Assembly (NCBI GenBank): GCA_964654485.1
Contig: CAZZJI010000007.1
Span: forward strand, 3,276-67,275
Length of the DNA stretch: 64,000 nt
DNA from: an uncultured Gammaproteobacteria bacterium
Lineage (GTDB): Bacteria > Pseudomonadota > Gammaproteobacteria > SG8-11
Reading direction: 5' to 3'
Notes under the pieces: model-generated
What the model was told of the DNA's origin: nothing
What the model saw: the letters and a program-made list of their open reading frames with translations, nothing else
Databases searched by the model: none
Part shown: positions 1-64,000 of the stretch, piece after piece
Numbering within the stretch: position 1 is the stretch's first letter
How the letters are laid out: the number at the start of each line of letters is the position of its first letter
Position numbers and translations under genes: made by a program

Positions 1-2
1 TA

Positions 3-1796
3 CTAAATACACGATTCACTTACTTCGTCACATTGCTTGTAGTATTGTTCAATTTTTGTTCTCAGGGTGTTGCTGCTCCCGCTTTGGGAATGGGCTACAC
101 ACCTAAGTACAAGCCAGATTTTGATCACTTTGATTATGTTAACCCCAGTGCCGTAAAAAAAGGCAAGCTGGTACTTTCCGCATTCGGCAATTTTGACAGC
201 TTGAATCCCTATTTACTTAAGGGTATTTCCGCTGCCGGCATTACAGACCTCATACTCGAACCCTTGATGGTTCAAAGTCAGGATGAACCATTCAGTGTCT
301 ATGCGCATATTGCCAACGATATAGAACTGGCCAAGGACAAACTCTCGGTGACCTTTAAGCTAAATCCCAAAGCTCGGTTTTCAGACGGCAATCCGGTAAC
401 AGCCGACGATGTGAAATTTACTTTCGATACATTAAAAAGTGACAAGGCGCATCCGCGTTTTGGTTTTTTCTGGGCTGATATCAAAAAAGCGGTCGTGATT
501 GACAAACTCACCGTGCGCTTTGAGTTCATCAGGGTTAATCCTGAATTGCATATGATAGCTGCTCAAATGCCCGTATTTGCGAAAAAATGGATAGGTAATA
601 AATCTTTTGACAAGGTAAGTGATACGCCACCGATAGGGACAGGTCCCTACATATTAAAAAAATATGATTTGGGTAAAAATGTTATTTACGTACGTAATCC
701 AAACTATTGGGCTAAAGATAAAAATACCCGTAAAGGTATGTTTAATTTTGAGAAAATTACATTCAAGTATTACAAGGATTTTACTGTCATGCTTGAAGCT
801 TTCAAGGCGGGTGAGTTTGATTGGATATGGGAGTTTAATTCAAAAAAATGGGCGCGCGATTATAAAGGGCCGAAGTTCACATCCGGTGAAATAGCGGTGG
901 AAGAAATAAATCATAGCAATAATGCGGGTATGCAGGGGTTTATTTTCAATACGCGCAAAGACATTTTTAAAGACCAGCGCGTACGCCGTGCCATTACTCT
1001 GGCATTTGATTTTGAGTGGTCAAACGAAAAATTATTTTATAATCAATACGAGCGTTGTTACAGTTATTTCAGTAACTCCGAATTGGCCGCACCACGTGCT
1101 TTACCCGTAGGCGATGAGTTGGCTTTGTTAAACGAGTTTAAAGATAAATTACCTAAGGAAGTTTTTACTAAAGTTTGGAATCCACCATCTACCAAAAAGC
1201 CGGGCTCATTACGCAAGAACTTGCGTGAAGCGAAAAAATTGCTTGATGCGGCAGGTTGGAAAATAAAAGACGGCGAGTTAATAAATAGCAAAGGTGAGCC
1301 GTTGTCATTTGAAATGATACTGACTCAAAAAGGTTTTGAACGTATTCTGGCGCCGTTTGCGCGTAACCTGGAAAAACTGGGCATCACACTGACTTACCGC
1401 ACAGTTGATGTCTCGCTTTATCAACGTCGTTCTGATACCTTCGACTACGATATGATTGTTGCGAATTTTCCGCAATCACAATCGCCAGGTAATGAACTGC
1501 TTAATTATTGGCATTCATCTACAGCTGATCAGGAAGGTTCGAATAATGCCATAGGAGTTAAGGACCCCATTGTCGATGCGTTGATCGAGAAAGCTATTTA
1601 TGCCAAAGATCGCAAACAACTCGTCACGGCCGTACACGCGCTGGATCGGGTTTTGCTGCATGGTAATTATCAGGTACCAAACTGGTTTATTGGTAAGCAC
1701 CGTATTGCGTATTGGAAAAAATTTGCGTACCCGAAAAACCTGCCAAAATATTTTAGTGCTGACACATGGATGATAAGTACGTGGTGGAGCTTATAA
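3..1796 (+). CDS. yejA: ABC transporter periplasmic substrate-binding protein, family 5 (YejA-like); 5' end probably runs off the window
   Basis: Frame is open from the first bases of the window. Hydrophobic signal-like stretch LLVVLFNFCSQGVAA. About 590 aa, immediately upstream of yejB/yejE/yejF-like genes on the same strand. Confidence 0.8.
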   Translation, partial: LNTRFTYFVTLLVVLFNFCSQGVAAPALGMGYTPKYKPDFDHFDYVNPSAVKKGKLVLSAFGNFDSLNPYLLKGISAAGITDLILEPLMVQSQDEPFSVYAHIANDIELAKDKLSVTFKLNPKARFSDGNPVTADDVKFTFDTLKSDKAHPRFGFFWADIKKAVVIDKLTVRFEFIRVNPELHMIAAQMPVFAKKWIGNKSFDKVSDTPPIGTGPYILKKYDLGKNVIYVRNPNYWAKDKNTRKGMFNFEKITFKYYKDFTVMLEAFKAGEFDWIWEFNSKKWARDYKGPKFTSGEIAVEEINHSNNAGMQGFIFNTRKDIFKDQRVRRAITLAFDFEWSNEKLFYNQYERCYSYFSNSELAAPRALPVGDELALLNEFKDKLPKEVFTKVWNPPSTKKPGSLRKNLREAKKLLDAAGWKIKDGELINSKGEPLSFEMILTQKGFERILAPFARNLEKLGITLTYRTVDVSLYQRRSDTFDYDMIVANFPQSQSPGNELLNYWHSSTADQEGSNNAIGVKDPIVDALIEKAIYAKDRKQLVTAVHALDRVLLHGNYQVPNWFIGKHRIAYWKKFAYPKNLPKYFSADTWMISTWWSL

Positions 1797-1850
1797 TCCC
1801 AGTAACCGGATAGATTCCGACTTACTATTTTCAACTAAGAAGCATTATTA

Positions 1851-2903
1851 ATGGCAATATATATTCTAAAACGCCTACTGCTTATGATACCAACCTTGTT
1901 TGGTGTTATGTTGATTACCTTTCTGATTATCCAATTGGTGCCGGGTGGCCCAGTCGAACAGCTGATTCATCAATTGCAAGGTAGCGGTACTGGCGGCGAG
2001 GCAGCGGGGGGTAAAGTCAGTTTATATCGTGGCGATGCCGGTCTCGATTCTGAGCGTATCGCTGAACTCAAGGCGCTTTACGGTTTCGATAAACCTGCCC
2101 ATATTCGTTTTATAGAGATGATTGGTAACTTCATGGTTTTCGACCTGGGGGATAGTTACTTTTATAATAAATCAGTCACCGAGTTAATTATTTCAAAGTT
2201 ACCCGTTTCGATAAGCCTTGGTGTCTGGACTTTTTTTATTGTTTATTTGACTTGTATCCCACTTGGCATTGCAAAAGCAGTGCGTGATGGATCAAGCTTT
2301 GATGTTATTACTAGCACTATTATTCTTATCGGCTACGCTATTCCGGGCTTCGTTTTGGGTCTGCTGCTATTGGTGTTATTTGGCGGTGGTAGTTTTTGGG
2401 ATGTGTTTCCGTTAAGAGGGATTGTCTCTGATAATTGGTCGGAATTATCATGGTTTAGCAAGATTACCGACTATCTTTGGCACATGACTCTGCCCATTAT
2501 TGCTTCGGTGGTGGGTAGTTTTGCGATCATGACCATGTTAACAAAAAACAGTTTTCTTGAAGAAATTCGCAAACAATACGTGTTGACCGCGCGCGCAAAG
2601 GGACTCAAGGAAAACCACGTACTTTATAAACATATTTTCCGAAATGCGATGATTCCGCTAATAACGGGATTTCCGGCGGCGTTTATTTTTGCATTTTTCT
2701 CGGGCAGCCTGTTAATAGAAACCATCTTCTCTCTCGATGGTCTCGGTTTATTGTCGTATGAATCGATACTCAAAAGAGATTATCCGGTTGTTTTTGGTTC
2801 ACTTTATTTTTATACCATCATTGGTTTGATTGCAAAACTGATGTCTGACTTGAGTTATGTCCTGATAGATCCGCGTATACAGTTTGATTCAGTGTCACAA
2901 TGA
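1851..2903 (+). CDS. yejB: ABC transporter permease, YejB-like (peptide / microcin C type importer)
   Basis: 350 aa multi-TM protein. Long stretches match my memory of E. coli YejB (ITDYLWHMTLP, LTKNSFLEEIRKQYVLTARAKG, DPRIQF C-terminus). Confidence 0.9.
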   Translation: MAIYILKRLLLMIPTLFGVMLITFLIIQLVPGGPVEQLIHQLQGSGTGGEAAGGKVSLYRGDAGLDSERIAELKALYGFDKPAHIRFIEMIGNFMVFDLGDSYFYNKSVTELIISKLPVSISLGVWTFFIVYLTCIPLGIAKAVRDGSSFDVITSTIILIGYAIPGFVLGLLLLVLFGGGSFWDVFPLRGIVSDNWSELSWFSKITDYLWHMTLPIIASVVGSFAIMTMLTKNSFLEEIRKQYVLTARAKGLKENHVLYKHIFRNAMIPLITGFPAAFIFAFFSGSLLIETIFSLDGLGLLSYESILKRDYPVVFGSLYFYTIIGLIAKLMSDLSYVLIDPRIQFDSVSQ

Positions 2904-3940
2904 ACGGAATAGCGGTAAATCACAAACAATCGCCTTACAGCCGTAGCTGGAAGCGTTTTAAGTCCAACAAGCGAGGATATTACAGTCTATGGATTTTCAG
3001 TGTCCTGTTTGTACTTAGCTTGGTTGCAGAAGTGTTCAGCAATGACAAGCCGATCATAATCAGTTATCACAATACCTATTATTTTCCAGTTTTAAAAACG
3101 TATGCCGAGACTGAGTTTGGTGGGGATTTTGAAACCGAGGCGGACTACAATGACGAATTTATCAAAGAAAAAATAACCAACAATGGTAATTGGGCCATTT
3201 ATGCACCCAACCCGTATAGTTACGATAGCATCAGCTATTTTAATGAACAACCTAATCCGGCCTCGCCATCAGAGCAGAATTTACTGGGGACCGATGATCG
3301 TGGGCGAGATGTACTTGCAAGGTTAATTTATGGTTTTCGGTTATCTGTGGTGTTTGCGCTGGTATTGACTGTCATCGGCACTTTAATCGGGATACTGGCA
3401 GGGTCACTGCAAGGTTATATAGGCGGTCGCTTTGATTTATTTTCTCAACGTATTATTGAAGTGTGGTCTTCCATGCCTGAACTCTATATCCTGATTATCT
3501 TTTCCTCGATATTTAATCAGAGTGTCTTCTTGTTGATTATACTGCTGTCTGCTTTTGGCTGGATGGGGCTGTCTGATTATGTGCGTGCGGAATTTCTGCG
3601 TGGTCGAAATATGGACTATGTAAAGGCTGCACGTGCATTGGGCGCGACTAATCGTTCTATAATGTTTCGGCATTTATTACCCAACGGGTTAACACCCGTT
3701 ATCACTTTTTTACCATTCCGTATTAGCGGGGCTATTCTTGCACTGACCAGCCTGGACTTTCTCGGTTTAGGTGTGCCGCCCTCAACGCCAAGTTTGGGTG
3801 AATTACTCGCGCAGGGCAAAGAGAATATAGATGCCTGGTGGTTATCATTGACAACATTTTTTGTATTAGTAGGGACCTTGATGTTGCTGATTTTTATTGG
3901 CGAGGCCTTGCGCGAAGCGATGGATACACGACGAGGATAG
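2900..3940 (+). CDS. yejE: ABC transporter permease, YejE-like
   Basis: 346 aa. 4-nt overlap with yejB. DppC/OppC-type permease features and position in the operon. Confidence 0.85.
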   Translation: MNGIAVNHKQSPYSRSWKRFKSNKRGYYSLWIFSVLFVLSLVAEVFSNDKPIIISYHNTYYFPVLKTYAETEFGGDFETEADYNDEFIKEKITNNGNWAIYAPNPYSYDSISYFNEQPNPASPSEQNLLGTDDRGRDVLARLIYGFRLSVVFALVLTVIGTLIGILAGSLQGYIGGRFDLFSQRIIEVWSSMPELYILIIFSSIFNQSVFLLIILLSAFGWMGLSDYVRAEFLRGRNMDYVKAARALGATNRSIMFRHLLPNGLTPVITFLPFRISGAILALTSLDFLGLGVPPSTPSLGELLAQGKENIDAWWLSLTTFFVLVGTLMLLIFIGEALREAMDTRRG

Positions 3941-4024
3941 TGATAGAGCTGGAAAAAAAGGAAAAAATGAAATTTTTGGAGCACAGAGAATACCATGATT
4001 AGGTTGTTTTTTTAGGAGTGGTTT

Positions 4025-5629
4025 TTGGTGAGTTTGCTGGTAGTTGATAATTTATCTGTTACGTTTGGGAAATACGAGGAGAAGACCCAGGTTGTCTCGC
4101 GCGTAAGCTTTGCAATGCGAGCAGGAGAAAGACTCGCGCTTGTGGGTGAATCAGGCTCTGGAAAATCTGTTACTGCCTTGTCCATTCTTCAGCTACATGA
4201 TCGTTCACAAGTCTCATACCCGGAAGGTAAAATCGAATTTAACGGCCAAAATCTGCTTAAATATGACGAAAACCAAATGTGTAATATACGTGGTAAAGAG
4301 ATTGCCATGATATTCCAGGAGCCGATGACGTCTTTGAACCCGGTTTATCCTATTGGCAAACAATTGATAGAACCTTTGGTGCTTCATGAAAAGCTTTCAA
4401 AAGAAATCGCCCGCAAACGTGCAATTGAATTGCTCGATCTCACTGGTATTCCTGAACCCAATAAACGTATCGACGCGTTTCCACACATGATGTCCGGTGG
4501 ACAGCGTCAACGCGTCATGATCGCCATGGCATTGGCCTGTAGTCCAAAATTATTGATTGCCGATGAACCGACGACTGCGCTTGATGTCACCGTGCAGTTG
4601 CAAATATTAAACCTGTTGGAAGATTTGCAAAGGGATTTCTCTATGGGCGTGCTTATGATCACGCATGATCTGAACATGGTGCGGCGTTTTGCCGAGCGAG
4701 TTTGTGTTATGCAAAAAGGCGAGCTGGTGGAGCAGGGAGAAATGAAATCCCTGTTTAGTGAGCCCAAACATCCTTATACGATTCACCTGCTTAATAGCCA
4801 GCCTAAAAAAATGATTTCCGGATCATTGGACGTAAAAAACCAGACCTCCTTATTAAAGGCCGATAACATTCGTTGCTACTTCCCAATTAAAGGGGGATTT
4901 TTCCGTAAAACGATCGGCGAAATAAAAGCGGTCGATGATATTAGCCTCGATTTGCAACACGGCGAGACAATTGGCATCGTAGGGGAATCAGGCTCTGGAA
5001 AATCAACACTGGGTATGTGTTTACTCAGACTGCAAAATTGTGAAGGTCAAATTGACTTTGACGGAAAACGCCTTGATCAACTCAGCCTGCGTGAAATTCG
5101 ACCTTTGCGTTCAAATTTTCAGGTGGTGTTTCAGGATCCATTCTCATCGTTGTCGCCTCGTATGATTATCGAACAAATCGTGGCAGAAGGCTTGGAAATT
5201 CATGCACCTCATCTTAACGAACAACAACGCCATGAGAAGGTCGTTAAGGCCATGCAGGAAGTGGGTCTCGAAGAGGATATGCTTTGGCGTTACCCACACG
5301 AATTTTCCGGTGGGCAACGCCAACGTATTGCCATCGCGCGCGTAATCGTACTTGAACCAAAATTGATCCTGCTGGATGAACCCACTAGTGCACTTGATGT
5401 GTCCGTTCAAAAACAAGTGCTGGAAATACTCAGGGATTTACAGGAAAAACATAATATAAGCTATTTATTTATTACCCATGACCTCAAAGTCATCCGCGCC
5501 GTGGCGCATCGTATTATTGTTATGAAAGATGGGCAAATCGTAGAGCAAGGTGACACAGAACAACTTTTTATCAATCCGCAACAGGGTTACACTAAAGATT
5601 TGTTACATGCCTCATTGTTTGTCGAATAG
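4025..5629 (+). CDS. yejF: ABC transporter ATP-binding protein with two fused ABC domains, YejF-like
   Basis: 534 aa, TTG start. Two Walker A motifs (GESGSGKS twice), two signature motifs ([16 protein letters not shown]), two Walker B ([24 protein letters not shown]). Confidence 0.9.
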   Translation: MVSLLVVDNLSVTFGKYEEKTQVVSRVSFAMRAGERLALVGESGSGKSVTALSILQLHDRSQVSYPEGKIEFNGQNLLKYDENQMCNIRGKEIAMIFQEPMTSLNPVYPIGKQLIEPLVLHEKLSKEIARKRAIELLDLTGIPEPNKRIDAFPHMMSGGQRQRVMIAMALACSPKLLIADEPTTALDVTVQLQILNLLEDLQRDFSMGVLMITHDLNMVRRFAERVCVMQKGELVEQGEMKSLFSEPKHPYTIHLLNSQPKKMISGSLDVKNQTSLLKADNIRCYFPIKGGFFRKTIGEIKAVDDISLDLQHGETIGIVGESGSGKSTLGMCLLRLQNCEGQIDFDGKRLDQLSLREIRPLRSNFQVVFQDPFSSLSPRMIIEQIVAEGLEIHAPHLNEQQRHEKVVKAMQEVGLEEDMLWRYPHEFSGGQRQRIAIARVIVLEPKLILLDEPTSALDVSVQKQVLEILRDLQEKHNISYLFITHDLKVIRAVAHRIIVMKDGQIVEQGDTEQLFINPQQGYTKDLLHASLFVE

Positions 5630-5686
5630 CACTTGTCGCTAACTATTGTTATTAACTTTTGTTGCTAACTACGTCTCATATAAATA

Positions 5687-7714
5687 ATGCTAATGAATAA
5701 CATACTACTCAAAGTCACCGACCTGAAAACCTGGTTCCAGCAAGGTAAAAAAACAGTACGTGCGGTCGATGGAGTTAGCTTCTCAATCAAAAAAGGAGAA
5801 ACTTTCGCATTATTAGGTGAGTCCGGTTGCGGCAAATCAATGACCGCGTTATCTGTTATGCGACTAGTCCCGCAGCCTGCTGGGCGCGTTGTTTCGGGAT
5901 CAATCAAATTAAATGGCACAGAGCTGCTTTCCACACCCGAAACGTCTATGCGAAAAATTCGCGGTGGTCGCATAGCCATGATTTTTCAGGAACCCATGAC
6001 CAGTCTAAACCCGGTATTGACCGTTGGCGAGCAGATTCACGAAAGTGTTATGTTACATAAAGGCCTAAAGGGCAGTGTTGCAAAAACACGAGTATTGGAA
6101 TTGCTTGATGCTGTCGGTATTCCTGATCCAGGCCGACGCTATAACGAATATCCCCATCAGCTGTCTGGCGGCATGAAACAACGCATTATGATTGCGATTG
6201 CCTTGGCGGGTGATCCGGAATTATTAATTGCTGATGAACCGACGACGGCATTGGATGTCACTATCCAGGCACAAGTATTGACGTTACTGGAAGATATTCA
6301 GAAAAAAACAGGCATGGCGATTTTATTGATTACGCATGATTTAGGCATAGTCTCAGAAATGGTTGATCGTGTTGCCGTCATGTACGCAGGCCAAATTGTT
6401 GAGGTGGCGCCTCGCAAAGCATTTTTCGCTAAACCCAAACATCCTTACACCAAAAAATTGTTTGAGTCACTCCCCACCATGGGAAAAAGGGATCAGCCTT
6501 TAGCCGTTATTCGTGGTTCGGTACCAGTGTTATCGCAAGAGTTTCAAGGATGCCGTTTCGAGCCGCGCTGTGAATTCGTCATTGATGTTTGCAAAGAATT
6601 TGTACCAGATTGGATTGAATTTGATGACAGACGTGTGCGTTGTCATTTGGAGGACAAAAAATACGCGGAAAAAAAAGCCATTACTGAAGAGCTTATTAAT
6701 ACCGATGACCATAAACAAACGCCGAAAAAAATTGCCAACGAGACAATACAAGCTAATCTGCTCACTGCCAGGGAATTAACGGTTCATTTTGCGGTACAAT
6801 CAGGGTTCTTAAAAAAACGGGTTGGCTGGGTCAAAGCGGTTGATGGTGTTTCGCTTGATTTGAAAACCGGACAGACTATCGCACTGGTAGGAGAATCCGG
6901 TTGCGGTAAAACAACGGTGGCTAAAGGTATTTTACAACTGCAGAAACTCACTTCGGGCAGCGTCACGTTTAATAATCAGGACGTAAGCACACTGTCTTCT
7001 GTTGCGCTGAAAAACTACCGTGGCGATGTACAAATTATTTTTCAGGATCCATTTTCCTCTATGAATCCGCGAATGAAGGTGCGTGATATTATCTCAGAAG
7101 GCATGATCGCGCAAAAGATCAAGACCGGTGTGAAAGAGCGTGAAGAATGTATAGATGAATTGCTAAACCAGGTGGGATTGCCGGTAGAAGTGAAAAATCG
7201 TTACCCGCACGAATTTTCTGGCGGACAAAGGCAACGAATTTGTGTTGCCCGCGCATTGGCGGTAGATCCAAAACTGATTGTCTGTGATGAACCAACCAGT
7301 GCACTGGATGTATCGGTGCAGGCACAAATTCTTAATCTATTAAAGAAACTACAGAATGAGATGGGTTTGGCCTATCTTTTTATTACACATAATATTTCGG
7401 TAGTGGAATACCTGGCCGATGAAGTTGCAGTCATGTATCTCGGCAGGATTGTTGAACAGGGTAGTGTCGATGAAATATTGAAAACCCCAAAACACCCCTA
7501 TACACAAGCTTTACTCAGCGCGGTTCCTAAGATCGATAAAAAAACGGATAGAGAAGTTATTCGATTGAAAGGTGAGTTACCTTCGCCTGTTAATCCGCCT
7601 GCGGGATGCCATTTTCATCCACGCTGTGGAAAAATAATGGACGATTGCAAAAAAAGATACCCAGCTAAACGAAACCTGGGTAAATCGCGCTGGGTTAGCT
7701 GCTATTTGTACTGA
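5687..7714 (+). CDS. Second fused double ABC ATPase (DppD/DppF- or GsiA-like), each half followed by a Cys-rich oligopeptide-transporter C-terminal segment
   Basis: 675 aa. Walker A GESGCGKS twice, signatures LSGGMKQR and FSGGQRQR. Cys clusters [14 protein letters not shown] and [14 protein letters not shown]. Confidence 0.85.
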
Positions 7715-7715
7715 G

Positions 7716-8318
7716 ATGATTTCAATGAAGATTTCACAACGCTATATATTATTTATAGTATCGATTACAACAATTATTGTGTTGTCCGGGTGTGTGTCGC
7801 CGATCCCATTACACAATGTCCAGTACACGGGCGCCGTAAATGTAACGAGTTCGAAAACTGCAAAAGTTCAGCTTGCTTCTAGTGAGGGTCGTACTGACAT
7901 ATCAGAGGGTGAAATTAATCCCCCCATCTCGACTGGTCCCGACCCCTATCTACGCTTCCATATTAGAAACCAACGCGCTTTCCTGGTGGCCTTACGCAAG
8001 GAACTTGTTCGCTTGAGCGTATTCAAATCAGCTGTGGGTGGAAATTCTTCCAAGCCAGCGGATATTACGATTACTATCATTTTTACACAAACCCACCACG
8101 ATGTTGATGACCAGGTGTATACGCTTCATGTTACGATGGAACTTAGTGGTGGGACTCTACCTTTGCGTGAACAATATCGCGTGATTTCGTCGGTAAAAGA
8201 CAGCAGTTGGGAAAAATGGAATACTACCGCTTATCAAGGCAAGGAAAAGGCGGTTAAGCGTTTACTTGAAAAACTAATACCCGCTATTGAGGTATATCTT
8301 AATACGACCGATGAATAA
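7716..8318 (+). CDS. Hypothetical lipoprotein
   Basis: 200 aa. Starts 1 nt after the stop of the upstream ATPase gene. Signal peptide with lipobox IVLSGC. No recognisable family. Confidence 0.6.
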   Translation: MISMKISQRYILFIVSITTIIVLSGCVSPIPLHNVQYTGAVNVTSSKTAKVQLASSEGRTDISEGEINPPISTGPDPYLRFHIRNQRAFLVALRKELVRLSVFKSAVGGNSSKPADITITIIFTQTHHDVDDQVYTLHVTMELSGGTLPLREQYRVISSVKDSSWEKWNTTAYQGKEKAVKRLLEKLIPAIEVYLNTTDE

Positions 8319-8498
8319 ACGCAGGCATTTGAGTTTGCTAAGTATACACTTAGTATTACATCCACCTATTTTTAAGAATTTAAACTTGAAATACACCAAT
8401 GAAGACTGGATAATAGTTACAACGAACCGATAATACTTTAGTAATTAATAAGTTAGGCTACAATAATAGAAACGATATACCCAAAATATGCAACTATT

Positions 8499-11102
8499 GT
8501 GATCAAAATCCTTTCCAAATTACTGGCAAATCTTTCTTTGATTAATAACCACTATAAACAAGTGGCCAAATTCATGTGTTGTTCAGCCCCGGGTTTAATT
8601 GTGTTTTTGCTTTTGTTGATGCCGATGGCCGGTGTGGCCAATGACGCATTTCCTCGGCCTGCCCAACTCGAACCCGATGTCAATTTTTGGAAGCGTGTGT
8701 ATACCGAAATCAACACTGACCAAGGTTATATTCATGATGATAGAAATCTCAGCGTTGTTTATGAAAAAATTAACTTACCTGCCAATGCCAGCAGAAAAAC
8801 GAGACAACGCTATGTAAAACGGGTAAAGAAAAAATACAAAGCAATATTAAAGAAACTGGCCAAAGGTAACTATCGAAACTTAAATAGAGAAGAAAGTCGT
8901 ATATTGGCGTTATGGCCCAAAGGTGTCAGTAAGAAAACCTTGCGAAGAGCGATTAACCAAACTCGGTTTCAGCGAGGACAATCGGATAAATTTAGAGAAG
9001 GCCTGATTCGATCCGGTATGTGGAAACCTTATATTCTGGAAGTATTGGATAAAATGGATTTGCCTAGGGAAATTTCAGCGCTACCTCATGTGGAATCTTC
9101 TTTTAATCATAAGGCCTATTCGAAAGTAGGCGCTGCCGGGATGTGGCAGTTTATGCGCTCGACAGGTCGGCGATTTATGCGTGTTGATCATGTTGTTGAC
9201 GAACGTATGGATCCGTTGAAGGCGACCGTCGCCGCTGCTAGATTGCTCGATTATAATTTTAAAGTGACCGGCACCTGGCCACTCGCGCTTATTTCCTATA
9301 ATCACGGTTCAGCAGGCATGCGTCGCGCATCACGGGCGATCGGTACCACAGATATTGTGCCGATATTGCGTAAATACAGCAGTCGTACTTTTAAATTTGC
9401 CTCGCGAAATTTTTACGTCGCGTTTCTCGCCGCAGTGGAAATCGATAAAAATTCTGAAAAATATTTTGGGAAGCTTGTTCTAAAACCGCCTTTCGATTAT
9501 GAAATTATAAAAATTCCTGCATACATGACTATAACAGGGATCGGCAAAGCGCTGGGTTTATCCAGCGCTGAATTGAAGTTGTCGAATCCAGCGTTACGCT
9601 CGCCAGTGTGGAATGGCAATAAATATGTTCCAAAAAATTATGAACTTAAAATCGATAACAAATATATTAAAGGAAAAGAATTCGCTAATAACGCGATTGC
9701 GTCTATTGATCCAAGCTTTCATTTTCACAAACAAAAGCCTGATCGATTTCACCGGGTTCGACGTGGGCAGACGCTATCGGTGATCGCTGCACGCTATGGT
9801 GTTCGAGTTAGCGAAATTGTTGCGTTAAATGGGCTTCGTAATCGTCACAGCATTCGTGCGGGTAAAACATTACGCTTGCCGCAAAAAGGGAAAGGGCAGG
9901 TTATAAGACGTACTGTCGTTGCAGAAAATCGTTCTCCAGATATTGGCCCGATACCGATTCCGGAAAGTGGTAAATATAAAGTCCGCCGGGGTGATAATAT
10001 TGATCGTATTGCTAAACGGTTTGGTATTACATCCAAAGAATTACAAAAACTTAATCGCATTCGTAATAAGAACCGTATTTATCCTGGACAGTATCTGACT
10101 TTGGCGAAGGCGCCCAGCGACACTCAGCGGACCTTAACGCAAGCCAAGGAACTACAGTTGGCAAGGGTGGATAAAAAACAAGTTATTTCGCATAAGCCTG
10201 ACGTTACAATTCAGCAATCAAGCCAGCAACAAATACAAGCAGTTGAAAAAATTGCAGTTGTTGCGACTCAAGACAAAGCTGTAAATGTAAAACAAAAAAT
10301 AAAGAAAGTTGAGTTTCCGATATCAGAAACATTGAATAGCGAGACAACAAATCAGAGTGAAAGCCAGGATGCAGACTCCACTGAAGCAAATAATACAAAT
10401 GTGATAATTGCTTCAGTTGTGACAGGAGAAGATGAAAATAAAATTGCGAACCTGGAAACAGTTCCGGTATTGGAGCCGACTGCTGATCAAACCCCGCTAC
10501 AGCTAGAAAATATTAGTGACACAGCGTCAGCAACAGTGCTAACAGATGCAAGTGAACAAGTGTTGAGTTCTATTGAAAATGAAGTAGTGCTTGATAATTC
10601 TAATGAGTCAATTGGTAGTTCGGCAATTTCAGATTCTGAAGACGAGTTATTGGCGGATCCCAGCGATTACTCTGTATTTAAAAACAAAACGATTGAAATA
10701 CAAGCTGCTGAAACATTAGGGCATTATGCCGAATGGTTACAATTAAGAGCGAGTCGCTTGAGAAGGGTAAATTCAATGCGTTATGGTACGCCAGTTGTTG
10801 TTGGCAGACGGTTAAAACTGGATTTTTCCCGAGTGACGCCAGAGCAGTTTGAACAAGAACGGGTTGCCTATCATCGAACCTTACAAGGTGAGTTCTTTGA
10901 GCAGTATCAAATTAACGGCACTGATAAATATAAACTTAGACGGGGTCAATCTATTTGGGTGCTAGCAAATCGAAAATACAAAATACCTATTTGGCTTTTA
11001 CGGCAATATAATCCGGACCTTGATTTCAATAAAGTACGCCGGGGAACTATTATTACCTTTCCCAAAATAGAAGCTCGTTCAACAGTTGAAACGACCGGCT
11101 AA
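8499..11102 (+). CDS. mltD: Lytic murein transglycosylase with LysM repeats (MltD-like), unusually long; more likely start at 8574 (MCCSAPGLIVFLLLLMPMAGVA signal)
   Basis: SLT catalytic region HVESSFNHKAYSKVGAAGMWQFM. LysM-like repeats (HRVRRGQTLSVIAARYGV..., YKVRRGDNIDRIAKRFGI..., YKLRRGQSIWVLANRYKI...). Confidence 0.8.
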   Translation: MIKILSKLLANLSLINNHYKQVAKFMCCSAPGLIVFLLLLMPMAGVANDAFPRPAQLEPDVNFWKRVYTEINTDQGYIHDDRNLSVVYEKINLPANASRKTRQRYVKRVKKKYKAILKKLAKGNYRNLNREESRILALWPKGVSKKTLRRAINQTRFQRGQSDKFREGLIRSGMWKPYILEVLDKMDLPREISALPHVESSFNHKAYSKVGAAGMWQFMRSTGRRFMRVDHVVDERMDPLKATVAAARLLDYNFKVTGTWPLALISYNHGSAGMRRASRAIGTTDIVPILRKYSSRTFKFASRNFYVAFLAAVEIDKNSEKYFGKLVLKPPFDYEIIKIPAYMTITGIGKALGLSSAELKLSNPALRSPVWNGNKYVPKNYELKIDNKYIKGKEFANNAIASIDPSFHFHKQKPDRFHRVRRGQTLSVIAARYGVRVSEIVALNGLRNRHSIRAGKTLRLPQKGKGQVIRRTVVAENRSPDIGPIPIPESGKYKVRRGDNIDRIAKRFGITSKELQKLNRIRNKNRIYPGQYLTLAKAPSDTQRTLTQAKELQLARVDKKQVISHKPDVTIQQSSQQQIQAVEKIAVVATQDKAVNVKQKIKKVEFPISETLNSETTNQSESQDADSTEANNTNVIIASVVTGEDENKIANLETVPVLEPTADQTPLQLENISDTASATVLTDASEQVLSSIENEVVLDNSNESIGSSAISDSEDELLADPSDYSVFKNKTIEIQAAETLGHYAEWLQLRASRLRRVNSMRYGTPVVVGRRLKLDFSRVTPEQFEQERVAYHRTLQGEFFEQYQINGTDKYKLRRGQSIWVLANRKYKIPIWLLRQYNPDLDFNKVRRGTIITFPKIEARSTVETTG

Positions 11103-11121
11103 CAATAGATGCCTCTGTTTT

Positions 11122-12288
11122 CTATTTTACTTTAGGCTGTAGAACCTGCTCTAACTCATCCAACTCTTGCTGCAATTTAGGTGGAATAAAAGTACCCGAA
11201 GAACCCGTGTGAGAAAAGCTGACATACTCCTTGTATTCGTCCAAACAGCGTTTAGCATAGGGGTGGTCTGGGTGTTTGATAATGCATTGTTTAAGATAAA
11301 GGTCTGCTAGGGAAAAATAAAAATTGTACCCAATTGAACGGTCGCTGACTGCTAACCAGAATATAAGGATGGGTATTTCACTCTCTTTAGGTTTATTGTT
11401 CAAATATTGATAGAGCCGACCACGCAACCAAACTAGCGCTATTTCTTCTTCCGGTGTTGAAATTATGCTGGTTAGTGGTTTATCCAGATCCCCAAAACTT
11501 TGCTTAACGTATTTTTCCAATGTACTAAAATTTGTATTGCCTACGTCTTTTGCACCCTGGGCCTCAAGGTTTTTCAGGCCAGCTATCCATTTTGCCAGAT
11601 GGCTTTTTGTTGTGTGAGTGTGTTTCTCTAATGTAAGGTATTTTTCTAATTGTTTGGCGCCTTCGCCAGGTTTATTATATATTTGCGTATAAATTGTAAT
11701 AATTCGTTGTAGTGGTTGGGCGATAGCGAGCTCCGTTTTTTTCTGATTGGATGTCAGGTGTTTGTCATAGAACTTTATTGCTTCGCTATAGTTACGGGTT
11801 ACAAAATTAAATTCGGCATATGCGATATCACTGCTAAACTGGTTACGCTTGGTTCCTGAAAAAAGGGTCCTTAGTTTTGTATCTTGCGTGTGACATGAGG
11901 CGCAAATTGACCCAAGTGCGTAAAGCTGACTTCGGGCATAACTTGGGTCCTGTTTCTTAAACGCCAGTATTACTTCTTGTAGATAATCAAGCGCGTAATC
12001 ATAAGATACCTGGTAAGTATCAGATTTTCCTTTTATATATGGCCCGGCTTTTTGAAATAAATCGTGTAGTTTGGAAACTGACCGTTGCATTTCGTTTCTT
12101 TCGCTGTCAGTAATCGCACGTTTGGCCATAATGAGGGGAAATAGCTCAACCATTGTTTTGCCAATTTCAGACATCACTTGGTTGAGAGAAGAGGGGTTAA
12201 GAGAAGCAGGTGTAACAGCTCCAGTGGGGCTGGCCGCGTTAGCCTGATAAGTGATCGCTAGTAAGATAATGAATATGATTTTATGCAT
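11122..12288 (-). CDS. Periplasmic protein with one CXXCH haem-binding motif (class II / cytochrome c'-like N-terminal domain) plus an unrecognised C-terminal ~250 aa
   Basis: 388 aa. Signal peptide MHKIIFIILLAITYQANA. Single CASCH motif about 130 aa in, after a helical segment. Confidence 0.55.
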   Translation of the reverse strand: MHKIIFIILLAITYQANAASPTGAVTPASLNPSSLNQVMSEIGKTMVELFPLIMAKRAITDSERNEMQRSVSKLHDLFQKAGPYIKGKSDTYQVSYDYALDYLQEVILAFKKQDPSYARSQLYALGSICASCHTQDTKLRTLFSGTKRNQFSSDIAYAEFNFVTRNYSEAIKFYDKHLTSNQKKTELAIAQPLQRIITIYTQIYNKPGEGAKQLEKYLTLEKHTHTTKSHLAKWIAGLKNLEAQGAKDVGNTNFSTLEKYVKQSFGDLDKPLTSIISTPEEEIALVWLRGRLYQYLNNKPKESEIPILIFWLAVSDRSIGYNFYFSLADLYLKQCIIKHPDHPYAKRCLDEYKEYVSFSHTGSSGTFIPPKLQQELDELEQVLQPKVK

Positions 12289-12319
12289 AGGTGTATATTG
12301 CTACGTTGTATTACTATAA

Positions 12320-13921
12320 TTAAATTTTTTTCTGGCTATCCAGGTCTGGTTCGTATTCTTTTACAAGTAAACCACCACGGCCGGCGAGTATACTTGCAAG
12401 CTTGGCTTTAAAGAAACCGAGAGCAAAGCGCATTAAACGCATAAAGTGGTTTGGGTATTGAAGCGTGAGCTTCATATAATAATGCCCAATTGATGGGCGC
12501 CGGTAGAAGGCCTTTAATATTTCCTGGTAATGGCGATCTAGTTCTTTGACAGTAATGCCTTCTGGCGCCCAAACAAAATTCATTCCATTCATTTTCTTCC
12601 AGTGGTCATCACGAATATTGGTGCCGTAGAGGTCTCGATATATAGGGGAGCCCGGGTAAGGCGTGAATTTGGTTAAATTCATTATAGTCATTGGGATATT
12701 GCGAATAAAATGTTTAGTTTGCCGGATGGTATTTTCATTTTCACCTGGGAAACCCAGCATAAATAAGCCTTTAGTGCGAATTCCTGCTTCATCAGTCCAT
12801 TTAATCGCTTGTGCTGATTTTTCAACTTCTGCAAGTTTATCCATTTTTTTCAATAACTCATTGGATCCAGTTTCCAGGCCAAAACTGATTTCCCAGCAGC
12901 CGGCTTGTTTCATAATTTTTAAAACATCCGGTTTTACTGTATCAACGCGGGCAGTACAGCTCCACGTTATTTTTAAGCCGCTTTCCAATAATAATTCGCA
13001 TAATTCGGTTACACGTACTTTGCTGGCAAGAAATAAATCATCAACAAAGCCAATATGACGAATTCCATACTTTTCATGCAAATGTTTCATCATTTGAAAT
13101 ACAACTTTGGGTGAATAGTGACGTACGCGTGCGCCAAAAGTGGATGTGTCACAAAATTTACAATGAAATGGGCAGCCTCTTGATGCCGCGATTGTTGCAA
13201 CAGGCCCTCGAGGAAAATCGTATATTGCCGGTTTATATCGATTGGGAAAGTTTGGTAGTAAGTCCCACGCAGGGAAGGGCAACTCGTCTAAAATACGATT
13301 AATCGGCTTACCGGCAGTCTTTTGTACAAACGGGCCCTTGCGATAAAGAATACCAGGTACATTAAAAAGATCTTTGTCATTCTCCAATGCGTCTAACAAC
13401 TCCACTAGAATCTTTTCACCTTCACCATCAACAGCGTAGTCAAATTCTTTAAATCGCTCTAGTGTTTCTGGACCCATTGAAGAAATATGCGGTCCCCCGA
13501 CAATGATAATAGTTTCCGGCAGGGCATCCTTGATTTGTTTAGCGATGTTGACTGCGTTCCACACGCCGACTGTAAACAAGGTAACACCTACATATTTGGG
13601 TCGTTGTTTAATAATTTTTCTTGCAACCTCATTAACACTGAGATTTTGAATATCACTTTCGATAATTGAAGGGAGATAACCGTGCTCACGCACTTCGGCG
13701 GCCAAATGCAGCAAACCAAGCGAAGGAGAATTATTGGTAATGTGCTTTACAAACTCGTAACCTGGTGCGATGCGTTCGTAGGGAGGATTAATAAAGACGA
13801 TGCTTTTATTAACGGTCGTGGTATTATTAACGGACGTAGTATGGATTGGCATGGCGGTAATTGTAACATGTCCGGCGAGATTCGGCGATTGTGCTTCATA
13901 TACAGGTCGAAAATTGGCCAA
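12320..13921 (-). CDS. B12-binding domain radical SAM protein (class B radical SAM, methyltransferase-like)
   Basis: 533 aa. N-terminal cobalamin-binding-type Rossmann segment (VGVTLFTVGVWN...IIVGGPH). Radical SAM cluster motif CPFHCKFC. Confidence 0.8.
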   Translation of the reverse strand: MANFRPVYEAQSPNLAGHVTITAMPIHTTSVNNTTTVNKSIVFINPPYERIAPGYEFVKHITNNSPSLGLLHLAAEVREHGYLPSIIESDIQNLSVNEVARKIIKQRPKYVGVTLFTVGVWNAVNIAKQIKDALPETIIIVGGPHISSMGPETLERFKEFDYAVDGEGEKILVELLDALENDKDLFNVPGILYRKGPFVQKTAGKPINRILDELPFPAWDLLPNFPNRYKPAIYDFPRGPVATIAASRGCPFHCKFCDTSTFGARVRHYSPKVVFQMMKHLHEKYGIRHIGFVDDLFLASKVRVTELCELLLESGLKITWSCTARVDTVKPDVLKIMKQAGCWEISFGLETGSNELLKKMDKLAEVEKSAQAIKWTDEAGIRTKGLFMLGFPGENENTIRQTKHFIRNIPMTIMNLTKFTPYPGSPIYRDLYGTNIRDDHWKKMNGMNFVWAPEGITVKELDRHYQEILKAFYRRPSIGHYYMKLTLQYPNHFMRLMRFALGFFKAKLASILAGRGGLLVKEYEPDLDSQKKI

Positions 13922-13970
13922 TTTGATCTAATAATTTATTTCCCATTTTAAGATGCGGGTATTCAGATGC

Positions 13971-14627
13971 TTATAACTGCAATGCACGACTGTAATAATT
14001 TATCAATGTAGATCCAGCTTCTTCAGCTGTCTTTCCATAACTAATTACACCGTCTCGATGTCCCTTCATGCAAATTATGTGATCTTCCAACTTAGTTAAA
14101 TCTGATATTAACCGTTTTATTTCATTCGCCATATCAGATGTGCCATATTGAACATTTTCTTTGGTTTCCCGAATATTTAATTGTTTTGTATTTTCCCAGA
14201 TTACTGGGCTATGCACATGAAAAACAAACTGGATGTCAGCATTTGCTTGATACATTGCACCATGTGTTAATGCTTCAGAAGACGGTCTGATAGGACCTGT
14301 TGCTTTAATTTTATTTTGATCGGGATCACATTGCGTGACAATGGTGTAATGCGAGTTATCCAGATCGGGCAGGTGGCCGGTTTGTGTACCGCTAATCAAA
14401 TATTCGCCCGCGTATCGACGCTTTTCTTTAGAATTTAAACGGCGGCTTACATTGCCATAGCTAAATCCGTCATAACGTTCGGGATTTTGGCCGATTAGTT
14501 TAAGTAGAAAAAGAACCTTTCTCCAGGCACTGAGTTCTTTCAAATCAACACAATCAAGAGATGTGCTTTCGATATAGTCGAACTCATATTTTACTACACC
14601 TTCAATTTCTGACATGCAATTATCCAT
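13971..14627 (-). CDS. Class II aldolase/adducin-family protein
   Basis: 218 aa with family-type motifs GNVSRR, SGTQTG, PSSEALTHG, HVHS. Confidence 0.65.
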   Translation of the reverse strand: MDNCMSEIEGVVKYEFDYIESTSLDCVDLKELSAWRKVLFLLKLIGQNPERYDGFSYGNVSRRLNSKEKRRYAGEYLISGTQTGHLPDLDNSHYTIVTQCDPDQNKIKATGPIRPSSEALTHGAMYQANADIQFVFHVHSPVIWENTKQLNIRETKENVQYGTSDMANEIKRLISDLTKLEDHIICMKGHRDGVISYGKTAEEAGSTLINYYSRALQL

Positions 14628-15139
14628 GTGAAATAACTAAAATTTTCTTACGTAGCCATTATACTCTTGTAATGCGATGCATTCATGTGCTGTGTAATGC
14701 TGTGCTTTTTATTAGATGCCATTGTATAACACAGTCTGTCTTTGACAAAAATACGAGCGAATCTGACTGCAAGAGTGTAAAAATCGTTGTTTGGGCTTAT
14801 ATTTGTTGTATATAGAATTTTAATTAGGTGCAGAATATGTTGTGGCAGCGTTTTCACCATAAAGGAATTCCAGCGTATTTGGCAAAGCCGGAGCCATTTT
14901 CACCCAATTTTTGGCGGCAAAATTTACATAATAATCTCATTGAGTCTGCGCAAAAAGCGGGGAAAGAGGTAAGAAGTTATCGCCAACAATTGTTTTTTAA
15001 TAAATTCTATCGTGTCGTTATATGTGAACTATTAAAAATATTAACCGTGCTAACAACGCACGAGATGGAATTGATCTTTGACGCAATAGCGAGCATGATG
15101 GAAGTAAGAAGTTCATTAAATTTGAAAAGGGGGGCAACA

Positions 15140-15724
15140 ATGTCCCAATTTCGAAATGCGATAATTATCATCGTTTTGCTATTGCCTGCTCAGTTGCTAG
15201 CGAATAATACTCAAACGGGAATGGGTGCGGTCATTGGTAGCACCAGTGGGTTATTTCTACCGATTGCGGCAGGTGAGTTATTTATAGAGCCTTCCGTCTC
15301 TTTCAGAAAAAATGAAACAGATTCCACGACCATAAGCAACATCGCACGATCAGGTCGAAAATCCAGGACTGTCACGTTGGGTGTCGGACTATTTAAAAAC
15401 AAGCTAGTTGCCGAAAAGGTTTTTCTTTATTATGGCGCCAGGATAGGACTTGTCAAAAGAAAAATAACGGAAACTACTGCACCGACCTCAATTCTATCTG
15501 CATCGTCCAGCACTATCTCAGATGATGGTTTTTTTATCTCGCCAACCGTCGGCGCCCAATATTATTTTGTTCCTCAATTTAGCGCTGGCCTGGATCTCGC
15601 ATTACAATTTAGCAAAACGGATGGAAAAGAGGCGTTGACAGCTGGGGGAATCACTGTTACAGCCAATACTAAGGATACGTCTTCTTCGACAACGGCGACA
15701 GTGATAGTGAGATACTTGTTTTGA
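15140..15724 (+). CDS. Small outer-membrane beta-barrel protein
   Basis: Internal ATG at 15140 preceded by aaaagggggg. Signal peptide MSQFRNAIIIIVLLLPAQLLA. Alternating beta pattern. C-terminal ...VRYLF aromatic end typical of OMPs. The longer ORF from 14828 is rejected. Confidence 0.65.
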   Translation: MSQFRNAIIIIVLLLPAQLLANNTQTGMGAVIGSTSGLFLPIAAGELFIEPSVSFRKNETDSTTISNIARSGRKSRTVTLGVGLFKNKLVAEKVFLYYGARIGLVKRKITETTAPTSILSASSSTISDDGFFISPTVGAQYYFVPQFSAGLDLALQFSKTDGKEALTAGGITVTANTKDTSSSTTATVIVRYLF

Positions 15725-15832
15725 CGTTTTATAATAATTAATCAGAGGTTGCCTAATGAATTATACTGCGAGTGGTGTTCCAACTACTACGATGCACTAA
15801 ATAGTCAAAACGGAGACTACCTAAAATAAATC

Positions 15833-18586
15833 ATGACTGGTTCCAGCGTGACGCAAAACAATACACATAATGTTGAATTATCTCCCCATAGTTTATCAGT
15901 AGACGCTGTTTTATCAAAACTGGGTGTGTCAAAGCATGGTCTTTCTCACAGCGATGTTACGCAGCGCATAGAACGTTATGGTCCAAATACATTCCCGAAA
16001 ACTAAACCGCCAGGTGTGCTATCCATATTTTTAACGCAATTTACTAGCCCTCTGATATACGTTTTATTAGCAGCAGCACTTTTATCCCTGCTCATTCAAG
16101 AGTGGTCGGATGCGGGGTTTATATTTTTAGTACTTTTGGTCAATGCCATTATTGGCTCAGTACAGGAACTTTCCGCTCAACGCTCTGCCTCAGCGCTTCA
16201 GGAATTAGTTTCAATTTATTGCAGAGTATTGCGAATAAGTGACGATAATAAAAGTGACGTTACAAAAAGCGACAGTTATGAAATAAATGCAAATCAACTA
16301 GTACCAGGGGATATTGTACTTTTAGAGCAGGGTGATCGTGTTCCTGCGGATATTCGATTATTGGATTGCCATGATTTGGAAGCAGATGAGTCATTGTTAA
16401 CCGGTGAGTCTCGTACGGTATTAAAAAATGCACAAACGATATTTAATACTGATATTGTTCTCGCTGATCGGACTAATATGGCGTTTGCGGGCAGTATGAT
16501 TATCCGTGGACGCGCCACGGGTGTAGTGGTTACAACTGCACTGAATACAGAACTTGGCCATATTGCTGAAGCGGTACTGAATAAACCACTAACCAAACCA
16601 CCACTTGTATTGCGGTTGGAAAAATTTACTCATGGTATTGCGGTTGTTGTTGTTATTGCTGCACTGATTATGGCTGGCGTGGCATACGGTCGTGGTACGC
16701 CGCTTAATGAAATATTTTTTCTTGCCGTCGCCCTGGCGGTATCCGCAATACCAGAAGGCTTACCAGTGGCACTGACTGTGGCGCTCGCAATTGGTATGCG
16801 CCGAATGGCGCGCCGCAATGTAATTATTCGAAGGTTGGTTGCAGTTGAATCATTAGGGTCATGCACTTTTATTGCTTCAGACAAAACTGGTACATTAACA
16901 GTAAATCAGTTAACGGTATCTCAGATTGTTTCACCGAATATTGCACCTTGGGAAGTGACTGGACAAGGTGTCACTCCCATAGGAAACATAATATCGACGA
17001 ATGGTGAATTAACGAATACTGAGAGAGTTCGACTTAAACATTTATGTTTGGCAGCGGTATTATCAAACGACGGATTTCTCGGGCATCGTGAGCATGGCTG
17101 GAGTACTCACGGCGATGCTGTTGATATTGCGTTATTAGTTATGGCTCACAAAGCAGGTATTACTAAAGCCGATGTTGAAAACGAATATGCTGAGCAGGCC
17201 ATTATCCCGTTTGAATCGGAACGATTGTTTTCGGCTAGCCTGAATCAGGTTGGTGATGGGCAATTTGCTTTCGTTAAGGGTGCGCTAGAGCGATTGCTTC
17301 CTATGTGTAATAAAATGCTTGGCAATGATGGTGACCTGCCTATCGATGGTCAATTACTGGAAAAACAGGCACACACTCTGGCTAGTCAGGGTTATCGTGT
17401 GCTTGCTCTTGCGTCGGGAAAAATTGCACTAAAGCAAGGAGAAGTATTTTCCGAGGAACACCTTCATTCACTTACTTTTCTTGGCCTGGTAGCAATGATA
17501 GACCCACTTCGTGTTGAGGCAAAACAAGCGATTATCGATTGCCAAAAAGCAGGGATCAAGGTTGCAATGGTGACCGGCGATCATCCTGCAACAGCACTGG
17601 CGATTGCACGCCAGCTCAATTTAACAGATGATATCAGCAAAGTTGTTACCGGTGGGGAGCTTAGACGTGCAAACACCCAGGATGCTTTTGATTCTATTAC
17701 ACGACAGGCACATGTATTTGCCAGAGTAGAACCGCAGCAGAAACTGGACATTGTTCAATCTTTGCAACGTAATGGGCATTTTGTCGCAGTGACAGGAGAT
17801 GGCGCCAATGATGCGCCTGCGCTGCATGCTGCACAGGTTGGCGTCGCGATGGGGAAAAATGGCACTGATGTTGCGCGTGAGTCTGCTGACATTATCACTA
17901 CTGATGATAATTTTGCGTCAATTGTATCAGGCATAGAGGAGGGGCGGGTTGCTTACGCCAATGTGCGTAAAGTTATTTTTTTACTGATATCAACCGGTGC
18001 AGCTGAATTAGTTCTGTTTACTTTAGCTTTAATTACGGCACAACCGCTACCCCTGCTGGCAGTACAGTTGTTATGGTTGAATTTAGTGACTAACGGTATA
18101 CAGGATGTAGCATTGGCCTTTGAACCCAAAGAGGGCGACGAGCTAAAACGACCGCCACGACCAACAACGGAAAGTGTTTTTAACCGACTTATGATTGAGC
18201 GGGTTATAGTGTCTGCATTGGTAATCGGGTTTGTTGCTTTTTTTCTTTTTCAGTGGCTACTAACTCAAGGGTATACAATTGAAGAAGCACGTAATGGTAC
18301 TTTGTTACTCATGGTGCTGTTTGAAAATATTCATGTATTTAATAGTCGATCAGAAACACGATCCGTATTTAAACACAATCCGTTACGAAACCCGATTTTG
18401 TTATTTGGAACTGCTGTGGCACAACTGATTCACATAGGCGCTATGTATACACCTTGGGTCAGTGATGTGCTACACATTCAACCTGTATCGCTGCTAAATT
18501 GGCTTAAGCTGTTAAGCCTTGCTTTGATTATATTGATGGTAATGGAAATACATAAATTGGTACGCAAAAATCTGGCTAATATGTGA
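15833..18586 (+). CDS. Cation-transporting P-type ATPase (type II, Ca2+/Mg2+-like)
   Basis: 917 aa. Motifs LTGES, SDKTGTLT, MVTGDHPATA, TGDGANDAPAL. About 10 TM segments. Confidence 0.9.
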   Translation: MTGSSVTQNNTHNVELSPHSLSVDAVLSKLGVSKHGLSHSDVTQRIERYGPNTFPKTKPPGVLSIFLTQFTSPLIYVLLAAALLSLLIQEWSDAGFIFLVLLVNAIIGSVQELSAQRSASALQELVSIYCRVLRISDDNKSDVTKSDSYEINANQLVPGDIVLLEQGDRVPADIRLLDCHDLEADESLLTGESRTVLKNAQTIFNTDIVLADRTNMAFAGSMIIRGRATGVVVTTALNTELGHIAEAVLNKPLTKPPLVLRLEKFTHGIAVVVVIAALIMAGVAYGRGTPLNEIFFLAVALAVSAIPEGLPVALTVALAIGMRRMARRNVIIRRLVAVESLGSCTFIASDKTGTLTVNQLTVSQIVSPNIAPWEVTGQGVTPIGNIISTNGELTNTERVRLKHLCLAAVLSNDGFLGHREHGWSTHGDAVDIALLVMAHKAGITKADVENEYAEQAIIPFESERLFSASLNQVGDGQFAFVKGALERLLPMCNKMLGNDGDLPIDGQLLEKQAHTLASQGYRVLALASGKIALKQGEVFSEEHLHSLTFLGLVAMIDPLRVEAKQAIIDCQKAGIKVAMVTGDHPATALAIARQLNLTDDISKVVTGGELRRANTQDAFDSITRQAHVFARVEPQQKLDIVQSLQRNGHFVAVTGDGANDAPALHAAQVGVAMGKNGTDVARESADIITTDDNFASIVSGIEEGRVAYANVRKVIFLLISTGAAELVLFTLALITAQPLPLLAVQLLWLNLVTNGIQDVALAFEPKEGDELKRPPRPTTESVFNRLMIERVIVSALVIGFVAFFLFQWLLTQGYTIEEARNGTLLLMVLFENIHVFNSRSETRSVFKHNPLRNPILLFGTAVAQLIHIGAMYTPWVSDVLHIQPVSLLNWLKLLSLALIILMVMEIHKLVRKNLANM

Positions 18587-18598
18587 GTTGGTTATAGT

Positions 18599-19813
18599 TC
18601 AATTTCGGAACCGGTGAGAGAATTTTCTGTGTAACCATTTTAAAATGAGAGGGGGTAATAACGTGGTAAGCGCAATTACAATAATCATAGCTGCATAAAT
18701 CTCATTGTTAAAAATACCACTTTCGCGACCTAATTCGGCAAATATTAATCCAATTTCGCCACGTGGAATCATGGAAACGCCGATGATGGTTCGTTCCAAC
18801 CAGTTTTTTTGCAAAAGAAAAGCACCAGCTAATTTTCCGATGACTGCAACGGTAAGCAGGCTTAGAGAAAATACCCAGATATAGGAGGAACTCCAGTCTA
18901 TTTCACGTAGATTGAGTGACAAGCCTACCATGACAAAAAATATTGGGGTAAATAAATAAATGATTGGGTACATTTGTGTTTCAATGCGCTGAGTAAATTC
19001 ATCATCAGAAAGTGAACGTATCGATGTACCTAAGGGAATAAAAAAACGTCTTGAAAGGGCTAAACCCGCCGCAAAACCACCTAATAGTTCGGGTGCGCCT
19101 ACAACATACGCAAGCCATGCAAATAGCAGTACCAGTGAGACAATAGTGGTCGGGATTAAACCGGGTATTTCACTCGCTGCGTCAAAACGCCGAATAACGA
19201 TTGACATTAATTTTGCAACAAAGGGTGCTATCAGAAAAAAGGCGATAATGAATACGAATACTTTGCCACTATTGGCCAGATTAATTCCGCCTCCAATGGA
19301 AAATTCATAAAGTAAAGCCAATAGGATGACACCGATAATGTCATCCAGCACCGCAGCGCCAAGTACGATTTGGCCAGATGCAGTATTTAGGCGTTTTAAA
19401 TCAGTGAGTACTCGTACCGTGATGCCGATGCTAGTTGCCGTTAACGTTCCACCCACAAAAAGTGATACAAGCAAAGACAATTCAAATAACCAGAATGCCA
19501 GGACAAAACCAAGAATTAGCGGTAGTACAAATCCTACGAAGGCGACGATAATAGATTGTGTACCCGAATGTATCAGTTTTTTAATATCGGATTTGATTCC
19601 GACTTCAAAAAGCAGCAAGATTATACCGATTTCAGCGAGTAACTTTAACGCTTCTACGGGTTCTATCCAGCCAAATAAGCTTGGCCCCAACACAACGCCA
19701 GCACAGAGTTCTCCCAACACCGATGGAACACGAAGTCGAGTAGCAAGTTCGGCAAATATGCGTGCTGTTAGTAGGATTATGAGTAGACTTAGAAAAAACT
19801 CATGTGTTTCCAC
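18599..19813 (-). CDS. Cation:proton antiporter (CPA2 / Kef-type membrane domain)
   Basis: 404 aa polytopic membrane protein with Na+/H+ exchanger family pattern. Convergent with the ATPase gene. Confidence 0.75.
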   Translation of the reverse strand: METHEFFLSLLIILLTARIFAELATRLRVPSVLGELCAGVVLGPSLFGWIEPVEALKLLAEIGIILLLFEVGIKSDIKKLIHSGTQSIIVAFVGFVLPLILGFVLAFWLFELSLLVSLFVGGTLTATSIGITVRVLTDLKRLNTASGQIVLGAAVLDDIIGVILLALLYEFSIGGGINLANSGKVFVFIIAFFLIAPFVAKLMSIVIRRFDAASEIPGLIPTTIVSLVLLFAWLAYVVGAPELLGGFAAGLALSRRFFIPLGTSIRSLSDDEFTQRIETQMYPIIYLFTPIFFVMVGLSLNLREIDWSSSYIWVFSLSLLTVAVIGKLAGAFLLQKNWLERTIIGVSMIPRGEIGLIFAELGRESGIFNNEIYAAMIIVIALTTLLPPLILKWLHRKFSHRFRN

Positions 19814-20211
19814 GATATTTTCTCCATCTTTCGTATTTCTTTCTATTTTAGATCACAAAATATGAAAACAATACCGCTATATTGGCATTCGTGAACTAAA
19901 ATAACTATTAATATCAATGGGATAGAAAATTATTGTAAGTTTAGCAAAATTCTGGCTGTGCTAACCGGACGTGCTATCACTGTGAAATTAATCTAACCGG
20001 ATCGTCGAGTAATTGCGATAAATATCACTTAAGCCCGACAGGCTCTTAGGGTGATGACGCAACTAACCATAAAATAGTATAAAAAAAAGACAAATCAGTT
20101 GCGTTTATATTGCCACATTTTTAAATCGCCAATTGTTGTTGCGATATGCTTTAATAAATTATTTATACCCATTAATAAAATCCTTATGAAAATGAATCTA
20201 AACCTAATCCT

Positions 20212-21027
20212 ATGAAACGGCACAAGAAAAATTATCATCATCGTTGTGGTTCAGACCAGTCTGCCATTGCGGGGCTAAGGGATTGGTATCGCAGCGAACT
20301 TGGACAACGTTTATTAGAACAAGAAAAAATGACACTGGAGCCTTTAATCGCGAGTTTGTTTGGCTATCATCTGTTGCAAGTCGGGGTAGTGACGGAAGAA
20401 AGCTTGTTGCATACATCGTTGATTCCGAATTGTATGATTTTAGATATCAACATTGGTTCGGTTAATTTAAGTACAGAAATGAAGGGCAAAGTGTTTAGTG
20501 GTTTACCTGATGCATTACCGGTCGCCTCGGATAGCCTCGATGTAATGTTACTTCCGCATGTGCTCGAATTTAGCCGCGACCCACATCAGGTATTGAGAGA
20601 AGTAGATCGTGTACTCATTCCCGAAGGCCACGTGGTAATATCCGGATTTAATCCCTGGAGTAGTTGGTTAATTTGGCGTTTACTGCTTGGTTGGCGAAAA
20701 CAGCCGCCGTGGTGTGGCCGATTTGTGAGTCTGGCGCGACTCAAGGATTGGTTGAGATTATTAGGATTTGATATTATATCTGTTCAGCATGTTTTTTATC
20801 GTCCACCCATTCAACATGAGGGAATAATGAATAAGCTTTCTTTTGTTGATTCCATTGGGGAAAAATTCTGGCCAATATACGGTGCGAGTTATACGTTGGT
20901 AGCGAAGAAGCGTGTATTTACTTTTACACCGATAAAACCGAGGTGGAAACCTCGACGTTTTGTCCCCGATCGTATTGTAGAACCTCAGAACCGCGGGAAT
21001 ATACCGTATTCACTTGACGGGTACTAG
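20212..21027 (+). CDS. Class I SAM-dependent methyltransferase (YafS-like, conserved neighbour of rnhA)
   Basis: 271 aa. Position directly upstream of rnhA-dnaQ as in many gammaproteobacteria. Methyltransferase-type [12 protein letters not shown]...[14 protein letters not shown]. Confidence 0.65.
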
Positions 21028-21028
21028 A

Positions 21029-21478
21029 ATGAAAAACGTGGATATATTTACAGACGGTGCCTGCAGGGGAAATCCGGGACCCGGAGGGTGGGGCGTATTG
21101 ATGCGCTACAATGGCAATGAAAAAAAAATACACGGCGGTGAGAATGATACGACCAATAACAGAATGGAATTAATGGCTGCAATCCAGGCATTGGAAAGAT
21201 TAAAAAAACCTTGTCGTGTTAACTTAACGACAGATTCAAAGTATGTCATAGATGGTATCACTTCCTGGATAGTGGATTGGAAGAAGCGGGACTGGAAAAC
21301 GGCGGCAAAAAAACCGGTGAAGAATGTTGATTTGTGGAAGCGTCTTGATATAGCCGTACAAGAACACGAAATTCAATGGCATTGGATAAAAGGGCACGCT
21401 GGGCATGAAGGCAATGAAATTGCGGATGAGCTGGCAAATCAGGGCATAGATGAACACCTTAGCCGGGCGGGGCGTTAG
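21029..21478 (+). CDS. rnhA: Ribonuclease HI
   Basis: [22 protein letters not shown]..., [28 protein letters not shown] at 21029 directly after the upstream stop. Confidence 0.95.
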
Positions 21479-21495
21479 GTGTAATAGGAACAACA

Positions 21496-22206
21496 ATGAG
21501 ACAAATCGTACTCGATACTGAAACAACTGGATTAGAACCGACACAGGGCCATCGAATTATCGAAATAGGTTGTGTCGAAATAATAAACAGGCGCCTTACT
21601 GGCAATAGATTCCATCAGTACTTGCGACCTGATCGGGAAATTGACGAAGCTGCGCTGAATGTTCACGGAATTACAACCGAATTTCTTGAGGACAAATCGC
21701 GTTTCGTCGAAGTAGTCGATGAATTCATTCAGTTTATAAAGGGTGCAGAATTAGTCATCCATAATGCGCCGTTTGATGTTGGGTTTATAAATAATGAATT
21801 TGATCTCTTAAATGGCGACTTTGAGCCTGTTTCAAAAATATGTGACGTAGTTGATACCTTGGCGCTTGCCCGTAAACTTCACCCTGGGCAAAAAAATAAT
21901 CTGGATGCGCTGTGTAAACGCTATGAAATTAATAATGCTCACCGTGAATTGCACGGGGCATTGTTAGATGCCGAAATTCTTGCGGATGTTTATTTAATAA
22001 TGACGGGTGGTCAGTCGAGTCTATTGTTAGATTCGACAACGTCAGAAGTGATAAATGTTCACAATGAAATAAAACGAGTTCCAGCGGATAGGCCGAAACT
22101 ATCTGTTCTCAATGCGGATGATAAGGAAATAGCTTTGCATGATGAATTATTAAATAAAATAAACCATTCATGTGATCAAGGTAATCTTTGGAATAGGCAA
22201 CTTTAA
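21496..22206 (+). CDS. dnaQ: DNA polymerase III subunit epsilon (3'-5' proofreading exonuclease)
   Basis: Exo motifs QIVLDTETTGL, HNAPFDVGFI, HGALLDAEILADVY. 236 aa. Confidence 0.95.
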   Translation: MRQIVLDTETTGLEPTQGHRIIEIGCVEIINRRLTGNRFHQYLRPDREIDEAALNVHGITTEFLEDKSRFVEVVDEFIQFIKGAELVIHNAPFDVGFINNEFDLLNGDFEPVSKICDVVDTLALARKLHPGQKNNLDALCKRYEINNAHRELHGALLDAEILADVYLIMTGGQSSLLLDSTTSEVINVHNEIKRVPADRPKLSVLNADDKEIALHDELLNKINHSCDQGNLWNRQL

Positions 22207-22231
22207 TATACGCTATCGTTGTTTTTATTGC

Positions 22232-23659
22232 TTAAAAAAGACTAGAGTTGATCCACAGGTGCGTTAATATGCTAAGCGTGTAGCCAATCGCTACCGCTGG
22301 TGTCCATTTTAGATGACTGAAAAATGTATATTGTCCTTTAGCTTGCCCCATTAAAGCGACCCCGGCTGCCGAGCCAATGGATAATAAGCTGCCGCCGACG
22401 CCTGCCGTGAGCGTGACAAGTAACCATTGTCCTAACGGCATTTCGGGATTCATACTGAGCACGGCGAACATCACAGGAATGTTATCCACAATAGCAGAGA
22501 GCAGGCCAACCAATACATTTGCTGTTGTTGCACCCATTTGTACGTACATCAGCTCTGACGTTAGCGCCAGATAACCAATAAATCCGAGGCCACCTACAGA
22601 CAATACAACGCCGTAAAAAAACATTAGTGTATCCCATTCAGCGCGGGCAATGTTTTTAAACACATCAAAAGCTTCGATGTCTCCAATTTCTTCTTGCGCC
22701 TTGGTGCTATCTGAATTATTAATTTGAGAAACTCTATGACTGGTTTTTTTCAAATAAAAACCAAAAAACTTCAGGTAGGCCAGACCTGTCATCATGCCGA
22801 GCATAGGTGGCAAATGCAAAAAGTTGTGAAAACTGACGGCTGTCGCGATGGTTAGCAGGAATAATACAATAATTCGTTTGGCGCCACGTTTCATTGAGAT
22901 ATTCTCATTGACTGCGTTTGGTCTTTCTTTGGGTAGTGCGAAATGCATGATAGCGGCGGGTACAACAAAATTGACCACTGACGGAATAAATAATAAGAAA
23001 AAAGCATTGAATTCAACGATACCTTTTTGCCAAACCATTAATGTAGTGATATCACCGAAAGGACTGAAAGCGCCTCCGGCGTTCGCAGCAACAACGATAT
23101 TGACACAGGCTATACCGACAAAACGTTTGTTTCCCACACCGACAGCCAGAATAACAGCGCACATAAGCAGTGCGGTAGTCAAATTATCTGCGATAGGCGA
23201 AATGCTGAATGCAAGAATACCCGTCATCCAGAATAATTGACGGTAACTGAAGCCTTTTTGAATCAGCCAGGCGCGCAACGCATCAAATACGCGCCGTTCT
23301 TCCATTGCATTGATGTAAGTCATCGCAACCAGTAGGAAAAGCATGAGTTCTGAAAATTCAAGTATGTTGTGTCGCACTGCGTCCGCAGCAACGTCAGTAA
23401 AGCCCTGATTGACATATACGTATGCAATCATTACCCATATGATGCTGGCGGCCAGTACAACTGGTTTGGACTTACGAAGATGGGTAAACTCTTCGGCCAT
23501 GACAAATACATAGGCCAATGCAAAAACCGCCAGCGCGGCGTATCCGACAATATGGTTGGTGAGATCTATATGCTCCCCCGTCGTTGTGGAGGCGTAGAGA
23601 GAGGGCGATATAAAAAGAAGCAAGAGGGAGAGTGATGTTGAAATAATTGATTTAAACAA
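22232..23659 (-). CDS. nhaD: Na+/H+ antiporter of the ArsB/NhaD permease superfamily (NhaD-like)
   Basis: 475 aa, N-terminal signal-like segment then about 12 TM. Overall NhaD-like architecture; family-level call only. Confidence 0.6.
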   Translation of the reverse strand: MFKSIISTSLSLLLLFISPSLYASTTTGEHIDLTNHIVGYAALAVFALAYVFVMAEEFTHLRKSKPVVLAASIIWVMIAYVYVNQGFTDVAADAVRHNILEFSELMLFLLVAMTYINAMEERRVFDALRAWLIQKGFSYRQLFWMTGILAFSISPIADNLTTALLMCAVILAVGVGNKRFVGIACVNIVVAANAGGAFSPFGDITTLMVWQKGIVEFNAFFLLFIPSVVNFVVPAAIMHFALPKERPNAVNENISMKRGAKRIIVLFLLTIATAVSFHNFLHLPPMLGMMTGLAYLKFFGFYLKKTSHRVSQINNSDSTKAQEEIGDIEAFDVFKNIARAEWDTLMFFYGVVLSVGGLGFIGYLALTSELMYVQMGATTANVLVGLLSAIVDNIPVMFAVLSMNPEMPLGQWLLVTLTAGVGGSLLSIGSAAGVALMGQAKGQYTFFSHLKWTPAVAIGYTLSILTHLWINSSLF

Positions 23660-23922
23660 TCGTCGCTCCTTTTACATACACGGCGTACTGCACGGCGTAC
23701 TGAGAGTTATGTCGATACATACTCGAATGTATTTTAATAGATTGTGACAATAAGCATATGTTTTATAAACTAATTTAGTTTTATCATTGCGCGGTTATTT
23801 TTACATTACTACATTATATTATTATATAGTAATATATACTGTAGCCATTTATTTTTCAAGCCGCTATTCAACGCGGGGAAACCGTTATTTCAAATGGCTA
23901 TTTCACAAATAGACGACTCAAA

Positions 23923-24402
23923 ATGACCAAAAAGCTTTTGCTTCAATTGTGGTTTGATAAATATTTTTGGTTCGCATTAGCTGCAGCAATATTGTACTGG
24001 GGGGTACTTTTATCACTTAATGTGTGGCTTGGTTCTATTGGGAATTTGCAATTAAACTGGTTTTTTTATCAACCATTATTATTTCTCCTGGTTGGCTTTA
24101 TTTACCCGATATTGGAAGAACTCGTATTTAGAGGATTGATACAGGGAATGATTGCCCGTTATCTTATCAACAATTATCCTACCGGCAATCGTCGATTTGG
24201 AATTATTTCCGTTGCAAACATTGTTACGAGTATTTTATTTGTTTTTTTTCATTTAATATCACATTCGTATTTGTGGGCGATATCTGTTTTTATTCCTTCA
24301 ATAATCTTTGGTTTTTTTCGTGAAAAATACGACTCAGTCGCACCGGCTATTTTATTGCACGTTTATTATAATTTGGGTTACTTTTTGTTATTTCCACCCT
24401 AG
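23923..24402 (+). CDS. CPBP-family intramembrane glutamic endopeptidase (CAAX protease-like)
   Basis: 159 aa. Motif 1 EELVFRG, motif 2 FVFFHL, motif 3 HVYYN. Confidence 0.75.
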   Translation: MTKKLLLQLWFDKYFWFALAAAILYWGVLLSLNVWLGSIGNLQLNWFFYQPLLFLLVGFIYPILEELVFRGLIQGMIARYLINNYPTGNRRFGIISVANIVTSILFVFFHLISHSYLWAISVFIPSIIFGFFREKYDSVAPAILLHVYYNLGYFLLFPP

Positions 24403-24435
24403 TACATCGTCAATATAGCCTTGACGATGTACTAG
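24399..24435. repeat. REP-like palindromic element, copy 1 (diverged: GTACATCGTCAA-N7-TTGACGATGTAC)
   Basis: Inverted arms tagtacatcgtcaa / ttgacgatgtacta around loop tatagcc. Sits between convergent CPBP and ugd genes. The CDS stop TAG lies in the outer arm. Confidence 0.8.
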
Positions 24436-24440
24436 TACTA

Positions 24441-25784
24441 CTATTTATCCGGCTGATTTCGCCCGATAGCGTAATAAGTAAAACCTTCTTGTATCAAAAA
24501 CTGTGGGTCGTAAAGATTACGCCCATCAAAAATGACAGCTTGTTTAAGCATGCTTTTCATTTCTTTGAAATTAGGACTCCTGAACTGGTTCCATTCAGTG
24601 ACGACAATAAGCGCATCTGTGTTGTCCAATGCGGCTTCCGGTGAGTCGCAGAGTACTAATTTTTTGTCGCGGCAGTTATCGCCATAGATGCGTTGTGCTT
24701 CTTTCATCGCCTCTGGATCATAGGCTTTCACTGTCGCACCTTGAGCCCATAGCGCTTCCATCAGCGTTCGGCTCGGCGCCGCCCGCATATCATCGGTATT
24801 CGGTTTAAAAGCCAGTCCCCACAATGCAAATTTACGGCCTTGTAAATCACCTTTGAAGTGTCGATTGATTTTATTAAACAGGACATCTTTTTGGCGATTA
24901 TTGACGGATTCCACCGCTTTTAATAATGCTGCATCATAGCCAATTTGCGTTGCCGTTCGTTCCAATGCTTGCACATCTTTGGGGAAACACGAACCACCAT
25001 AACCGCAACCTGGGTAGATAAATTTATATCCAATCCGAGGGTCAGAACCAATCCCAATACGCACATTTTCGATGTCGGCACCGAGCATTTCCGCCATATT
25101 GGCTAATTCGTTCATAAAACTGATTTTAGTCGCCAGAAGGGCATTCGCTGCGTATTTGGTCAGCTCTGCTGAACGTATATCCATAACAAGGACACGATCT
25201 CGATTTCGATTAAACGGTGTATAGAGTGCGCGCAACAATTCCGCCGTGCGTGGGTTATCGGTGCCAACCACCACACGATCAGGTTTCATGAAATCATCGA
25301 GAGCTGCGCCTTCTTTAAGAAATTCCGGGTTGGATACGACATCAAATTCAATGTTTTGACCTCTGCTTGCAAGGACAGCATTCACCGTATCCTTGACTTT
25401 ATCTGCTGTTCCGACCGGTACCGTCGATTTGTTTACAATAATTCGGTAGTCATTCATGTTTTCACCGATACTGCGCGCGACGGCCAGCACATATTGCAAG
25501 TCAGCTGATCCATCCTCATCCGGTGGGGTCCCCACTGCGACAAATTGGAAAAGACCGTGGTTCACGCCTTTTTCTGTATCAGTACTGAAATTAAGTCGAT
25601 TGGCTGCTACATTCTTTTTCACCAGATCTTCAAGGCCTGGCTCATAGATGGGTAATAAGCCTTTGTTAAGATTGTCGATTTTTTGCTTATCTATATCGAT
25701 GCAAAGGACGTCATTGCCGACTTCTGCCAGGCACGTGCCTGTGACCAGCCCGACGTAACCCGAACCATAAATTGTTATTTTCAT
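24441..25784 (-). CDS. ugd: UDP-glucose 6-dehydrogenase
   Basis: 447 aa. N-terminal [26 protein letters not shown]. Catalytic-site GGSCFPKD. Confidence 0.95.
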
Positions 25785-25882
25785 CTGTTTGTATGCTCGC
25801 TCAGCTTCTTGGTTTATAATGTCGGCGGTTATTATAGCATAGCGCAGATTTTAGTATTTTATTAATCACTTTTGGAGACAAT

Positions 25883-26857
25883 ATGCATGTATTAGTCTGT
25901 GGTGGTGCAGGATATATCGGTTCACATATGTCGAAACTTCTGGCTGAACAGGGGTATCAGGTGACTGTATTTGATAATTTGTCTACCGGTCATCGGCAAG
26001 CGGTGAAATGGGGGAGCCTGGTCGAGGGTGACTTGCTTGATCCGCAAGCATTGGCTTCGCTGTTCAAATCAAATAAATTCGATGCAGTTATGCATTTTTC
26101 GGCCAAATCGCTGGTCGGGGAGTCGGTACAAAAACCTGATCTCTATTATTTTAATAATGTCGTTGGCAGCTTGAACCTGCTGGATCATATGCGTTTATAC
26201 GGGGTTAATAAATTTGTTTTTTCATCCTCTGCGGCCACATTTGGTCATCCGCAAGTAGCGCTGATCGATGAAAATCACGTGCAAAAACCGATAAATCCTT
26301 ACGGTAAAACCAAATTAGCGGTCGAGTATATGCTTGGCGATTACGCACAAGCCTATGAAATTAGATCGGTTAGTTTGCGCTATTTTAACGCGGCTGGTGC
26401 CGATCCTTCAGGGCAAATAGGCGAGTCTCACGATCCGGAAACCCATCTTATTCCCAACGTGATGAAAGCGGTATTGGGTGAGGGTGCAGGCTTGAAAATT
26501 TTCGGGAATGACTACGAAACACTTGACGGTACGTGTATACGAGATTATATACATGTGAATGATTTGTGTCAGGCACACTTACTTGCGCTACATTATATGG
26601 ATAAAAACAGTGGCGCACATGCGTACAATTTGGGCAATGGGAAGGGGTTTAGCGTACTGGAAGTGATAAACGCAGCCAGTGAAGTGGTTGGTAAAAAAGT
26701 CAAGTATGAAATGGTTGGGCGACGAGTTGGAGATCCGCCGGTGCTTGTGGCGAATAGCAGCAAAATACAAGCGCAATTAAACTGGGTACCGGAATATACG
26801 GAAATCAGTAAAATAATTAGTACTGCCTGGAATTGGCATCAGCACGCGGTTTTTTAA
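25883..26857 (+). CDS. galE: UDP-glucose 4-epimerase
   Basis: 324 aa. VLVCGGAGYIGSH, YGKTK (YxxxK), typical SDR extended family layout. Confidence 0.9.
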   Translation: MHVLVCGGAGYIGSHMSKLLAEQGYQVTVFDNLSTGHRQAVKWGSLVEGDLLDPQALASLFKSNKFDAVMHFSAKSLVGESVQKPDLYYFNNVVGSLNLLDHMRLYGVNKFVFSSSAATFGHPQVALIDENHVQKPINPYGKTKLAVEYMLGDYAQAYEIRSVSLRYFNAAGADPSGQIGESHDPETHLIPNVMKAVLGEGAGLKIFGNDYETLDGTCIRDYIHVNDLCQAHLLALHYMDKNSGAHAYNLGNGKGFSVLEVINAASEVVGKKVKYEMVGRRVGDPPVLVANSSKIQAQLNWVPEYTEISKIISTAWNWHQHAVF

Positions 26858-26892
26858 AATTGATATAAGAAAACAGGTGTTTTTAGCAAGAA

Positions 26893-26928
26893 CTAGTACA
26901 CCGTCAAATACCCTTGACGGTGTACTAG
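26893..26928. repeat. REP-like palindromic element, copy 2 (CTAGTACACCGTCAA-N6-TTGACGGTGTACTAG)
   Basis: Perfect 15-nt inverted arms, loop ataccc, 36 nt downstream of the galE stop. Confidence 0.85.
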
Positions 26929-27136
26929 AATAAGAATCAATCGGGACGGCGCATTTCAGGTACCTTGATTAAAAAGCGTACCAGTATTAGGTTCATAGCA
27001 TCTTAGAACAAGTGGTATACAATAATATAATGTTGTTTCTAGAACCAAAATTTACTGGCCAGGTAAGGCGGGGAAAACAGCACAGGTAGCGTAGGAAAGT
27101 AGCATGAAAATGTGCTAGGGAGACGGTTAGTCAAGC

Positions 27137-28558
27137 ATGAATAAAGGTCATCGAATTACACGCGATAAACCTGGGTCCATAGCAAATTTTGTTATGGTTC
27201 TTCTTGGTCCGCTGATTGTCACATTAACGTTAATTGTTGTTACCCATGCCTATGATGTTCGCTATGATGGCGCTTATGTGTCTTTGGCGGTAGTTACATT
27301 TCTGATTTCTTTTATTGTCTTTAAAGAAATTAATCTACATATCTCCTGGCGCACTGGTGGTGTAAGCGCACAAACCAGAGAAATAGTTTTTGCTTGGTTA
27401 GTGTTTGTGAGTATTTTGCTTTTTCTTGGTTATGCCACAAAGTCATCTGAAGTGTTTTCGCGCCGGATTATTTTGACCTGGATAGTGGCGACTCCTTTTA
27501 TAATGTTATTTGTCTATGCCATCGCAAAAATAGTGTTAACGAAAATAATCAAATCTGAAAAATTTTCGAGATCAGTAGTTGTAGTGGGGGTAAACGACTT
27601 GAGTAAAAGCCTGGTTACTGAAATTGCATCGGATCCTCAGCTTAATATGAACTTTAAAGGTTATTTTGACGATAGAAATAATGAAAGATTGGGAAAAATA
27701 GACAATGGTGATGTGCTAGGTAAATTTAGTGGGCTTTCTCAGTATATAAATAAACATAAAATTGATTTGATTTATTTTGCACTACCGATGGTGCAGGAAA
27801 AAAGAATATTAAATTTGCATGATGATGTTCGCGATACCACTGCTTCAATTTATTTTGTACCTGACCTCTTCATATTTGATTTGATACAAGCACGGGTCGA
27901 TGATGTTAATGGTATTCCCGTATTGGCTGTTTGCGAATCCCCGTTTGCAGGTGTAACAGGATTATTGAAGCGCTTAAGCGATATACTGTTTGCGAGCGTT
28001 CTGATATTGCTTGTTTCTCCAATAATGCTGTTGATTGCGATAAGTATAAAAATACTAATGCCTGGTCCCGTGTTATTTAAACAAAAAAGGTATGGTTTGG
28101 ATGGTGAAGAAATTAAAGTTTATAAATTTCGTACCATGAAGCAATGTGATGACTCAACTGATAACAAAGAAGAAAAAGTGGTTCAGGCAACAAGAAATGA
28201 TCCGCGGGTGACTGAGTTAGGTTCCTTTTTAAGGAAAACATCACTTGATGAATTGCCGCAATTTTTTAACGTATTACAGGGCAGAATGAGTGTCGTGGGT
28301 CCACGACCACATGCCGTCGCACACAATGAAGAATATCGAAAATTGATTAAAGGTTATATGATGCGCCATAAGGTTAAGCCGGGTATTACAGGATGGGCGC
28401 AGGTAAACGGCTTGCGTGGAGAAACAGACACAATTGAAAAAATGGAGTCACGCGTGCGTTATGATCTGGATTATTTACGTCATTGGTCACTGGGATTAGA
28501 CGCAATGATCATTATAAGAACAGTGTTGATGATGTTTCGTGACAAGAATGCGTACTAG
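27137..28558 (+). CDS. Undecaprenyl-phosphate hexose-1-phosphate transferase (WcaJ/EpsB-type priming glycosyltransferase)
   Basis: 473 aa. N-terminal TM block, central Rossmann-like segment. C-terminal bacterial sugar transferase domain (DELPQFFNVLQGRMSVVGPRPH, PGITGWAQVNG). Confidence 0.85.
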   Translation: MNKGHRITRDKPGSIANFVMVLLGPLIVTLTLIVVTHAYDVRYDGAYVSLAVVTFLISFIVFKEINLHISWRTGGVSAQTREIVFAWLVFVSILLFLGYATKSSEVFSRRIILTWIVATPFIMLFVYAIAKIVLTKIIKSEKFSRSVVVVGVNDLSKSLVTEIASDPQLNMNFKGYFDDRNNERLGKIDNGDVLGKFSGLSQYINKHKIDLIYFALPMVQEKRILNLHDDVRDTTASIYFVPDLFIFDLIQARVDDVNGIPVLAVCESPFAGVTGLLKRLSDILFASVLILLVSPIMLLIAISIKILMPGPVLFKQKRYGLDGEEIKVYKFRTMKQCDDSTDNKEEKVVQATRNDPRVTELGSFLRKTSLDELPQFFNVLQGRMSVVGPRPHAVAHNEEYRKLIKGYMMRHKVKPGITGWAQVNGLRGETDTIEKMESRVRYDLDYLRHWSLGLDAMIIIRTVLMMFRDKNAY

Positions 28559-28591
28559 TACACCGTCAAAATAGCCTTGACGGTGTACTAG
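28555..28591. repeat. REP-like palindromic element, copy 3
   Basis: ctagtacaccgtcaa - aatagcc - ttgacggtgtactag. The TAG stop of the upstream CDS (28556-28558) is inside the left arm. Sits between convergent genes. Confidence 0.85.
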
Positions 28592-28633
28592 CCTTTTGTC
28601 AGGTTTGTGGGGCAGGGGGAAAATGCAGTAGGA

Positions 28634-30265
28634 TTATATTTTGCATTTATAGGTCAGTTCTACCGTTCCGTCTTCGTAGACGGTTTCCAGTCTGACAGTA
28701 AACCCCCATAAACGTGCGATATGTTTGGTTACTTCTGCGACTGTTTCTGCCAATGGTCGGCGGTTATATTGGTAGTGCCTTAGAGTCAGTGAACGATCGC
28801 CTTTCATATTGACATCATAAACCTGAATATCGGGTTCGTTTTGTCCAAGATTATATTGTTCCGACAAGGTTTTTTTGATGTGATGGTAGCCTTCGTCGTT
28901 GTGAATAGATGATATTTCAAGTTCAGGTTTGGTATCATCATCCAGTAATGAAAAAAGTTTAAAGTCTCGTATGATTTTGGGAGATAAATATTGTGAAATA
29001 AAACTTTCGTCTTTAAAGTTTCTCATGGCAAAATCAAGTGATTCTACCCAGTCAGTATTTGCCAGATCGGGGAAATAATTCTTGTCCTCTTCGGTAGGAT
29101 TTTCACATATACGCCTTATGTCCTTCATCATGGAAAAACCAAGCGCATAGACATTTATGCCACTGTAGAAGCGACTGTCAAATGAAGGTTGGCTCACCAC
29201 ATTTGTGTGTGATTGCAAAAATTCAATCATAAAGCCGTCAGAAAGAAATCCTTCGTCGTATAGTTGATTGAGCAATGTGTAATGCCAGAATGTTGCCCAG
29301 CCCTCATTCATAACTTGGGTTTGTCTTTGTGGATAAAAATATTGGGCAATTTTACGCACTATACGAACGAGTTCTCTTTGCCATGGTTCAAGTAAGGGCG
29401 CATTTTTTTCTATAAAGTACAAAATATTTTCTTGAGGTTCATCTGGGAAGCGTAAATCAGTTGGTTCAGCATCGTCTGATTCTTTAGTCGGTATTGTGCG
29501 CCATAATTCATTTATCTGAGATTGCAGGTACTCCTCCCGTTCTTTTTGACGGAGCATTTCTTTTTGTATCGATAGATTAGGTGGTCGTTTGTAACGATCT
29601 ACACCGTAATTCATTAAGGCGTGGCAGGAATCCAGAATTTCCTCAACTTGTTTTTCACCATAACGTTCTTCACATTTGGCCACGTAGTTCTTCGCGAATA
29701 GAAAATAATCAATAATGGCGTCGGCATTTGTCCAGGTTTTGAATAAGTAATTATTTTTAAAAAAAGAATTATGACCATAAGCAGCATGTGCGATAACCAA
29801 TGCCTGCATCATCATGGTGTTTTCTTCCATGAGGTAGGTAATGCATGGGTCAGAGTTAATCACAATTTCGTAAGCCAGCCCCATTTGACCACGTCGGTAG
29901 CGTTGCTCGGTCGCGAGAAATTGTTTTCCGAACGACCAATGAGAATAGCCTAATGGCATACCCACAGATGCATAGGCATCCATCATTTGTTCTGCAGAAA
30001 TTATTTCAATTTGAATTGGATAAGTGTCTAACTTGAATTGAGAAGCAACGCGCTCAATTTCTTTATTGTATCTATCTATTAATTCGAAAGACCACTCTGA
30101 CGTATTAGAAATTATTTTCCCTCTCTTTTTAACAGCTGTCTTTTTGGAGGTTTGTTTGGTTACTTTGCCAGATGCCTTTTTCAATACATTGTTGGATTGT
30201 TGGCCCGCCCTTTTTTTAGACGGATTGACGGTTTTCCTGTTATCTGTATCAGTTTTAGAATTCAT
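28634..30265 (-). CDS. ycgB: SpoVR-family protein (YcgB-like) with Lys-rich N-terminal extension
   Basis: 543 aa. Third gene of the prkA-yeaH-spoVR arrangement; 4-nt overlap with the upstream gene. Confidence 0.85.
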
Positions 30266-31521
30266 GACGGTTGTTTTTTAAAAAGCTCTCTAAATACGGG
30301 ATAAATTTCAGAAATATTTTCAATACGCTGCATCGCGAAATTTTCACATGCCATTTTCACATTTAGATATTCACGCCACAGGTTTTGTGGATTATCATTT
30401 GATATTTCTATATAAGAATAATATTGTACACACGGTAATATTGAATTCGCCAACAAATCTCGACAAATTGGTGAGTCATCGTTCCAGTTGTCACCATCAG
30501 AGGCCTGTGCGGCGTATATATTCCATTCATCTGTTGGAAAGCGATCTTTAATAATTTCATGCATTAATTTTAGTGCACTGGATACAACGGTACCGCCGGT
30601 TTCTCTGGAATAGAAAAAATTTTCTTCGTCAACTTCTTTGGCAATTGTATGGTGAGAAATAAATACAATTTCTATCTTTTCGTATGTGCGTGTTAAAAAT
30701 AAATAAAGCAAGATAAAAAATCGTTTTGCGATATCTTTTTTCATTTGGTCCATTGAACCCGATATATCCATCAAACAAAACATAACAGCGTGTGTTGATG
30801 GTCGTGGTAGTTTTATTCGGTTGTTATATCTTAGGTCAAACGGGTCGATAAAGGGAATCGCAGCTATTTTTTTCTTTAGCGATTCTATTTCTTTCTTCAA
30901 TTCAAAAACTTTAGGGCGGTATTCATCAGTGACTAGCAATAGTGCAGACAATGCCTGTTCTGCTTCTTTTAATTGTCTTTTGTATGGGTTCTGTAGGGCG
31001 ATGCGTCTGGACAGCGCGCCCCGCAAAGAGCGAACAATATTAATATTTGAAGGTATACCATCTGAGCTGTGTCCCGCGCGCACGCTCTTAAATTCTTTAA
31101 TGGTCGTCAGTTTGGTTTTCACCAAATTGGGGAGCGCGAGGTCTTCAAAAAAGAATTCCAAAAACTCTTCTTTAGAGAGTTGGAATACAAAATCATCCAG
31201 ACCTTCACCGCTGTTACTCGCTTTATTTCCTTTGCCACCACCTTGTGGCGGACGGGGGATTTTATCGCCGGTAGAAAATTCTTTATTTCCAGGTAAAATA
31301 TTATCTCGACGCCCCCCCGGTCCGTGACGAAAAGTGGGTTCGGAAATATCTTTGGCAGGAATGGTAACGGATTCACCTTTCTCAACATCTGTGATGCTGC
31401 GGCCCGCGATGGCATCTGTAACGGCCCTTTTAATATTGGATTTAAAGCGCTTTAGAAATTTACGGCGGTTTACCGCGCTTTTATTTTTGCCGTTAAGCCG
31501 TCTGTCGAGTATTTGTGCCAC
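30262..31521 (-). CDS. yeaH: YeaH/YhbH-family protein (DUF444, vWA-like)
   Basis: 419 aa. N-terminus [25 protein letters not shown] closely resembles remembered E. coli YeaH. Confidence 0.9.
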
Positions 31522-31531
31522 ATCATCGCCT

Positions 31532-33454
31532 TTAAGATGATTTTCTGACTCGTAAGTACCACTCGCAAAGCAATCGGACTTGTTTTTGTGTGTAGCCTTT
31601 TTCGGTCATGCGATCGACAAAATCTTCATGTTTCTTCTGTTCATCCCCCGAGCTTTTTGCATTAAACGAGATAACCGGGAGTAAGTCTTCGGTATTTGAA
31701 AACATTTTCTTTTCAATAACCGTGCGAAGTTTTTCGTAACTTGACCATTGTGGATTTTTACCGTCATTCTGCGCACGTGCGCGTAGTACAAAATTGACTA
31801 TTTCATTTCGAAAATCCTTGGGATTGCTTATGCCCGCCGGTTTTTCTATTTTTTCCAATTCGTCATTAAGGGCTGCCCGGCTAAATATTTCACCGGTATC
31901 AGTGTCACGATAATCTTCATCCTGAATCCAGTAATCTGCATAGGTAACATATCGATCAAAGATATTCTGACCATATTCTGAATACGATTCCAGATAGGCT
32001 TTCTGAATTTCTTTGCCAATAAATTCTATATACCGTGGTGTTATAAATCCTTTGATATAGGACAGGTAACGCTCTTCAATTTCTGCTGGAAATTGCTCGC
32101 GTTCAATTTGCTGTTCCAGTACATAAAGCAGATGCACTGGGTTGGCCGCAATTTCACTGTTATCGAAGTTAAATACTTTGGATAGAATTTTAAACGCAAA
32201 TCGGGTGGATAACCCCGTCATGCCTTCATCAACGCCAGCATAATCCCGGTATTCCTGGTAGGATTTTGCATTTGGATCTGTGTCTTTCAGGTTTTCGCCG
32301 TCATATACACGCATTTTCGAAAAGATATTGGAATTTTCTGGCTCTTTCAAACGTGAAAGTGCGGCAAACTGGGCCATCATTTTAAGCGTGCCGGGTGCAC
32401 ATGGCGCGTTGGCAAGAGAACTGTTTTCAAGCAATTTGTTATAAATATTTACTTCTTCCGAACAACGAAGGCAATAGGGCACCTTAACGATATAGATACG
32501 ATCAAGGAAGGCCTCATTATTTTTATTGTTCCTGAACGATATCCATTCTGATTCATTTGAATGTGCCAGGATTAGTCCCTCGAAAGGAATCGCTGCCAAA
32601 CCTTCAGTGCCTTTGTAATTATTTTCCTGTGTTGCCGTCAGCAGCGGGTGAAGTACTTTAATGGGCGCCTTGAACATTTCAACAAATTCGAGCATGCCAC
32701 GGTTTGCCTGGCATAGACCACCGGAGAAACTGTATGCATCTGGATCATCCTGGGAAAAGTTTTCCAGCATGCGAATATCGACTTTACCGACAAGTGAGGA
32801 AATATCCTGATTGTTTTCATCACCTGGTTCCGTTTTCGAAATACCTATTTGTTCCAATACAGAAGGCCGTATTTTTACAACTTTAAATTTAGTGATATCA
32901 CCATTAAATTCGTGTAAGCGTTTTACCGCCCATGGCGACATGATGGTGTTGATGTAGCGTTTGGGTATACCGAAATCTTCTTCCAGAATCTGGGCATCTT
33001 CTTCAGGAGAGAAGAGTCCGAGTGGTGATTCGTTGATAGGAGAGCCTTTAATGGCATAAAAGGGCATTTTTTCCAGTAAAGACTTAAGTTTCTCCGCCAA
33101 TGATGATTTACCACCACCAACCGGGCCGAGTAAATACAATATCTGTTTTCTTTCTTCCAGCCCCTGGGCCGCATGTCTGAAAAAAGAAACGATTTGCTCG
33201 ATGACCTCTTCCATGCCATAGAAGTCTTTAAACGCTGGATAGATTTTTATGACTTTATTTGAAAAGAGTCTGCTTAGCCGCGGGTCGGTTTTCGTATCGA
33301 TCAGTTCAGGCGTGCCGATTGCCTCTAGCATGCGCTCTGCAGCAGTGGCATAGGCGATCGGATCTTTTTTGCATATATTCAAATATTCCTGGAGGCTAAG
33401 CTCCTCTTCCTTCGACTCTTCGTAGCGGGATGTAAAATGAGTAAATATAGACAT
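31532..33454 (-). CDS. yeaG: PrkA-family serine protein kinase (YeaG)
   Basis: N-terminus [25 protein letters not shown] resembles E. coli YeaG. Walker [14 protein letters not shown] at 33454 is better spaced from gaagagg than the ATG at 33460. Confidence 0.9.
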
Positions 33455-33926
33455 GGTCATCGCCTCTTCGTCGTGGATAGTTCATTAAATATGAGTGAAC
33501 TATGAATTAGTGAATTATCCTTACTTCTTATATCGGCCTTATTCACTGTTTCTTTGCAGCACTTGATTACTTAGGTTTTAATCACTGTTTAGCCTCTTTT
33601 GAAACAAGACTCTGCAAAAAATGAGCCAACTAAACAAAATATATAACTGCGTAAGTAAAGTGCGTCTCCGTTGATAATAAAACCTTGAATTATTGATTAA
33701 TTAACGTTTTTGCAAAAATGGCCTCCGTCATCATGCGGATAACTGGATCGTTCCTATTTGACAAATTATCCTAAAAAATAAACACTTGTGTCATTAACAT
33801 GACAGATAACTCTATCGTTAGTTATACCCTTTCTTCTAAGTTACGACTAGGAAACAGGTCAATAGTTTGAATTTATTTTTAGTTTGTTTGAGTTGCTTTA
33901 TATAGAATTAAGTCGAGTCTGACCTC

Positions 33927-33956
33927 GTACACCGTCAAGGCTTTTTGACGGTGTAC
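33927..33956. repeat. REP-like palindromic element, copy 4 (inverted orientation relative to copies 1-3)
   Basis: gtacaccgtcaa - ggcttt - ttgacggtgtac. Loop is the reverse complement of the aa(t)agcc loops of the other copies. Confidence 0.8.
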
Positions 33957-34260
33957 TAATATTTGACCTGACGGTATAAAAATGTTGTGAGATACGCACA
34001 ATAAATTCAATCGCTGCAATAATTGCTCACATAATGACCAGTCAGAATGATGATATCGTAAGTCAGTATTTGCAATCGATATTAACTAAACTATCGCTAC
34101 CAACTCGACGCCACTAAAAACAGCTTCGGACTCGAAATAAGGTTATCAATATAGAAAGTATAACAGTTATTTTATGTAGGACACTGAGACGGATTGCTAC
34201 GCTCGGAACTTAAGATAGATTAAAGGTATTGTTAAAGAGCCGTTATCAGGATCAGCGTTA

Positions 34261-34299
34261 ATTATTGTTGGCTAATTCAAGACATTAGCCAACAATAAT
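34261..34299. other. Perfect 16-bp inverted repeat hairpin just downstream of the DUF3135-like gene
   Basis: attattgttggctaat - tcaagac - attagccaacaataat. No U-tract on either strand. Confidence 0.6.
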
Positions 34300-34356
34300 T
34301 CAGGACACAGTATTGTTAATAGCGAACTGCCTTTTTCACTTTTCGCTATTGTATCT

Positions 34357-34746
34357 CTAATGCTTAAATTTATTTTTATTAAAATAAATTATTTGCGCTG
34401 TTGCATGTTGCATTGGTTTTGATATTGGTACAGCGTTCAGTTTCGGTTCCACCAGTAATTTTACCGTGGAAACCAAGCCATTATCGCCGGTGACCGCATC
34501 CCACATCATTGATGATAATTTAATGCAGGCACCCAATGGAGTACGTGCTTTTTTTCGCTCCATATCAATGCGAAATTGTAAGCCTCGTAATCGTCTTTGT
34601 TTGGAAATAGGAATACGCTCGAAAAATTGCTCAATGTAATTCTGACGGCGTTGTTCAAATCCTTCTGGATCATTACTGGCCAGATTAGCCCATTCATCGA
34701 AATCAATTCGAGTGCTTTTTTTGAAATTTTGTTTAATATTTGACAT
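34357..34746 (-). CDS. DUF3135-like small protein
   Basis: 129 aa. FDEWANLASNDPEGFEQRRQNYIEQF...RLRGLQFRIDMERKKARTPLGACIKLSSMMWD matches my memory of DUF3135 proteins. Confidence 0.6.
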   Translation of the reverse strand: MSNIKQNFKKSTRIDFDEWANLASNDPEGFEQRRQNYIEQFFERIPISKQRRLRGLQFRIDMERKKARTPLGACIKLSSMMWDAVTGDNGLVSTVKLLVEPKLNAVPISKPMQHATAQIIYFNKNKFKH

Positions 34747-35083
34747 CTGAAACTACCTTATTTTGCTGCGAGAACATTGTACAACATGATCAATGGTTCA
34801 CTCACGGGACACCGATGACTCTATATAACCGCGTAAATATAACGGTTATTGTTTGTGTCCAGCACTTAGTTAAATTTTACCTGTAACGTGCCGGTTAGGC
34901 TATGAAACGGCTAATATTTATCTATATAAGAACACGCTGAAAAGCACTGAATAATTTATTTTGATTTTTATAACATAATAAAAACAAATAGATAGAAATG
35001 CGAGCAGTATCAAGTAAAAGTCGGGGGTTCGGGCTGTATTGCCTAAATGTTGTATTTTTGCGGTAGAAATGTGATGTGCCATA

Positions 35084-35127
35084 TGGCGACCCGGAGACGA
35101 TTCGAACGTCCGATGTGGCTTAGCAGG
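35084..35127 (-). pseudogene. Orphan tRNA 3' half (T arm, acceptor 3' strand, CCA) plus 10-nt anticodon-loop core
   Basis: Minus strand reads ...CCTGCTAAGC CACATC GGACG TTCGAAT CGTCT CCGGGTC G CCA. Canonical T loop and encoded CCA, but no matching 5' half within 100 nt. Confidence 0.65.
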
Positions 35128-35419
35128 GGGTGTTTTTTAAAAAAATTAGATTTCCATGACCAAGTAAAGATAAAAATACGGGCCTCATATACGTGTAGGC
35201 AAGGACCGGTTGCGGTCAATGCTTTCGGCTTTACTTGCTGTCTCGCAGGCTTTGATCTCTGCTGATGCGTCAGAAATCTTTCTGCCTTCAATATTCGGTA
35301 AAAACTAGCCTCTGAGGCGATATAGCGTCGTTCATCCTTGTGTCGGAGAAATTATGAAACTAACTACATTAATATATTGCGCTCCATCCAGGCTACGTTA
35401 GTTTTATAATATGTCTCGC

Positions 35420-35779
35420 TTATCTGTTGGTAATTAATTTTGGTTGGCTGAGTTGAAATACACCATTGTGTGCGCCGCCAATATATTCAGCACATACATT
35501 AAGGCATTCACCCACGTGAAAATTCTTAAGAGATTCAAAACAAAATCCCTCGGCAACTTTACCTACAGACGCAAATTGTGGTCCAAAGACTGGATTGATA
35601 CTTAATACTTCAAACTTGACCAGCCATTTGCGCTCATCATCGGGAGTCTGTGAACATTCCAACAGCCGGATTTCCAATTGTGACTCATTGGGTGCAACAG
35701 AAACTGAACCAAATCGTGGTGGTACTGGCCGTGGTGGTACTGGCATGGTGGAAACCTCGTGACAAAACGTATAGGACAA
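35420..35779 (-). CDS. Hypothetical protein (119 aa from TTG; 108 aa if ATG at 35746 is used)
   Basis: Open frame downstream of the protease gene, with Pro-rich N-terminus PVPPRPVPPRFG. No family recognised. Confidence 0.45.
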   Translation of the reverse strand: MSYTFCHEVSTMPVPPRPVPPRFGSVSVAPNESQLEIRLLECSQTPDDERKWLVKFEVLSINPVFGPQFASVGKVAEGFCFESLKNFHVGECLNVCAEYIGGAHNGVFQLSQPKLITNR

Positions 35780-35781
35780 CT

Positions 35782-35818
35782 AACTGCTCGGCATCAAATA
35801 GGGCAATGCCGAGCAGTT
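35782..35818 (-). terminator. Strong stem-loop (13-bp perfect arms) between protease gene and downstream ORF
   Basis: aactgctcggcat - caaatagggca - atgccgagcagtt. Lies 22 nt after the protease stop. The following minus-strand sequence is only moderately T-rich. Confidence 0.45.
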
Positions 35819-35839
35819 GATAGACCAGTATAAACTACA

Positions 35840-37405
35840 TTAGCCAAGATATACACGATATAGCGTATCGTTGTCGACATAAACAGTCACTAAATTGTTA
35901 TTTGCCCGTGCCTCACATAAGGCAGTAAAGGCATTGGTAACGCCATCAGGGTTTCCTGTTTTTATTTTTCGCCACCCTAGCCCCTGAATGTTTGCCCAAG
36001 CATTTTGAGAATGGTAACTAGTGTAGAGACGATTAACAATTTTGTTTGTATGCCACTCCTTAACCGCTGCTCCACCGACGTTAATATTGGCCGTTATATT
36101 TTCTCCCACGCGAGTAATCGCGGAAACATTGACTTCGGAGCCAGTACCATCATACGCGTTGCTGTTGGGCGTGGTCGTAGAATTAAAAGCGTTATTTCCA
36201 TTGAAAGGAAAAGTATCTCCACTGTCTCCGGAATTCGCATTACTGTTCAAGTCTCGCTTGCCATCAGCTTGTTCGATATCTACGAGGTAATGCGCTTCGT
36301 CTGTGTTATTTGATTGATTGTCATCAACATGTTCGATAATACAGCCCTCTCCTGGTAGATAAGAATCAAAACCCAGTTTTTGTCGATTCGCTACCAAAAA
36401 ATACTCTTTTGAATCTGCGCTGCCAATCGGCAATTTATAAACATCACCATTATTGAAATAAGGTTTAATATTTACACTTTGCGCACTATTGAATACCGTC
36501 GTTGAGGAAATCCAACCGGCTTTCAGTTTACACCAGGCAGACGGATGCGCTGGTGTGTGACCGTTGTTGTTCCAGCTGCCTCCGGCCATCAAATCCCATC
36601 GACCGGTACCACGTGATGAATAATCGGTGTCATACAGATCTGGCCAGCTCATTAATAAATGGCCTAGTTCATGTGACATAACACCTACCCGACCATCTTC
36701 CGGCGCCATGAAATAGCTACGTATTTGCACGCCGTTTACCGTCTTCGGCGTAATCGACCACTTGTGCGACCAAAAATCGCTTTTGTCACCCGTCGCTTCA
36801 GCGCCAGAACCAGCGGGAATGATAATCAATGCGTCTACTACACCATCACCATCATTATCGTATTGCGCAAAGTTAATATGAGGAGCAGCAAGATCAATGA
36901 CATCCTCTACCAGTTTCTGAGCGTTACGCGGGTAGTCTGCGAAACCGTAATCTTCATTGGTATAATATGATTTGGGTTGCGGTGCCCGATACCAGCCTAC
37001 AGTGACACCGCCGCTTCCGCCAACTTCGCCAACAATATCCAATTTACCGTATGAGGCTTCCCGGTAAAAGTCGTTCATGCTTCCACCAGCATAAGTTCCG
37101 CTGGAAAAGAGCATATCTCTAAAGTGTGACTGCGTTTGTGTTCCCGCCTTGTCTGAAAAATCCACCAGCAGAACCAAGGCCCTACGTGTGCCGACGATAG
37201 GGCTTAAACCCTTAGTGGGTGAGATCAGGGTATGAGCCCGAGTTTTAGGTGGACGCATCAAGATTTTCGTTGCACTTTCTCGATCGAGAACTTCGTCATC
37301 TGCTTTTTCAGGAAGTTCAAGACCAATACGTAGGCGGTGTTTTGAACGGATAATTTTCTCCTCCAATTCTGGTGAAGGAGGTGCGATACAAAGATTGTTG
37401 GACAT
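35840..37405 (-). CDS. M6-type (immune inhibitor A-like) zinc metalloprotease domain protein with novel ~70-aa C-terminal domain; no signal peptide
   Basis: 521 aa. Good RBS (agagga). HExxH as MSHELGHLL. Surrounding pattern (LVLLVDFSD..., DFYREASYG, DGDGVVDALIIIPAG, FWSHKW, GRWDLMAGGSWN) matches my memory of M6 family domains. Hydrophilic N-terminus MSNNLCIAPPSPELEEK. Confidence 0.75.
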   Translation of the reverse strand: MSNNLCIAPPSPELEEKIIRSKHRLRIGLELPEKADDEVLDRESATKILMRPPKTRAHTLISPTKGLSPIVGTRRALVLLVDFSDKAGTQTQSHFRDMLFSSGTYAGGSMNDFYREASYGKLDIVGEVGGSGGVTVGWYRAPQPKSYYTNEDYGFADYPRNAQKLVEDVIDLAAPHINFAQYDNDGDGVVDALIIIPAGSGAEATGDKSDFWSHKWSITPKTVNGVQIRSYFMAPEDGRVGVMSHELGHLLMSWPDLYDTDYSSRGTGRWDLMAGGSWNNNGHTPAHPSAWCKLKAGWISSTTVFNSAQSVNIKPYFNNGDVYKLPIGSADSKEYFLVANRQKLGFDSYLPGEGCIIEHVDDNQSNNTDEAHYLVDIEQADGKRDLNSNANSGDSGDTFPFNGNNAFNSTTTPNSNAYDGTGSEVNVSAITRVGENITANINVGGAAVKEWHTNKIVNRLYTSYHSQNAWANIQGLGWRKIKTGNPDGVTNAFTALCEARANNNLVTVYVDNDTLYRVYLG

Positions 37406-37488
37406 GGTTTTTTCCTCTTTTTATTGTTAGATTCGATACAAAATTCCTTGCTCTATAGGCGAAGATTCAGTTCCATTTTTGTCTTCGT

Positions 37489-37797
37489 TCAAGCGACCTC
37501 ATGAACATGGATTACCATTTTCTCAATGGATTGCGCCATGGGTACCCGGTACGCTTGCATACTAAGTAAATCACCAAGCTCTATTTTCGGATGACCAGAC
37601 AGGCTCACATGGGCACGAATGATGTAGTCCGATGCGGGATCGCGGACAACGAAGTCTATCGAAAACGATACCGATGTTTTCATGCCAGCTTGGTGGAACA
37701 CATGGTTAATTCGCAAACTAGTTAACTTTATTGAAGATCCATCCAGCATGCCAACGTCTTCCGCGTAAACATACAAAACCGCATCCGCCTGTCGCAA
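37489..37797 (-). CDS. Hypothetical 102-aa protein (weak motif-level resemblance to YbaY/YscW-type beta-sandwich domains)
   Basis: TTG start 3 nt after the upstream stop, suggesting translational coupling. DAVLYVYAEDVGMLDGSSIKL and YIIRAHVSLSG...GDLL patterns. Confidence 0.45.
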   Translation of the reverse strand: MRQADAVLYVYAEDVGMLDGSSIKLTSLRINHVFHQAGMKTSVSFSIDFVVRDPASDYIIRAHVSLSGHPKIELGDLLSMQAYRVPMAQSIEKMVIHVHEVA

Positions 37798-37800
37798 TGC

Positions 37801-38241
37801 TTACTTTTTAGTACTGCTTCGCGAGCTTGCTTTCTTAGTCGTTGGCTTTACCTCTGATTTATCTTCTAAATCAGGCGGCGGTGGTGCATCTTGCGACTGC
37901 GTTTCATCCAAACCAGGTGCCGGTACTACTATGCTACCTATGCTACCGTTCTTGATACTATGGAAAGATTCGTCGGAGAGTGGCCCAGGTGCGCTATCCA
38001 AGTTTGCTAGCGTATCTGCATTCTGCGTAACTTCTTCAGGACCTGGCGCCCCAGAAAAAGCGGCGCTTTCAGTGGCAGCCGACGACTGACCAGCCTCGGG
38101 ACCCGGTGCCGCATTAACGTCCATCTGTATACCAGAAAATGCCAAGTTATGCGGTGCGGGGGCTTCGGCCAAGTCAGCACTTGAAGTATTTTTTAAGAAC
38201 TCCCCGCCCATGGGAATTTTAATCGTGATTTCCGGGATCAT
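37801..38241 (-). CDS. Hypothetical low-complexity protein with four APGP/APGL-acidic repeats and Lys/Ser-rich tail
   Basis: 146 aa. Repeats AAPGPEAGQ, GAPGPEEVTQ, SAPGPLSDES, VPAPGLDETQ. C-terminus KPTTKKASSRSSTKK. Confidence 0.5.
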   Translation of the reverse strand: MIPEITIKIPMGGEFLKNTSSADLAEAPAPHNLAFSGIQMDVNAAPGPEAGQSSAATESAAFSGAPGPEEVTQNADTLANLDSAPGPLSDESFHSIKNGSIGSIVVPAPGLDETQSQDAPPPPDLEDKSEVKPTTKKASSRSSTKK

Positions 38242-38274
38242 TTTTCATTCTCCTATAATTTATTTGATGGAACA

Positions 38275-38300
38275 CAATGGCTGCAGTACTGCAGCCATTG
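38275..38300. other. Perfect 26-nt palindrome (stem-loop) between the 72-aa gene and the 146-aa gene
   Basis: caatggctgcagt|actgcagccattg. Contains two ctgcag sites. Confidence 0.6.
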
Positions 38301-38316
38301 ACAGCCGACATACATC

Positions 38317-38535
38317 TCAATTCATATACGCACGTTCAATAAGATTCTCGACAATATAGACACTAACGGTACGATTATTGGCTTTAGCAACGCTCAGCAA
38401 AGTAAAAGTATTGGTGACGCCATCACTGTTATCAGTTTTTATTTTTCTCCATCCAAGACCATCTATCCGCGCCCAACCATTTTGTGAATGAAAAGTTGTA
38501 TAAGTTTGAAGAACGGCTTTATTATTATTCCACAT
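38317..38535 (-). CDS. Free-standing copy of the protease C-terminal domain (72 aa)
   Basis: ATG at 38535 preceded by aagagga. MWNNNKAVLQTYTTFHSQNGWARIDGLGWRKIKTDNSDGVTNTFTLLSVAKANNRTVSVYIV... aligns along its whole length with the last ~72 aa of the 521-aa protease. Confidence 0.7.
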   Translation of the reverse strand: MWNNNKAVLQTYTTFHSQNGWARIDGLGWRKIKTDNSDGVTNTFTLLSVAKANNRTVSVYIVENLIERAYMN

Positions 38536-38657
38536 GATAGTTTCCTCTTTTTTGTTGTTGTAAAAATTTTTTTTCATCAAGATTCGAAGGCAATCCAAAC
38601 TACGACGCTTGCTTTTACTAAAATTATTTATTTTTTATTAAATTATAACGTCTTAAT

Positions 38658-38948
38658 CTAACTTATAAATTTAATTTTATTATTTAAATAGACCCGATAA
38701 ATGCTGCTACCATTTGCAAACACATTGATGGTTCGGTTATTTGCCTTTGCCTCGCATAAAACAACAAAGGTATTGGTAACGCCATCAGAATTACCGATAT
38801 TAATTTTTATCCAACCCAAACCTTGAATTAACGCCCAGGCATTTTGCGAGTGATAAGTCGAATAAACTCGGCCAACGGTATTGTGCGCCGCTGACTGCAA
38901 CGCCCATTTCAAGGTCGTCTTGTGTTGCATCAATATCATCGCCTGCAA
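38658..38948 (-). CDS. Second free-standing (or frameshift-fused) copy of the protease C-terminal domain
   Basis: ...KWALQSAAHNTVGRVYSTYHSQNAWALIQGLGWIKINIGNSDGVTNTFVVLCEAKANNRTINVF...IYRVYL. Weak start signals. The 5' 149 nt overlaps ORF 38800..39147 in another frame. Confidence 0.55.
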   Translation of the reverse strand: MQAMILMQHKTTLKWALQSAAHNTVGRVYSTYHSQNAWALIQGLGWIKINIGNSDGVTNTFVVLCEAKANNRTINVFANGSSIYRVYLNNKIKFIS

Positions 38949-39147
38949 GCTTAGCCTGGGTGCGGCTCTTCATCTCTTCTGCGGTACCCAGTACGATATC
39001 GCCTTCGAACAAAGCAAGTCCATCAACAACTGTGTATTGTACTGGCTTATTTTTAAATGTAAGGCCAGAAACGAAACCGGTAAAAATTTCGTCGCCGGAT
39101 TGAAACTCAGTACTTTCGCTTTCGCTTTCGGTATCTTGGTTCGCCAT
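38800..39147 (-). CDS. Hypothetical acidic N-terminal ORF; its 3' third is the out-of-frame shadow of 38658..38948 (possible frameshifted fusion)
   Basis: MANQDTESESESTEF...PVQYTVVDGLALFEGDIVLGTAEEM. Its last ~45 aa are read from the same nucleotides as the conserved domain in the other frame. Confidence 0.4.
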   Translation of the reverse strand: MANQDTESESESTEFQSGDEIFTGFVSGLTFKNKPVQYTVVDGLALFEGDIVLGTAEEMKSRTQAKLAGDDIDATQDDLEMGVAVSGAQYRWPSLFDLSLAKCLGVNSRFGLDKN

Positions 39148-39459
39148 AGGTTTGTTAGTATTATTATTAATTCCTTCTGCTCACCAAAGCTGAGTGAAAT
39201 CTATTCTTGCAATCGCGTCTATTTTTCACAGTGATAAATTACCCCGGTACTTGTGAAATATTTACTTTGTGATTAAATATTATTCTAATGACTTAAGTTA
39301 AAAACGGTATTTCGAAGTCGATCCCGGAGTGGGTCCCATAGTCAAGACAGTAATCCAAAAATATATGTTGTGACACAGTTTGGGTACAACTGAAGGCATG
39401 GAGGTGAAATTGGGTTGTTGTACTACGTTACGCGGGTATGAGTTATTTCAAAAGAGAAA

Positions 39460-39536
39460 TGGCCCGCTCGAATGGATTCGAACCATCGGCCTGCCCCTTA
39501 GGAGGGGGCTGCTCTATCCAGCTGAGCTACGAGCGG
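39460..39536 (-). tRNA. tRNA-Arg (anticodon CCT)
   Basis: 77 nt cloverleaf folded by hand. Acceptor CCGCTCG/CGAGCGG. D arm GCTC-AGCTGGATA-GAGC (A20 present). Anticodon arm GCCCC-CTCCTAA-GGGGC. Variable AGGCC. T arm GATGG-TTCGAAT-CCATT. Discriminator G, encoded CCA. Confidence 0.85.
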
Positions 39537-39595
39537 TTTGGGGTATTATACAGGATTTGACTGTTAACTTAAGTGCGTTTCCCTAATGATTGTTA

Positions 39596-39636
39596 GCTTA
39601 GGAGGCGACTGCTCTATCCGACTGTGCTACCGGGGC
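39596..39636 (-). pseudogene. Orphan tRNA-Arg(CCT)-like 5' half (acceptor 5' strand, D arm, anticodon stem 5' strand and loop)
   Basis: Minus strand reads GCCCCGG TA GCAC AGTCGGATA GAGC A GTCGC CTCCTAA GC, then diverges (taacaatc) with no anticodon-stem partner or T arm. Confidence 0.65.
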
Positions 39637-39690
39637 AACAAACGTGTATTGAATAATCTTGTTGTTACACTAAAATAAATATCGAGTGAT

Positions 39691-39987
39691 TTATGAGTAT
39701 TCATCTGTTTTTCCCCTTTTCCATTTTATATACTGAAGATCTTCATGATGGCCAGAAAATTCAATCCATTCAAATAGAAACCCTTTTAAGCCGCCGAACC
39801 AATCGGGTCGGTAAGCAACGACCTTGTAGGTGATGCAACCTGTCCCCTGGATTTTTCGATTTGTGTGATCTGTTAAAATAACGCTATAAGCTATTGATAT
39901 ATTGATAAAATATGTATGTGACTGGTCATTCACAGACGTATATTTAGAGATTAGAAACCACGTTGGCGTACCTAAAAACGCGGCCAA
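39691..39987 (-). CDS. Hypothetical ORF (98 aa, TTG start), doubtful
   Basis: Only an open frame. No ATG, no clear RBS, no recognised motifs. Confidence 0.2.
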   Translation of the reverse strand: MAAFLGTPTWFLISKYTSVNDQSHTYFINISIAYSVILTDHTNRKIQGTGCITYKVVAYRPDWFGGLKGFLFEWIEFSGHHEDLQYIKWKRGKTDEYS

Positions 39988-40263
39988 TGTTAATCGTGTT
40001 GTAATAAAACTTTGTCCCAGTCGTCTTTAGTTATTCTAGTTAAGGAACCAGTTAAGTAATCGTATTAAGTAATGGGATATTAGTCACCGGACTAAGAAGA
40101 TCGCATATTATAGCCTAATAAAAAAGAGTATAAATCGAAATATCCCGTGTTGATTAAATAATAGTGCTAGTATTAGCCGGTTTTTGCGGTGATAGATGTA
40201 AATCTTCAGATAAAAAAATGCCTATACAAACGAAATATAAACAGGTTGTCGGGGTTTTAACAA

Positions 40264-41250
40264 ATGCATGCAACATTACCGTTATTAGAAACAACAAATT
40301 TTCCATTGATAAAAAGATCCAGACTCGAAACACTGCAAGTAAATCTGGGTTACAAGTGCAACCAACAGTGTTTACATTGTCACGTTAACGCCAGCCCCCA
40401 ACGAAAAGAGGTGATGGATAAGGAGACTGTTGACACCGTTATCGCTTTTTTGGAATCAACCAACGTAAACTCAAATGCAAACTCAGGCGTAAAGAAGCTG
40501 GACCTCACTGGCGGTGCGCCTGAACTTAATCCGTACTTTCGCAAATTGGTACGTCACGCTCGTCAATTGGGAATTCATGTGATAGACAGGTGTAATCTCA
40601 CAATACTTGAAGAACCCGGTTTTGAAGATTTAGCAGAATTTTTGGCTGAGCAGCAGGTTGAGGTCATCGCATCATTACCATGCTATTTAGAAGATAACGT
40701 AAACAAGCAACGTGGTAGCGGTGTTTTTGGTACCAGTATTAGCGGGTTGCGGAAATTAAATAAATTAGGTTATGGAAAACCAGGCACAGGTTTAGAACTC
40801 AACCTGGTTTACAATCCGCAGGGGCCGGTACTGCCGCCAGCACAAGTGATGCTTGAACAAGACTATAAAGAAAATCTTGGGGAGCGGTTTTCGGTTGTTT
40901 TTAATAATTTATTCACACTTGCCAATATGCCCATTAAACGATTCGGCAGTACGTTAATCTCTAAAGGCCAATTTGAAGACTATATGTTACTTTTACGTGG
41001 CTCTCATAATACTGAAAATTTACGCTCTGTAATGTGCAAAATATTGATAAGTGTTGATTGGCGGGGATATGTGTATGACTGTGATTTTAACCAGATGTTA
41101 GGTTTACCATTGGGTGCAACAAAGAAACCAAGTATACATATAAAAGATTTAACCACAGTTGATCTCGAAGGTGGCTCTATATGTGTAAAAGACCATTGTT
41201 ATGGTTGTACCGCGGGGCAGGGAAGTAGCTGTGGTGGTGCTCTCGCATAA
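40264..41250 (+). CDS. arsS: Radical SAM/Cys-rich-domain protein of the ArsS (arsenosugar biosynthesis radical SAM) family
   Basis: 328 aa. CNQQCLHC radical SAM motif near the N-terminus. C-terminal Cys-rich tail CVKDHCYGCTAGQGSSCGG. Followed by a DUF2064-type gene, as I recall for this family. Confidence 0.75.
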   Translation: MHATLPLLETTNFPLIKRSRLETLQVNLGYKCNQQCLHCHVNASPQRKEVMDKETVDTVIAFLESTNVNSNANSGVKKLDLTGGAPELNPYFRKLVRHARQLGIHVIDRCNLTILEEPGFEDLAEFLAEQQVEVIASLPCYLEDNVNKQRGSGVFGTSISGLRKLNKLGYGKPGTGLELNLVYNPQGPVLPPAQVMLEQDYKENLGERFSVVFNNLFTLANMPIKRFGSTLISKGQFEDYMLLLRGSHNTENLRSVMCKILISVDWRGYVYDCDFNQMLGLPLGATKKPSIHIKDLTTVDLEGGSICVKDHCYGCTAGQGSSCGGALA

Positions 41251-41263
41251 CGCATAATATAAT

Positions 41264-41908
41264 TTGATGAATTCCGTTGCACTTATTATTTTCGCCAAAG
41301 CGCCAATTCCTGGAACGGTTAAAACACGATTAATTGACACGCTAGGTTCCCAGGGTTCGGCCGACTTACATAAACAGCTAACAACCCGTTGTCTGGAAAT
41401 GGCCGCAAGGTCTTCTCGTTACGCAGTTAATCTTTGGTGTACACCTACACCTGATCACTCATTTTTCAAGGCCTTGTCAACGAAATTCTCTGTTGCTTTG
41501 AGACAGCAGCAGGGTGGGGATCTTGGTGAACGTATGGCGTTTGCTATCAAAGAGGCACTAAAAAGCAATGATATTGCAATAATCATTGGATCCGATTGTC
41601 CTATGCTTACACATAGAGATTTAGAGCTAATCATTAACAAGCTGGAAAATGGTTTCGACGCAAGCATCATTCCCGCTGAAGATGGGGGTTACGTATTGTT
41701 GGGCTTACGCAAATTCTCATCCGTGCTTTTTAAAGAGATAGAATGGGGCGGCAAGCATGTTTTTGAAAAAACGAAAATGCATTTAAATGATCTTAGCTGG
41801 AATTGGTATCAACATGAAACATTTTGGGATGTTGATCGTCCAAATGATCTGGAACGGCTAAAATCGTTTGATAAATTGTTGCCGGGAACTGTTATAGGAA
41901 ACTATTGA
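41264..41908 (+). CDS. DUF2064 / TIGR04282-family putative glycosyltransferase (ArsS-associated)
   Basis: 214 aa. N-terminus ALIIFAKAPIPGTVKTRL, then IIIGSDCP and AEDGGYVLLG patterns typical of DUF2064. Confidence 0.7.
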   Translation: MMNSVALIIFAKAPIPGTVKTRLIDTLGSQGSADLHKQLTTRCLEMAARSSRYAVNLWCTPTPDHSFFKALSTKFSVALRQQQGGDLGERMAFAIKEALKSNDIAIIIGSDCPMLTHRDLELIINKLENGFDASIIPAEDGGYVLLGLRKFSSVLFKEIEWGGKHVFEKTKMHLNDLSWNWYQHETFWDVDRPNDLERLKSFDKLLPGTVIGNY

Positions 41909-41914
41909 AAACCC

Positions 41915-44059
41915 ATGAAAGCGTCGATACAAAAAATAGGTTTGCTTATTGTCATTGCGGTGCTGGCATTCAGTTTCTTTCAGTACGATTTAGGCAGCTA
42001 TCTCACATTGGATTATTTTAAATCTCAGCAACAAGCTTTTGAAGCGTATTACCGGGATCATACTCTGGAAACAATTGCGATTTATTTTGCTGTCTATATT
42101 ATTGTTACTGCATTATCTCTTCCGGGTGCAGTTATTTTAACATTGGTTGGCGGGGCATTGTTTGGGGTTGTTGTGGGTGTTGTTGTGGTGTCGTTCGCAA
42201 GCACAATTGGCGCGACCTGTGCGTTTCTTGTTTCGCGTTTTTTATTGCGAGACTATGTGCAATCAAAATTTGGCGACAAGCTCCAGCCAGTCAATGAAGG
42301 TATTAAAAAAGACGGTGCATTTTATTTATTTACCCTGAGATTAATCCCTGTCTTTCCATTCTTTATGATCAATTTGGTCATGGGTCTTACACCCTTATCC
42401 ACCATAAAGTTTTTCTTTGTTAGTCAAATCGGTATGCTCGCTGGAACCGCTGTATTTGTAAATGCCGGCACACAAATAGGTAAACTAGAAAGTTTATCCG
42501 GCATACTGTCGCTACCCATACTGATTTCGTTTGCTCTATTGGGCATTTTCCCGTTGATTGCCAAAAATATAATTGGCTTTATTAGGGGCAGGCGTTATCT
42601 GAAAAAATATAAAAAACCTGCGTCGTTTGACTACAATCTTGTGGCGATCGGCGCGGGTTCAGGCGGGCTTGTTGCTTCCCTTATCGCGGCAGCGGTGAAA
42701 TCAAAGGTTGCGCTAATCGAAAAGCATAAAATGGGAGGAGATTGCCTCAATACAGGTTGTGTACCCAGTAAAGCACTAATACGTTCAGCAAAAATGCTTT
42801 CTTACGCCAAAAAAGCGAATAAATATGGATTTAAAAAAACGACCGTTGATTTTAACTTTTCAGATGTAATGGAGCGTGTACAGCAAGTAATCAAAAAAAT
42901 TGAACCGCACGATTCAGTGGAACGATTTACCGATCTCGGCGTGGATTGTATTCAAGGGGAAGCAAAAATAATTTCACCTTATCATGTGGAAGTAAACGGC
43001 AAAGTGATAACAACTAAAAATATCGTTATTTCAACTGGTGGTCGTCCTAGTGTTCCCAATTTTCCCGGTATTGATCAAGTCAATTACAAGACAAGTGATA
43101 CGCTTTGGGATCTGCGCGAATTGCCAAAACGACTTTTGGTGTTAGGTGCCGGTCCCATAGGTTGTGAGCTGGCGCAATCGTTTCAACGATTCGGGTCTGA
43201 GGTCACTTTGGTGCAAAGAGCTGACACAATTTTGCCTGCAGAGGATGCTGATGCGTCAGAAATTGTACGTGATAGTTTGCAAAAAGAGGGTATAAAGCTT
43301 ATGACCGGTTGTTCTGCATCACATTTTGTGACAGAAAAGGGCAAGCAAACATTAATCTGTACAAAAAAAGATGAAACGCAAGTGGAAATCGGTTTTGATC
43401 TGGTTCTCCTGGCATTAGGTCGAAAAGCGAATACCTCCGGTTTTGGGCTTGATGATCTGGATATACAGTTATCTGACAAGGGCACGATTGAATGCGATGA
43501 ATTTATGCGCACCAATTATCCTAATATTTATGTGTGTGGTGATGTTACTGGCCCATATCAATTTACTCACGTTGCATCGCATCAGGCGTGGTTTGCAACC
43601 GTTAATGCGTTATTCAGTCCCCTTAAAAAGTTTAAAGTGGATTATCGTGTGATTCCCTGGGCAACGTTTACCGATCCGGAAATTGCACGGGTCGGATTAA
43701 ATGAAAAAGAAGCAAAGCAAAAATCGATTGCTTATGAAGTCACAACCTATGGCATAGATGATCTTGATCGTGCGATTGCCGATAGTGAAGATCATGGTGT
43801 GGTGAAAGTGCTTACGGTGCCAGGAAAGGATAAAATACTTGGCGTGACAATTGTGGGTGCTCACGCATCAGATATTATCGCTGAGTTTGTGACCGCCATG
43901 AAATATAATCTTGGATTAAATAAGATATTGGGCACTATTCATATTTATCCCACACTGGCAGAGTCAAATAAATATGTCGCGGGGAATTGGAAGAAAAAAC
44001 ATGCGCCACAAGGTGTGTTAGCGATGTTGAAGAAGTTTCATACATGGCGGCGGCATTAA
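41915..44059 (+). CDS. Fusion protein: N-terminal DedA/TVP38-TMEM64 membrane domain + C-terminal class I pyridine nucleotide-disulfide oxidoreductase
   Basis: 714 aa. About 230 aa polytopic N-terminus. Then GAGSGG (FAD), redox-active GGDCLNTGCVPSK, GAGPIGCE (NAD), C-terminal HIYPTLAE dimerisation motif. Confidence 0.85.
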   Translation: MKASIQKIGLLIVIAVLAFSFFQYDLGSYLTLDYFKSQQQAFEAYYRDHTLETIAIYFAVYIIVTALSLPGAVILTLVGGALFGVVVGVVVVSFASTIGATCAFLVSRFLLRDYVQSKFGDKLQPVNEGIKKDGAFYLFTLRLIPVFPFFMINLVMGLTPLSTIKFFFVSQIGMLAGTAVFVNAGTQIGKLESLSGILSLPILISFALLGIFPLIAKNIIGFIRGRRYLKKYKKPASFDYNLVAIGAGSGGLVASLIAAAVKSKVALIEKHKMGGDCLNTGCVPSKALIRSAKMLSYAKKANKYGFKKTTVDFNFSDVMERVQQVIKKIEPHDSVERFTDLGVDCIQGEAKIISPYHVEVNGKVITTKNIVISTGGRPSVPNFPGIDQVNYKTSDTLWDLRELPKRLLVLGAGPIGCELAQSFQRFGSEVTLVQRADTILPAEDADASEIVRDSLQKEGIKLMTGCSASHFVTEKGKQTLICTKKDETQVEIGFDLVLLALGRKANTSGFGLDDLDIQLSDKGTIECDEFMRTNYPNIYVCGDVTGPYQFTHVASHQAWFATVNALFSPLKKFKVDYRVIPWATFTDPEIARVGLNEKEAKQKSIAYEVTTYGIDDLDRAIADSEDHGVVKVLTVPGKDKILGVTIVGAHASDIIAEFVTAMKYNLGLNKILGTIHIYPTLAESNKYVAGNWKKKHAPQGVLAMLKKFHTWRRH

Positions 44060-44091
44060 ATTTGCTATTTCTCTGGCGTTAATTAGAAATA

Positions 44092-44772
44092 TTATTGTAA
44101 TGCAAAAACAACGGGCACAATAAACTCCAGTGTCTGGTGCAGATTATTTTCCGGCATGGGCGGAAATGGATTTGCCCGTTCGGCCATTTCAAGCGCGGCT
44201 TTATCAAGCAGTCGATTACCGGTGCGCTGTTCCAACGTAATTTTTAGGGTCTGCCCGGTTTGATCGATCAATATGCGTAATCGACCCTCTCCTTCAATGC
44301 GCATACGCTTGGCCCTTTTGGGGTATTTTTTTTGTTTTTCCAGCCAGGCAACGAGTAGCTGTTCATACTTTGCCATAGCGGTGGCGTTCAGTGGTGCAGG
44401 GCTAGATTCTACTGGGGAAGGTTCTTGTATGGAAACAGGTGCTTCCACAACCTCAGGAGGATTTTCAATCGGTAATGGATCAGGTTGTGGTTGTGGTACA
44501 GGTTCTTGAATCACAGGCTCTGGAACATGCCTAGGTTCTGGTTCCGGCTTCGGTTTAGGGGTAACGGGTGGTTTGATTTTTTTCTGAGGTGGCGGTGTGA
44601 CAGGTTCGACAGCGGTGGTGGTCTCTGCAATAGCCGCCAGCAAACTAACACGAAGCGTTTGTTCAGGTGGTTCTGGCAGAGGTGCAGGCAGCGCCAGCCA
44701 AAACGCTATACCGCTATGCAGGGCGAGTGCGACGAGTAGCGCGGTGCTCATTTGCTGCCAGGTGATCGTCAT
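44092..44772 (-). CDS. tonB: Energy transducer TonB
   Basis: 226 aa. N-terminal TM anchor, Pro-rich spacer (KPKPEPEPRHVPEPVIQEPVPQPQPDP), C-terminal TonB domain. Downstream of exbB-exbD. Confidence 0.9.
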   Translation of the reverse strand: MTITWQQMSTALLVALALHSGIAFWLALPAPLPEPPEQTLRVSLLAAIAETTTAVEPVTPPPQKKIKPPVTPKPKPEPEPRHVPEPVIQEPVPQPQPDPLPIENPPEVVEAPVSIQEPSPVESSPAPLNATAMAKYEQLLVAWLEKQKKYPKRAKRMRIEGEGRLRILIDQTGQTLKITLEQRTGNRLLDKAALEMAERANPFPPMPENNLHQTLEFIVPVVFALQ

Positions 44773-44781
44773 GGGTACCGG

Positions 44782-45180
44782 CTACTTCTGGGTGGTGGCT
44801 AATGCAACATTGTTACCGCCAGCGGCGCGAATCTCATCCATGACCTTCAATAGCTGCTGTACTTCGGTACGGGCATCACTTTTCAGGGTAATGGCGACAT
44901 CGGTATTGTCTGCGATCAAGGGTTCGATAGTCTGGCGCAGTTTATCAAGTTGAATCGGTTCGCTATTGAGTGCCAGTTCACCTGACGCGTTGAGAGAAAC
45001 CGTAATCGGTGTAATTTCAGTAACAGTCGCACCAGCAGATTCGGGCAGTTCCAACTCGATGGCTTCCGGCACTAAAAAGGTACTGGTCAACATAAAAAAG
45101 ACCAATAGCAAAAAAACAATATCAATTAATGGCGCGATATCAAGGTGGGAATGGATGCGCGCACGGCCCTCAAATTCCAT
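44782..45180 (-). CDS. exbD: Biopolymer transport protein ExbD/TolR
   Basis: Start at ATG 45180 (MEFEGRARIHSHLDIAPLIDIVFLLLVFF), overlapping the exbB end by 11 nt. The longer ORF to 45255 is rejected. Confidence 0.9.
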   Translation of the reverse strand: MEFEGRARIHSHLDIAPLIDIVFLLLVFFMLTSTFLVPEAIELELPESAGATVTEITPITVSLNASGELALNSEPIQLDKLRQTIEPLIADNTDVAITLKSDARTEVQQLLKVMDEIRAAGGNNVALATTQK

Positions 45181-45847
45181 GGGTTTCGTCCTCGATTTTG
45201 TCGTCGTCACGGGTTGAGATATTGGCCGGTGTTTTACCAAAATGACGCAACACACGAATGCTTACGTCCTTCATGGATGCACGTACATGATCCACTTCAC
45301 CTTCTAAATAATAGAATGCGGCCATAGCGGGAATGGCCACGGTTAATCCAAAGGCAGTGGTTAGCAGTGCTTCCCAAATCCCACCCGAAAGAATCGACGG
45401 ATCAACACGGCTACCGGCGGCTTCAAGATTCATAAAGGCGACAATCATGCCGGTAACTGTGCCTAACAATCCCAACAATGGACTCAAGTGAGCGATGGAT
45501 GAGAGGCCGCGTAGCCACGATTCAAGATTGCGGATTTGCGTAGAACCAACCCGACTCACTTCGGCCTCCACATCTTTTGCCGACATGGCCGGGTCAGCGC
45601 CGCAACGTATGGCACTTTCCATTACACATGCGACGGGGCTGTGCTGTAGTTGTAATGCATGCAAAGCACTGTTGTAATCGCCTTGTTGCAGTGCGGTCAG
45701 TGTTGGATCGACAAAATCTAAACGACGCAGACCACTACGGAAATACTGAAACAGTTTAAGCAGAATGATGGCGACGGCCAGAACAGACATGGCTAGCAGT
45801 ACCCACATGACCGGCCCACCTTGTTGGAATAAACTCACTATATTCAT
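45170..45847 (-). CDS. exbB: MotA/TolQ/ExbB proton channel protein
   Basis: 225 aa, 3 TM. Conserved PLLGLLGTVTGMI and GIWEALLTTAFGL segments. Confidence 0.9.
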   Translation of the reverse strand: MNIVSLFQQGGPVMWVLLAMSVLAVAIILLKLFQYFRSGLRRLDFVDPTLTALQQGDYNSALHALQLQHSPVACVMESAIRCGADPAMSAKDVEAEVSRVGSTQIRNLESWLRGLSSIAHLSPLLGLLGTVTGMIVAFMNLEAAGSRVDPSILSGGIWEALLTTAFGLTVAIPAMAAFYYLEGEVDHVRASMKDVSIRVLRHFGKTPANISTRDDDKIEDETHGI

Positions 45848-45876
45848 AAGCGCTCAATTAACATTTTTAAAAGGAA

Positions 45877-45908
45877 ACGGGTGGCAACCAAAAGGGCTTG
45901 CTACCCGT
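45877..45908 (-). terminator. Stem-loop with T-rich tail between receptor gene and exbB (probable rho-independent terminator/attenuator)
   Basis: Minus strand: acgggtagcaa-gcccttttgg-ttgccacccgt (10 of 11 pairs), followed by ttccttttaaaaa. Confidence 0.5.
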
Positions 45909-45936
45909 AAACGAGCCATTCTTGGCGTAATGGGAT

Positions 45937-48213
45937 TTACAAATCCATTTCAACCCCGGCATAAACGAACTGCGGCAGGCCACCGCGTGCGCCATGGGGC
46001 TGACGCGATACGATATATTCTTCATCAAAGAGATTTTGCACTCCACCGAAGAGTTTCACCGTTTCGTTGATGCGATAAAAGACAGAAATATCCGTGGTAA
46101 AATAACTGTCTGTTTTGCCATATCGAGCATCGGGTTCGCCAGCCCCGTTAACTTGATTGTCAACATTATTGGCGCTGGTATATGTCTCGCTCACATAGTT
46201 ACCCGAGATGAACGCACCCCATTTTTTAGTCTCGACACCGCTACCCAGACTCAATGTAAACTTTGGAATATAAGGCACTGCATTGCCCGCTTTACCGAAG
46301 CTGAAAATCGATTCCGCATCCGTAGACGTTGAATCATTTTTTTGTTCCGCATTGGTATAGGTTGCGCTTAGGTAAGAAGGATTGTTGATCCGCCAATTGT
46401 TAGCGAGTCCGGCATCATATTGAAGTGCGAATTCAATCCCAAAGGTATCTACCTCGCCAAAGTTTTCATCATCACCAGTACCTGTCCCACCGACATTATC
46501 AGTCACGATTAAATCTTCAAAAGCCGTGTAAAAAATAGTGCTTTCAGCCGCAAATGCTTGCTGGATATTGCTATGACGTGTACCGATTTCAAAAGCGATG
46601 CTGGATTCTGGATCAAGGCCAGCGCGTGTGCCCCGAGGGCTGGGAGTGGAATAACCCGTGTGTAGGCCACCAAAACCTGTCCATTGTTCGCTGAACTGGT
46701 AGGCCGCACCCACGCCATAGGCACTGACATTAAAGCTGTTTTTACCGTCCCGACCTTTTGTGCCACCCGCACTTTGCAGGGTACCTTTGGGGTCTTCGGA
46801 GGTTTGATCCAGTGTTTCGTAACGAACTCCGGGTGTGATTGTCCAGGCACCTGTTTCAATGGTGTCTTGAACAAACAGTGCTAAGGCTTTTGTTTCCTGA
46901 AAACGATTACCTGCATCACCGGGTATGCCAGGTGTTATTCCCGTGATGGTGCCGTTAGTGGCCTGAGTATAGGTATCCTCCCATTGAAATCGAGTTATTT
47001 CATCTTGGTGTAGACGAAGGCCAGCCATTATTTCGTGTTGAACGTTGTCTGATCCAAAACGGAAATACCCGACTGACTCAAGACCTTGGGTGTAGTATTT
47101 ACGATTGTTGGCTCTGACTTTTAGTTCACATGCGGCGGTGCCCTTCATGCAGTCCTGAGACAATCCAGGGGTTTCAATAACCTGAGAAAGATTGTCTCCA
47201 TTGAGCGAGTTGAGCTTGTACCAGTTACGCTTGAAATCGGTCTGGTAGAGCGTTGCAATTACATCGAGATCATCAGTGGGGCTGATGCTCCAGCGCAACG
47301 AGGTTTGTTTCTGCTCACTTTTAATGTTATCGAAACGCGATGCCGCATAACGACGTAATGGATTGGCATTAAAATCAGCTTGGCTCAAGCCGAGATAGGT
47401 CTCATTGGCATCCAGTTCACTGGTGCCATGTTTAAATTCAAAACGTTGATACACCGCACTGTTCGGCTCCCATGATAGTTTCACCATGGCATCTGTTTTA
47501 TCAAAGCCGGTGTCATCACCGCTGCGAAAATCAGCAGTCTCATCAATTTTTTTGAAGCCGTTACTCTGTCGACGGTAACCTTCTACCAAAGCACCAAATT
47601 GCCCGGCCGCATCTGTATCAAAGGTATTTCCAAAATAGGCATGGGTACGTTGCTCGTTAAAACTGCCGAGCGTTGATTTCAGATAAGCCTTCTCTTTTGT
47701 TGGGATGGGGGTTGAAAGGTAGTTGATTACGCCGCCGGTTGTGTGAGGGCCGTATTTGATCTGACTGGACCCCTTCAATACTTCTAGTCCGCTCATGCGT
47801 CCCGTGGTGGGTGAATAGTAGGCCGCTGGCGCGGAATAAGGCGCAGGTGACATCATTACCCCATCTTCCATGATGGTTATTTTGGAATTACGGGTGGTAT
47901 CAACACCGCGTAAACTGATGCTGGGGAAGAGGCCAAAACCGTCTTCCTCTCGCACGTAAACCCCCGGCACCTTGCGAAGCACGCGGTTCACATCATCATA
48001 ATTTTGCTGACGAATATCTTCTTTTGTTATTACCTGGGCAGAGCCTGGTATTTTTTCGATATTAGCCGGATTACCAATCACCATGATTTTATCAAGCACA
48101 TTGGCCTTTGTATCCATCTCATCAGACTCTTTATCTGCTGCGTCAGCGGGTAGTACCAGGCCAAGCGTGGCAATAGCGATGGCATCGCGTAATAAACGAT
48201 GTTGTTTTTTCAC
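45937..48213 (-). CDS. TonB-dependent outer-membrane receptor (siderophore/iron-complex type)
   Basis: 758 aa. Signal peptide, plug-domain patterns (VITKEDIRQQNY, VPGVYV, ISLRGV, IMEDGV). Long beta-barrel. Fur box upstream. Confidence 0.9.
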   Translation of the reverse strand: MKKQHRLLRDAIAIATLGLVLPADAADKESDEMDTKANVLDKIMVIGNPANIEKIPGSAQVITKEDIRQQNYDDVNRVLRKVPGVYVREEDGFGLFPSISLRGVDTTRNSKITIMEDGVMMSPAPYSAPAAYYSPTTGRMSGLEVLKGSSQIKYGPHTTGGVINYLSTPIPTKEKAYLKSTLGSFNEQRTHAYFGNTFDTDAAGQFGALVEGYRRQSNGFKKIDETADFRSGDDTGFDKTDAMVKLSWEPNSAVYQRFEFKHGTSELDANETYLGLSQADFNANPLRRYAASRFDNIKSEQKQTSLRWSISPTDDLDVIATLYQTDFKRNWYKLNSLNGDNLSQVIETPGLSQDCMKGTAACELKVRANNRKYYTQGLESVGYFRFGSDNVQHEIMAGLRLHQDEITRFQWEDTYTQATNGTITGITPGIPGDAGNRFQETKALALFVQDTIETGAWTITPGVRYETLDQTSEDPKGTLQSAGGTKGRDGKNSFNVSAYGVGAAYQFSEQWTGFGGLHTGYSTPSPRGTRAGLDPESSIAFEIGTRHSNIQQAFAAESTIFYTAFEDLIVTDNVGGTGTGDDENFGEVDTFGIEFALQYDAGLANNWRINNPSYLSATYTNAEQKNDSTSTDAESIFSFGKAGNAVPYIPKFTLSLGSGVETKKWGAFISGNYVSETYTSANNVDNQVNGAGEPDARYGKTDSYFTTDISVFYRINETVKLFGGVQNLFDEEYIVSRQPHGARGGLPQFVYAGVEMDL

Positions 48214-48343
48214 TGTTTCAATCCCTCAATGTTGTAGTTTTACGATGATGCCGCCTTAGTCGTGGCTCTCTATAACGAGTACTGGAGCAGGGGCTGATAA
48301 CTGGCTGGCTACGTGAGATTATAAATGGATCAATATTAAATGT

Positions 48344-48362
48344 AAATGATAATCATTCGCAT
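48344..48362. promoter_or_regulatory. Fur box upstream of the TonB-dependent receptor gene
   Basis: aaatgataatcattcgcat. The 16-nt core aatgataatcattcgc matches 14 of 16 positions of AATGATAATCATTATC. Embedded in palindrome tgtaaatg...catttaca. Confidence 0.7.
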
Positions 48363-48457
48363 TTACATGGGTAAGAAGTATGAATTTAGGATTTCGATGT
48401 GACACCTTGGAGTTTTGAATGAAGTTTTGTCTATTGTACAAATTAATGCTTGCAAAT

Positions 48458-48479
48458 ACAAATGATTCTCATTATCATT
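48458..48479. promoter_or_regulatory. Second Fur box, upstream of the 92-aa ORF
   Basis: acaaatgattctcattatc matches 14 of 19 positions of GATAATGATAATCATTATC. Confidence 0.65.
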
Positions 48480-48581
48480 TAAAAAAGATTGAGAGATACC
48501 CAGCGCGGTTTTGCCTATGAAGGGCTTAACTCAGCCAGGAGGATGCGGATGTAGTTATTTGAAATCAAAGGAGAACTGCTG

Positions 48582-48860
48582 ATGACATATATGATCAATG
48601 CCCGGCTGGAGCGAGGAGTCCCTTCGCTGACACTAATTGATGCGATGACAGGCGAAGAACGTCTTCATTGGTATGGTGATAACGTCGTTAAAGGCGAGCG
48701 TGACTGGCAGGGTCTGTTTAAGCGGTTGATACTGCTTTCTTGTGCTGACCGGCTCAGTTTGGTTCAGCGTGCAAAATCACCCGTTTTTGGTGACGAGTGC
48801 TTCGAATGCAGTACGTGCGTTGACCAAGGTGCACCAACAGAAACGCAAACGCACATATGA
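48582..48860 (+). CDS. Hypothetical small protein, probably iron (Fur) regulated
   Basis: 92 aa. Strong RBS aaggag 7 nt upstream of the ATG. Contains CFECSTC. No family recognised. Confidence 0.55.
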   Translation: MTYMINARLERGVPSLTLIDAMTGEERLHWYGDNVVKGERDWQGLFKRLILLSCADRLSLVQRAKSPVFGDECFECSTCVDQGAPTETQTHI

Positions 48861-49077
48861 TTACAGAGATGAATAACACTGATGTTAAAAACAGTGTTGT
48901 CTCGTTACTAAAGTTGTGAAAAAAGTTGTGAAAAATGTGAATAAGCCGGAAGTTTCCTCCCCCATGGCTGCGGGGGTATCACAAACAGATGATGTGCCTC
49001 TATTGTACGGCGTATAACAAGTTATCAAATCGTCCACCTATAAAGCTCGATCTAACTAACTCCCAGGTGGCGAACCA

Positions 49078-49812
49078 TCAAATGGGTGTTCGCCGCCTTA
49101 ATTCACGTTCCAGTGATGTCACAAATCGGTTTATCGATCGCTGGTCAAGCGCGTTTACGTTCTCGTTGCGCAAACCTAGATAACCCAGTCCACCTTTCTT
49201 GCTGTGAACAACGTGCCGCACTTCGGTACTGAACAGGATCATTCCCTCATCGGGCAATTCAAGTTCGCATCTTGGTATCAATAATCCATTTTCTACAAAG
49301 TTTGGAAATGTAGTCGAAAAGCGTACACACATTCCGCCTGTAGAGATGTTATCTAATTCGCCTTCTAATATTTCGTCTGATTCACATGTCAAAATAATGG
49401 GAATAGATAAAGAACGTATTACCTGCACGCGATACGATGAACGTCTTTGATAGTATTTTATATGTTGTGGAAACGAAAGCGTGTAGAACGGTATCCCAGA
49501 TTTTTCATCGACATCGGTTAATAGACATTGAAAACTTAAGTCAATACCTTCGAGACCAGCAAATATGATTAGTTTGCCTTTATCCAATAATTTGTTATGG
49601 CCGTGTTCCGGATGTAGCTGATCGACTAAAATTTGGCTCTTCTCGTTGTCAATTGAGATTATCACGCTATTGAAGATACTATCATCACCAGAAATTGCGG
49701 CCGACAACAGCGTGCGATTGTCCAGTATTCTCTTTAAATAAAGTTTAATCTGAATCGAATCAGAAATGACTTCATACTGTTGCTGTTTTTTAATATCTGG
49801 CGTTTCTGTCAT
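49078..49812 (-). CDS. ycgR: Flagellar brake protein YcgR-like (PilZ domain, c-di-GMP binding)
   Basis: PilZ motifs RRSSYR and DNISTGG. The ATG at 49812 gives 244 aa. A TTG at 49875 overlapping the flgN stop is the alternative start. Confidence 0.8.
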   Translation of the reverse strand: MTETPDIKKQQQYEVISDSIQIKLYLKRILDNRTLLSAAISGDDSIFNSVIISIDNEKSQILVDQLHPEHGHNKLLDKGKLIIFAGLEGIDLSFQCLLTDVDEKSGIPFYTLSFPQHIKYYQRRSSYRVQVIRSLSIPIILTCESDEILEGELDNISTGGMCVRFSTTFPNFVENGLLIPRCELELPDEGMILFSTEVRHVVHSKKGGLGYLGLRNENVNALDQRSINRFVTSLERELRRRTPI

Positions 49813-49871
49813 GTATAGAGAAAAATGTAAGATCGTTATGTGTAGAGGTCGTTGACTATAGACCGCATTTT

Positions 49872-50363
49872 TCAAACACGGCCGAGAGTTTGGGTTTGAA
49901 TTCCTTTCGTGGATTTACCAGATAAATCGTAAACATTGGATTCGCCTGTAGTTTGACCGCGAAGGATATTAATTATTTTTTCAATATTATTGTGACTCGT
50001 TGATATAACTTGACTATTAATAATATTTTGATCATAGCACTGAGTGGCAATGTATTTAAGTTTGTCGAGCAATAGTGTCAAATTGTCTTTTTCTTTTGGG
50101 TTACAACGTGTTAATAGTTCAGAAATGCCTTGTTTGTCCATCGACAATCCGTGCAATTTAAGAAGTTCTATAAGTTTTTTTTCTGTTGATTCGACCTCAT
50201 CGATTAATTTTTGTTTTTTCGTAATTGCAGCTTCAAACTCCTGCAAATTATTGTTTGAAAGTGCAGCTTGCTCATTTTTCATAGTATCCAACAGCGTCGT
50301 TGAAAGTGAAATTTCATGCTCGAATAAACTGATTATATCCTTCAGAGAGTCCGTTAAACTCAT
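49872..50363 (-). CDS. flgN: Flagellar export chaperone FlgN-like
   Basis: 163 aa helical protein immediately after flgM. Start abuts the flgM stop. Confidence 0.75.
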   Translation of the reverse strand: MSLTDSLKDIISLFEHEISLSTTLLDTMKNEQAALSNNNLQEFEAAITKKQKLIDEVESTEKKLIELLKLHGLSMDKQGISELLTRCNPKEKDNLTLLLDKLKYIATQCYDQNIINSQVISTSHNNIEKIINILRGQTTGESNVYDLSGKSTKGIQTQTLGRV

Positions 50364-50705
50364 TTATTTCGCCTCGTTTACCTTGCTTGCTCCGATAAGA
50401 AGCTGACGTTCAAACTCAATAAATTTTTCAGCTGTGCGAGTCGAATCAAGCTTAAAATTTCCTTGTTCGATAAGGTTCTTAATACCTTCGACCCGTTGTG
50501 TATCGACGACGGGAAAAACAGACAGGCCGCTTTCCAATTTTTGCAATTTCGAAGCAATATCTGTTAATGTGACAGTGTCAGATGTGTTATTTGCTCCGGT
50601 TTGTTGTTGTGGCACAGTTGGTTCAGCACGCGTAACTTTAACTTCTGAACTTTGCGTTGTTTTTTGCTGGTCTGTTACCGACAAGCCTGTTAGTTCTATA
50701 GGCAT
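50364..50705 (-). CDS. flgM: Anti-sigma-28 factor FlgM
   Basis: MPIELTG... C-terminal VDTQRVEGIKNLIEQGNFKLDSTRTAEKFIEFE is the typical FlgM sigma-28 binding region. Confidence 0.85.
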   Translation of the reverse strand: MPIELTGLSVTDQQKTTQSSEVKVTRAEPTVPQQQTGANNTSDTVTLTDIASKLQKLESGLSVFPVVDTQRVEGIKNLIEQGNFKLDSTRTAEKFIEFERQLLIGASKVNEAK

Positions 50706-50744
50706 AAATATTGCTCCATATAAATACAATCGTGCTCACTTTCT

Positions 50745-50771
50745 ATATCGGACCCAAAAATCAGAACTTTA
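50745..50771 (-). promoter_or_regulatory. Sigma-28 (FliA) promoter for flgM-flgN
   Basis: Minus strand TAAAGTTC - 11 nt - TCCGATAT, against consensus TAAAGTTT-N11-GCCGATAA. About 40 nt upstream of the flgM ATG. Confidence 0.75.
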
Positions 50772-50796
50772 GACTGCAGTCAAAGTAAAAATTTCT

Positions 50797-51537
50797 TTAC
50801 ATTCTTACATTTACAGTGCCTCTGCCCGTCACAATTGCTTCCAGTACTTTTTTTGACGTTTTATTTTTTACCTTGATCTTTTGTTTTGCACTACCATCCA
50901 TTAATGCTTCACCCGTCACTCTTACTTGAAACCCGTTGGATTTCACTATAATGGCAACCTCTTCACCTCGCAAAACCAAGTTTGGAGATTTGATGGATTT
51001 AGGTGTAAAAATATGGCCCGCCGGTAATGCACGTTTTGCAATTTTTCCGATTAGCACCTTTTTTTGTATAAAATAACCATTATTAAGGGAGGAAATTTCT
51101 TTTTCAATGAACTGGATGTTTTCAGAATTTATTTCTTCTCCACGCGACAATGGGTGGCTACTGACGGCTACTTGTTTAAAAATTTTCACATTGGCCGGAA
51201 CATAAAAAGTCCATTCTTTGGGTGAAGAGCAACGTACTCCCACGGTTGTGTTGCCGTTGTTTTTACTTCCTGGAAGAAAAAATGTCTCTAATTCGCTAGT
51301 ACATGCGACTAAACGCAGTCGTTTATCGATTTTTCCTATTGAGATCTTATGCTTGAACGAAGAAACATGTTGTTCTTTGAGATAGTTTTCTACCGCTGAT
51401 TTAATGGAGTTCAGATTTTGATATGTCGTTGCAAATACGTTCTGCGTTGCTGGAATCGCGAATGAGACCAATAAAGCCAACTGTAAACAAAATCGACACA
51501 ATTGATTGATCGATTGTAATTCTTTTATTTGTTTCAT
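50797..51537 (-). CDS. flgA: Flagellar basal-body P-ring formation chaperone FlgA
   Basis: ATG at 51537 preceded by caggag. Signal peptide. C-terminal SAF-like region. Position next to flgM. Confidence 0.8.
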   Translation of the reverse strand: MKQIKELQSINQLCRFCLQLALLVSFAIPATQNVFATTYQNLNSIKSAVENYLKEQHVSSFKHKISIGKIDKRLRLVACTSELETFFLPGSKNNGNTTVGVRCSSPKEWTFYVPANVKIFKQVAVSSHPLSRGEEINSENIQFIEKEISSLNNGYFIQKKVLIGKIAKRALPAGHIFTPKSIKSPNLVLRGEEVAIIVKSNGFQVRVTGEALMDGSAKQKIKVKNKTSKKVLEAIVTGRGTVNVRM

Positions 51538-51654
51538 TGAAGCCGACTCCTGATGTAAATTCAATTAGATATGTCTATTTATTACCTATCTATTTATTGC
51601 CTATCTATTATTAAAAAAATGCTGCAGTATTTATGCCATTCAAATATTTCTTTT

Positions 51655-51682
51655 TAAAGGTATTATCGAGTTGAGACGATAA
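51655..51682 (+). promoter_or_regulatory. Candidate sigma-28-type promoter upstream of cheV
   Basis: TAAAGGTA - 12 nt - GACGATAA. The spacer is 1 nt longer than consensus. Confidence 0.4.
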
Positions 51683-51730
51683 CAAATGTAATGCAATCAG
51701 TAATTTTCACATAATCAGGATGGCTGAATA

Positions 51731-52675
51731 ATGGCGAATATGCTCGATGGTGTTAACCAACGAACGCAATTAGTTGGTAAAAACCGGCTTGAATTATTAT
51801 TATTTCACTTAGATGGTCCACAAATTTATGGAATAAATGTTTTCAAAATAAAAGAAGTTATTCAATGTCCACCCTTGTCTCACATACCGAATTCTCATCC
51901 CCTGGTATCAGGTGTGGCGACATTACGCGAAAAAACCGTGAGCATTATTGATCTGGGCAAAGCGATTGGCATATCGCCCGTACAGCATATGGAAAAAAGC
52001 TTTGTTATTGTGACCGAGTATAATCGTTCTGTACAAGGCTTTGTTGTTCAATCGGTAAGCCGTATTGTCAATTTACACTGGGAAGACATACTTTCCGCAC
52101 CTGTTGGTGTCGGTAAAAATAATTACTTAACAGCAATAACGGAATTTGATGATAAATTGATTGAAATTATCGATGTTGAAAAAGTATTGTCAATAGTGGT
52201 AGGCGATAGAGATAAGGTGTCAAATGATACCAATGAAAAAATAAAAGACTTTAATGTTTCGGCGCATATTTTGGTAGCTGATGATTCAAGTGTGGCACGC
52301 AAGCAAATAGCGCGTACTTTGGAAACGCTGAATGTAAAATGTACATTGGCAAGCGATGGAAAAGAGGCGCTGGATATACTTACTAAAATAAAAGAATCGG
52401 GTGAACATGTGACAGATCATTTTGATATGGTCATCACAGATATTGAAATGCCTCAAATGGACGGTTATACGCTGACCTCCAATATCAAAAATGACCCGGA
52501 AATGCAGGATATGTATGTTTTGCTACATACATCGTTAAGCGGTGTATTTAATCAGTCCATGGTTAAAAAAGTAGGCGCAAATGCTTTCGTTGCTAAATTT
52601 GATCAAGATGAATTGACTAATGCCCTTATGGAGTGGCTAGAGAAGGCAGACCGCAGCAAAACACAAGTTGTCTGA
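51731..52675 (+). CDS. cheV: Chemotaxis protein CheV (CheW-like domain + receiver domain)
   Basis: 314 aa. N-terminal CheW-like region. C-terminal REC (LVADDSSVARKQI, DMVITDIEMPQMDG, K in VAKF). Confidence 0.9.
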   Translation: MANMLDGVNQRTQLVGKNRLELLLFHLDGPQIYGINVFKIKEVIQCPPLSHIPNSHPLVSGVATLREKTVSIIDLGKAIGISPVQHMEKSFVIVTEYNRSVQGFVVQSVSRIVNLHWEDILSAPVGVGKNNYLTAITEFDDKLIEIIDVEKVLSIVVGDRDKVSNDTNEKIKDFNVSAHILVADDSSVARKQIARTLETLNVKCTLASDGKEALDILTKIKESGEHVTDHFDMVITDIEMPQMDGYTLTSNIKNDPEMQDMYVLLHTSLSGVFNQSMVKKVGANAFVAKFDQDELTNALMEWLEKADRSKTQVV

Positions 52676-53520
52676 TTTTGACAGATACACCGCTATCAAC
52701 CCTATCTGCAGAAGAGTATTCTTCTTTCGAGGATTTTCTTGAAAAAGCCACGGGTATAGTGTTAGGTAAAAATAAAGAATTTTTGGTTGTTAGCCGTCTT
52801 AAAAAACTGGCGTTATGTGAAAATATAAAAAATTATAGCGATCTGTTAGTAGCGGCAAATTGCGATAGGAGACTCAGGGAAAGAATTATTGGCGCCATGA
52901 CAACAAATGAAACATCCTGGTACCGAGACAAAAAAATATTTTATTGTCTTGAGAATAATATACTTCCAGAATTGATGAAAAATAAAAATAGTAATTTAAA
53001 AATCTGGTCTACTGCCTGTTCAACCGGTCAGGAACCTTATTCTGTCAGTATGAGCATTGAAAATTGTATTAAGCGATATCCGGCTGTCAACAAACACTTT
53101 GAAATAGTCGGTACGGACATTTCAAAAGAAGCATTAGAAATAGCCAGGGCAGGTCGTTATGATGAAATTGTTACCGCAAGAGGACTTTCAGAACTAAGCA
53201 AAAAACAATATTTTAATGAGAAAGGCATTCATTGGGAAATAACGGATAAAATTAAAAATCGCGTCAAATTTGAGTCAATAAATTTGAAGAACAGCTTTTT
53301 ATCTCTGGGTAAGTTCGATGTTATTTTTTGTCGTAATGTGTTGATTTATTTTTCACCCCGCTTAAAAGAAGATGTGTTAAAAAGAATGACAAAACAAATT
53401 AACCCGGGTGGTTATTTGATCTTGGGGGGGGCGGAAACAATGGCAAATTATACCGATTCATTTGAAATGCACAATGTTGATTCTGTTGTATATTACAAAC
53501 TCAAAGATTGCGTTTCTTAG
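52633..53520 (+). CDS. cheR: Chemotaxis protein methyltransferase CheR (start uncertain; TTG at 52678 avoids the overlap with cheV)
   Basis: CheR N-terminal helical domain then SAM-binding region (IWSTACSTGQEPYS, FDVIFCRNVLIYF). Confidence 0.85.
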   Translation: MAREGRPQQNTSCLILTDTPLSTLSAEEYSSFEDFLEKATGIVLGKNKEFLVVSRLKKLALCENIKNYSDLLVAANCDRRLRERIIGAMTTNETSWYRDKKIFYCLENNILPELMKNKNSNLKIWSTACSTGQEPYSVSMSIENCIKRYPAVNKHFEIVGTDISKEALEIARAGRYDEIVTARGLSELSKKQYFNEKGIHWEITDKIKNRVKFESINLKNSFLSLGKFDVIFCRNVLIYFSPRLKEDVLKRMTKQINPGGYLILGGAETMANYTDSFEMHNVDSVVYYKLKDCVS

Positions 53521-53645
53521 TTTAATTCCTACCATGAATATAATTGCCGCACGATAGGAAAATTCTTGCCTGTCTGTATCACACTCTATATCCCCATTGC
53601 CCCTATATATTTCTTAACTATTTGTTAAACATACTATAATCAGGG

Positions 53646-53661
53646 ATGGCACGAATTTTGC
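53646..53661 (+). promoter_or_regulatory. Sigma-54 promoter for the flgB operon
   Basis: TGGCACgaattTTGCc, exact -24/-12 elements with canonical spacing. About 50 nt upstream of the flgB ATG. Confidence 0.8.
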
Positions 53662-53711
53662 CATTGGTTTGGTAAATGAATTGTGTCCACTGTTAAAAAC
53701 AGGAAATAAAT

Positions 53712-54113
53712 ATGCGTTTTGATTTAGATGCTGCATTTGGAGTTCACGAAAAAGCGTTAATGCTGAGGTCACAGCGTGCACAGGTATTGGCGGAAAATTT
53801 GGCAAACGCGGATACGCCAAATTATAAAGCGAAGGATATCGATTTCAAATCAGCGTTGGATGCAGTAAAGGGTGAATATACTGCGGGTAAAATGACGTCA
53901 ACCAATTCGCAGCATTTTGGAGCAAACAACACAGCTTCATTTTCCGGTGAATTAATTGACCGTCAATCCAGTCAGCCGAGTATGGACGGGAATACTGTGG
54001 ATAGCCAGGTTGAACAAAGTGCATTTTTACGTAACGCATTAGAATATCAGGTCAGTCTACGATTACTGAGTGGAAAGATCAAAGGCCTGATGACAGCAAT
54101 TAAAGGTGAATAA
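53712..54113 (+). CDS. flgB: Flagellar basal-body rod protein FlgB
   Basis: 133 aa. N-terminal LAENLANADTPNYK rod motif. First gene of the flgB-L block. Confidence 0.9.
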   Translation: MRFDLDAAFGVHEKALMLRSQRAQVLAENLANADTPNYKAKDIDFKSALDAVKGEYTAGKMTSTNSQHFGANNTASFSGELIDRQSSQPSMDGNTVDSQVEQSAFLRNALEYQVSLRLLSGKIKGLMTAIKGE

Positions 54114-54115
54114 CG

Positions 54116-54532
54116 ATGTCGCTATTTAATATATTTGATATAGCCGGTTCCGGCATGAGTGCGCAAGCAATACGTTTGAATACGACTGCAAGTAACATGG
54201 CGAATGCGGATACCGCAGGTGGCTCAATTGCAGATACATACAAGGCGCGGCAACCTGTATTTTCAGCCATGTTGAATGATGCATTCAATGAAAACGATAC
54301 GGGGGTTGGTGTACAAGTGCTGAAAATTATGGAAAGTACAACAGCGCTTGAAAAAAAATATGATCCAGGTAATCCAATTGCAAATGACGAGGGTTATGTA
54401 TTTATGCCAAATGTGAATATGGTGGATGAAATGGCAAACATGATTTCGGCTTCTCGTTCCTATCAAAGTAACGTCGAAGTGATCAATACTTCGAAACAGA
54501 TGTTACTTAGAACGTTATCGCTAGGAGAATAA
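54116..54532 (+). CDS. flgC: Flagellar basal-body rod protein FlgC
   Basis: 138 aa. SNMANADT motif. C-terminal SRSYQSNVEVINTSKQMLLRTL. Confidence 0.95.
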   Translation: MSLFNIFDIAGSGMSAQAIRLNTTASNMANADTAGGSIADTYKARQPVFSAMLNDAFNENDTGVGVQVLKIMESTTALEKKYDPGNPIANDEGYVFMPNVNMVDEMANMISASRSYQSNVEVINTSKQMLLRTLSLGE

Positions 54533-54534
54533 GC

Positions 54535-55212
54535 GTGAACAACATAGACACTAATATCAGTACCCTGATTAACGATCTTGGCCTCGGCGCTAACAGAGCT
54601 GACACGAAGAAAGATGATTTTGGGCAACAGGAATTTTTAACCTTAATGCTTGCGCAGTTGCAAAATCAAAGTCCACTTGAACCCATTCAAAATGGGGAAT
54701 TTTTAACACAAATGGCGCAATTCAATTCTGCGGCAGGCATGCAGGATTTAAATAACTCTTTTGCCGATGTATCTGCCACGTTGCAATCCAATCAAGCACT
54801 GCAAGCGTCCAGTTTAGTGGGACGTTCAGTACTAATTAAGTCCAATGAAGGGTATTTAGCAACGGGTCAAAGTTTAAATGGTGTGGTTGAGTTACCAGCA
54901 GGCGTTGGCAATATGACGATCAATATTTTGGGTCAAAATGGCGAATTAATTCGGCAAATAGAAATGGGCCAGCAAGCCGCTGGTGAGGTTAGTTTTGCAT
55001 GGGATGGCCTAGGTGATGATGGCGAGGCACAACCTGAAGGAAATTATATTATTGCGGCTGAGGTACAAGCAGATGGGGAAGCATACAGTTTGGATACGTT
55101 TGTTAAAACATCAATCGAAAGTGTCACGATTGGTCAGGGCGGGCAGGGTTTGGTATTAAATCTCTCTGATTTGGGTCCAATAAAATTAGACCAAATTCGC
55201 AAAATTCTTTAA
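54535..55212 (+). CDS. flgD: Flagellar hook assembly (capping) protein FlgD
   Basis: 225 aa, GTG start. FLTLMLAQLQNQSPLEP motif. Confidence 0.9.
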   Translation: MNNIDTNISTLINDLGLGANRADTKKDDFGQQEFLTLMLAQLQNQSPLEPIQNGEFLTQMAQFNSAAGMQDLNNSFADVSATLQSNQALQASSLVGRSVLIKSNEGYLATGQSLNGVVELPAGVGNMTINILGQNGELIRQIEMGQQAAGEVSFAWDGLGDDGEAQPEGNYIIAAEVQADGEAYSLDTFVKTSIESVTIGQGGQGLVLNLSDLGPIKLDQIRKIL

Positions 55213-55242
55213 TCCTAAATTTATAGATGTAGGAGAAAATTT

Positions 55243-56505
55243 ATGGCTTTTAGCACAGCATTAAGTGGTTTAAACGCAGCACAAGCTGATCTAAACGTAA
55301 CAGGCAATAATATCGCGAATGCCAATACCACAGGTTTTAAACAGTCCAGACCAGAGTTTGTTGATGTATTTGCGGCTTCATTTTCCGGTGTTGGCAGTAC
55401 CGCAGTAGGTAGCGGTGTACGTGTCTCTGCTGTAACTCAAGAGTTTAGTCAGGGTAATATTGAATTTACTTCGAGCAATCTGGACATGGCGATCAGTGGG
55501 GATGGTTTTTTCGTTCTTAGTGATGCAGGTACACTCACCTACAGTCGCGCCGGTGCATTTCATGCAGATTCGTCCGGGTATGTAGTTAATAACCAGAATA
55601 AACGCCTGCAAATTTACCCCCCTGTCGCAGGTGGTGGGTTTAATACGGGTGTAATGAACGACCTGCAGTTGAATACAACTGCCGGTGCGCCGAACGCAAC
55701 AACATTGATCAACGCGGGATTAAATTTAAATGCGGCGGATGCAGAAATTACAACGCCGCCATCACCTGCATTTAATATCACCGATCCAAGTTCATTTAAC
55801 AACTCGACTTCCGTGGTCGTCTACGATTCGTTAGGAACGGCGCATAATGCAACCATGTATTTTCGAAAGGTGCCGCTTGCAGCAGTGCCTCCAGTGGGTA
55901 CCACTGCAAATTGGGAAGCGCGTCTTTTTATTGGTGCTGAAGAAATTAATGCCGGTGGCGCATCACCGCAAATGCTTAATTTTAACGCGAATGGTTCGTT
56001 AGTAAATTCACCCCCTAGTATTAATTACGATGCGACTGCAACAATTGCAACAGGTGCAGCGCAAATAAATCTGGACATTGATTATTCTTTGCTAACTCAA
56101 TTCGGTAGCCCCTTTTCTGTTAGTTCCCTATCTCAAGATGGATTTACCACTGGTCAGTTATCGGGTATCGATATTGATGACCAAGGTGTTGTCTTTGCTC
56201 GATTTACCAATGGGCAATCAAATACGCTGGGTGAATTAGCACTCGCCAGATTCAATAATAATCAGGGCTTGCAGCCGCAAGGTGATACAGAATGGGCCGA
56301 GACGTTTTCATCTGGTCCGCAAATACTGGGCGAGGCCAGTGTTGGCACATTTGGCTTAATACAATCTGGTGCACTTGAAGCATCGAATGTTGATATAGCT
56401 GAACAGTTGGTGAAATTGATTACCGCGCAACGAAATTATCAGGCAAATGCGGAAGTGATTTCAACTGAAGATACCATTGCACAGACAATTATTAACCTTA
56501 GGTAG
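55243..56505 (+). CDS. flgE: Flagellar hook protein FlgE
   Basis: 420 aa. N-terminal MAFSTALSGLNAAQADLNVTGNNIANANTTGFK. C-terminal LITAQRNYQANAEVIST. Confidence 0.95.
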   Translation: MAFSTALSGLNAAQADLNVTGNNIANANTTGFKQSRPEFVDVFAASFSGVGSTAVGSGVRVSAVTQEFSQGNIEFTSSNLDMAISGDGFFVLSDAGTLTYSRAGAFHADSSGYVVNNQNKRLQIYPPVAGGGFNTGVMNDLQLNTTAGAPNATTLINAGLNLNAADAEITTPPSPAFNITDPSSFNNSTSVVVYDSLGTAHNATMYFRKVPLAAVPPVGTTANWEARLFIGAEEINAGGASPQMLNFNANGSLVNSPPSINYDATATIATGAAQINLDIDYSLLTQFGSPFSVSSLSQDGFTTGQLSGIDIDDQGVVFARFTNGQSNTLGELALARFNNNQGLQPQGDTEWAETFSSGPQILGEASVGTFGLIQSGALEASNVDIAEQLVKLITAQRNYQANAEVISTEDTIAQTIINLR

Positions 56506-56572
56506 TGGAGTACAGGTACAAGATAGAAGGGTTGGTAATAGATAAAAAATATAAGCGTTAAGGAAATTATTT

Positions 56573-57313
56573 ATGGATCGTATGCTTTATATCGCAATGA
56601 CAGGTGCAAAACAAACCATGTATGCACAGTCAGTGAATAGTAATAATCTGGCGAATGCCAGCACCACTGGTTTTCGTGCAGATCTGAATACTTATCTTAG
56701 TGTTCCGATAGCTGGAGAGGGATACCCATCCAGAATTAATACGGTTACACAGACAATGGAAACTGATTTTACGCCTGGGTCGATTAATGCAACCGGGCGC
56801 GAACTGGATATGGCGGTAAAAGGAGAAGGCTGGATTGCAGTACAGGCTAAAGATGGTAGTGAGGCCTATACACGCGCAGGCGATTTGCGTATTGCAACCG
56901 GTGGATTATTAACAAACGGTGCGGGTCATCCTGTGATAGGCAATGGTGGACCGATCGTTATCCCACCTGCAGAAAAACTGGAAATTGGTGTTGATGGAAC
57001 CATTTCGATTCGACCTGTCGGTCAGGCTGCATCAGTACTTGTTACGGTGGATAGAATAAAGCTGGTAAATCCCGGTTTTGATCAGATAGCGAAGGGTGCG
57101 GACGGTTTAATGCGTACCAAAAACGGGTTGCCGGCAGCGCCAGATGTGAATACGACGCTGGTATCCGGTGCGCTTGAAACCAGTAATGTGAATACAATCG
57201 ATGCATTGGTCAAGCAGATTGCGCTTGCCCGTCAGTTTGAAGTTCAGGTCAAAGCAATGAGCACGGTTGATGAGAACGCGCAAATGACAACGCAAATGAT
57301 GAGAATTAACTAA
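56573..57313 (+). CDS. flgF: Flagellar basal-body rod protein FlgF
   Basis: 246 aa. NNLANASTTGFR motif. C-terminal LETSNVN...ARQFEVQVK. Confidence 0.9.
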   Translation: MDRMLYIAMTGAKQTMYAQSVNSNNLANASTTGFRADLNTYLSVPIAGEGYPSRINTVTQTMETDFTPGSINATGRELDMAVKGEGWIAVQAKDGSEAYTRAGDLRIATGGLLTNGAGHPVIGNGGPIVIPPAEKLEIGVDGTISIRPVGQAASVLVTVDRIKLVNPGFDQIAKGADGLMRTKNGLPAAPDVNTTLVSGALETSNVNTIDALVKQIALARQFEVQVKAMSTVDENAQMTTQMMRIN

Positions 57314-57331
57314 TAGCTAGAGGTATTAATA

Positions 57332-58117
57332 ATGTATGCAGCACTGTGGGTGGCTAAAACGGGTTTAGACGCACAACAAACCCGTTTAGCAGTAATCAGT
57401 AATAATTTGGCGAATGTCAATACGACGGGTTTCAAACGTGGCAGAGCAGTATTTGAAGATTTATTATATCAAAATGTACGGCAAGTTGGCGCACAAGCAA
57501 CACAAGATACGCAGCTACCTTCTGGTTTGTCCCTTGGTACCGGTGTGCGCGTTGTCGCGACTGAAAAAATGCATACTCAGGGCAATATAGTTCAAACAGA
57601 TAAATCGTTGGATGTCGCAGTGCAGGGACGCGGTTTTTTGCAAGTACTATTACCCAACGGTGATCTTGCCTATACCCGCGACGGATCAATGCAAGTAAAT
57701 GCCAACGGCGAAATAGTCACAGCACAAGGATACAGACTACAACCTGCTGTTACAGTACCCAATAATGCACGCAGTATAACAATTGGTTCGGATGGCATTA
57801 TCTCCATTCTTACACCGGGGGCGTCTGGTCCGTCACAAATTGGTGATATACAACTTGCTGACTTTATAAATCCGACTGGTTTGCAGTCAGTAGGTGAAAA
57901 TTTATATATTCAAAGTGGATCCAGCGGTACGCCACAAGTGGGCACACCCGGTCTTAACGGTTTAGGTACTATGATTCAAGGCTCACTGGAAACATCGAAT
58001 GTTAATGTGGTGGAAGAACTGGTAAATATGATTGAAACGCAACGCGCCTATGAATTAAATTCAAAGGCGATTTCTACCAGCGATCAAATGCTGCAATACA
58101 TAAGTCAAAACTTATAA
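57332..58117 (+). CDS. flgG: Flagellar distal rod protein FlgG
   Basis: 261 aa. [16 protein letters not shown]-terminal [23 protein letters not shown]. Confidence 0.95.
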
Positions 58118-58148
58118 TCAAGGGCTGTAACACAATATCAAGGTCGTT

Positions 58149-58853
58149 ATGAATCAATTTATAAACCCGTTTACAAAGCTGTTTGCAAAACAAGTAATAA
58201 TCGTTTTTTGTATTTCAATGCTGGGGGCGTGTGGATATATTCCCCCTTCGCCAGATCCCGAATTTTCCAGTGTCAGACCCGTTTCTTCAAAGCCGTTGCC
58301 GATTAATGATGGCGCTATCTACAAAGCCGGGTATGATATTTTATTATTTGAAGACCTCAAAGCGAGAAGAGTAGGTGACATTATTACTGTTATCTTGTCT
58401 GAGCAGACCAATGCCAGTAAGAGAGCTTCCACCTCTACTGCAAAAGAAAGCACTGTCGATTTTTCCGCACCGACTTTGTTGGGACGCGGTGTCACCCGAA
58501 ACGGTGCAGCTATTCTAGAAAACGCACTGGATGCAAACAGAGGCTTCTCTGGCGAAGCAGACAGTACTCAAAGTAATAGTTTAAGCGGAAATATTGCGGT
58601 AACTATTGTTGAGGTATTTTCAAATGGTAACTTAATGATCCGAGGTGAAAAATTGCTAACCCTGAATCAGGGAAGTGAACGTATTCAATTTTCGGGCATT
58701 ATTCGCGCCGCGGATGTTAGCACTGATAACACCGTGCTGTCTACTCAGGTGGCTAATGCACGCATTAAATATGCAGGTGAAGGTGTATTAGCGGATGCAA
58801 ACAATCCCGGATGGTTAACACGTTTCTTTAATAGCGGATTGTGGCCTTTCTAA
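58149..58853 (+). CDS. flgH: Flagellar L-ring lipoprotein FlgH
   Basis: 234 aa. Lipobox MLGAC. Conserved [12 protein letters not shown] and GNLMIRGEK segments. Confidence 0.95.
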
Positions 58854-58854
58854 T

Positions 58855-59964
58855 ATGAGAAATATTGCAATGAAATTGATTCTTTTAACACTTTTAATCG
58901 TTATGGCAACGCCACTGCACGCGCAACGCATCAAAGATGTGACATCGATTGGGGGTGTACGCAGTAATCCATTGGTTGGCTATGGCCTGGTCGTGGGCCT
59001 GGACGGAACCGGTGATCAAACGAGTCAAACGCCGTTTACGATCCAGAGCATTAAAAGCATGTTGTCACAATTTGGGGTCACCATTCCACCCAATGTGAAA
59101 CCGCAGCTAAAGAATGTCGCTGCCGTTACCTTACACGCAAATTTACCGCCTTTTTCAAAGCGAGGTCAGGCCATTGATTTGACGGTATCTTCAATTGGTA
59201 ATGCAAAAAGTTTGCGTGGTGGTACGTTGCTAATGGCGCCTCTAAAGGGAATAGACGGAAATATATATGCGATCGCACAGGGTAATGTGGTGGTCGGCGG
59301 ATTTGGTGTTTCAGGTAATGATGGTTCGCGTATAACGGTAAACATCCCCAGTGTTGGCAGAATACCGGGGGGGGCAACGGTAGAACGGGAAGTCCCTTCG
59401 TCATTTGGTTTCGGAAACACGGTTACTTTTAATTTGCATAAAGCGGATTTTACCACCGCAAAAAATCTTGCCGATGCTGTAAACAAAACTATTGGGGCCG
59501 GAACTGCTTATGCTATTGATGCCTCTTCAGTAAGAGTAAGCGCGCCACGCGAAATACCACAGCGTGTTGCGTTTGTTTCAGTCATTGAAAATATTGAGAT
59601 AAAATTGGGTGAAACGGCGGCAAAAATTATAGTCAATTCCAGAACGGGTACGATTGTTATCGGAAAAAATGTTTCTGTATCACCCGCCGCAGTGACCCAT
59701 GGCAGTTTGACAGTGACGATTACCGAACGTGCAATCGTCAGTCAGCCCCAGGCTTTTTCACAGGGCGACACCGTCGTGGTTCCAACCAGTGACATTAAAG
59801 TAACAGAATCGGGTGGCCGCATGTTTTTATTCGAACCTGGGGTAGCGTTAAACGATATCGTTGCAGCGGTCAATCAGGTTGGCGCAGCCCCTGGAGATTT
59901 AATTGCGATACTCGAGGCACTCAAAGAGGCGGGGGCACTTCAAGCTGAGCTTATCGTAATTTAA
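58855..59964 (+). CDS. flgI: Flagellar P-ring protein FlgI
   Basis: 369 aa. Signal peptide then [30 protein letters not shown]. Confidence 0.95.
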
Positions 59965-59968
59965 GACT

Positions 59969-60931
59969 ATGGATAACACGTCAATTTCACCCGAAATTTA
60001 TACTGACTTTCAAGGATTGCAAAAATTAAAGCGCGCTGCCCGTGAAGATGCCCGTGGTGCAACAAAAGAAGTTGCACAACAATTTGAATCATTATTTGTA
60101 AAAATGATGCTTAAAAGCATGCGCGACGCAAGCTTTGGTGATGAAATGTTTGGTAGTCAACAAATGGATGCCTATCAGGACATGTTTGATAACCAAATGG
60201 CCATACATTTGTCGAAAGGTAAGGGCATTGGTTTATCCGAAGTGATTATACGGCAGCTTAATGGTGTAAACCAAAAAGATGTAAATCAAAGTGATAATAC
60301 TGAAAATGGATCGAAAGCTGTTTTTGCTTTGTCCGGGGATGGAAAAAATACTGAAAACAGGACTGTACAGGATTTTTTATATTTAAGTAAAGTTGTTGCA
60401 CCGAACAGAGAAAAGACGGTTTCTGAGGACAAAATTACAAAAAATCAGTTTAATTCACCTACCGAATTTGTTGAAACACTTTGGCCGTTGGCAAAAAAAA
60501 TGAGTGAAAAAAGTGGTATTTCGCCACAAATATTGCTTGCCCAGGCTGCATTAGAAACAGGCTGGGGTAAAGCTGTATCAAAACATGCCAGTGGAAAAAG
60601 CAGTTTTAATTTATTCAATATAAAAGCCGATCACCGTTGGGATGGCGAGCGTGTTGCCAAAACGACATTGGAGTATAAAGATGGCGTTGCGGATAAACAA
60701 AAAGCAAATTTTCGTTCCTATCACTCATTTGAAGAGAGTTTCCAGGATTTTATAAATTTTATTAGCAATGAACCTCGCTATCAAAATGCAATGCAGGTTG
60801 TTGATAATAATAAAGATTTTATAACAGAATTACACAAGTCGGGTTATGCTACAGATCCGTTATATGCCGAAAAAGTCATTCGTGTATTAAAGGGACCCGA
60901 AATGAAAAATGCGCTTTTAAGGATGTTTTAG
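59969..60931 (+). CDS. flgJ: Flagellar rod assembly protein / peptidoglycan hydrolase FlgJ
   Basis: 320 aa. N-terminal rod-binding FESLFVKMMLKSMR. C-terminal glucosaminidase-type region (ILLAQAALETGWGK, YATDPLYAEKV). Confidence 0.9.
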   Translation: MDNTSISPEIYTDFQGLQKLKRAAREDARGATKEVAQQFESLFVKMMLKSMRDASFGDEMFGSQQMDAYQDMFDNQMAIHLSKGKGIGLSEVIIRQLNGVNQKDVNQSDNTENGSKAVFALSGDGKNTENRTVQDFLYLSKVVAPNREKTVSEDKITKNQFNSPTEFVETLWPLAKKMSEKSGISPQILLAQAALETGWGKAVSKHASGKSSFNLFNIKADHRWDGERVAKTTLEYKDGVADKQKANFRSYHSFEESFQDFINFISNEPRYQNAMQVVDNNKDFITELHKSGYATDPLYAEKVIRVLKGPEMKNALLRMF

Positions 60932-61025
60932 GTATAAAGATATAATGAAATCGGACGAACAAATGGGATAGAAGACGGATTATGAATATTTACCGTTAAA
61001 AAAACTGGGAATACTGGAGTATGCA

Positions 61026-62951
61026 ATGGCGGATGGCAATATATTAGGAACGGCAGTATCAGGTTTGTTAGCGAGCCAAAGAGCGCTGACGACCATCAGT
61101 AATAATATATCCAATGTTAATACACCGGGATACAGCCGTCAGCGCGTTGAACTTGTTACCCGGCCTCCTTCCGATATTGGTAACGTTTTTATTGGAAATG
61201 GCGTTACAACCGCAGCGATTACCCGATCATTCGATCAATTTGCTGTTGAGCAGTTGCGTATCAATACCTCGCTGGATGGGCAGATGGGCAGTTTTTATGA
61301 ATTTGCAAAACAAGTGGATAACTTGCTTGCCAATCCCGACACCGGGCTGTCACCGACGTTACAACGTTTTTTCGATGCTGCGCAAGGTGTTGCAGATGAT
61401 CCTTCTTCGATTCCGGCTCGACAGGTTATGCTGGATGAGGCTCGGTCTTTAACATCTCGTTTCGATTTTCTAAACAATCGTGTAAAAGACCTGGGTGATG
61501 GCGTTAACTCTCAAATAACCAATGCCGTGACCTCGATAAACAGTCTGACCAGTTCGATCGCGAAGTTAAATCAGGATATTGCCAATGCGAGGGGTGCATC
61601 AGGTGGGAAATCACCCAATGATTTACTGGACCAACGAGATGAACTGGTCCGTCAGTTGTCCGAATTTGTATCGGTGACCGCAGTGACACAGGCCTCCGGT
61701 GACATGAATGTTTTTGTTGGAAATGGCGTTGGCCTGGTTGTTGGCAATATAGCCAACCAAATGGCGACCACAGGTAACGAGTTTGATCCAGCCAGTCTTG
61801 AAATTGCACTCATTACGCCAGTCAGTGGTTCACTTAACATTACCAATAATATTAGCGGTGGGCTGATTGGTGGCGTATTGGCATTTCGACAGGAGATACT
61901 CGAGCCAATGGTCAATAACCTGGGGCAAATTGCCATTGCATTAGCGGATACATTTAATGCTCAACATCAATTGGGCCAGGATCTCGACGGACAACTGGGT
62001 GGTTTATTTTTCAATGACATCGCCGCGACCAGTCCGCAGGCGTTGCCAAGTGAAAACAATGCTGGCAATGCGTCGCTGACCGTGGCCATTACGGATTCCT
62101 CTGCTTTGACTGCGAATGATTATCTACTGCGTTTTGACGGTACCAACTACACGCTGACAAATACGAAAACAAATGTAAGCACGGCACTGCCGGGTTTTCC
62201 TACCGCAACAACAGTCGACGGGGTAACCTTTGATATCGCAGCGGGTGCAATGAATGCGGGTGACAGTATTTTAATTAGACCGACTTTCAATGCCGCAAAC
62301 GATATAGCGCTGCAAATTAACAATGCGGAGCAAATTGCCGCTGCTGCGCCGGTACGAGCGTCATTCAGTATTGGCAATCTGGGGAACGCCACCATTAACC
62401 AACCTGTTGTTAATGCGCCGCCACCGACTGATGTGAATTTGCAACAAGATGTCACCATTACATTTAATACTCCACCGACGACATTTAATGTTGTCGGTGT
62501 GGGTACCGGCGACCCAGTCGGCGTTGGTTTTGTCTCCGGTGGTAATATCACCTTTAATGGCTTTACCACACAAATTACCGGGTCGCCGCAAGCGGGCGAT
62601 GTGTTTACGATTGAGTCAAATGTTGGCGGCATCAGTGATAACCGAAACGCCTTATTGTTAGCAGGAGTACAAACGCAGCAAACCATCAACGGTATCGCCG
62701 ATTTACAATCCGCGTATAGCCAGTTTGTCGCGGGTGTGGGTACACAGACGAATCAAGCCGGTATTAACAGCAGCGCGCAAGAAATTTTACTCAATCAGTC
62801 TATCGCGGCCAGGGAAAGTGTTTCCGGTGTGAATTTGGATGAAGAAGCTGCAAATTTAATTAAATTTCAGCAGGCCTACCAGGCTTCAGCGCAAGTGATC
62901 ACGACGGTGAATACTATTTTTCAGACCCTACTTAACGCAGTTGGGAGGTAA
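61026..62951 (+). CDS. flgK: Flagellar hook-associated protein 1 FlgK
   Basis: 641 aa. N-terminal SNNISNVNTPGYSRQ. C-terminal LDEEAANLIKFQQAYQASAQVITT. Confidence 0.95.
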   Translation: MADGNILGTAVSGLLASQRALTTISNNISNVNTPGYSRQRVELVTRPPSDIGNVFIGNGVTTAAITRSFDQFAVEQLRINTSLDGQMGSFYEFAKQVDNLLANPDTGLSPTLQRFFDAAQGVADDPSSIPARQVMLDEARSLTSRFDFLNNRVKDLGDGVNSQITNAVTSINSLTSSIAKLNQDIANARGASGGKSPNDLLDQRDELVRQLSEFVSVTAVTQASGDMNVFVGNGVGLVVGNIANQMATTGNEFDPASLEIALITPVSGSLNITNNISGGLIGGVLAFRQEILEPMVNNLGQIAIALADTFNAQHQLGQDLDGQLGGLFFNDIAATSPQALPSENNAGNASLTVAITDSSALTANDYLLRFDGTNYTLTNTKTNVSTALPGFPTATTVDGVTFDIAAGAMNAGDSILIRPTFNAANDIALQINNAEQIAAAAPVRASFSIGNLGNATINQPVVNAPPPTDVNLQQDVTITFNTPPTTFNVVGVGTGDPVGVGFVSGGNITFNGFTTQITGSPQAGDVFTIESNVGGISDNRNALLLAGVQTQQTINGIADLQSAYSQFVAGVGTQTNQAGINSSAQEILLNQSIAARESVSGVNLDEEAANLIKFQQAYQASAQVITTVNTIFQTLLNAVGR

Positions 62952-62953
62952 CT

Positions 62954-64000
62954 ATGCGTATCTCAACCAGTCAATTGAGCCAGACGGCGGTCAACGCCAT
63001 GTTGGACCAGCAGGCAAAATTAAGTAAAACTCAGCTACAACTTGCGATCGGGAAAAAAGTTATCACAGCGGCGGATGACCCGGTTGCGGCGGCTCGGATA
63101 CTGGATCTTACGCAGATAATTAAGCAAACTGAACAATTTCAGAAAAATGCGGATGCAGCGAATTCACGTTTACAACAGGAAGAGGGAACGCTAAGCGGTA
63201 TTACAAATATATTGCAAGGTGTGCGCCAATTAACGGTTCAAGCGAGTAATACCATTCAATCAAATGAAGACCGGGCATCGATTGTCACTGAATTGCGGCA
63301 AAAACTGGACGAACTGCTTGCATTAGCCAATACAAAAGACAGCAATAATGATTTTTTATTCTCAGGCTTTCAAGGTAGCGCGCAGCCGTTTGCATTTGAT
63401 GCGGTTAGCAACACGTTTACCTACGCCGGTGATGATGGCCAACGACAGGTGCAAGTGGGCGCCACGCGGCAAATTGCCGATGGTGATTCCGGCACCGATG
63501 TGTTTCGCGCTATTCGTAATGGCAACGGTACGTTTTCTATCAATGCCGGTGCTAATACCGGGGCAGCCGTTATCGAGCCGGGAACAAGAGTGGGTAATTT
63601 TATCCCCGATACCTATACGTTAACCTTCGCAGAACCCACACCCGGTAACTTTACCTATACTGTTACCGATAGCGCTGCTGCGGTGATTGCCGGGCCAACA
63701 GCGTATCAGGATGGCGCAACGATCGATTTGAGCACGGTCGGGGTGCAAACCTCTATTTCAGGTACACCCGCCAATGGCGATACGTTTGTTATCACACCCA
63801 GTGCCAATCAAGATATTTTTCAAACCGTAAAAAATATTATCGATGTGATGGAGATCAGCGTGACCAATCCCGCCGGAACAGCGAATCTTCGCAATGAATT
63901 GAATCGCGGTCTGGTGGCGATGGATCAAGGCATGGAAAATATTATCAATATACGTGCGCGTGTTGGCGCAAGGTTGAATAATATTGACAGTCAGAGAGAT
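62954..64000 (+). CDS. flgL: Flagellar hook-associated protein 3 FlgL (3' end beyond window)
   Basis: ATG at 62954, 2 nt after the flgK stop. MRISTSQLSQTAVNAMLDQQAKLSKTQ..., flagellin-like N-terminus. Frame open to the window end; not in the ORF track because no stop is reached. Confidence 0.85.
   Translation, partial: MRISTSQLSQTAVNAMLDQQAKLSKTQLQLAIGKKVITAADDPVAAARILDLTQIIKQTEQFQKNADAANSRLQQEEGTLSGITNILQGVRQLTVQASNTIQSNEDRASIVTELRQKLDELLALANTKDSNNDFLFSGFQGSAQPFAFDAVSNTFTYAGDDGQRQVQVGATRQIADGDSGTDVFRAIRNGNGTFSINAGANTGAAVIEPGTRVGNFIPDTYTLTFAEPTPGNFTYTVTDSAAAVIAGPTAYQDGATIDLSTVGVQTSISGTPANGDTFVITPSANQDIFQTVKNIIDVMEISVTNPAGTANLRNELNRGLVAMDQGMENIINIRARVGARLNNIDSQRD

Follow-up and report, generated by a model that had tools for sequence, protein, structure and literature searches.

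A split tRNA-Arg(CCT) gene around a 4,468-bp insert that carries a second tRNA-Arg(CCT) gene and a secreted-protease cassette

What could cut a tRNA-Arg(CCT) gene in two and leave a complete tRNA-Arg(CCT) gene between the halves? This question is raised by one locus of the window, i.e., the 64,000-nt stretch of DNA from an uncultured gammaproteobacterium analysed here. ARAGORN and Rfam searches of the whole window find one tRNA only, tRNA-Arg(cct) at 39460-39536 on the minus strand, and neither half is called alone by them. The two halves pointed out by the first-pass annotation are nevertheless present on the same strand at 39596-39636 and 35084-35117, as a check of their sequences has shown.

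Two halves of one gene and the empty site in relatives

The orphan 5′ half (A5; 39596..39636, minus strand) begins with the acceptor strand, ends 2 nt past the anticodon loop and corresponds to positions 1-41 in the intact tRNAs from relatives (L089, L090, L091, L093, and L094). It was flagged as an orphan, the T arm being absent 3′ of it, and carries T12>A, which breaks the D stem. Sequence and alignment to the relatives place the other part of the gene at 35084..35127 (minus strand), where the attR-side core CCTGCTAAGC (35127-35118) is followed by the orphan 3′ half (A3; 35117-35084). In alignment with the intact tRNAs of L089, L091, L093 and L094, A3 corresponds to their 3′ halves and has an identical T arm; it differs by the substitutions G41>C, G71>T and A73>G and by the loss of GG from the variable loop. 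Both A3 and the attR core are identical in four same-species contigs.

The reverse complements of 39596-39636 and 35084-35117 joined in silico are recognised by ARAGORN as tRNA-Arg(cct). The acceptor stem of the joined molecule is paired at six of seven positions. The mismatch earlier ascribed to every stem is found in the acceptor (C2-T71), D (A12-A23) and anticodon (C29-C41) stems, one in each, but not in the T stem, where a G-U pair is shared with functional tRNAs of the relatives. The variable loop is short, as described before: 3 nt instead of 5 because of the GG deletion. All three stem substitutions (positions 12, 41, and 71) break a base pair and, together with the 2-nt deletion, are as expected for a dead gene. 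The halves have accumulated about 8% change while the replacement tRNA has stayed unchanged, in line with the decay after disruption that had been proposed. Remnants of two different tRNA genes had been considered as another possibility, but both halves match a single ancestral gene and, on these alignments, evidently descend from one tRNA-Arg(CCT).

The core CCTCCTAAGC on the attL side (39605-39596) and CCTGCTAAGC at 35127-35118 are identical at 9 of 10 positions, as noted previously. The core comprises the last base of the 5′ strand of the anticodon stem, the 7-nt loop and the first two bases of the 3′ strand. Between the two copies lie 4,468 bp, and the 10 nt of the relatives, CCTCCTAAGC, are found at both ends of this insert. 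In blastn, L089 8750-9551 corresponds to window 34351-35127 and L089 9542-9584 to window 39596-39638, so that the two matches overlap by exactly 10 nt (L089 9542-9551 matches both insert ends). As the L089 alignment breaks exactly at 35127 and 39596, at the core edges, the 10-nt repeat is not a chance one.

At this locus, a single intact tRNA-Arg(CCT) is present in each of four relatives (L089/L090, L091, L093, and L094, with ArsS 91, 85, 76, and 94% identical to that of the window, respectively). The gene lies uninterrupted between the DUF3135 gene and arsS, and the protease cluster is absent from this empty site; the full context is seen in L089/L090, L091 and L093, while L094 covers the tRNA-arsS side only. 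In the species of the window the junctions are 100% identical in seven contigs from four independent samples or assemblies; four contigs span attR, three span attL, and every one is identical. The insertion is fixed in the species, and neither junction rebuilds the tRNA. Judging by the relatives, a single tRNA-Arg(CCU) gene evidently stood between the DUF3135 gene and arsS in the ancestor of the species and was interrupted by a 4,468-bp foreign segment.

The insert-borne tRNA and the protease cassette

The tRNA within the insert (B; 39460..39536, minus strand) is intact according to ARAGORN and Rfam (RF00005, 63.8 bits, E=1.4e-12), starts its acceptor stem with C1-G72, ends in an encoded CCA and includes the sequence CCTCCTAAG. 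It is distinct from the split gene, as annotated, and of a foreign type: B is 77/77 identical to a chromosomal tRNA of L102, a distantly related gammaproteobacterium, and 73-74/77 identical to the tRNAs of L103 and L104. The similarity continues upstream, with window 39457-39563 matching L102 4531-4638 at 92.6% identity in blastn. About 45 of the 59 nt that form the left end of the insert (39537..39595, minus strand) constitute a native-type promoter region of B with TATAAT at -10 and CTTAA near -35, both conserved in alignment with the B-type genes of L102, L103 and L104; a generic promoter scan did not call this promoter. In L102 the tRNA sits among housekeeping genes, adjoining ycgR-flgN-flgM, and the flagellar proteins of L102 are only 27-55% identical to those of the window. 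We infer that B is a foreign-type tRNA-Arg(CCT) from a distant gammaproteobacterial lineage. AGG is used once in the 965 codons of the cassette, compared with 2.5 times per 1000 codons in genes of the host, so B is not there for the codon usage of the cargo.

The rest of the insert is a seven-gene secreted-protease cassette, which occurs in many phyla; all of the features described below are on the minus strand. B is separated from it by a non-coding spacer (39148..39459), in which the only ORFs are of at most 40 aa or antisense to the tRNA; apart from the tRNA, nothing similar was found among phage or plasmid records. The spacer is followed by the remnant of an astacin (M12) gene (38682..39147), detected by tblastn, the queries being the intact astacins (342/343 aa) of L095 and L105. 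The N-terminal 91 aa (39147-38866) and the C-terminal 66 aa (38879-38682) are left, and the catalytic domain is missing through an internal deletion. The next product, of 72 aa (38317..38535; called as a gene in the same-species contig L085), corresponds to a domain of about 70 aa shared with the C-termini of both proteases (repeat family D1) and is 65-73% identical to the 72-aa cassette gene of L095, L096 and L099. A 146-aa ORF product (37801..38241) shares 41% identity with its 140-aa syntenic counterpart in L095 and has no Pfam or PHROG match. The neighbouring protein of about 100 aa (37489..37797) is 46-49% identical to the syntenic genes of L095 and L096, its homologues in L095 and L099 showing a weak or faint signal of YscW-like lipoproteins (PF09619).

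The next gene of the cassette (35840..37405) codes for an intact M6 (immune inhibitor A-like) metalloprotease of 521 aa (PF05547, E=1.8e-24) with 60-79% identical homologues in Nitrosomonas, Halomonas, Coralliovum, Vibrio, Fodinibius, and Algibacter. It is followed by the last cassette gene (35420..35779; about 108-119 aa), 53-55% identical to the gene 3′ of that for M6 in L095 and L096, and by the non-coding right end of the insert, a putative P arm (35128..35419) ending in TTTTTTTAAAAAACACCC. Collinear cassettes are located on an IS-rich plasmid-like contig and on Nitrosomonas and Halomonas chromosomes, with no tRNA nearby. The cargo is thus a mobile, widely transferred module. In the copy described here, the M6 protease is intact and the astacin gene already deleted.

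Possible origin of the insertion

Pfam and PHROGs scans of all insert ORFs detected no integrase, transposase, excisionase or phage gene, in agreement with the first-pass annotation, and no recombinase was found among the window ORFs scanned by Pfam. Searches revealed neither a terminal inverted repeat between the insert ends nor arm-type repeats around the reconstructed attP above shuffled expectation, except the core itself. The element was found neither free or excised nor at any other location, and no viral contig was found to carry B or the protease. The k-mer comparison was uninformative, since the insert is not compositionally distinct from its flanks. The missing recombinase and arm repeats, the lack of a free copy, the cassettes of other genomes with no linked tRNA and the ordinary composition all count against the reading preferred below.

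Tyrosine recombinases are the only ones known to target tRNA genes, and tyrosine integrases cross over most often at the anticodon-loop subsite (PMC4383910). Probably, the locus is a fixed, recombinase-less remnant of an integrase-type insertion at a short anticodon-loop core, which did not rebuild the tRNA and brought a cognate tRNA to take over. A circular element and the chromosome would have recombined once at the common core centred on the anticodon loop, with a presumed tyrosine-type integrase acting in trans or deleted since. Thus, of the site-specific insertion proposed earlier, integration into the anticodon loop without tRNA regeneration is supported by the relatives, and the enzyme stays presumptive. 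The complete tRNA-Arg(CCU) gene B with its own promoter, 59 nt inside the left end, would now supply the function of the split gene. We further speculate that, in an earlier host, the element may have been excised imprecisely from a B-type tRNA-Arg(CCU) site and have taken B along with its promoter. Given the ongoing decay of the split halves, the old gene would not be recovered even by precise excision, and the foreign tRNA is thereby locked in.

The absence of both a recombinase and an att-arm architecture, together with the resemblance of B and its promoter to ordinary chromosomal DNA of another gammaproteobacterium, would also suit a one-off illegitimate event, in which B and an adjoining protease island came from a B-type donor without any dedicated mobile element, by staggered-break repair or through CCTCCTAAG microhomology. 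Since CCTCCTAAG is present within B, microhomology with the target exists. Such an origin seems rather unlikely to us: a clean duplication needs two independent microhomology joins at the same 10 nt, a single reciprocal crossover with a circle accounts for it more simply, and the short core combined with a cognate tRNA matches a documented integrase strategy. A direct duplication of the target is also what a DDE-type transposon or composite element would leave (10-bp target-site duplication, transposase lost or in trans), and the closest relative of the cassette, in L095, sits among IS5-type transposase genes. Transposition is nonetheless very unlikely, as the insert has neither terminal inverted repeats nor a transposase, the duplication is centred exactly on the 7-nt anticodon loop, the classic integrase crossover site, and a tRNA of the same anticodon inside the insert would be left unexplained.

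If an L102-type locus lies in the same genome, B is not needed as a replacement: the insert copy could be an intragenomic duplicate or passenger of a second native locus, with the loss of gene A tolerated. The metagenome assembly that yielded L102 also contains a window-species contig; L102 resembles the window in GC content, its tetranucleotide distance falls within the range seen inside the window itself, and window-species Logan contigs break 29 nt inside B, as expected if B occurred in two contexts in these samples. We regard this as unlikely, because L102 and L104 have their own ycgR-flgN-flgM-flgA-cheV-cheR cluster beside the B-type tRNA. The B-type tRNA is thus placed like gene A in the clade of the window, which is more readily explained by orthologous loci of two clades than by paralogues of one genome. 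Besides, B is still 77/77 identical to the L102 tRNA despite the change in the A halves, which implies selection on B. Contig breaks in or near B in short-read assemblies, as well as Illumina adapter sequence at the end of contig L002, could also hint at a chimera or misjoin at repeated tRNA sequence. The chance of this is negligible: attL and B are contiguous in L002, attR and the whole cassette in L085, L087 and L088, and none of these contigs, which come from independent samples and assemblers, differs from the window.

Comparison with known systems

Integrase-type insertion with tRNA takeover, the reading preferred here, can be compared with several known systems. Canonical tRNA-gene islands, defined by the Islander signature (Hudson, Lau & Williams 2015, PMC4383910), share with our locus an anticodon-centred subsite, a displaced tRNA fragment at the far end and accessory-gene cargo. 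Their attP contains the 3′ (rarely 5′) part of the tRNA, one junction is a functional hybrid tRNA and a tyrosine integrase is encoded, whereas at our locus both junctions are non-functional, no integrase is present and the working tRNA comes from a complete gene of its own.

CIMEs, described in Streptococcus thermophilus, are integrase-less, att-flanked, cis-mobilisable remnants of integrative elements, defined by demonstrated mobilisation via a related ICE. The insert resembles them as a short cargo between attL- and attR-like direct repeats with no recombination genes, but, in contrast to CIMEs with their demonstrated mobilising ICE, has no known partner element. We know of no CIME that replaces its target tRNA.

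The failure to regenerate the tRNA and the internal cognate gene were initially thought unusual, but both features have already been published (PMC10865867, PMC11476347). In Sinorhizobium meliloti, a prophage-related sequence with a tRNA-Leu(UAG) of its own was reported in 2024 to have replaced the tRNA-Leu(UAG) of the host (PMC11476347). There, as here, integration inactivated a tRNA gene of a proteobacterium and a cognate element-borne tRNA replaces it, resembling that of an unrelated taxon (97.6% to Octadecabacter in S. meliloti, 100% to a distant gammaproteobacterium here). The S. meliloti element is phage-related, while the insert has no phage genes; the tRNA species, host class and cargo differ as well.

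By definition, in tRNA-dependent lysogeny the short core leaves the tRNA unrestored, and the element provides a cognate tRNA of its own (Guerrero-Bustamante & Hatfull, mBio 2024, PMC10865867). It was described in actinobacteriophages Fionnbharth, LeBron, Gaia and others, with experimentally documented cores of 8-17 bp, and prophage Lj965 of Lactobacillus johnsonii is cited in the same work (PMC10865867). The actinobacteriophages are complete temperate phages with a tyrosine integrase beside attP and an experimentally shown dependence (PMC10865867), in contrast to the 4.5 kb considered here, which lack integrase and phage genes, carry a protease cassette, and are fixed and decaying in a marine gammaproteobacterium, with a presumed function. 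The case matches the pattern of tRNA-dependent lysogeny and has close precedents; what appears new relative to it is an insert without integrase or phage genes that carries a secreted-protease cassette.

The split tRNA-Arg(CCT) gene and its empty site in relatives

The ancestral tRNA-Arg(CCT) gene of the locus (hereafter A) is found as two halves on the minus strand. The orphan 5' half, A5 (GCCCCGGTAGCACAGTCGGATAGAGCAGTCGCCTCCTAAGC), is located at 39636-39596, and the orphan 3' half, A3 (CACATCGGACGTTCGAATCGTCTCCGGGTCGCCA), at 35117-35084, preceded by a core centred on the anticodon loop. ARAGORN and Rfam detected no tRNA in A5 or A3 taken singly, nor in the junctions attL (on the A5 side) and attR (on the A3 side); the single tRNA of the whole 64-kb window is B, the intact tRNA-Arg(CCT) inside the insert (39460-39536, minus strand, 63.8 bits). 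When A5 and A3 were joined in silico, ARAGORN called a tRNA-Arg(cct). The first-pass annotation had reported both fragments and held that their join is a tRNA, and both statements are correct. It also claimed one mismatch per stem and a short variable loop, which is true of the acceptor, D and anticodon stems (one mismatch each) and of the variable loop (3 nt) but not of the T stem, which has none.

The 10-nt core claimed for both junctions is indeed there, as CCTCCTAAGC at 39605-39596 (attL) and CCTGCTAAGC at 35127-35118 (attR), 9/10 identical. It spans the 7-nt anticodon loop, preceded by the final 5'-strand base of the anticodon stem and followed by the two opening bases of its 3' strand. 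The sole difference, at position 4 (C in attL, G in attR), sits on the element-arm side of attR and could be an original attP/attB heterology outside a 6-7-bp overlap or a later mutation. Beyond the core, attL reads TAACAATCATT... and is not tRNA-like.

A search with ArsS against a collection with one genome per species found only distant relatives (up to 69% identity), none with the DUF3135/PrkA synteny. Several of these distant gammaproteobacteria carry a tRNA-Arg(CCT) just upstream of arsS on the opposite strand, which shows this adjacency to be the ancestral arrangement. In one of them, L041, the T arm and acceptor stem of the tRNA are the same as in the joined A halves. L041 has tRNA-Arg(CCT) and tRNA-Ala(CGC) 80 bp apart, whereas in L052 the two genes (3801-3877 and 9637-9712, upstream of arsS) are separated by 5.7 kb and may have an insertion between them.

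A protein search yielded nearer ArsS relatives (94, 91, 85 and 76% identity), and the empty sites were read from their contigs. L089/L090, L091 and L093 have one intact tRNA-Arg(CCT) between DUF3135 and arsS, the arrangement that the first-pass annotation had proposed to look for in related genomes, and lack the protease genes. Their flanks are those of the window: PrkA-YeaH-SpoVR lies to one side, the flagellar cluster to the other. In L094, which is the nearest of these relatives, an intact tRNA stands at the contig start. The blastn alignment with L089 is interrupted exactly at window positions 35127 and 39596, and the same L089 stretch, 9542-9551 (CCTCCTAAGC), aligns to both ends of the insert. 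Therefore, 4,468 bp (35128-39595) and a second copy of the 10-bp target were gained inside A. The reading of the locus as a site-specific insertion into an anticodon loop without rebuilding of the tRNA, put forward in the first-pass annotation, thus holds up both as observation and as interpretation.

Seven same-species contigs (99.5-100% identity; independent samples or assemblies SRR6439370, SRR6439371, ERZ1742238 and ERZ909563) include no empty-site variant, and the junctions are invariant wherever they are spanned (attL in three contigs, attR in four). The insertion is accordingly fixed in the species and no assembly artefact. The divergent end of the ENA metagenome contig L002 was rejected as a real variant: positions 1-137 consist of Illumina adapter and low-complexity sequence fused within tRNA B and are an assembly artefact in the public record.

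With the intact tRNA of L089/L094 (GCCCCGGTAGCTCAG..GGATAGAGCAGTCGCCTCCTAAGCGACAGGTCGGACGTTCGAATCGTCTCCGGGGCACCA) as reference, the A halves have accumulated T12>A, G41>C, G71>T, a deletion of GG in the variable loop and A73>G, together with one change in the variable D-loop positions and, in the core at attR, C>G. T12>A, G41>C and G71>T each disrupt a Watson-Crick pair without compensation, so the halves look like a dead gene. The change amounts to ~8% over 75 nt, against ~25% divergence of the adjacent intergenic DNA from L089. Measured by within-species diversity the insertion is therefore old, yet it took place after the lineage had separated from that of L089 and, since L094 retains an intact A, also after it had separated from that of L094.

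Two neighbouring features were recorded. Between A5 and arsS (39720-39779, plus strand), 20 aa are left of a VapC/PIN toxin gene; they match the C-terminal end of the L091 PIN protein at 80% identity. In L091 an intact VapBC-like pair lies between the tRNA and arsS. A TonB-ExbD-ExbB-TonB-dependent-receptor block at 44092-48213 (GC ~0.48-0.53 vs 0.42 in the window) is flanked by a VTT/pyridine-nucleotide-disulfide-oxidoreductase gene and a PilZ gene. As these two genes adjoin in L089, L091 and L093, the block is a second lineage-specific insertion. The other window ORFs that were scanned with Pfam are ordinary chromosomal genes.

Origin of tRNA B and content of the insert

The intact tRNA described inside the insert by the first-pass annotation is distinct in sequence from A. 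Its acceptor stem begins with C1-G72 (CCGCTCG/CGAGCGG), its anticodon stem is CCCCC/GGGGC, and both of its halves are identical to the tRNA of the metagenomic contig L102, so that B is no hybrid with A. When metagenomes were scanned for tRNA-Arg(CCT) genes sharing the acceptor stem of B, three contigs were returned, L102, L103 and L104. The L102 tRNA matches B at 77/77 positions, and ~27 nt upstream, including a TATAAT box, also align. The L103 and L104 tRNAs have 3-4 differences from B; in both, the -10 box and a CTTAA motif upstream are conserved. A generic promoter scan did not call the B promoter; its assignment follows from conservation with L102-L104.

In L102 and L104 the B-type tRNA is located among housekeeping genes (CorC-type transporter, cytochrome c assembly, sulfite reductase) and directly adjoins ycgR(PilZ)-flgN-flgM-flgA/cheV-cheR. 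This is the relative place of A in the clade of the window, save for the intervening ars cluster. With the flagellar proteins of the window, those of L102/L104 share only 27-55% identity and those of L089 81-92%. We read A and the B-type loci as orthologous loci of two distant clades, with B a probable xenologue from an L102-like clade.

The Logan contigs L001 and L004 of the same species start at window position 39508, 29 nt inside B, in a k=31 repeat-boundary pattern, and L085 starts at 39363. Because Logan contigs end inside B, its sequence probably occurs in a second context in SRR6439370 and SRR6439371; either an L102-like organism or another locus of the same genome may provide it.

The left end of the insert consists of the core, ~14 nt, the native promoter of B and B itself, with little else. 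The rest is a collinear seven-gene module (the cassette), including an astacin (M12), a 72-aa protein, ~140-aa and ~100-120-aa products, an M6 (InhA-like) protease and a final ~100-aa product. The module is found elsewhere at 60-79% identity, in the IS-rich, plasmid-like L095, Nitrosomonas marina (L096), Halomonas (L099) and a metagenome (L105), and annotated cassette homologues occur in Alpha-, Beta- and Gammaproteobacteria, Bacteroidota and Balneolota. At five other cassette loci, these four among them, no tRNA or integrase is linked. The nearest relative of the cassette is L095 662-7457 (M6 protease 79% identical), where it directly follows a duplicated unit of an IS5-type transposase and an HU-like protein that brackets ParA, resolvase and toxin-antitoxin genes.

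The M6 protease of the window is intact. The astacin gene is a remnant (38682-39147, minus strand) lacking residues ~92-277, that is, the catalytic domain, and its N- and C-terminal parts are in different frames. This internal deletion indicates that the insert is itself decaying. Most of the astacin gene is missing from the Halomonas cassette too. A ~70-aa domain (consensus YSTYHSQNAWA.IQGLGW.KIK.G..DGVTN.F..L..A.AN..V) is present in three copies on the minus strand: at the C-terminus of the astacin remnant (38682-38879), as the stand-alone 72-aa protein (38317-38535) and at the C-terminus of the M6 protease (35846-36055). It has no match in Pfam or PHROG and is conserved in the L095, L096, L099 and L105 cassettes.

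A role of B in serving the codon usage of the cargo was considered and rejected: AGG is used once in 965 cassette codons, against 2.5 per 1000 in host genes. As the cassette barely uses AGG, B is not there for the cargo.

Route of insertion and alternative explanations

Pfam and PHROGs scans of all insert ORFs found no integrase, excisionase or transposase, upholding the first-pass annotation on this point, and no insert ORF matches any PHROG. The non-coding parts hold only tiny ORFs. No terminal inverted repeat joins the insert ends, and the reconstructed attP shows no arm-type repeated motifs. No relatives of B or of the protease were found in viral contigs, phage and plasmid records gave generic tRNA similarity only, and none of the collections searched contained an integrase-bearing related element. 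The comparison of composition suggested in the first-pass annotation gave no signal, the insert being ordinary in GC (0.434 vs 0.419) and in tetranucleotide distance (rank 73 of 102). A group I or group II intron in the anticodon loop was rejected: apart from tRNA, neither introns nor other RNA families were detected when 34500-40300 was scanned with Rfam by E-value, 10 nt of exon are duplicated and the insert is full of protein genes.

Insertion of the integrase type is the explanation towards which we lean. A single reciprocal crossover at the shared core, between the chromosome and a circular element, would leave a clean 10-bp duplication centred on the anticodon loop. Island integrases cross over at this loop more often than at any other subsite, and targeting of tRNA genes is known only for tyrosine recombinases (PMC4383910). 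The enzyme would thus be a tyrosine-type integrase, although the insert itself lacks a recombinase. The circle junction predicted from the insert ends is ...TTTTTTTAAAAAACACCC-CCT[C/G]CTAAGC-TAACAATCATTAGGGAAACG, and the empty site predicted for the window species is ...GCAGTCGCCTCCTAAGCCACATCGGACG. As for B, we speculate that the element might have captured it in an earlier host, on excising imprecisely from a B-type tRNA-Arg site.

The flanking 10-bp duplication is explained equally well by a target-site duplication as by a shared att core. Transposition, however, needs inverted repeats and a transposase, neither of which is present, and leaves the cognate tRNA unexplained, so we consider it very improbable. 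Accidental capture of foreign DNA is unlikely, as a double illegitimate join would need the same 10 nt twice. B could also be a dispensable passenger in a genome that has an L102-type locus as well: L102 shares its metagenome assembly with a contig of the window species and is similar in composition (tetranucleotide distance), and the Logan contigs stop inside B. On the other hand, B shows no change from the L102 tRNA, whereas the A halves have decayed; this speaks for selection on B and makes a passenger quite unlikely.

Integrase-type insertion can be taken further, in what we regard as a long shot: the insert would be a non-phage, recombinase-less minimal cargo island that moves between gammaproteobacteria by an integrase acting in trans and is retained by a "tRNA swap". 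By such a swap the insert would destroy the resident tRNA-Arg(CCU) and supply the sole working copy, and once the halves had decayed the host could not lose it. If true, tRNA replacement would be more than a device of phage lysogeny: small genomic islands in general would use it for addiction-like retention, and it would open a way for xenologues to displace tRNA genes.

Significance and comparison with known systems

tRNA genes are generally regarded as safe landing pads, since integrating elements rebuild them. Integration without rebuilding, with a substitute tRNA borne by the element, was proven experimentally only in 2024, in actinobacteriophages (PMC10865867), and described computationally in prophage-related sequences of Sinorhizobium (PMC11476347). 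The principle has thus been published since 2024, the responsible enzyme is missing here, and the locus reveals no new mechanism. It appears to show, for a marine gammaproteobacterium and with matched empty sites in four relatives, what such an event leads to over the long term: the native tRNA-Arg(CCU) permanently replaced by a xenologue from a distant lineage, the recombinase gone, the old halves decaying and, next to the new tRNA, a protease cassette that is itself horizontally mobile. That a xenologous tRNA replacement has become fixed here, outside Actinobacteria and apparently also outside phages, is well supported, matched empty sites included. The locus offers a concrete case of horizontal displacement of "conserved" tRNA genes, and programs that search for islands by a rebuilt tRNA and a fragment would overlook such inserts or set their limits wrongly.

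Unlike a DDE transposon or insertion sequence, the insert has neither terminal inverted repeats nor a transposase. A CIME is an integrase-less, att-flanked remnant that can be mobilised in cis or in trans by the integrase of a related element. The insert resembles it in being bounded by att-derived direct repeats and free of recombination genes. With Islander islands it shares a displaced tRNA fragment at the distal end (A3) and an anticodon-loop crossover, but it has no tyrosine integrase gene and departs from the Islander signature, in which one junction is a functional host/island tRNA, since neither junction is functional here (PMC4383910).

tRNA-dependent lysogeny is defined by an attB in a tRNA gene, an 8-17 bp core, no rebuilt tRNA and a cognate tRNA encoded by the element (PMC10865867); Lj965 in Lactobacillus is a likely further case (Guerrero-Bustamante and Hatfull, 2024, PMC10865867). 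The site of our insert likewise overlaps a host tRNA gene (intact in L089, L090, L091, L093 and L094), the core is short (10 bp), neither attL nor attR is a functional tRNA, and the cognate tRNA is supplied by B. In tRNA-dependent lysogeny the host that carries the insertion also needs the tRNA of the element to survive; the same may apply here, with indirect support from B, which still matches L102 at 77/77 positions beside decayed A halves. In contrast, the insert has no tyrosine integrase or arm-type sites and is not a temperate phage, matching no PHROG. As it is not a phage and lacks an integrase, we compare the locus to tRNA-dependent integration in how it works, without placing it in that group. 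It may have arisen from a member by decay, or it may be a non-phage island using the same trick. A close parallel to B and L102 is known from Sinorhizobium meliloti, where a prophage-related sequence inactivates tRNA-Leu(UAG) and puts in its place a tRNA-Leu(UAG) of its own, similar to that of Octadecabacter (PMC11476347).

Follow-up and report, generated by a model that had tools for sequence, protein, structure and literature searches.

A gene cluster on the minus strand of an uncultured Gammaproteobacteria bacterium (positions 35420-39147 of the window, i.e. the complete 64,000-nt stretch that was analysed) is one instance of a sparsely distributed five- to six-gene module that probably owes its spread to horizontal transfer. 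The invariant core of the module consists of one or two signal-less pro-proteases with a shared C-terminal domain (CTD), a free-standing CTD and a disordered protein with PxP motifs. The variable part is one small beta-rich protein per protease, matched to its class (famA for astacin, famB for M6, I42 for papain). As best overall explanation, we propose with a probability of roughly 0.5 a horizontally spread module in which class-matched inhibitors and CTD-based assembly or sorting would yield a latent protease complex. Testable roles are assigned to four families of hypothetical small proteins, and the question arises which function zymogen-type digestive proteases without a signal have within cells of so diverse lineages.

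Gene content and setting of the cluster

Features of the cluster are listed in Table 1. The M6 arm is intact and comprises the M6 protease, the free CTD, the disordered protein (famD) and famB. The astacin arm is dead, having lost its catalytic core to a deletion, and its famA partner is truncated. All intact cluster genes are under purifying selection, with dN/dS values of 0.06 for the M6 protease (relative to L012, the closest relative), 0.12 for the free CTD gene (relative to its nearest relative) and 0.17 for famD. By inspection, a hydrophobic N-terminal signal was absent from every cluster protein, in agreement with a preliminary description of this DNA.

Table 1. Features of the cluster and of the adjoining tRNA region (positions in the window)
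Feature	Position	Strand	Basis or remark
famB, M6-linked partner, 119-aa ORF	35420-35779	-	likely start ATG 35746, giving 108 aa
M6 (InhA-like) metalloprotease, 521 aa, HELGH, no signal peptide	35840-37405	-	TIGR03296, PF05547
CTD of M6 protease, predicted OB-fold	residues ~451-520, nt ~35843-36055	-	CTD HMM, E 2.8e-30
famA member, YscW-like beta protein, astacin-linked, 102 aa	37489-37797	-	alignment
famD, acidic Pro-rich disordered protein, 146 aa	37801-38241	-	sequence
Perfect hairpin, 12-bp stem, no U-tract, just after free-CTD stop codon	38275-38300	-	
Free-standing CTD paralogue, 72 aa, sole truly free copy	38317-38535	-	good RBS; aagaggaaactatcATG
3' stump of astacin gene, CTD copy, frame unlike 5' stump	38658-38867	-	CTD HMM, E 2.5e-29
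5' stump of astacin (M12A) gene, pro-segment up to ...GAQYRWP	38870-39147	-	L012 alignment
tRNA-Arg(CCT), beside cluster	39460-39536	-	ARAGORN; Rfam 63.8 bits
tRNA-like fragment, 34 nt, 85% identity to part of tRNA-Arg(CCT)	39597-39630		repeat family D2

The 521-aa protein was assigned to peptidase family M6, as proposed earlier. It matched the catalytic-domain models TIGR03296 (E 2.3e-69; 234 bits, cut-off 110.8) and PF05547 (E 1.8e-24; 86.9 bits, cut-off 22) and carries the HExxH zinc motif as HELGH. None of the T9SS C-terminal sorting domain models in Pfam and NCBIfam matched its CTD, and the only T9SS-named match of the protein (NF052323) lies in the catalytic domain (residues 254-343). 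Assignment of the CTD as a T9SS sorting domain was rejected on this account, as well as for the missing Sec signal and the predicted fold, an OB-fold with a helix and not an Ig-like sandwich.

GC content of the cluster is 0.44-0.49, versus 0.34-0.42 in its flanks. The tRNA-Arg(CCT) gene and the tRNA-like fragment are both located on one side of the cluster, and a search for an att-like repeat at the opposite end within the window yielded none; the initial description as a tRNA-bracketed insert was therefore abandoned.

The disrupted astacin gene

The ORFs between 38658 and 39147 are an astacin pseudogene. The two ends of the intact astacin gene of L012 align to window positions 39099-38870 and 38867-38683, with 80% nucleotide identity for the 5' stump (L012 807-1033) and 77% for the 3' stump (L012 1605-1789). 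The 571 bp in between (L012 1034-1604), encoding the catalytic domain with HExxH, are replaced in the window by 2 bp (38868-38869). Since the ends of this deletion are out of frame, the resulting ORFs of 115 and 96 aa represent two stumps of one dead gene. In the 115-aa ORF (38800-39147), reading continues out of frame beyond the 5' stump to position 38800. The N-terminus of this stump matched LegP (NF045530, E 2.5e-5), and the stump could be aligned to the intact 341-aa astacin of Nitrosomonas marina. The 96-aa ORF (38658-38948), taken initially for a free-standing third copy of the CTD, is identified by the L012 alignment as the 3' stump. No match to the Pfam astacin model was obtained in these ORFs, and a functional M12A astacin was rejected, as only the pro-segment and the CTD are left and the catalytic domain is missing.

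The C-terminal domain family

The domain, approximately 70 aa long, is present three times, at the C-terminus of the M6 protease, as the 72-aa ORF and in the 96-aa ORF. The copies share 54-57% amino acid identity with 31 invariant columns, close to the half of positions previously estimated by eye, and 65-71% DNA identity over 149 nt (repeat family D1). They matched the CTD family HMM with E values of 3e-30, 4e-37 and 3e-29, respectively. Triplication was thus confirmed, but not the proposed arrangement of one fused and two free copies: one copy is free and two are protease-borne, one of them in the pseudogene. The free protein starts with MWNNNKAVLQ and, like 80 homologues, lacks a hydrophobic leader by inspection.

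No Pfam family reached its threshold with the CTD, consistent with the earlier failure to recognize the domain. The sole match, DUF7862 (PF25262), scored 14.2-14.9 bits versus a gathering cut-off of 27, for which reason this assignment was rejected; even a weak match was found in only 6 of 80 family members. The CTD is an uncurated domain family without a Pfam model, with ~349 cluster representatives among 1.84 billion proteins. AlphaFold predicted a compact OB-fold (pLDDT 96), closest to the B subunits of AB5 toxins and the inclusion protein CipA. The helix is the most conserved segment.

Free and fused CTDs show fixed positional differences, the free orthologues being distinct from the fused copies. 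Of 31 fused copies, 28 have Cys at column 48; most free copies have Ser or Asn there. CTD pairs within one locus were more similar to each other than pairs formed by shuffling (0 of 10,000 permutations), a test in which independence is overstated, the loci being few and partly close relatives. Gene conversion could be an alternative source of this excess similarity.

Distribution of the module

At ~25 distinct loci, genes are arranged in the order protease-CTD, free CTD, disordered protein. Hosts include alpha-, beta- and gammaproteobacteria, Acidobacteria, Balneolaceae, an unclassified high-GC metagenome contig and an archaeal MAG. In every retrieved locus with a visible neighbour, the free ~72-aa gene adjoins a CTD-ended protease or lies one gene away. 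Proteases with a fused CTD belong to at least five catalytic families unrelated to each other (M6, M12A astacin, M10, C1 papain and S8 subtilase), which makes the domain a common C-terminal handle that is always accompanied by a free paralogue. The position was C-terminal in every fused protein examined, except for P0241 (N-terminal), which looks like a frameshift read-through. Pro-segments are represented by the cysteine switch PRCG in M10, and the N-terminal regions of the astacin and S8 proteins look like pro-segments.

A free CTD comes next after the fused gene in the S8 and M10 versions as well as in the unknown-domain version. Where the sequence is readable, most loci have famD 3' of the free CTD, among them the C1 locus (HMM), the S8 locus (by eye) and the locus with an unknown N-terminal domain (HMM); at this position the M10 locus is unreadable. 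Window famD has an N-terminal beta-strand motif (MIPEITIKIP), a Lys-rich tail and a net charge of -10. Its six PxP motifs lie at residues 28, 46, 66, 85, 107 and 120. PxP spacing in the family is 18-22 residues; of the 12 proteins examined, 5 contain six motifs and one contains twelve. An acidic disordered protein is thus encoded beside a basic free CTD.

Small partner proteins

Presence of the small partners follows the protease class. famA was found in 16 of 17 assessable astacin loci (L032 being the one without detectable famA) and in no M6-only or C1 locus, and famB in 15 of 15 M6 loci and in no astacin-only or C1 locus; as loci are few and partly close relatives, these counts overstate independence. 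The papain (C1) locus carries a genuine chagasin (Inhibitor_I42). Because they track protease class, the 102-aa and 119-aa proteins make stronger candidates for inhibitors or immunity proteins, and their families are candidate new metalloprotease-inhibitor families, one for astacin and one for M6. Neither window famA nor window famB could be placed clearly in a known inhibitor family; for famB, I42 chagasin, TIMP/NTR and potempins were considered. A natural famB-famA fusion exists (P0281).

The preliminary description of the 119-, 102- and 146-aa partners as unrecognized needs qualification for the 102-aa protein. At the family level, YscW (PF09619) was matched by 8 of 14 famA members (best E 1.6e-9); the window copy gave no match. 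The famA family profile also matched PDB 5wec, named 'Lipoprotein' (E 1.6e-8). Relatives of YscW are lipoproteins of the pilotin type and are not known as inhibitors, and a lipobox was found neither in window famA nor in any aligned homologue. Window famA lacks ~13-23 N-terminal residues of its homologues and starts with TTG, four bases past the preceding stop, without an RBS; because of these three features, it is probably decaying. famB is composed of a disordered Pro-rich N-terminus and an invariant A-P-N motif, followed by a predicted five-stranded all-beta OB barrel.

Proposed mechanism and alternative explanations

In the proposed mechanism, the class-matched small proteins would act as cognate tight-binding inhibitors, by which the proteases are kept silent inside the producer. 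The CTD would serve as an assembly or sorting module independent of protease class, joining proteases, free subunits and the repeat protein. Free CTD subunits may form oligomers in the manner of AB5-toxin B subunits or CipA, into which protease-borne CTDs would be taken up, and the multivalent PxP protein would tie CTD subunits together. The outcome would be a latent protease complex, stored and released later. If this assembly model is true, the OB domain and the PxP protein would form a natural scaffold for enzymes, with uses in biotechnology similar to those of CipA. Clearly less likely is a novel type of cytoplasmic protease particle or condensate, consisting of an AB5-B/CipA-like ring or lattice of free OB domains, interchangeable protease cargo and a PxP crosslinker, with inhibitors acting until release by lysis or injection. 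If this reading is true, the particle would offer portable, self-assembling protease storage and delivery, usable in bacteria and archaea.

Rather unlikely is a role of the CTD as export or packaging signal for an eCIS, T6SS or lysis/vesicle route, with free CTD and famD as adaptor, chaperone or plug and the partners as immunity proteins. Proteases of extracellular type with pro-segments but no Sec signal would be explained by it, as would the Marinobacter cluster abutting an eCIS operon (sheath, gp19 tube, baseplate, Pvc16) and the T6SS genes TssK, TssL and TssM ~3 kb from the cluster at L031; moreover, the shared C-terminal domain of the KLIKK peptidases is a T9SS secretion signal (PMC9890683). 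However, a contractile system is near only 2 of ~27 loci, and the remaining neighbourhoods have nothing in common. Occurrence of the module in an archaeal MAG and a high-GC contig argues against one envelope-specific machine, and a mere signal would do without a conserved free paralogue that has fixed differences of its own. A toxin-antitoxin-like or abortive-infection system, in which CTD and famD sense infection or stress and release cytoplasmic protease toxins from labile inhibitors, is quite improbable. No cluster protein (0 of 8) matched a PADLOC-DB 2.0 defence model, even at E ≤ 1, Pfam annotation of the genes around module loci revealed no defence genes, and nucleotide-sensing, NTPase or other signalling domains are absent; broad-specificity digestive proteases with zymogen pro-segments would also be unusual effectors. 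These points stand against several that fit defence: every component lacks a signal and is cytoplasmic; different effector classes are mounted on one unchanging core, a pattern shared with many defence systems; the window shows decay of one arm; and sporadic distribution, raised GC and an adjoining tRNA or relaxase (Coralliovum) are typical of mobile islands.

Free-standing homologues of protease pro-domains are known inhibitors (I9 and I29 type). This, together with the constant co-encoding of free and fused copies, speaks for direct modulation of the protease by the free CTD, in the role of a decoy, competitor, inhibitor or immunity protein that binds the catalytic domain or competes for the target of the fused CTD. 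We nevertheless consider such a role highly improbable. An active-site-directed inhibitor is unlikely because a CTD fused to at least five unrelated catalytic folds cannot complement the active site, and separate class-matched partners exist, the genuine chagasin included. The low dN/dS of the free copy and its distinct orthologues fit a structural subunit better than a decoy. Of the protease/modulator arrangement suggested initially, the conserved pairing of protease and free accessory domain was retained, and the free domain as inhibitor, immunity protein or decoy was not. Competition of the free CTD for a common ligand is possible. The suggested targeting tag is viable and is preferred here, as is an assembly module.

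Comparison with known systems

By analogy, the closest known counterpart of the module is the KLIKK-peptidase/potempin system of Tannerella forsythia, in which one C-terminal domain is common to peptidases of disparate classes and every peptidase is co-transcribed with its own specific inhibitor of 98-132 aa with an OB or beta-barrel fold (PMC9890683). Three potempins are five-stranded OB barrels, as in the famB model. In contrast to the module, KLIKK peptidases have Sec signals and a T9SS sorting domain, potempins are outer-membrane lipoproteins, and KLIKK genes are reported only in pathogenic T. forsythia strains (PMC9890683). The module is cross-phylum and signal-less, its CTD is a predicted OB-fold with a helix and no Pfam match, and its free CTD gene and periodic disordered protein have no KLIKK counterpart. 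No sequence homology between the module and the KLIKK/potempin system was detected.

AB5 B subunits (LT-IIb, pertussis S5, SubB, PltB, Stx2B, CTB) likewise are small OB proteins encoded beside an enzyme gene, and one module variant pairs the OB gene with an S8 subtilase, as in SubAB. The modelled CTD has the OB-fold with central helix of these subunits; the likeness is at fold level only (4-14% identity), and OB-folds are widespread among proteins. Sequence searches of Pfam and PDB gave no match with E < 0.8, and membership of a known B-subunit family was rejected. Unlike AB5 toxins, which have Sec signals and assemble in the periplasm, the module has no leader (by inspection) and no A2 linker, and its enzyme is covalently fused to one OB copy. 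CipA of Photorhabdus (PDB 7xhs) oligomerizes via its helix and the b1/b5 edge strands (PMC9530169). Enzymes fused to CipA are recruited into its assembly. CipA shows no sequence similarity to the CTD and has no link to proteases, a disordered partner or inhibitors.

Operons of chagasin (I42) with C1 proteases and of emfourin with protealysin (PMC9505478) also combine a signal-less protease with a small cognate inhibitor, and the C1 variant of the module has a real I42 gene. These operons differ in having no shared CTD, free paralogue or repeat protein, and window famA and famB have no clear place in known inhibitor families. The pairing of famD (PxP every ~20 residues) with the CTD resembles, by analogy and not by homology, sticker-and-spacer scaffolds. 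In such scaffolds (CsoS2, CcmM, EPYC1), a disordered protein bearing short motifs at even intervals is combined with an oligomeric partner.

Hairpin downstream of the free CTD gene

The hairpin at 38275-38300 has a predicted RNA folding energy of -22.6 kcal/mol (z -2.7). It possibly represents an mRNA processing or stability element setting gene dosage. At the corresponding site after the free CTD, L006 and L004 also have strong hairpins, and in L012 the same hairpin as in the window is present with a compensatory A-U to U-A change.

Arrangement of the cluster

The open reading frames (ORFs) of the cluster are listed below. Assignment of the 521-aa protein to the M6 proteases is solid. The gene for the free-standing C-terminal domain (CTD) was taken as 72 aa and a 93-aa extension was considered unused, because all homologues begin at the same motif. 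The 5′ end of the gene for the 119-aa protein (family B) contains a perfect 15-bp tandem duplication (CGTGGTGGTACTGGC x2) at 35715-35744, giving a repeated PVPPR-PVPPR in the disordered N-terminus; relatives do not have the repeat.

Open reading frames of the cluster between 35420 and 39147, in order of transcription
Feature	Position	Strand	Remarks
115-aa ORF	38800-39147	-	First in transcription order
96-aa ORF	38658-38948	-	Different frame, overlaps the 115-aa ORF
72-aa gene, free CTD	38317-38535	-	MW.NN start in all homologues
146-aa gene, family D	37801-38241	-	
102-aa ORF, family A	37489-37797	-	
521-aa M6 protease	35840-37405	-	TIGR03296 (E 2.3e-69), PF05547 (E 1.8e-24), HELGH motif
119-aa ORF, family B	35420-35779	-	Start probably the ATG at 35746 (108 aa)

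Three copies of the domain and an astacin pseudogene

Alignment of the C-terminal ~70 residues of the M6 protease, the 72-aa protein and the 96-aa ORF gave 54-57% identity with 31 invariant columns, and the DNA of the copies was 65-71% identical across 149 nt. Given this identity at both levels, the threefold repeat noticed in the preliminary description is real and far beyond chance. Its count of two free copies was not borne out: one copy is free and two are protease-borne, one of them in a pseudogene, since the 115-aa and 96-aa ORFs are the stumps of a second, astacin-type protease gene.

The 115-aa ORF matched the N-terminal part of LegP, an astacin-type effector. At the syntenic position, Nitrosomonas marina has a gene for an intact 341-aa astacin, of which the N-terminus resembles the 115-aa ORF and the C-terminus is a CTD copy. 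The closest relative, locus L012 of an uncultured gammaproteobacterium, has a free CTD 83% identical to that of the window. Window positions 39099-38870 aligned with L012 807-1033, and 38867-38683 with L012 1605-1789; the intervening 571 bp of L012, containing the entire catalytic domain including HExxH, correspond to 2 bp in the window, and the ends are out of frame. The same deleted structure was present in an independent metagenome assembly (L001), so an assembly error was discarded. For the stumps, a dN/dS of ~0.10 relative to L012 points to a recent deletion. The family A protein of the window lacks the N-terminal ~13-23 residues found in all homologues, its ribosome binding site is absent, and it appears to be decaying together with its astacin, as a cognate pair would. 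In L012, the astacin is intact and the family A partner (2647-2907) appears frameshifted or truncated, with 86 aa and an aberrant C-terminus; a sequencing error in the metagenome-assembled genome (MAG) or independent decay could explain this.

Distribution and conserved order of the module

A profile built from the three CTD copies retrieved 141 proteins, almost all of which were free-standing, with a length of 70-75 aa. Their sources were Coralliovum, Marinobacter, Halomonas, Nitrosomonas, Halioxenophilus and many metagenomes. When 1.84 billion representatives were scanned exhaustively with an HMM, only 349 matched at E ≤ 0.001. Among the fused proteins examined, all but P0241 had the CTD at their extreme C-terminus; P0241 looks like a frameshift read-through.

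Genomes were scanned using a profile of 18 closer CTD sequences, and ~25 distinct loci, a small sample including near-duplicates, were retrieved and mapped with family HMMs. The free CTD adjoined a CTD-bearing protease, or was one gene away from it, in every locus with a visible neighbour, and was followed by the disordered family D protein in most loci with readable sequence. N. marina, Halomonas, L012 and L031 share a canonical order (astacin-CTD, free CTD, disordered protein, family A, M6-CTD and family B), and the genes of the window follow it exactly. Hosts included alpha-, beta- and gammaproteobacteria, Blastocatellia, Pyrinomonadaceae, Balneolaceae, a high-GC metagenome contig and a Methanotrichaceae MAG. 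Two free CTD genes are present in some loci (L025 9782-10495; L031 10001-10219 and 12955-13173); in L031, each protease has one free CTD after it.

Protease classes and their partners

When the longer family members were scanned against Pfam, M6, astacin (M12A), matrixin (M10), papain (C1) and subtilase (S8) were identified as CTD fusion partners. The M10 fusion has a pro-domain (PG_binding_1) and a cysteine switch (PRCG). No signal peptides were seen in the CTD-fused proteases, as judged by inspection. Family A was present in 16 of the 17 assessable astacin loci (exception, L032) and never in M6-only or C1 loci. Family B accompanied M6 in all 15 loci that could be assessed, and was absent from astacin-only and C1 loci. 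Inhibitor_I42 (chagasin), a genuine family of cysteine-protease inhibitors, is encoded in the C1 locus L008. The CTD is thus independent of catalytic class and the small partners match the class of the protease. A natural family B-family A fusion (P0281) and a C1 peptidase carrying two CTDs in tandem (P0161) were also encountered.

Two further proteins, P0189 (L030 1135-2241) and P0265, have a ~300-aa N-terminal domain fused to the CTD, followed by a free CTD and a family D protein. This domain had no match in Pfam, NCBIfam or PDB; judging by where it lies, it presumably represents a further class of hydrolase or protease. As no tool supported a clan-CD cysteine protease, guessed from a GHG...NSCQ motif, the pair was not included as a sixth class.

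Properties of the small proteins

The AlphaFold model of the free CTD (pLDDT 96) has a classical OB topology, b1-b2-b3-helix-b4-b5, with likeness to the AB5 B subunit and to CipA; nucleic-acid-binding OB folds scored about 6 against it. CipA, an OB protein that self-assembles in the cytoplasm, most resembles the LT-IIb B subunit and oligomerizes via its helix and b1/b5 strands (PMC9530169). The domain, described earlier as unrecognised, indeed belongs to no Pfam family at threshold: searches of Pfam and NCBIfam gave only sub-threshold DUF7862 and CNP1, the former at 14.9 bits (cut-off 27) and as a weak match in only 6 of 80 family members. No match was found for the CTD and family B profiles among PDB sequences, and a Foldseek search of the CTD model against viral structures gave nothing below E 0.07. 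Family A is YscW-like (PF09619 in 8 of 14 members; PDB 5wec, E 1.6e-8). Since hhalign found no homology between CTD and family B or between families A and B, the three small-protein families were considered unrelated in sequence.

The free CTDs form a conserved group of their own, with a mean identity of 57% across loci versus 47-48% to the fused copies. At helix column 48, 28 of 31 fused CTDs have Cys and most free CTDs have Ser or Asn; at column 49, the fused form has Glu or Asp and the free form Ala, and the b4-b5 turn differs too. A metal "cysteine switch" role of the Cys in fused CTDs was rejected, as the M10, S8 and C1 fusions do not have it. CTDs of the same locus were 5-8 points more alike than shuffled pairs, a difference reached in 0 of 10,000 permutations, although the loci are not phylogenetically independent and this p-value is optimistic. 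The likeness would fit co-evolution of interacting subunits or gene conversion. Every intact gene is under purifying selection (dN/dS: M6, 0.06; free CTD, 0.12; family D, 0.17; family B, 0.30).

The acidic family D protein begins with an alternating-hydrophobic strand (e.g., MIPEITIKIP, MNPDVSIHIS or MEITIKITF) and usually ends in a Lys-rich tail. PxP motifs occur every 18-22 residues, often with an acidic residue after them; of 12 proteins, five (window, L012, L006, L010 and L026) have six motifs, that of Coralliovum has twelve, and the remaining six have 3-8. Net charge was -9 to -37 in 11 of the 12 examined; the L005 ORF (+11) looks mis-framed past residue ~70. Free CTDs are basic (mean charge +3), with a conserved GWRKIKTG loop. 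In multivalent scaffold proteins such as CsoS2 and EPYC1, evenly spaced short motifs are paired with an oligomeric partner. By analogy only, the layout of family D and the free CTD, itself probably an oligomer, resembles these.

Directly 3′ of the free-CTD stop codon, a stable hairpin without a U-tract is located at 38275-38300. Hairpins occur at the same site in L012 (~2135-2165), L006 (~3844-3900) and L004 (~8247-8290), with a compensatory A-U to U-A change between window and L012. The hairpin may control how much of the free subunit is made compared with the products of the genes downstream.

Proposed function

We infer that the CTD would act as an assembly or sorting module, linking the proteases with the free subunits and with the PxP protein, because of its AB5-B/CipA-like fold, the obligatory free paralogue with its fixed differences and the periodic partner. 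The free domain is unlikely to be an inhibitor, immunity protein or decoy, as had been proposed; a targeting tag, proposed along with these, or an assembly tag is the preferred reading. Alternatively, the CTD could be a packaging signal for contractile injection systems. In Marinobacter sp. X15-166B, an eCIS operon (sheath, gp19 tube, baseplate and Pvc16; L005 11297-16219) adjoins the module, with a sigma-54 activator upstream, and in L031 the T6SS genes TssK, TssL and TssM (16729-20219) are ~3 kb away, but such neighbours were found in only 2 of ~27 loci and may be coincidence.

Families A and B would be the cognate inhibitors of the proteases, as suggested by their co-variation with protease class, by chagasin in the C1 version and by the precedents of the potempins (PMC9890683) and emfourin/protealysin (PMC9505478). 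A further, less likely alternative is a toxin-antitoxin or abortive-infection module; a PADLOC scan of all eight cluster proteins gave no match. The nearest known system in logic is KLIKK/potempin of Tannerella forsythia, which similarly has proteases of multiple classes, a common C-terminal domain and co-transcribed small OB/beta-barrel inhibitors. In contrast, the module has no signal peptides, T9SS domain or lipoproteins, includes a free CTD gene and a periodic disordered protein, and is spread across phyla. Searches of the literature for DUF7862, 5WEC and AB5-like fused proteases yielded nothing on the domain or the cluster. Protease operons with cognate inhibitors and a common C-terminal domain are known; there is a real chance that the core of OB domain and PxP protein is new.

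Genomic context

The insert had been described as tRNA-bracketed, which was not confirmed. The single tRNA near the cluster is Arg-CCT (39460-39536), also the only Rfam match in 33000-41000. An att-type direct repeat marking an integrated island was searched for and not found; there was only a tRNA fragment, on the same side as the tRNA and with no match at the far end of the cluster. This 34-nt fragment (39597-39630), ~60 nt upstream on the same strand, is 85% identical to part of tRNA-Arg(CCT) and seems to be what remains of a tRNA duplication or of an old integration. The module is suggested to be a mobile, self-contained unit, because neighbouring genes vary between loci, cluster GC is raised (0.44-0.49 versus 0.34-0.42 in the flanks) and a relaxase adjoins the module in Coralliovum.

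Downstream of the cluster, the minus strand carries a PrkA (AAA_PrkA)-DUF444 operon and, after it, another large ORF (28634-33460), and a small DUF3135 gene (34357-34746; E 2.5e-26) is located between this operon and the cluster. In L012, a large 661-aa ORF directly follows the cluster.

Follow-up and report, generated by a model that had tools for sequence, protein, structure and literature searches.

The nearest described relatives of the locus reported here are LegP of Legionella pneumophila (lpg2999) and the LegP-like astacins (NF045530, PF01400, MEROPS M12A), proteins of a kind that is present in many bacterial genera (PMC6617341). In astacin zymogens, the aspartate of the prosegment motif FXGDI blocks the zinc; the motif has been described for animal orthologues, and myroilysin, the only bacterial astacin whose structure has been studied, relies on a cysteine switch instead (PMC9848320). 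Two further groups of known systems can be set beside the locus, namely the deletion pseudogenes that arise between short repeats by slipped-strand or illegitimate recombination, and the B subunits of the AB5 toxins (Shiga, cholera/LT, LT-IIb, pertussis S5, SubB and PltB) together with the pro-domain of protein-glutaminase (3a54).

In this study, a pair of overlapping open reading frames (ORF1 and ORF2) in a 64-kb stretch of DNA, hereafter the window, was compared with these systems, and the pair is very probably one pseudogene, that is, a LegP-type astacin (M12A) gene whose catalytic middle was lost by one out-of-frame internal deletion. The formation of a pseudogene by an internal out-of-frame deletion is an already known kind of event, and nothing substantive sets this locus apart from the known deletion pseudogenes: here, too, a single out-of-frame deletion lies between collinear flanks, the ORFs that it leaves are mis-called as two genes, and a possible, weakly supported imperfect repeat of ~12 nt is found at the breakpoints. 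With regard to LegP, the N-terminal part of ORF1 corresponds to the beginning of the LegP profile. The intact orthologues of the gene score above the LegP equivalog cut-off and have the HExxHxxGxxHE motif, whereas the copy in the window has no catalytic domain; the orthologue clade also has an extra C-terminal OB domain of ~70 aa, which lies outside the 244-position LegP profile. This likeness to LegP implies no link of the window gene to the Legionella secretion systems. As in the prosegments of animal astacins (pro-astacin, pro-meprin beta), the FEGDI of ORF1 stands ~40 residues before the mature N-terminus, YRWP (PMC9848320), but it occurs here in a bacterial gene that has lost its cognate catalytic domain, and its role as a zinc ligand is putative.

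All features described below lie on the minus strand of the window. In the ORF listing, ORF1 runs from 39147 to 38800 (115 aa, ATG start) and ORF2 from 38948 to 38658 (96 aa, TTG start). As the initial annotation had pointed out, the two overlap in different frames, with a common stretch of 149 nt (38800-38948), and the peptides which it quoted for both ORFs were correct. Since 39147-38948 is 199, or 1 mod 3, the frame of ORF2 is +1 with respect to that of ORF1. The exact 115-aa product of ORF1 was present on six contigs, five of which were fetched (SRR6439371, SRR6439372, GCA_006243105.1, GCA_006243245.1 and the marine metagenome DRR093004/PRJDB5792, a project named in one paper on deep-sea massive sulfide deposits). 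These five assemblies were 99.97-100% identical to the window and gap-free across the overlap region and the junction described below, and because the identical sequence stands in five other assemblies, the overlap is real and not a read error. In the public assemblies examined, the 115-aa ORF had been annotated as a gene by the gene callers. The overlapping arrangement was seen in this one near-identical sequence population only and in no diverged relative; as a conserved overlapping gene pair, it was absent from the relatives at 55-83% identity.

The homologous part of ORF1 comprises residues 1-93 (38869-39147) and consists of a LegP-type astacin prosegment followed by the very beginning of the catalytic domain (GVAVSGAQYRWP). 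Residues 25-65 matched positions 8-48 of the NCBIfam LegP profile (E = 2.5e-5, 24 bits), a score that falls below the 300-bit cut-off of the LegP equivalog NF045530, and the amino acid identity to the orthologue in locus L008 was 83-84%. At residues 47-51, ORF1 reads FEGDI, which matches the FXGDI aspartate-switch motif characteristic of an M12A prosegment; the zinc-blocking role is assigned from the literature and would apply to ORF1 by analogy. The invariant columns of the alignment include V40, V41, D42, G43, L44, A45, E48, G49 and I51 and, further on, G87, Q89, R91, W92 and P93, with E48, G49 and I51 invariant among five homologues. The few homologues that a word search recovered with ORF1 are N-terminal fragments of Pfam-Astacin proteins, and after the shared SGAQ[YF]RWP they continue with N/G-x-x-x-P-[YF], which is the start of the astacin catalytic domain. 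In ORF1, the similarity ends after YRWP (codon P93, 38871-38869), and a stop follows 22 codons on. The tail between them, SLFDLSLAKCLGVNSRFGLDKN plus the stop (38800-38868), is DNA of the C-terminal domain read in the wrong frame: it showed no homology to astacins, which read N[AG]xxPY after YRWP, and its nucleotides match the C-terminal domain in the other frame. A Pfam scan of ORF1 and ORF2 gave no match, the astacin catalytic domain (PF01400) included.

From RVYSTYHSQNAW on, ORF2 is the domain of ~70 aa that closes the M6 peptidase of the same gene cassette and makes up the whole of its 72-aa protein. This remnant of a C-terminal OB-fold domain (RVYSTYHSQNAW to IYRVYLN, 38682-38870) lies in the +1 frame relative to ORF1, and residues 275-339 of the L008 astacin matched it in tblastn at 77% identity (window 38876-38682). 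It had been proposed that homology in the domain frame begins at 'KW' (about 38906), which was not borne out: over 38924-38869 the frame of ORF1 is the conserved one, its QDDLEMGVAVSGAQYRWP matching the L008 orthologue at 17 of 18 residues, and the true homology of the C-terminal domain begins at about 38870-38867. The 26 codons of ORF2 upstream of that point (MQAMILMQHKTTLKWALQSAAHNTVG, 38871-38948) show no homology to the C-terminal domain and are prosegment DNA read out of frame and open by chance. The remnant lacks approximately the first eight residues of strand beta-1 (WHTNRLVS in L008). In the AF2 model of the 72-aa paralogue, this strand is predicted at residues 2-14; over half of it is deleted in ORF2, including the tryptophan and the nearly invariant valine, and unrelated sequence stands in its place. 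Measured against a complete OB unit, defined as beta1-beta2-beta3-alpha-beta4-beta5 with a W-x-x-N-x-x-V start and a C-terminal end, ORF2 falls short. At its other end, the ancestral stop after YLN has been lost and a seven-codon extension, NKIKFIS, runs on to a TAG stop (38658-38681). The stop stands directly after YLN in L008 (TGA), L134 (TAG) and L135 (TGA), and almost all members of the domain family end 0-2 residues past the last strand.

The intact orthologues display what the two pieces once belonged to. The closest syntenic ones are in the loci L008, L134 and L135. L008, from an uncultured gammaproteobacterial MAG, turned up when the N-terminal alignment was run against species-representative genomes (83% identity), and its gene order is that of the window: astacin, 72-aa gene, acidic proline-rich protein, small protein and 521-aa M6 peptidase. 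Its astacin is one uninterrupted ORF of 339 aa, reading MTNEY...FEGDIVLG...YRWPNGLMPY...HEIGHAWGIWHE...TTWHTNRLVSQVYSTYHSQNAW...RVYLN; it carries the Pfam Astacin domain at residues 85-266 (E = 3.7e-48), its score on the NCBIfam LegP model is 307.2 bits (cut-off 300), and its nearest solved relatives are hatching enzymes, meprins and BMP-1. The locus L134 holds an intact astacin of 342 aa (302.9 bits) within a full five-gene cassette, and the astacin of L135 is cut at the contig end, yet continuous through the deleted region. The alignment of orthologues, which the initial annotation had recommended as a check for a single in-frame gene, thus returns one ORF of ~340 aa in L008 and L134 and a continuous one in L135. 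That annotation had also named two findings that would speak against its proposal, and the observations went the other way, as a conserved pair of overlapping genes is absent from the orthologues and conservation extends to the upstream ORF. When an HMM of the C-terminal domain was run on all ORFs of the fetched loci, HExxHxxGxxH and the C-terminal domain were found in one ORF in 25 further loci, followed each time by a free gene of ~73 aa; the genome-derived ones among these come from Nitrospiria, Rhizobiaceae, Balneolaceae, Sneathiella, Rhodohalobacter, Nitriliruptorales and Kocuria, and the others are metagenome contigs. The ancestral gene therefore encoded ~340 aa, namely a prosegment of ~85 aa (FXGDI), an astacin catalytic domain of ~185 aa (HExxHxxGxxHE, Met-turn) and an OB-fold domain of ~70 aa. 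As a separate observation, the astacin of a relative at 55% identity (L006; also L007) is split by a 1-nt frameshift at TATTTTAACCT (1255-1311), between YVYF and PATGCWSSVG. The frameshift sequence is identical in the two records, which may share one sample, and the split may reflect either a separate pseudogenisation or an error of assembly.

Compared with these orthologues, the window has lost a net 569 nt, the same figure against L008, L134 and L135. At the deletion junction (38867-38880), the window has 2 nt (38869-38868) where the orthologues have 571. On either side, collinearity with the orthologues extends to the junction itself, window 39099-38870 corresponding to L008 807-1033 and window 38867-38683 to L008 1605-1789 in blastn. 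With about 190 residues (88-277 in L008 numbering), the gene has lost its entire catalytic domain, the linker and some eight residues at the start of the C-terminal domain, and a tblastn search with the intact orthologue found nothing in the 64-kb window that matches its residues 89-256. The position of the breakpoint is uncertain by about 12 nt, since a short imperfect direct repeat may be common to both sides. In L135 this repeat, ACCGCTGGCCAA against TCCGTTAGTCAA, matches at 8 of 12 positions (top 1.6% at that offset), and in L008 and L134 at 5 of 12 only; a slipped-strand deletion through such a short imperfect direct repeat may have been the mechanism.

The sequence of events may be pictured as follows. 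In this lineage, a single internal deletion of net 569 nt took out codons 88-277 (L008 numbering), and a loss of this length (2 mod 3) put what was left of the 3' end into the +1 frame. Translation from the native ATG (39147) then yields 115 aa, in which the prosegment is followed by nine residues that belong to the mature N-terminus and by a nonsense tail of 22, and the frame of the C-terminal domain, which is open by chance for 26 codons upstream of the junction, produces the apparent overlap of 149 nt. The frameshifted fusion that the initial annotation had suggested thus holds in that both ORFs derive from one ancestral gene with a broken frame; the cause was not the homopolymer indel or single-base shift it had in mind. 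The pseudogene reading is built on direct observations, i.e. the homology of the pieces, the collinearity of the flanks, the length of the gap and its phase, the reproducibility across assemblies and the intact single-ORF orthologues, and the loss of function is inferred from this architecture and not from sequence decay. For annotation, it means that both ORFs belong in a single pseudogene feature, described as an internally deleted LegP-type astacin, and should be listed neither as two hypothetical proteins nor as a recoding site. The event is a routine gene loss, after which only the M6 enzyme of the cassette's two secreted-type proteases is intact in this lineage.

Both remnants still look conserved. 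Between the window and L008, dN/dS was 0.085 for the prosegment remnant and 0.12 for the remnant of the C-terminal domain, with dS above 1, and the neighbouring genes ranged from 0.063 to 0.17 (0.12 for the 72-aa gene, 0.063 for the M6 peptidase). ORF2 departs from the consensus at only one of the 16 most conserved columns of the family, which lies in its non-homologous upstream stretch; within the homologous part, every such column keeps its consensus residue. Accordingly, dN/dS against L008 and deviations at the conserved family columns gave no positive sign that selection on the remnants has been relaxed. The low dN/dS fits a recent deletion and would equally fit a retained function of the pieces; neither measure was informative, and a low dN/dS says little where the event is recent. 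The deletion looks recent relative to the dS above 1 that separates the window from L008, a reading based on the lack of decay in dN/dS and in keeping with the public copies being all near-identical. Secondary signs of erosion were noticed in the lost stop of ORF2, with its seven-codon extension, and in a 69-nt deletion in the fourth gene of the cassette.

A retained function would mean that the allele has been turned to new use. One form of this idea is that the product of ORF2 would be made by re-initiation or coupling as an extra free subunit, that ORF1 would persist as a free prosegment, and that the OB domains of the cassette would form a B-subunit-like ring of free 72-aa and peptidase-tethered subunits; we regard this as very unlikely. 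Another version, a neo-functionalised split in which ORF1 is a free aspartate-switch prosegment, e.g. an inhibitor of astacin-type enzymes, and ORF2 an extra free OB subunit translated from the ATG at 38939 or 38930 or coupled to ORF1, is in our judgement highly improbable. Both frames are open and the remnants combine low dN/dS with kept conserved residues; moreover, free-standing is the commonest form of the OB-domain family, so that a free copy is plausible in principle. However, the start signals do not fit such a gene. ORF2 has six TTG/ATG candidates (38948, 38939, 38933, 38930, 38912 and 38900), and no SD-like match of at least 4 nt precedes any of them, which agrees with the weak start signals described earlier for the domain frame and leaves a nested independent start unsupported. 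The three intact genes further down the cassette (72-aa, 146-aa and M6), in contrast, all have AGGA or AGGAG, and the strong RBS reported for the 72-aa paralogue was found as AAGAGGAAACTATC before its ATG. The start of ORF1 has no Shine-Dalgarno match. The ~8 residues missing from beta-1 also include the W and the V of the MWxxNxxV with which nearly all free copies begin, the stop codon has drifted, and the arrangement exists in one near-identical population and in no diverged relative.

That the break was made by sequencing or assembly, through an indel error or a collapsed assembly, is extremely improbable. Metagenome assemblies can collapse repeats, and the C-terminal domain occurs three times within 3.3 kb, but five further assemblies, which come from at least two or three projects, show the same junction without a gap. 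What is missing is catalytic-domain sequence, which is unique and not a repeat, the flanks are collinear to the junction, and a collapse between paralogous C-terminal domains would not fuse YRWP to the domain's own start.

The weakest alternative is recoding. To fuse the two frames, a +1 shift at TGG CCG AGT would be needed, where neither a prfB-type stop nor a hungry-codon context was found; ORF1 contains no X_XXY_YYZ heptamer, and there is no homopolymer of at least 4 nt between 38948 and 38868, the only ones in the overlap (38845 and 38808) lying downstream of the junction. The initial annotation had expected a single shift to give a two-domain protein of ~150 aa; undoing the shift gives ~163 aa, a prosegment joined to an N-terminally clipped C-terminal domain, and would not restore the three-part ancestor of ~340 aa, because the catalytic domain is deleted. 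Although the geometry permits both homologous parts to be joined at the junction, a programmed +1 frameshift making a prosegment-OB protein of ~163 aa is next to impossible, given that the orthologues are plain in-frame genes that need no shift, that the product would be devoid of a catalytic domain, and that a natural prosegment-OB fusion occurred in none of the 30 mid-length family members inspected, which were M6, S8-like or C1-like peptidase fragments or small proteins with unrelated acidic N-termini.

Besides the pseudogene itself, the analysis has a more useful by-product, an uncharacterised OB fold of the AB5-B type that is carried by two or more peptidase classes and has a conserved free partner gene. 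The domain of ~70 aa is common to the C-termini of the astacin and the M6 peptidase, and the free protein of ~73 aa consists of the same domain. In a set of 1.84 billion proteins, the family counts only 192 representatives at 50% identity; the domain is always at the extreme C-terminus or free-standing, and is also found on S8-like and C1-like peptidase fragments. Free members almost always begin with MWxxNxxV. When the ORF2 domain was used by itself in a word-indexed search for homologues, nothing was returned, and the family was recovered by profile searches only. A Pfam scan of 50 family members gave no significant family, which leaves the domain with no Pfam model; a match of the window's 72-aa protein to DUF7862 (E = 0.048) was far below the cut-off and was set aside as noise. 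In the structural models, the domain is predicted to be an OB fold, most like the B subunits of AB5 toxins and the protein-glutaminase pro-domain. The sequence identity to these proteins amounts to 4-15%, with no family match at the level of sequence; the cassette domain also differs from them in being fused to peptidase C-termini as well as free. By analogy with the toxins, a hetero-oligomeric ring assembled from the OB domains of the cassette may be offered as an idea.

The pseudogene is the first member of a conserved cassette (window 35840-39147) that encodes a LegP-type astacin, a free protein of ~73 aa, an acidic proline-rich protein, a protein of ~121 aa and an M6 peptidase, and cassette loci were collected from the window, L008, L134, L135, L136, L009, L012, L091, L093 and others. 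Upstream of it stands a tRNA-Arg(CCT) (39460-39536, ARAGORN), which is given for context only, with ~310 nt of AT-rich non-coding sequence between it and the start of ORF1. Next to the pseudogene is the intact stand-alone OB-domain gene of 72 aa (38317-38535), which has a strong RBS and an AF2 pLDDT of 95.2. A consensus scan of 38200-39500 for promoters and terminators gave matches no better than those in shuffled sequence; the best sigma-70-like match, TTTATA-16-TATAAT (10 of 12, window 38642-38669), overlaps ORF2 at its 3' end and lies upstream of the 72-aa gene. The third gene encodes an acidic proline-rich protein of 146 aa (37801-38241), which is syntenic in L008 (145 aa, 58% amino acid identity) and L134 (140 aa). 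The fifth is an intact M6 (immune inhibitor A-like) metallopeptidase of 521 aa with a C-terminal OB domain (35840-37405; PF05547 E = 1.8e-24, TIGR03296 E = 2.3e-69), and its length is also 521 aa in L008 and L134.

The fourth gene (37489-37797) is truncated at its 5' end and encodes ~121 aa in L134, L135 and L136. Its 69-nt deletion (window 37787-37800) has removed the intergenic spacer, the start codon and ~19-22 codons, and the residual frame starts at a TTG, 3 nt past the upstream stop. The copy in L008 (2647-2907) diverges after SIDFTV and meets an early stop at 86 aa, compared with ~121 aa elsewhere, which suggests a frameshift or an assembly error. The G+C content of the window is 42%, against 48-50% for the loci of the closest relatives, and this AT shift of the lineage may be tied to the gene erosion in the cassette.
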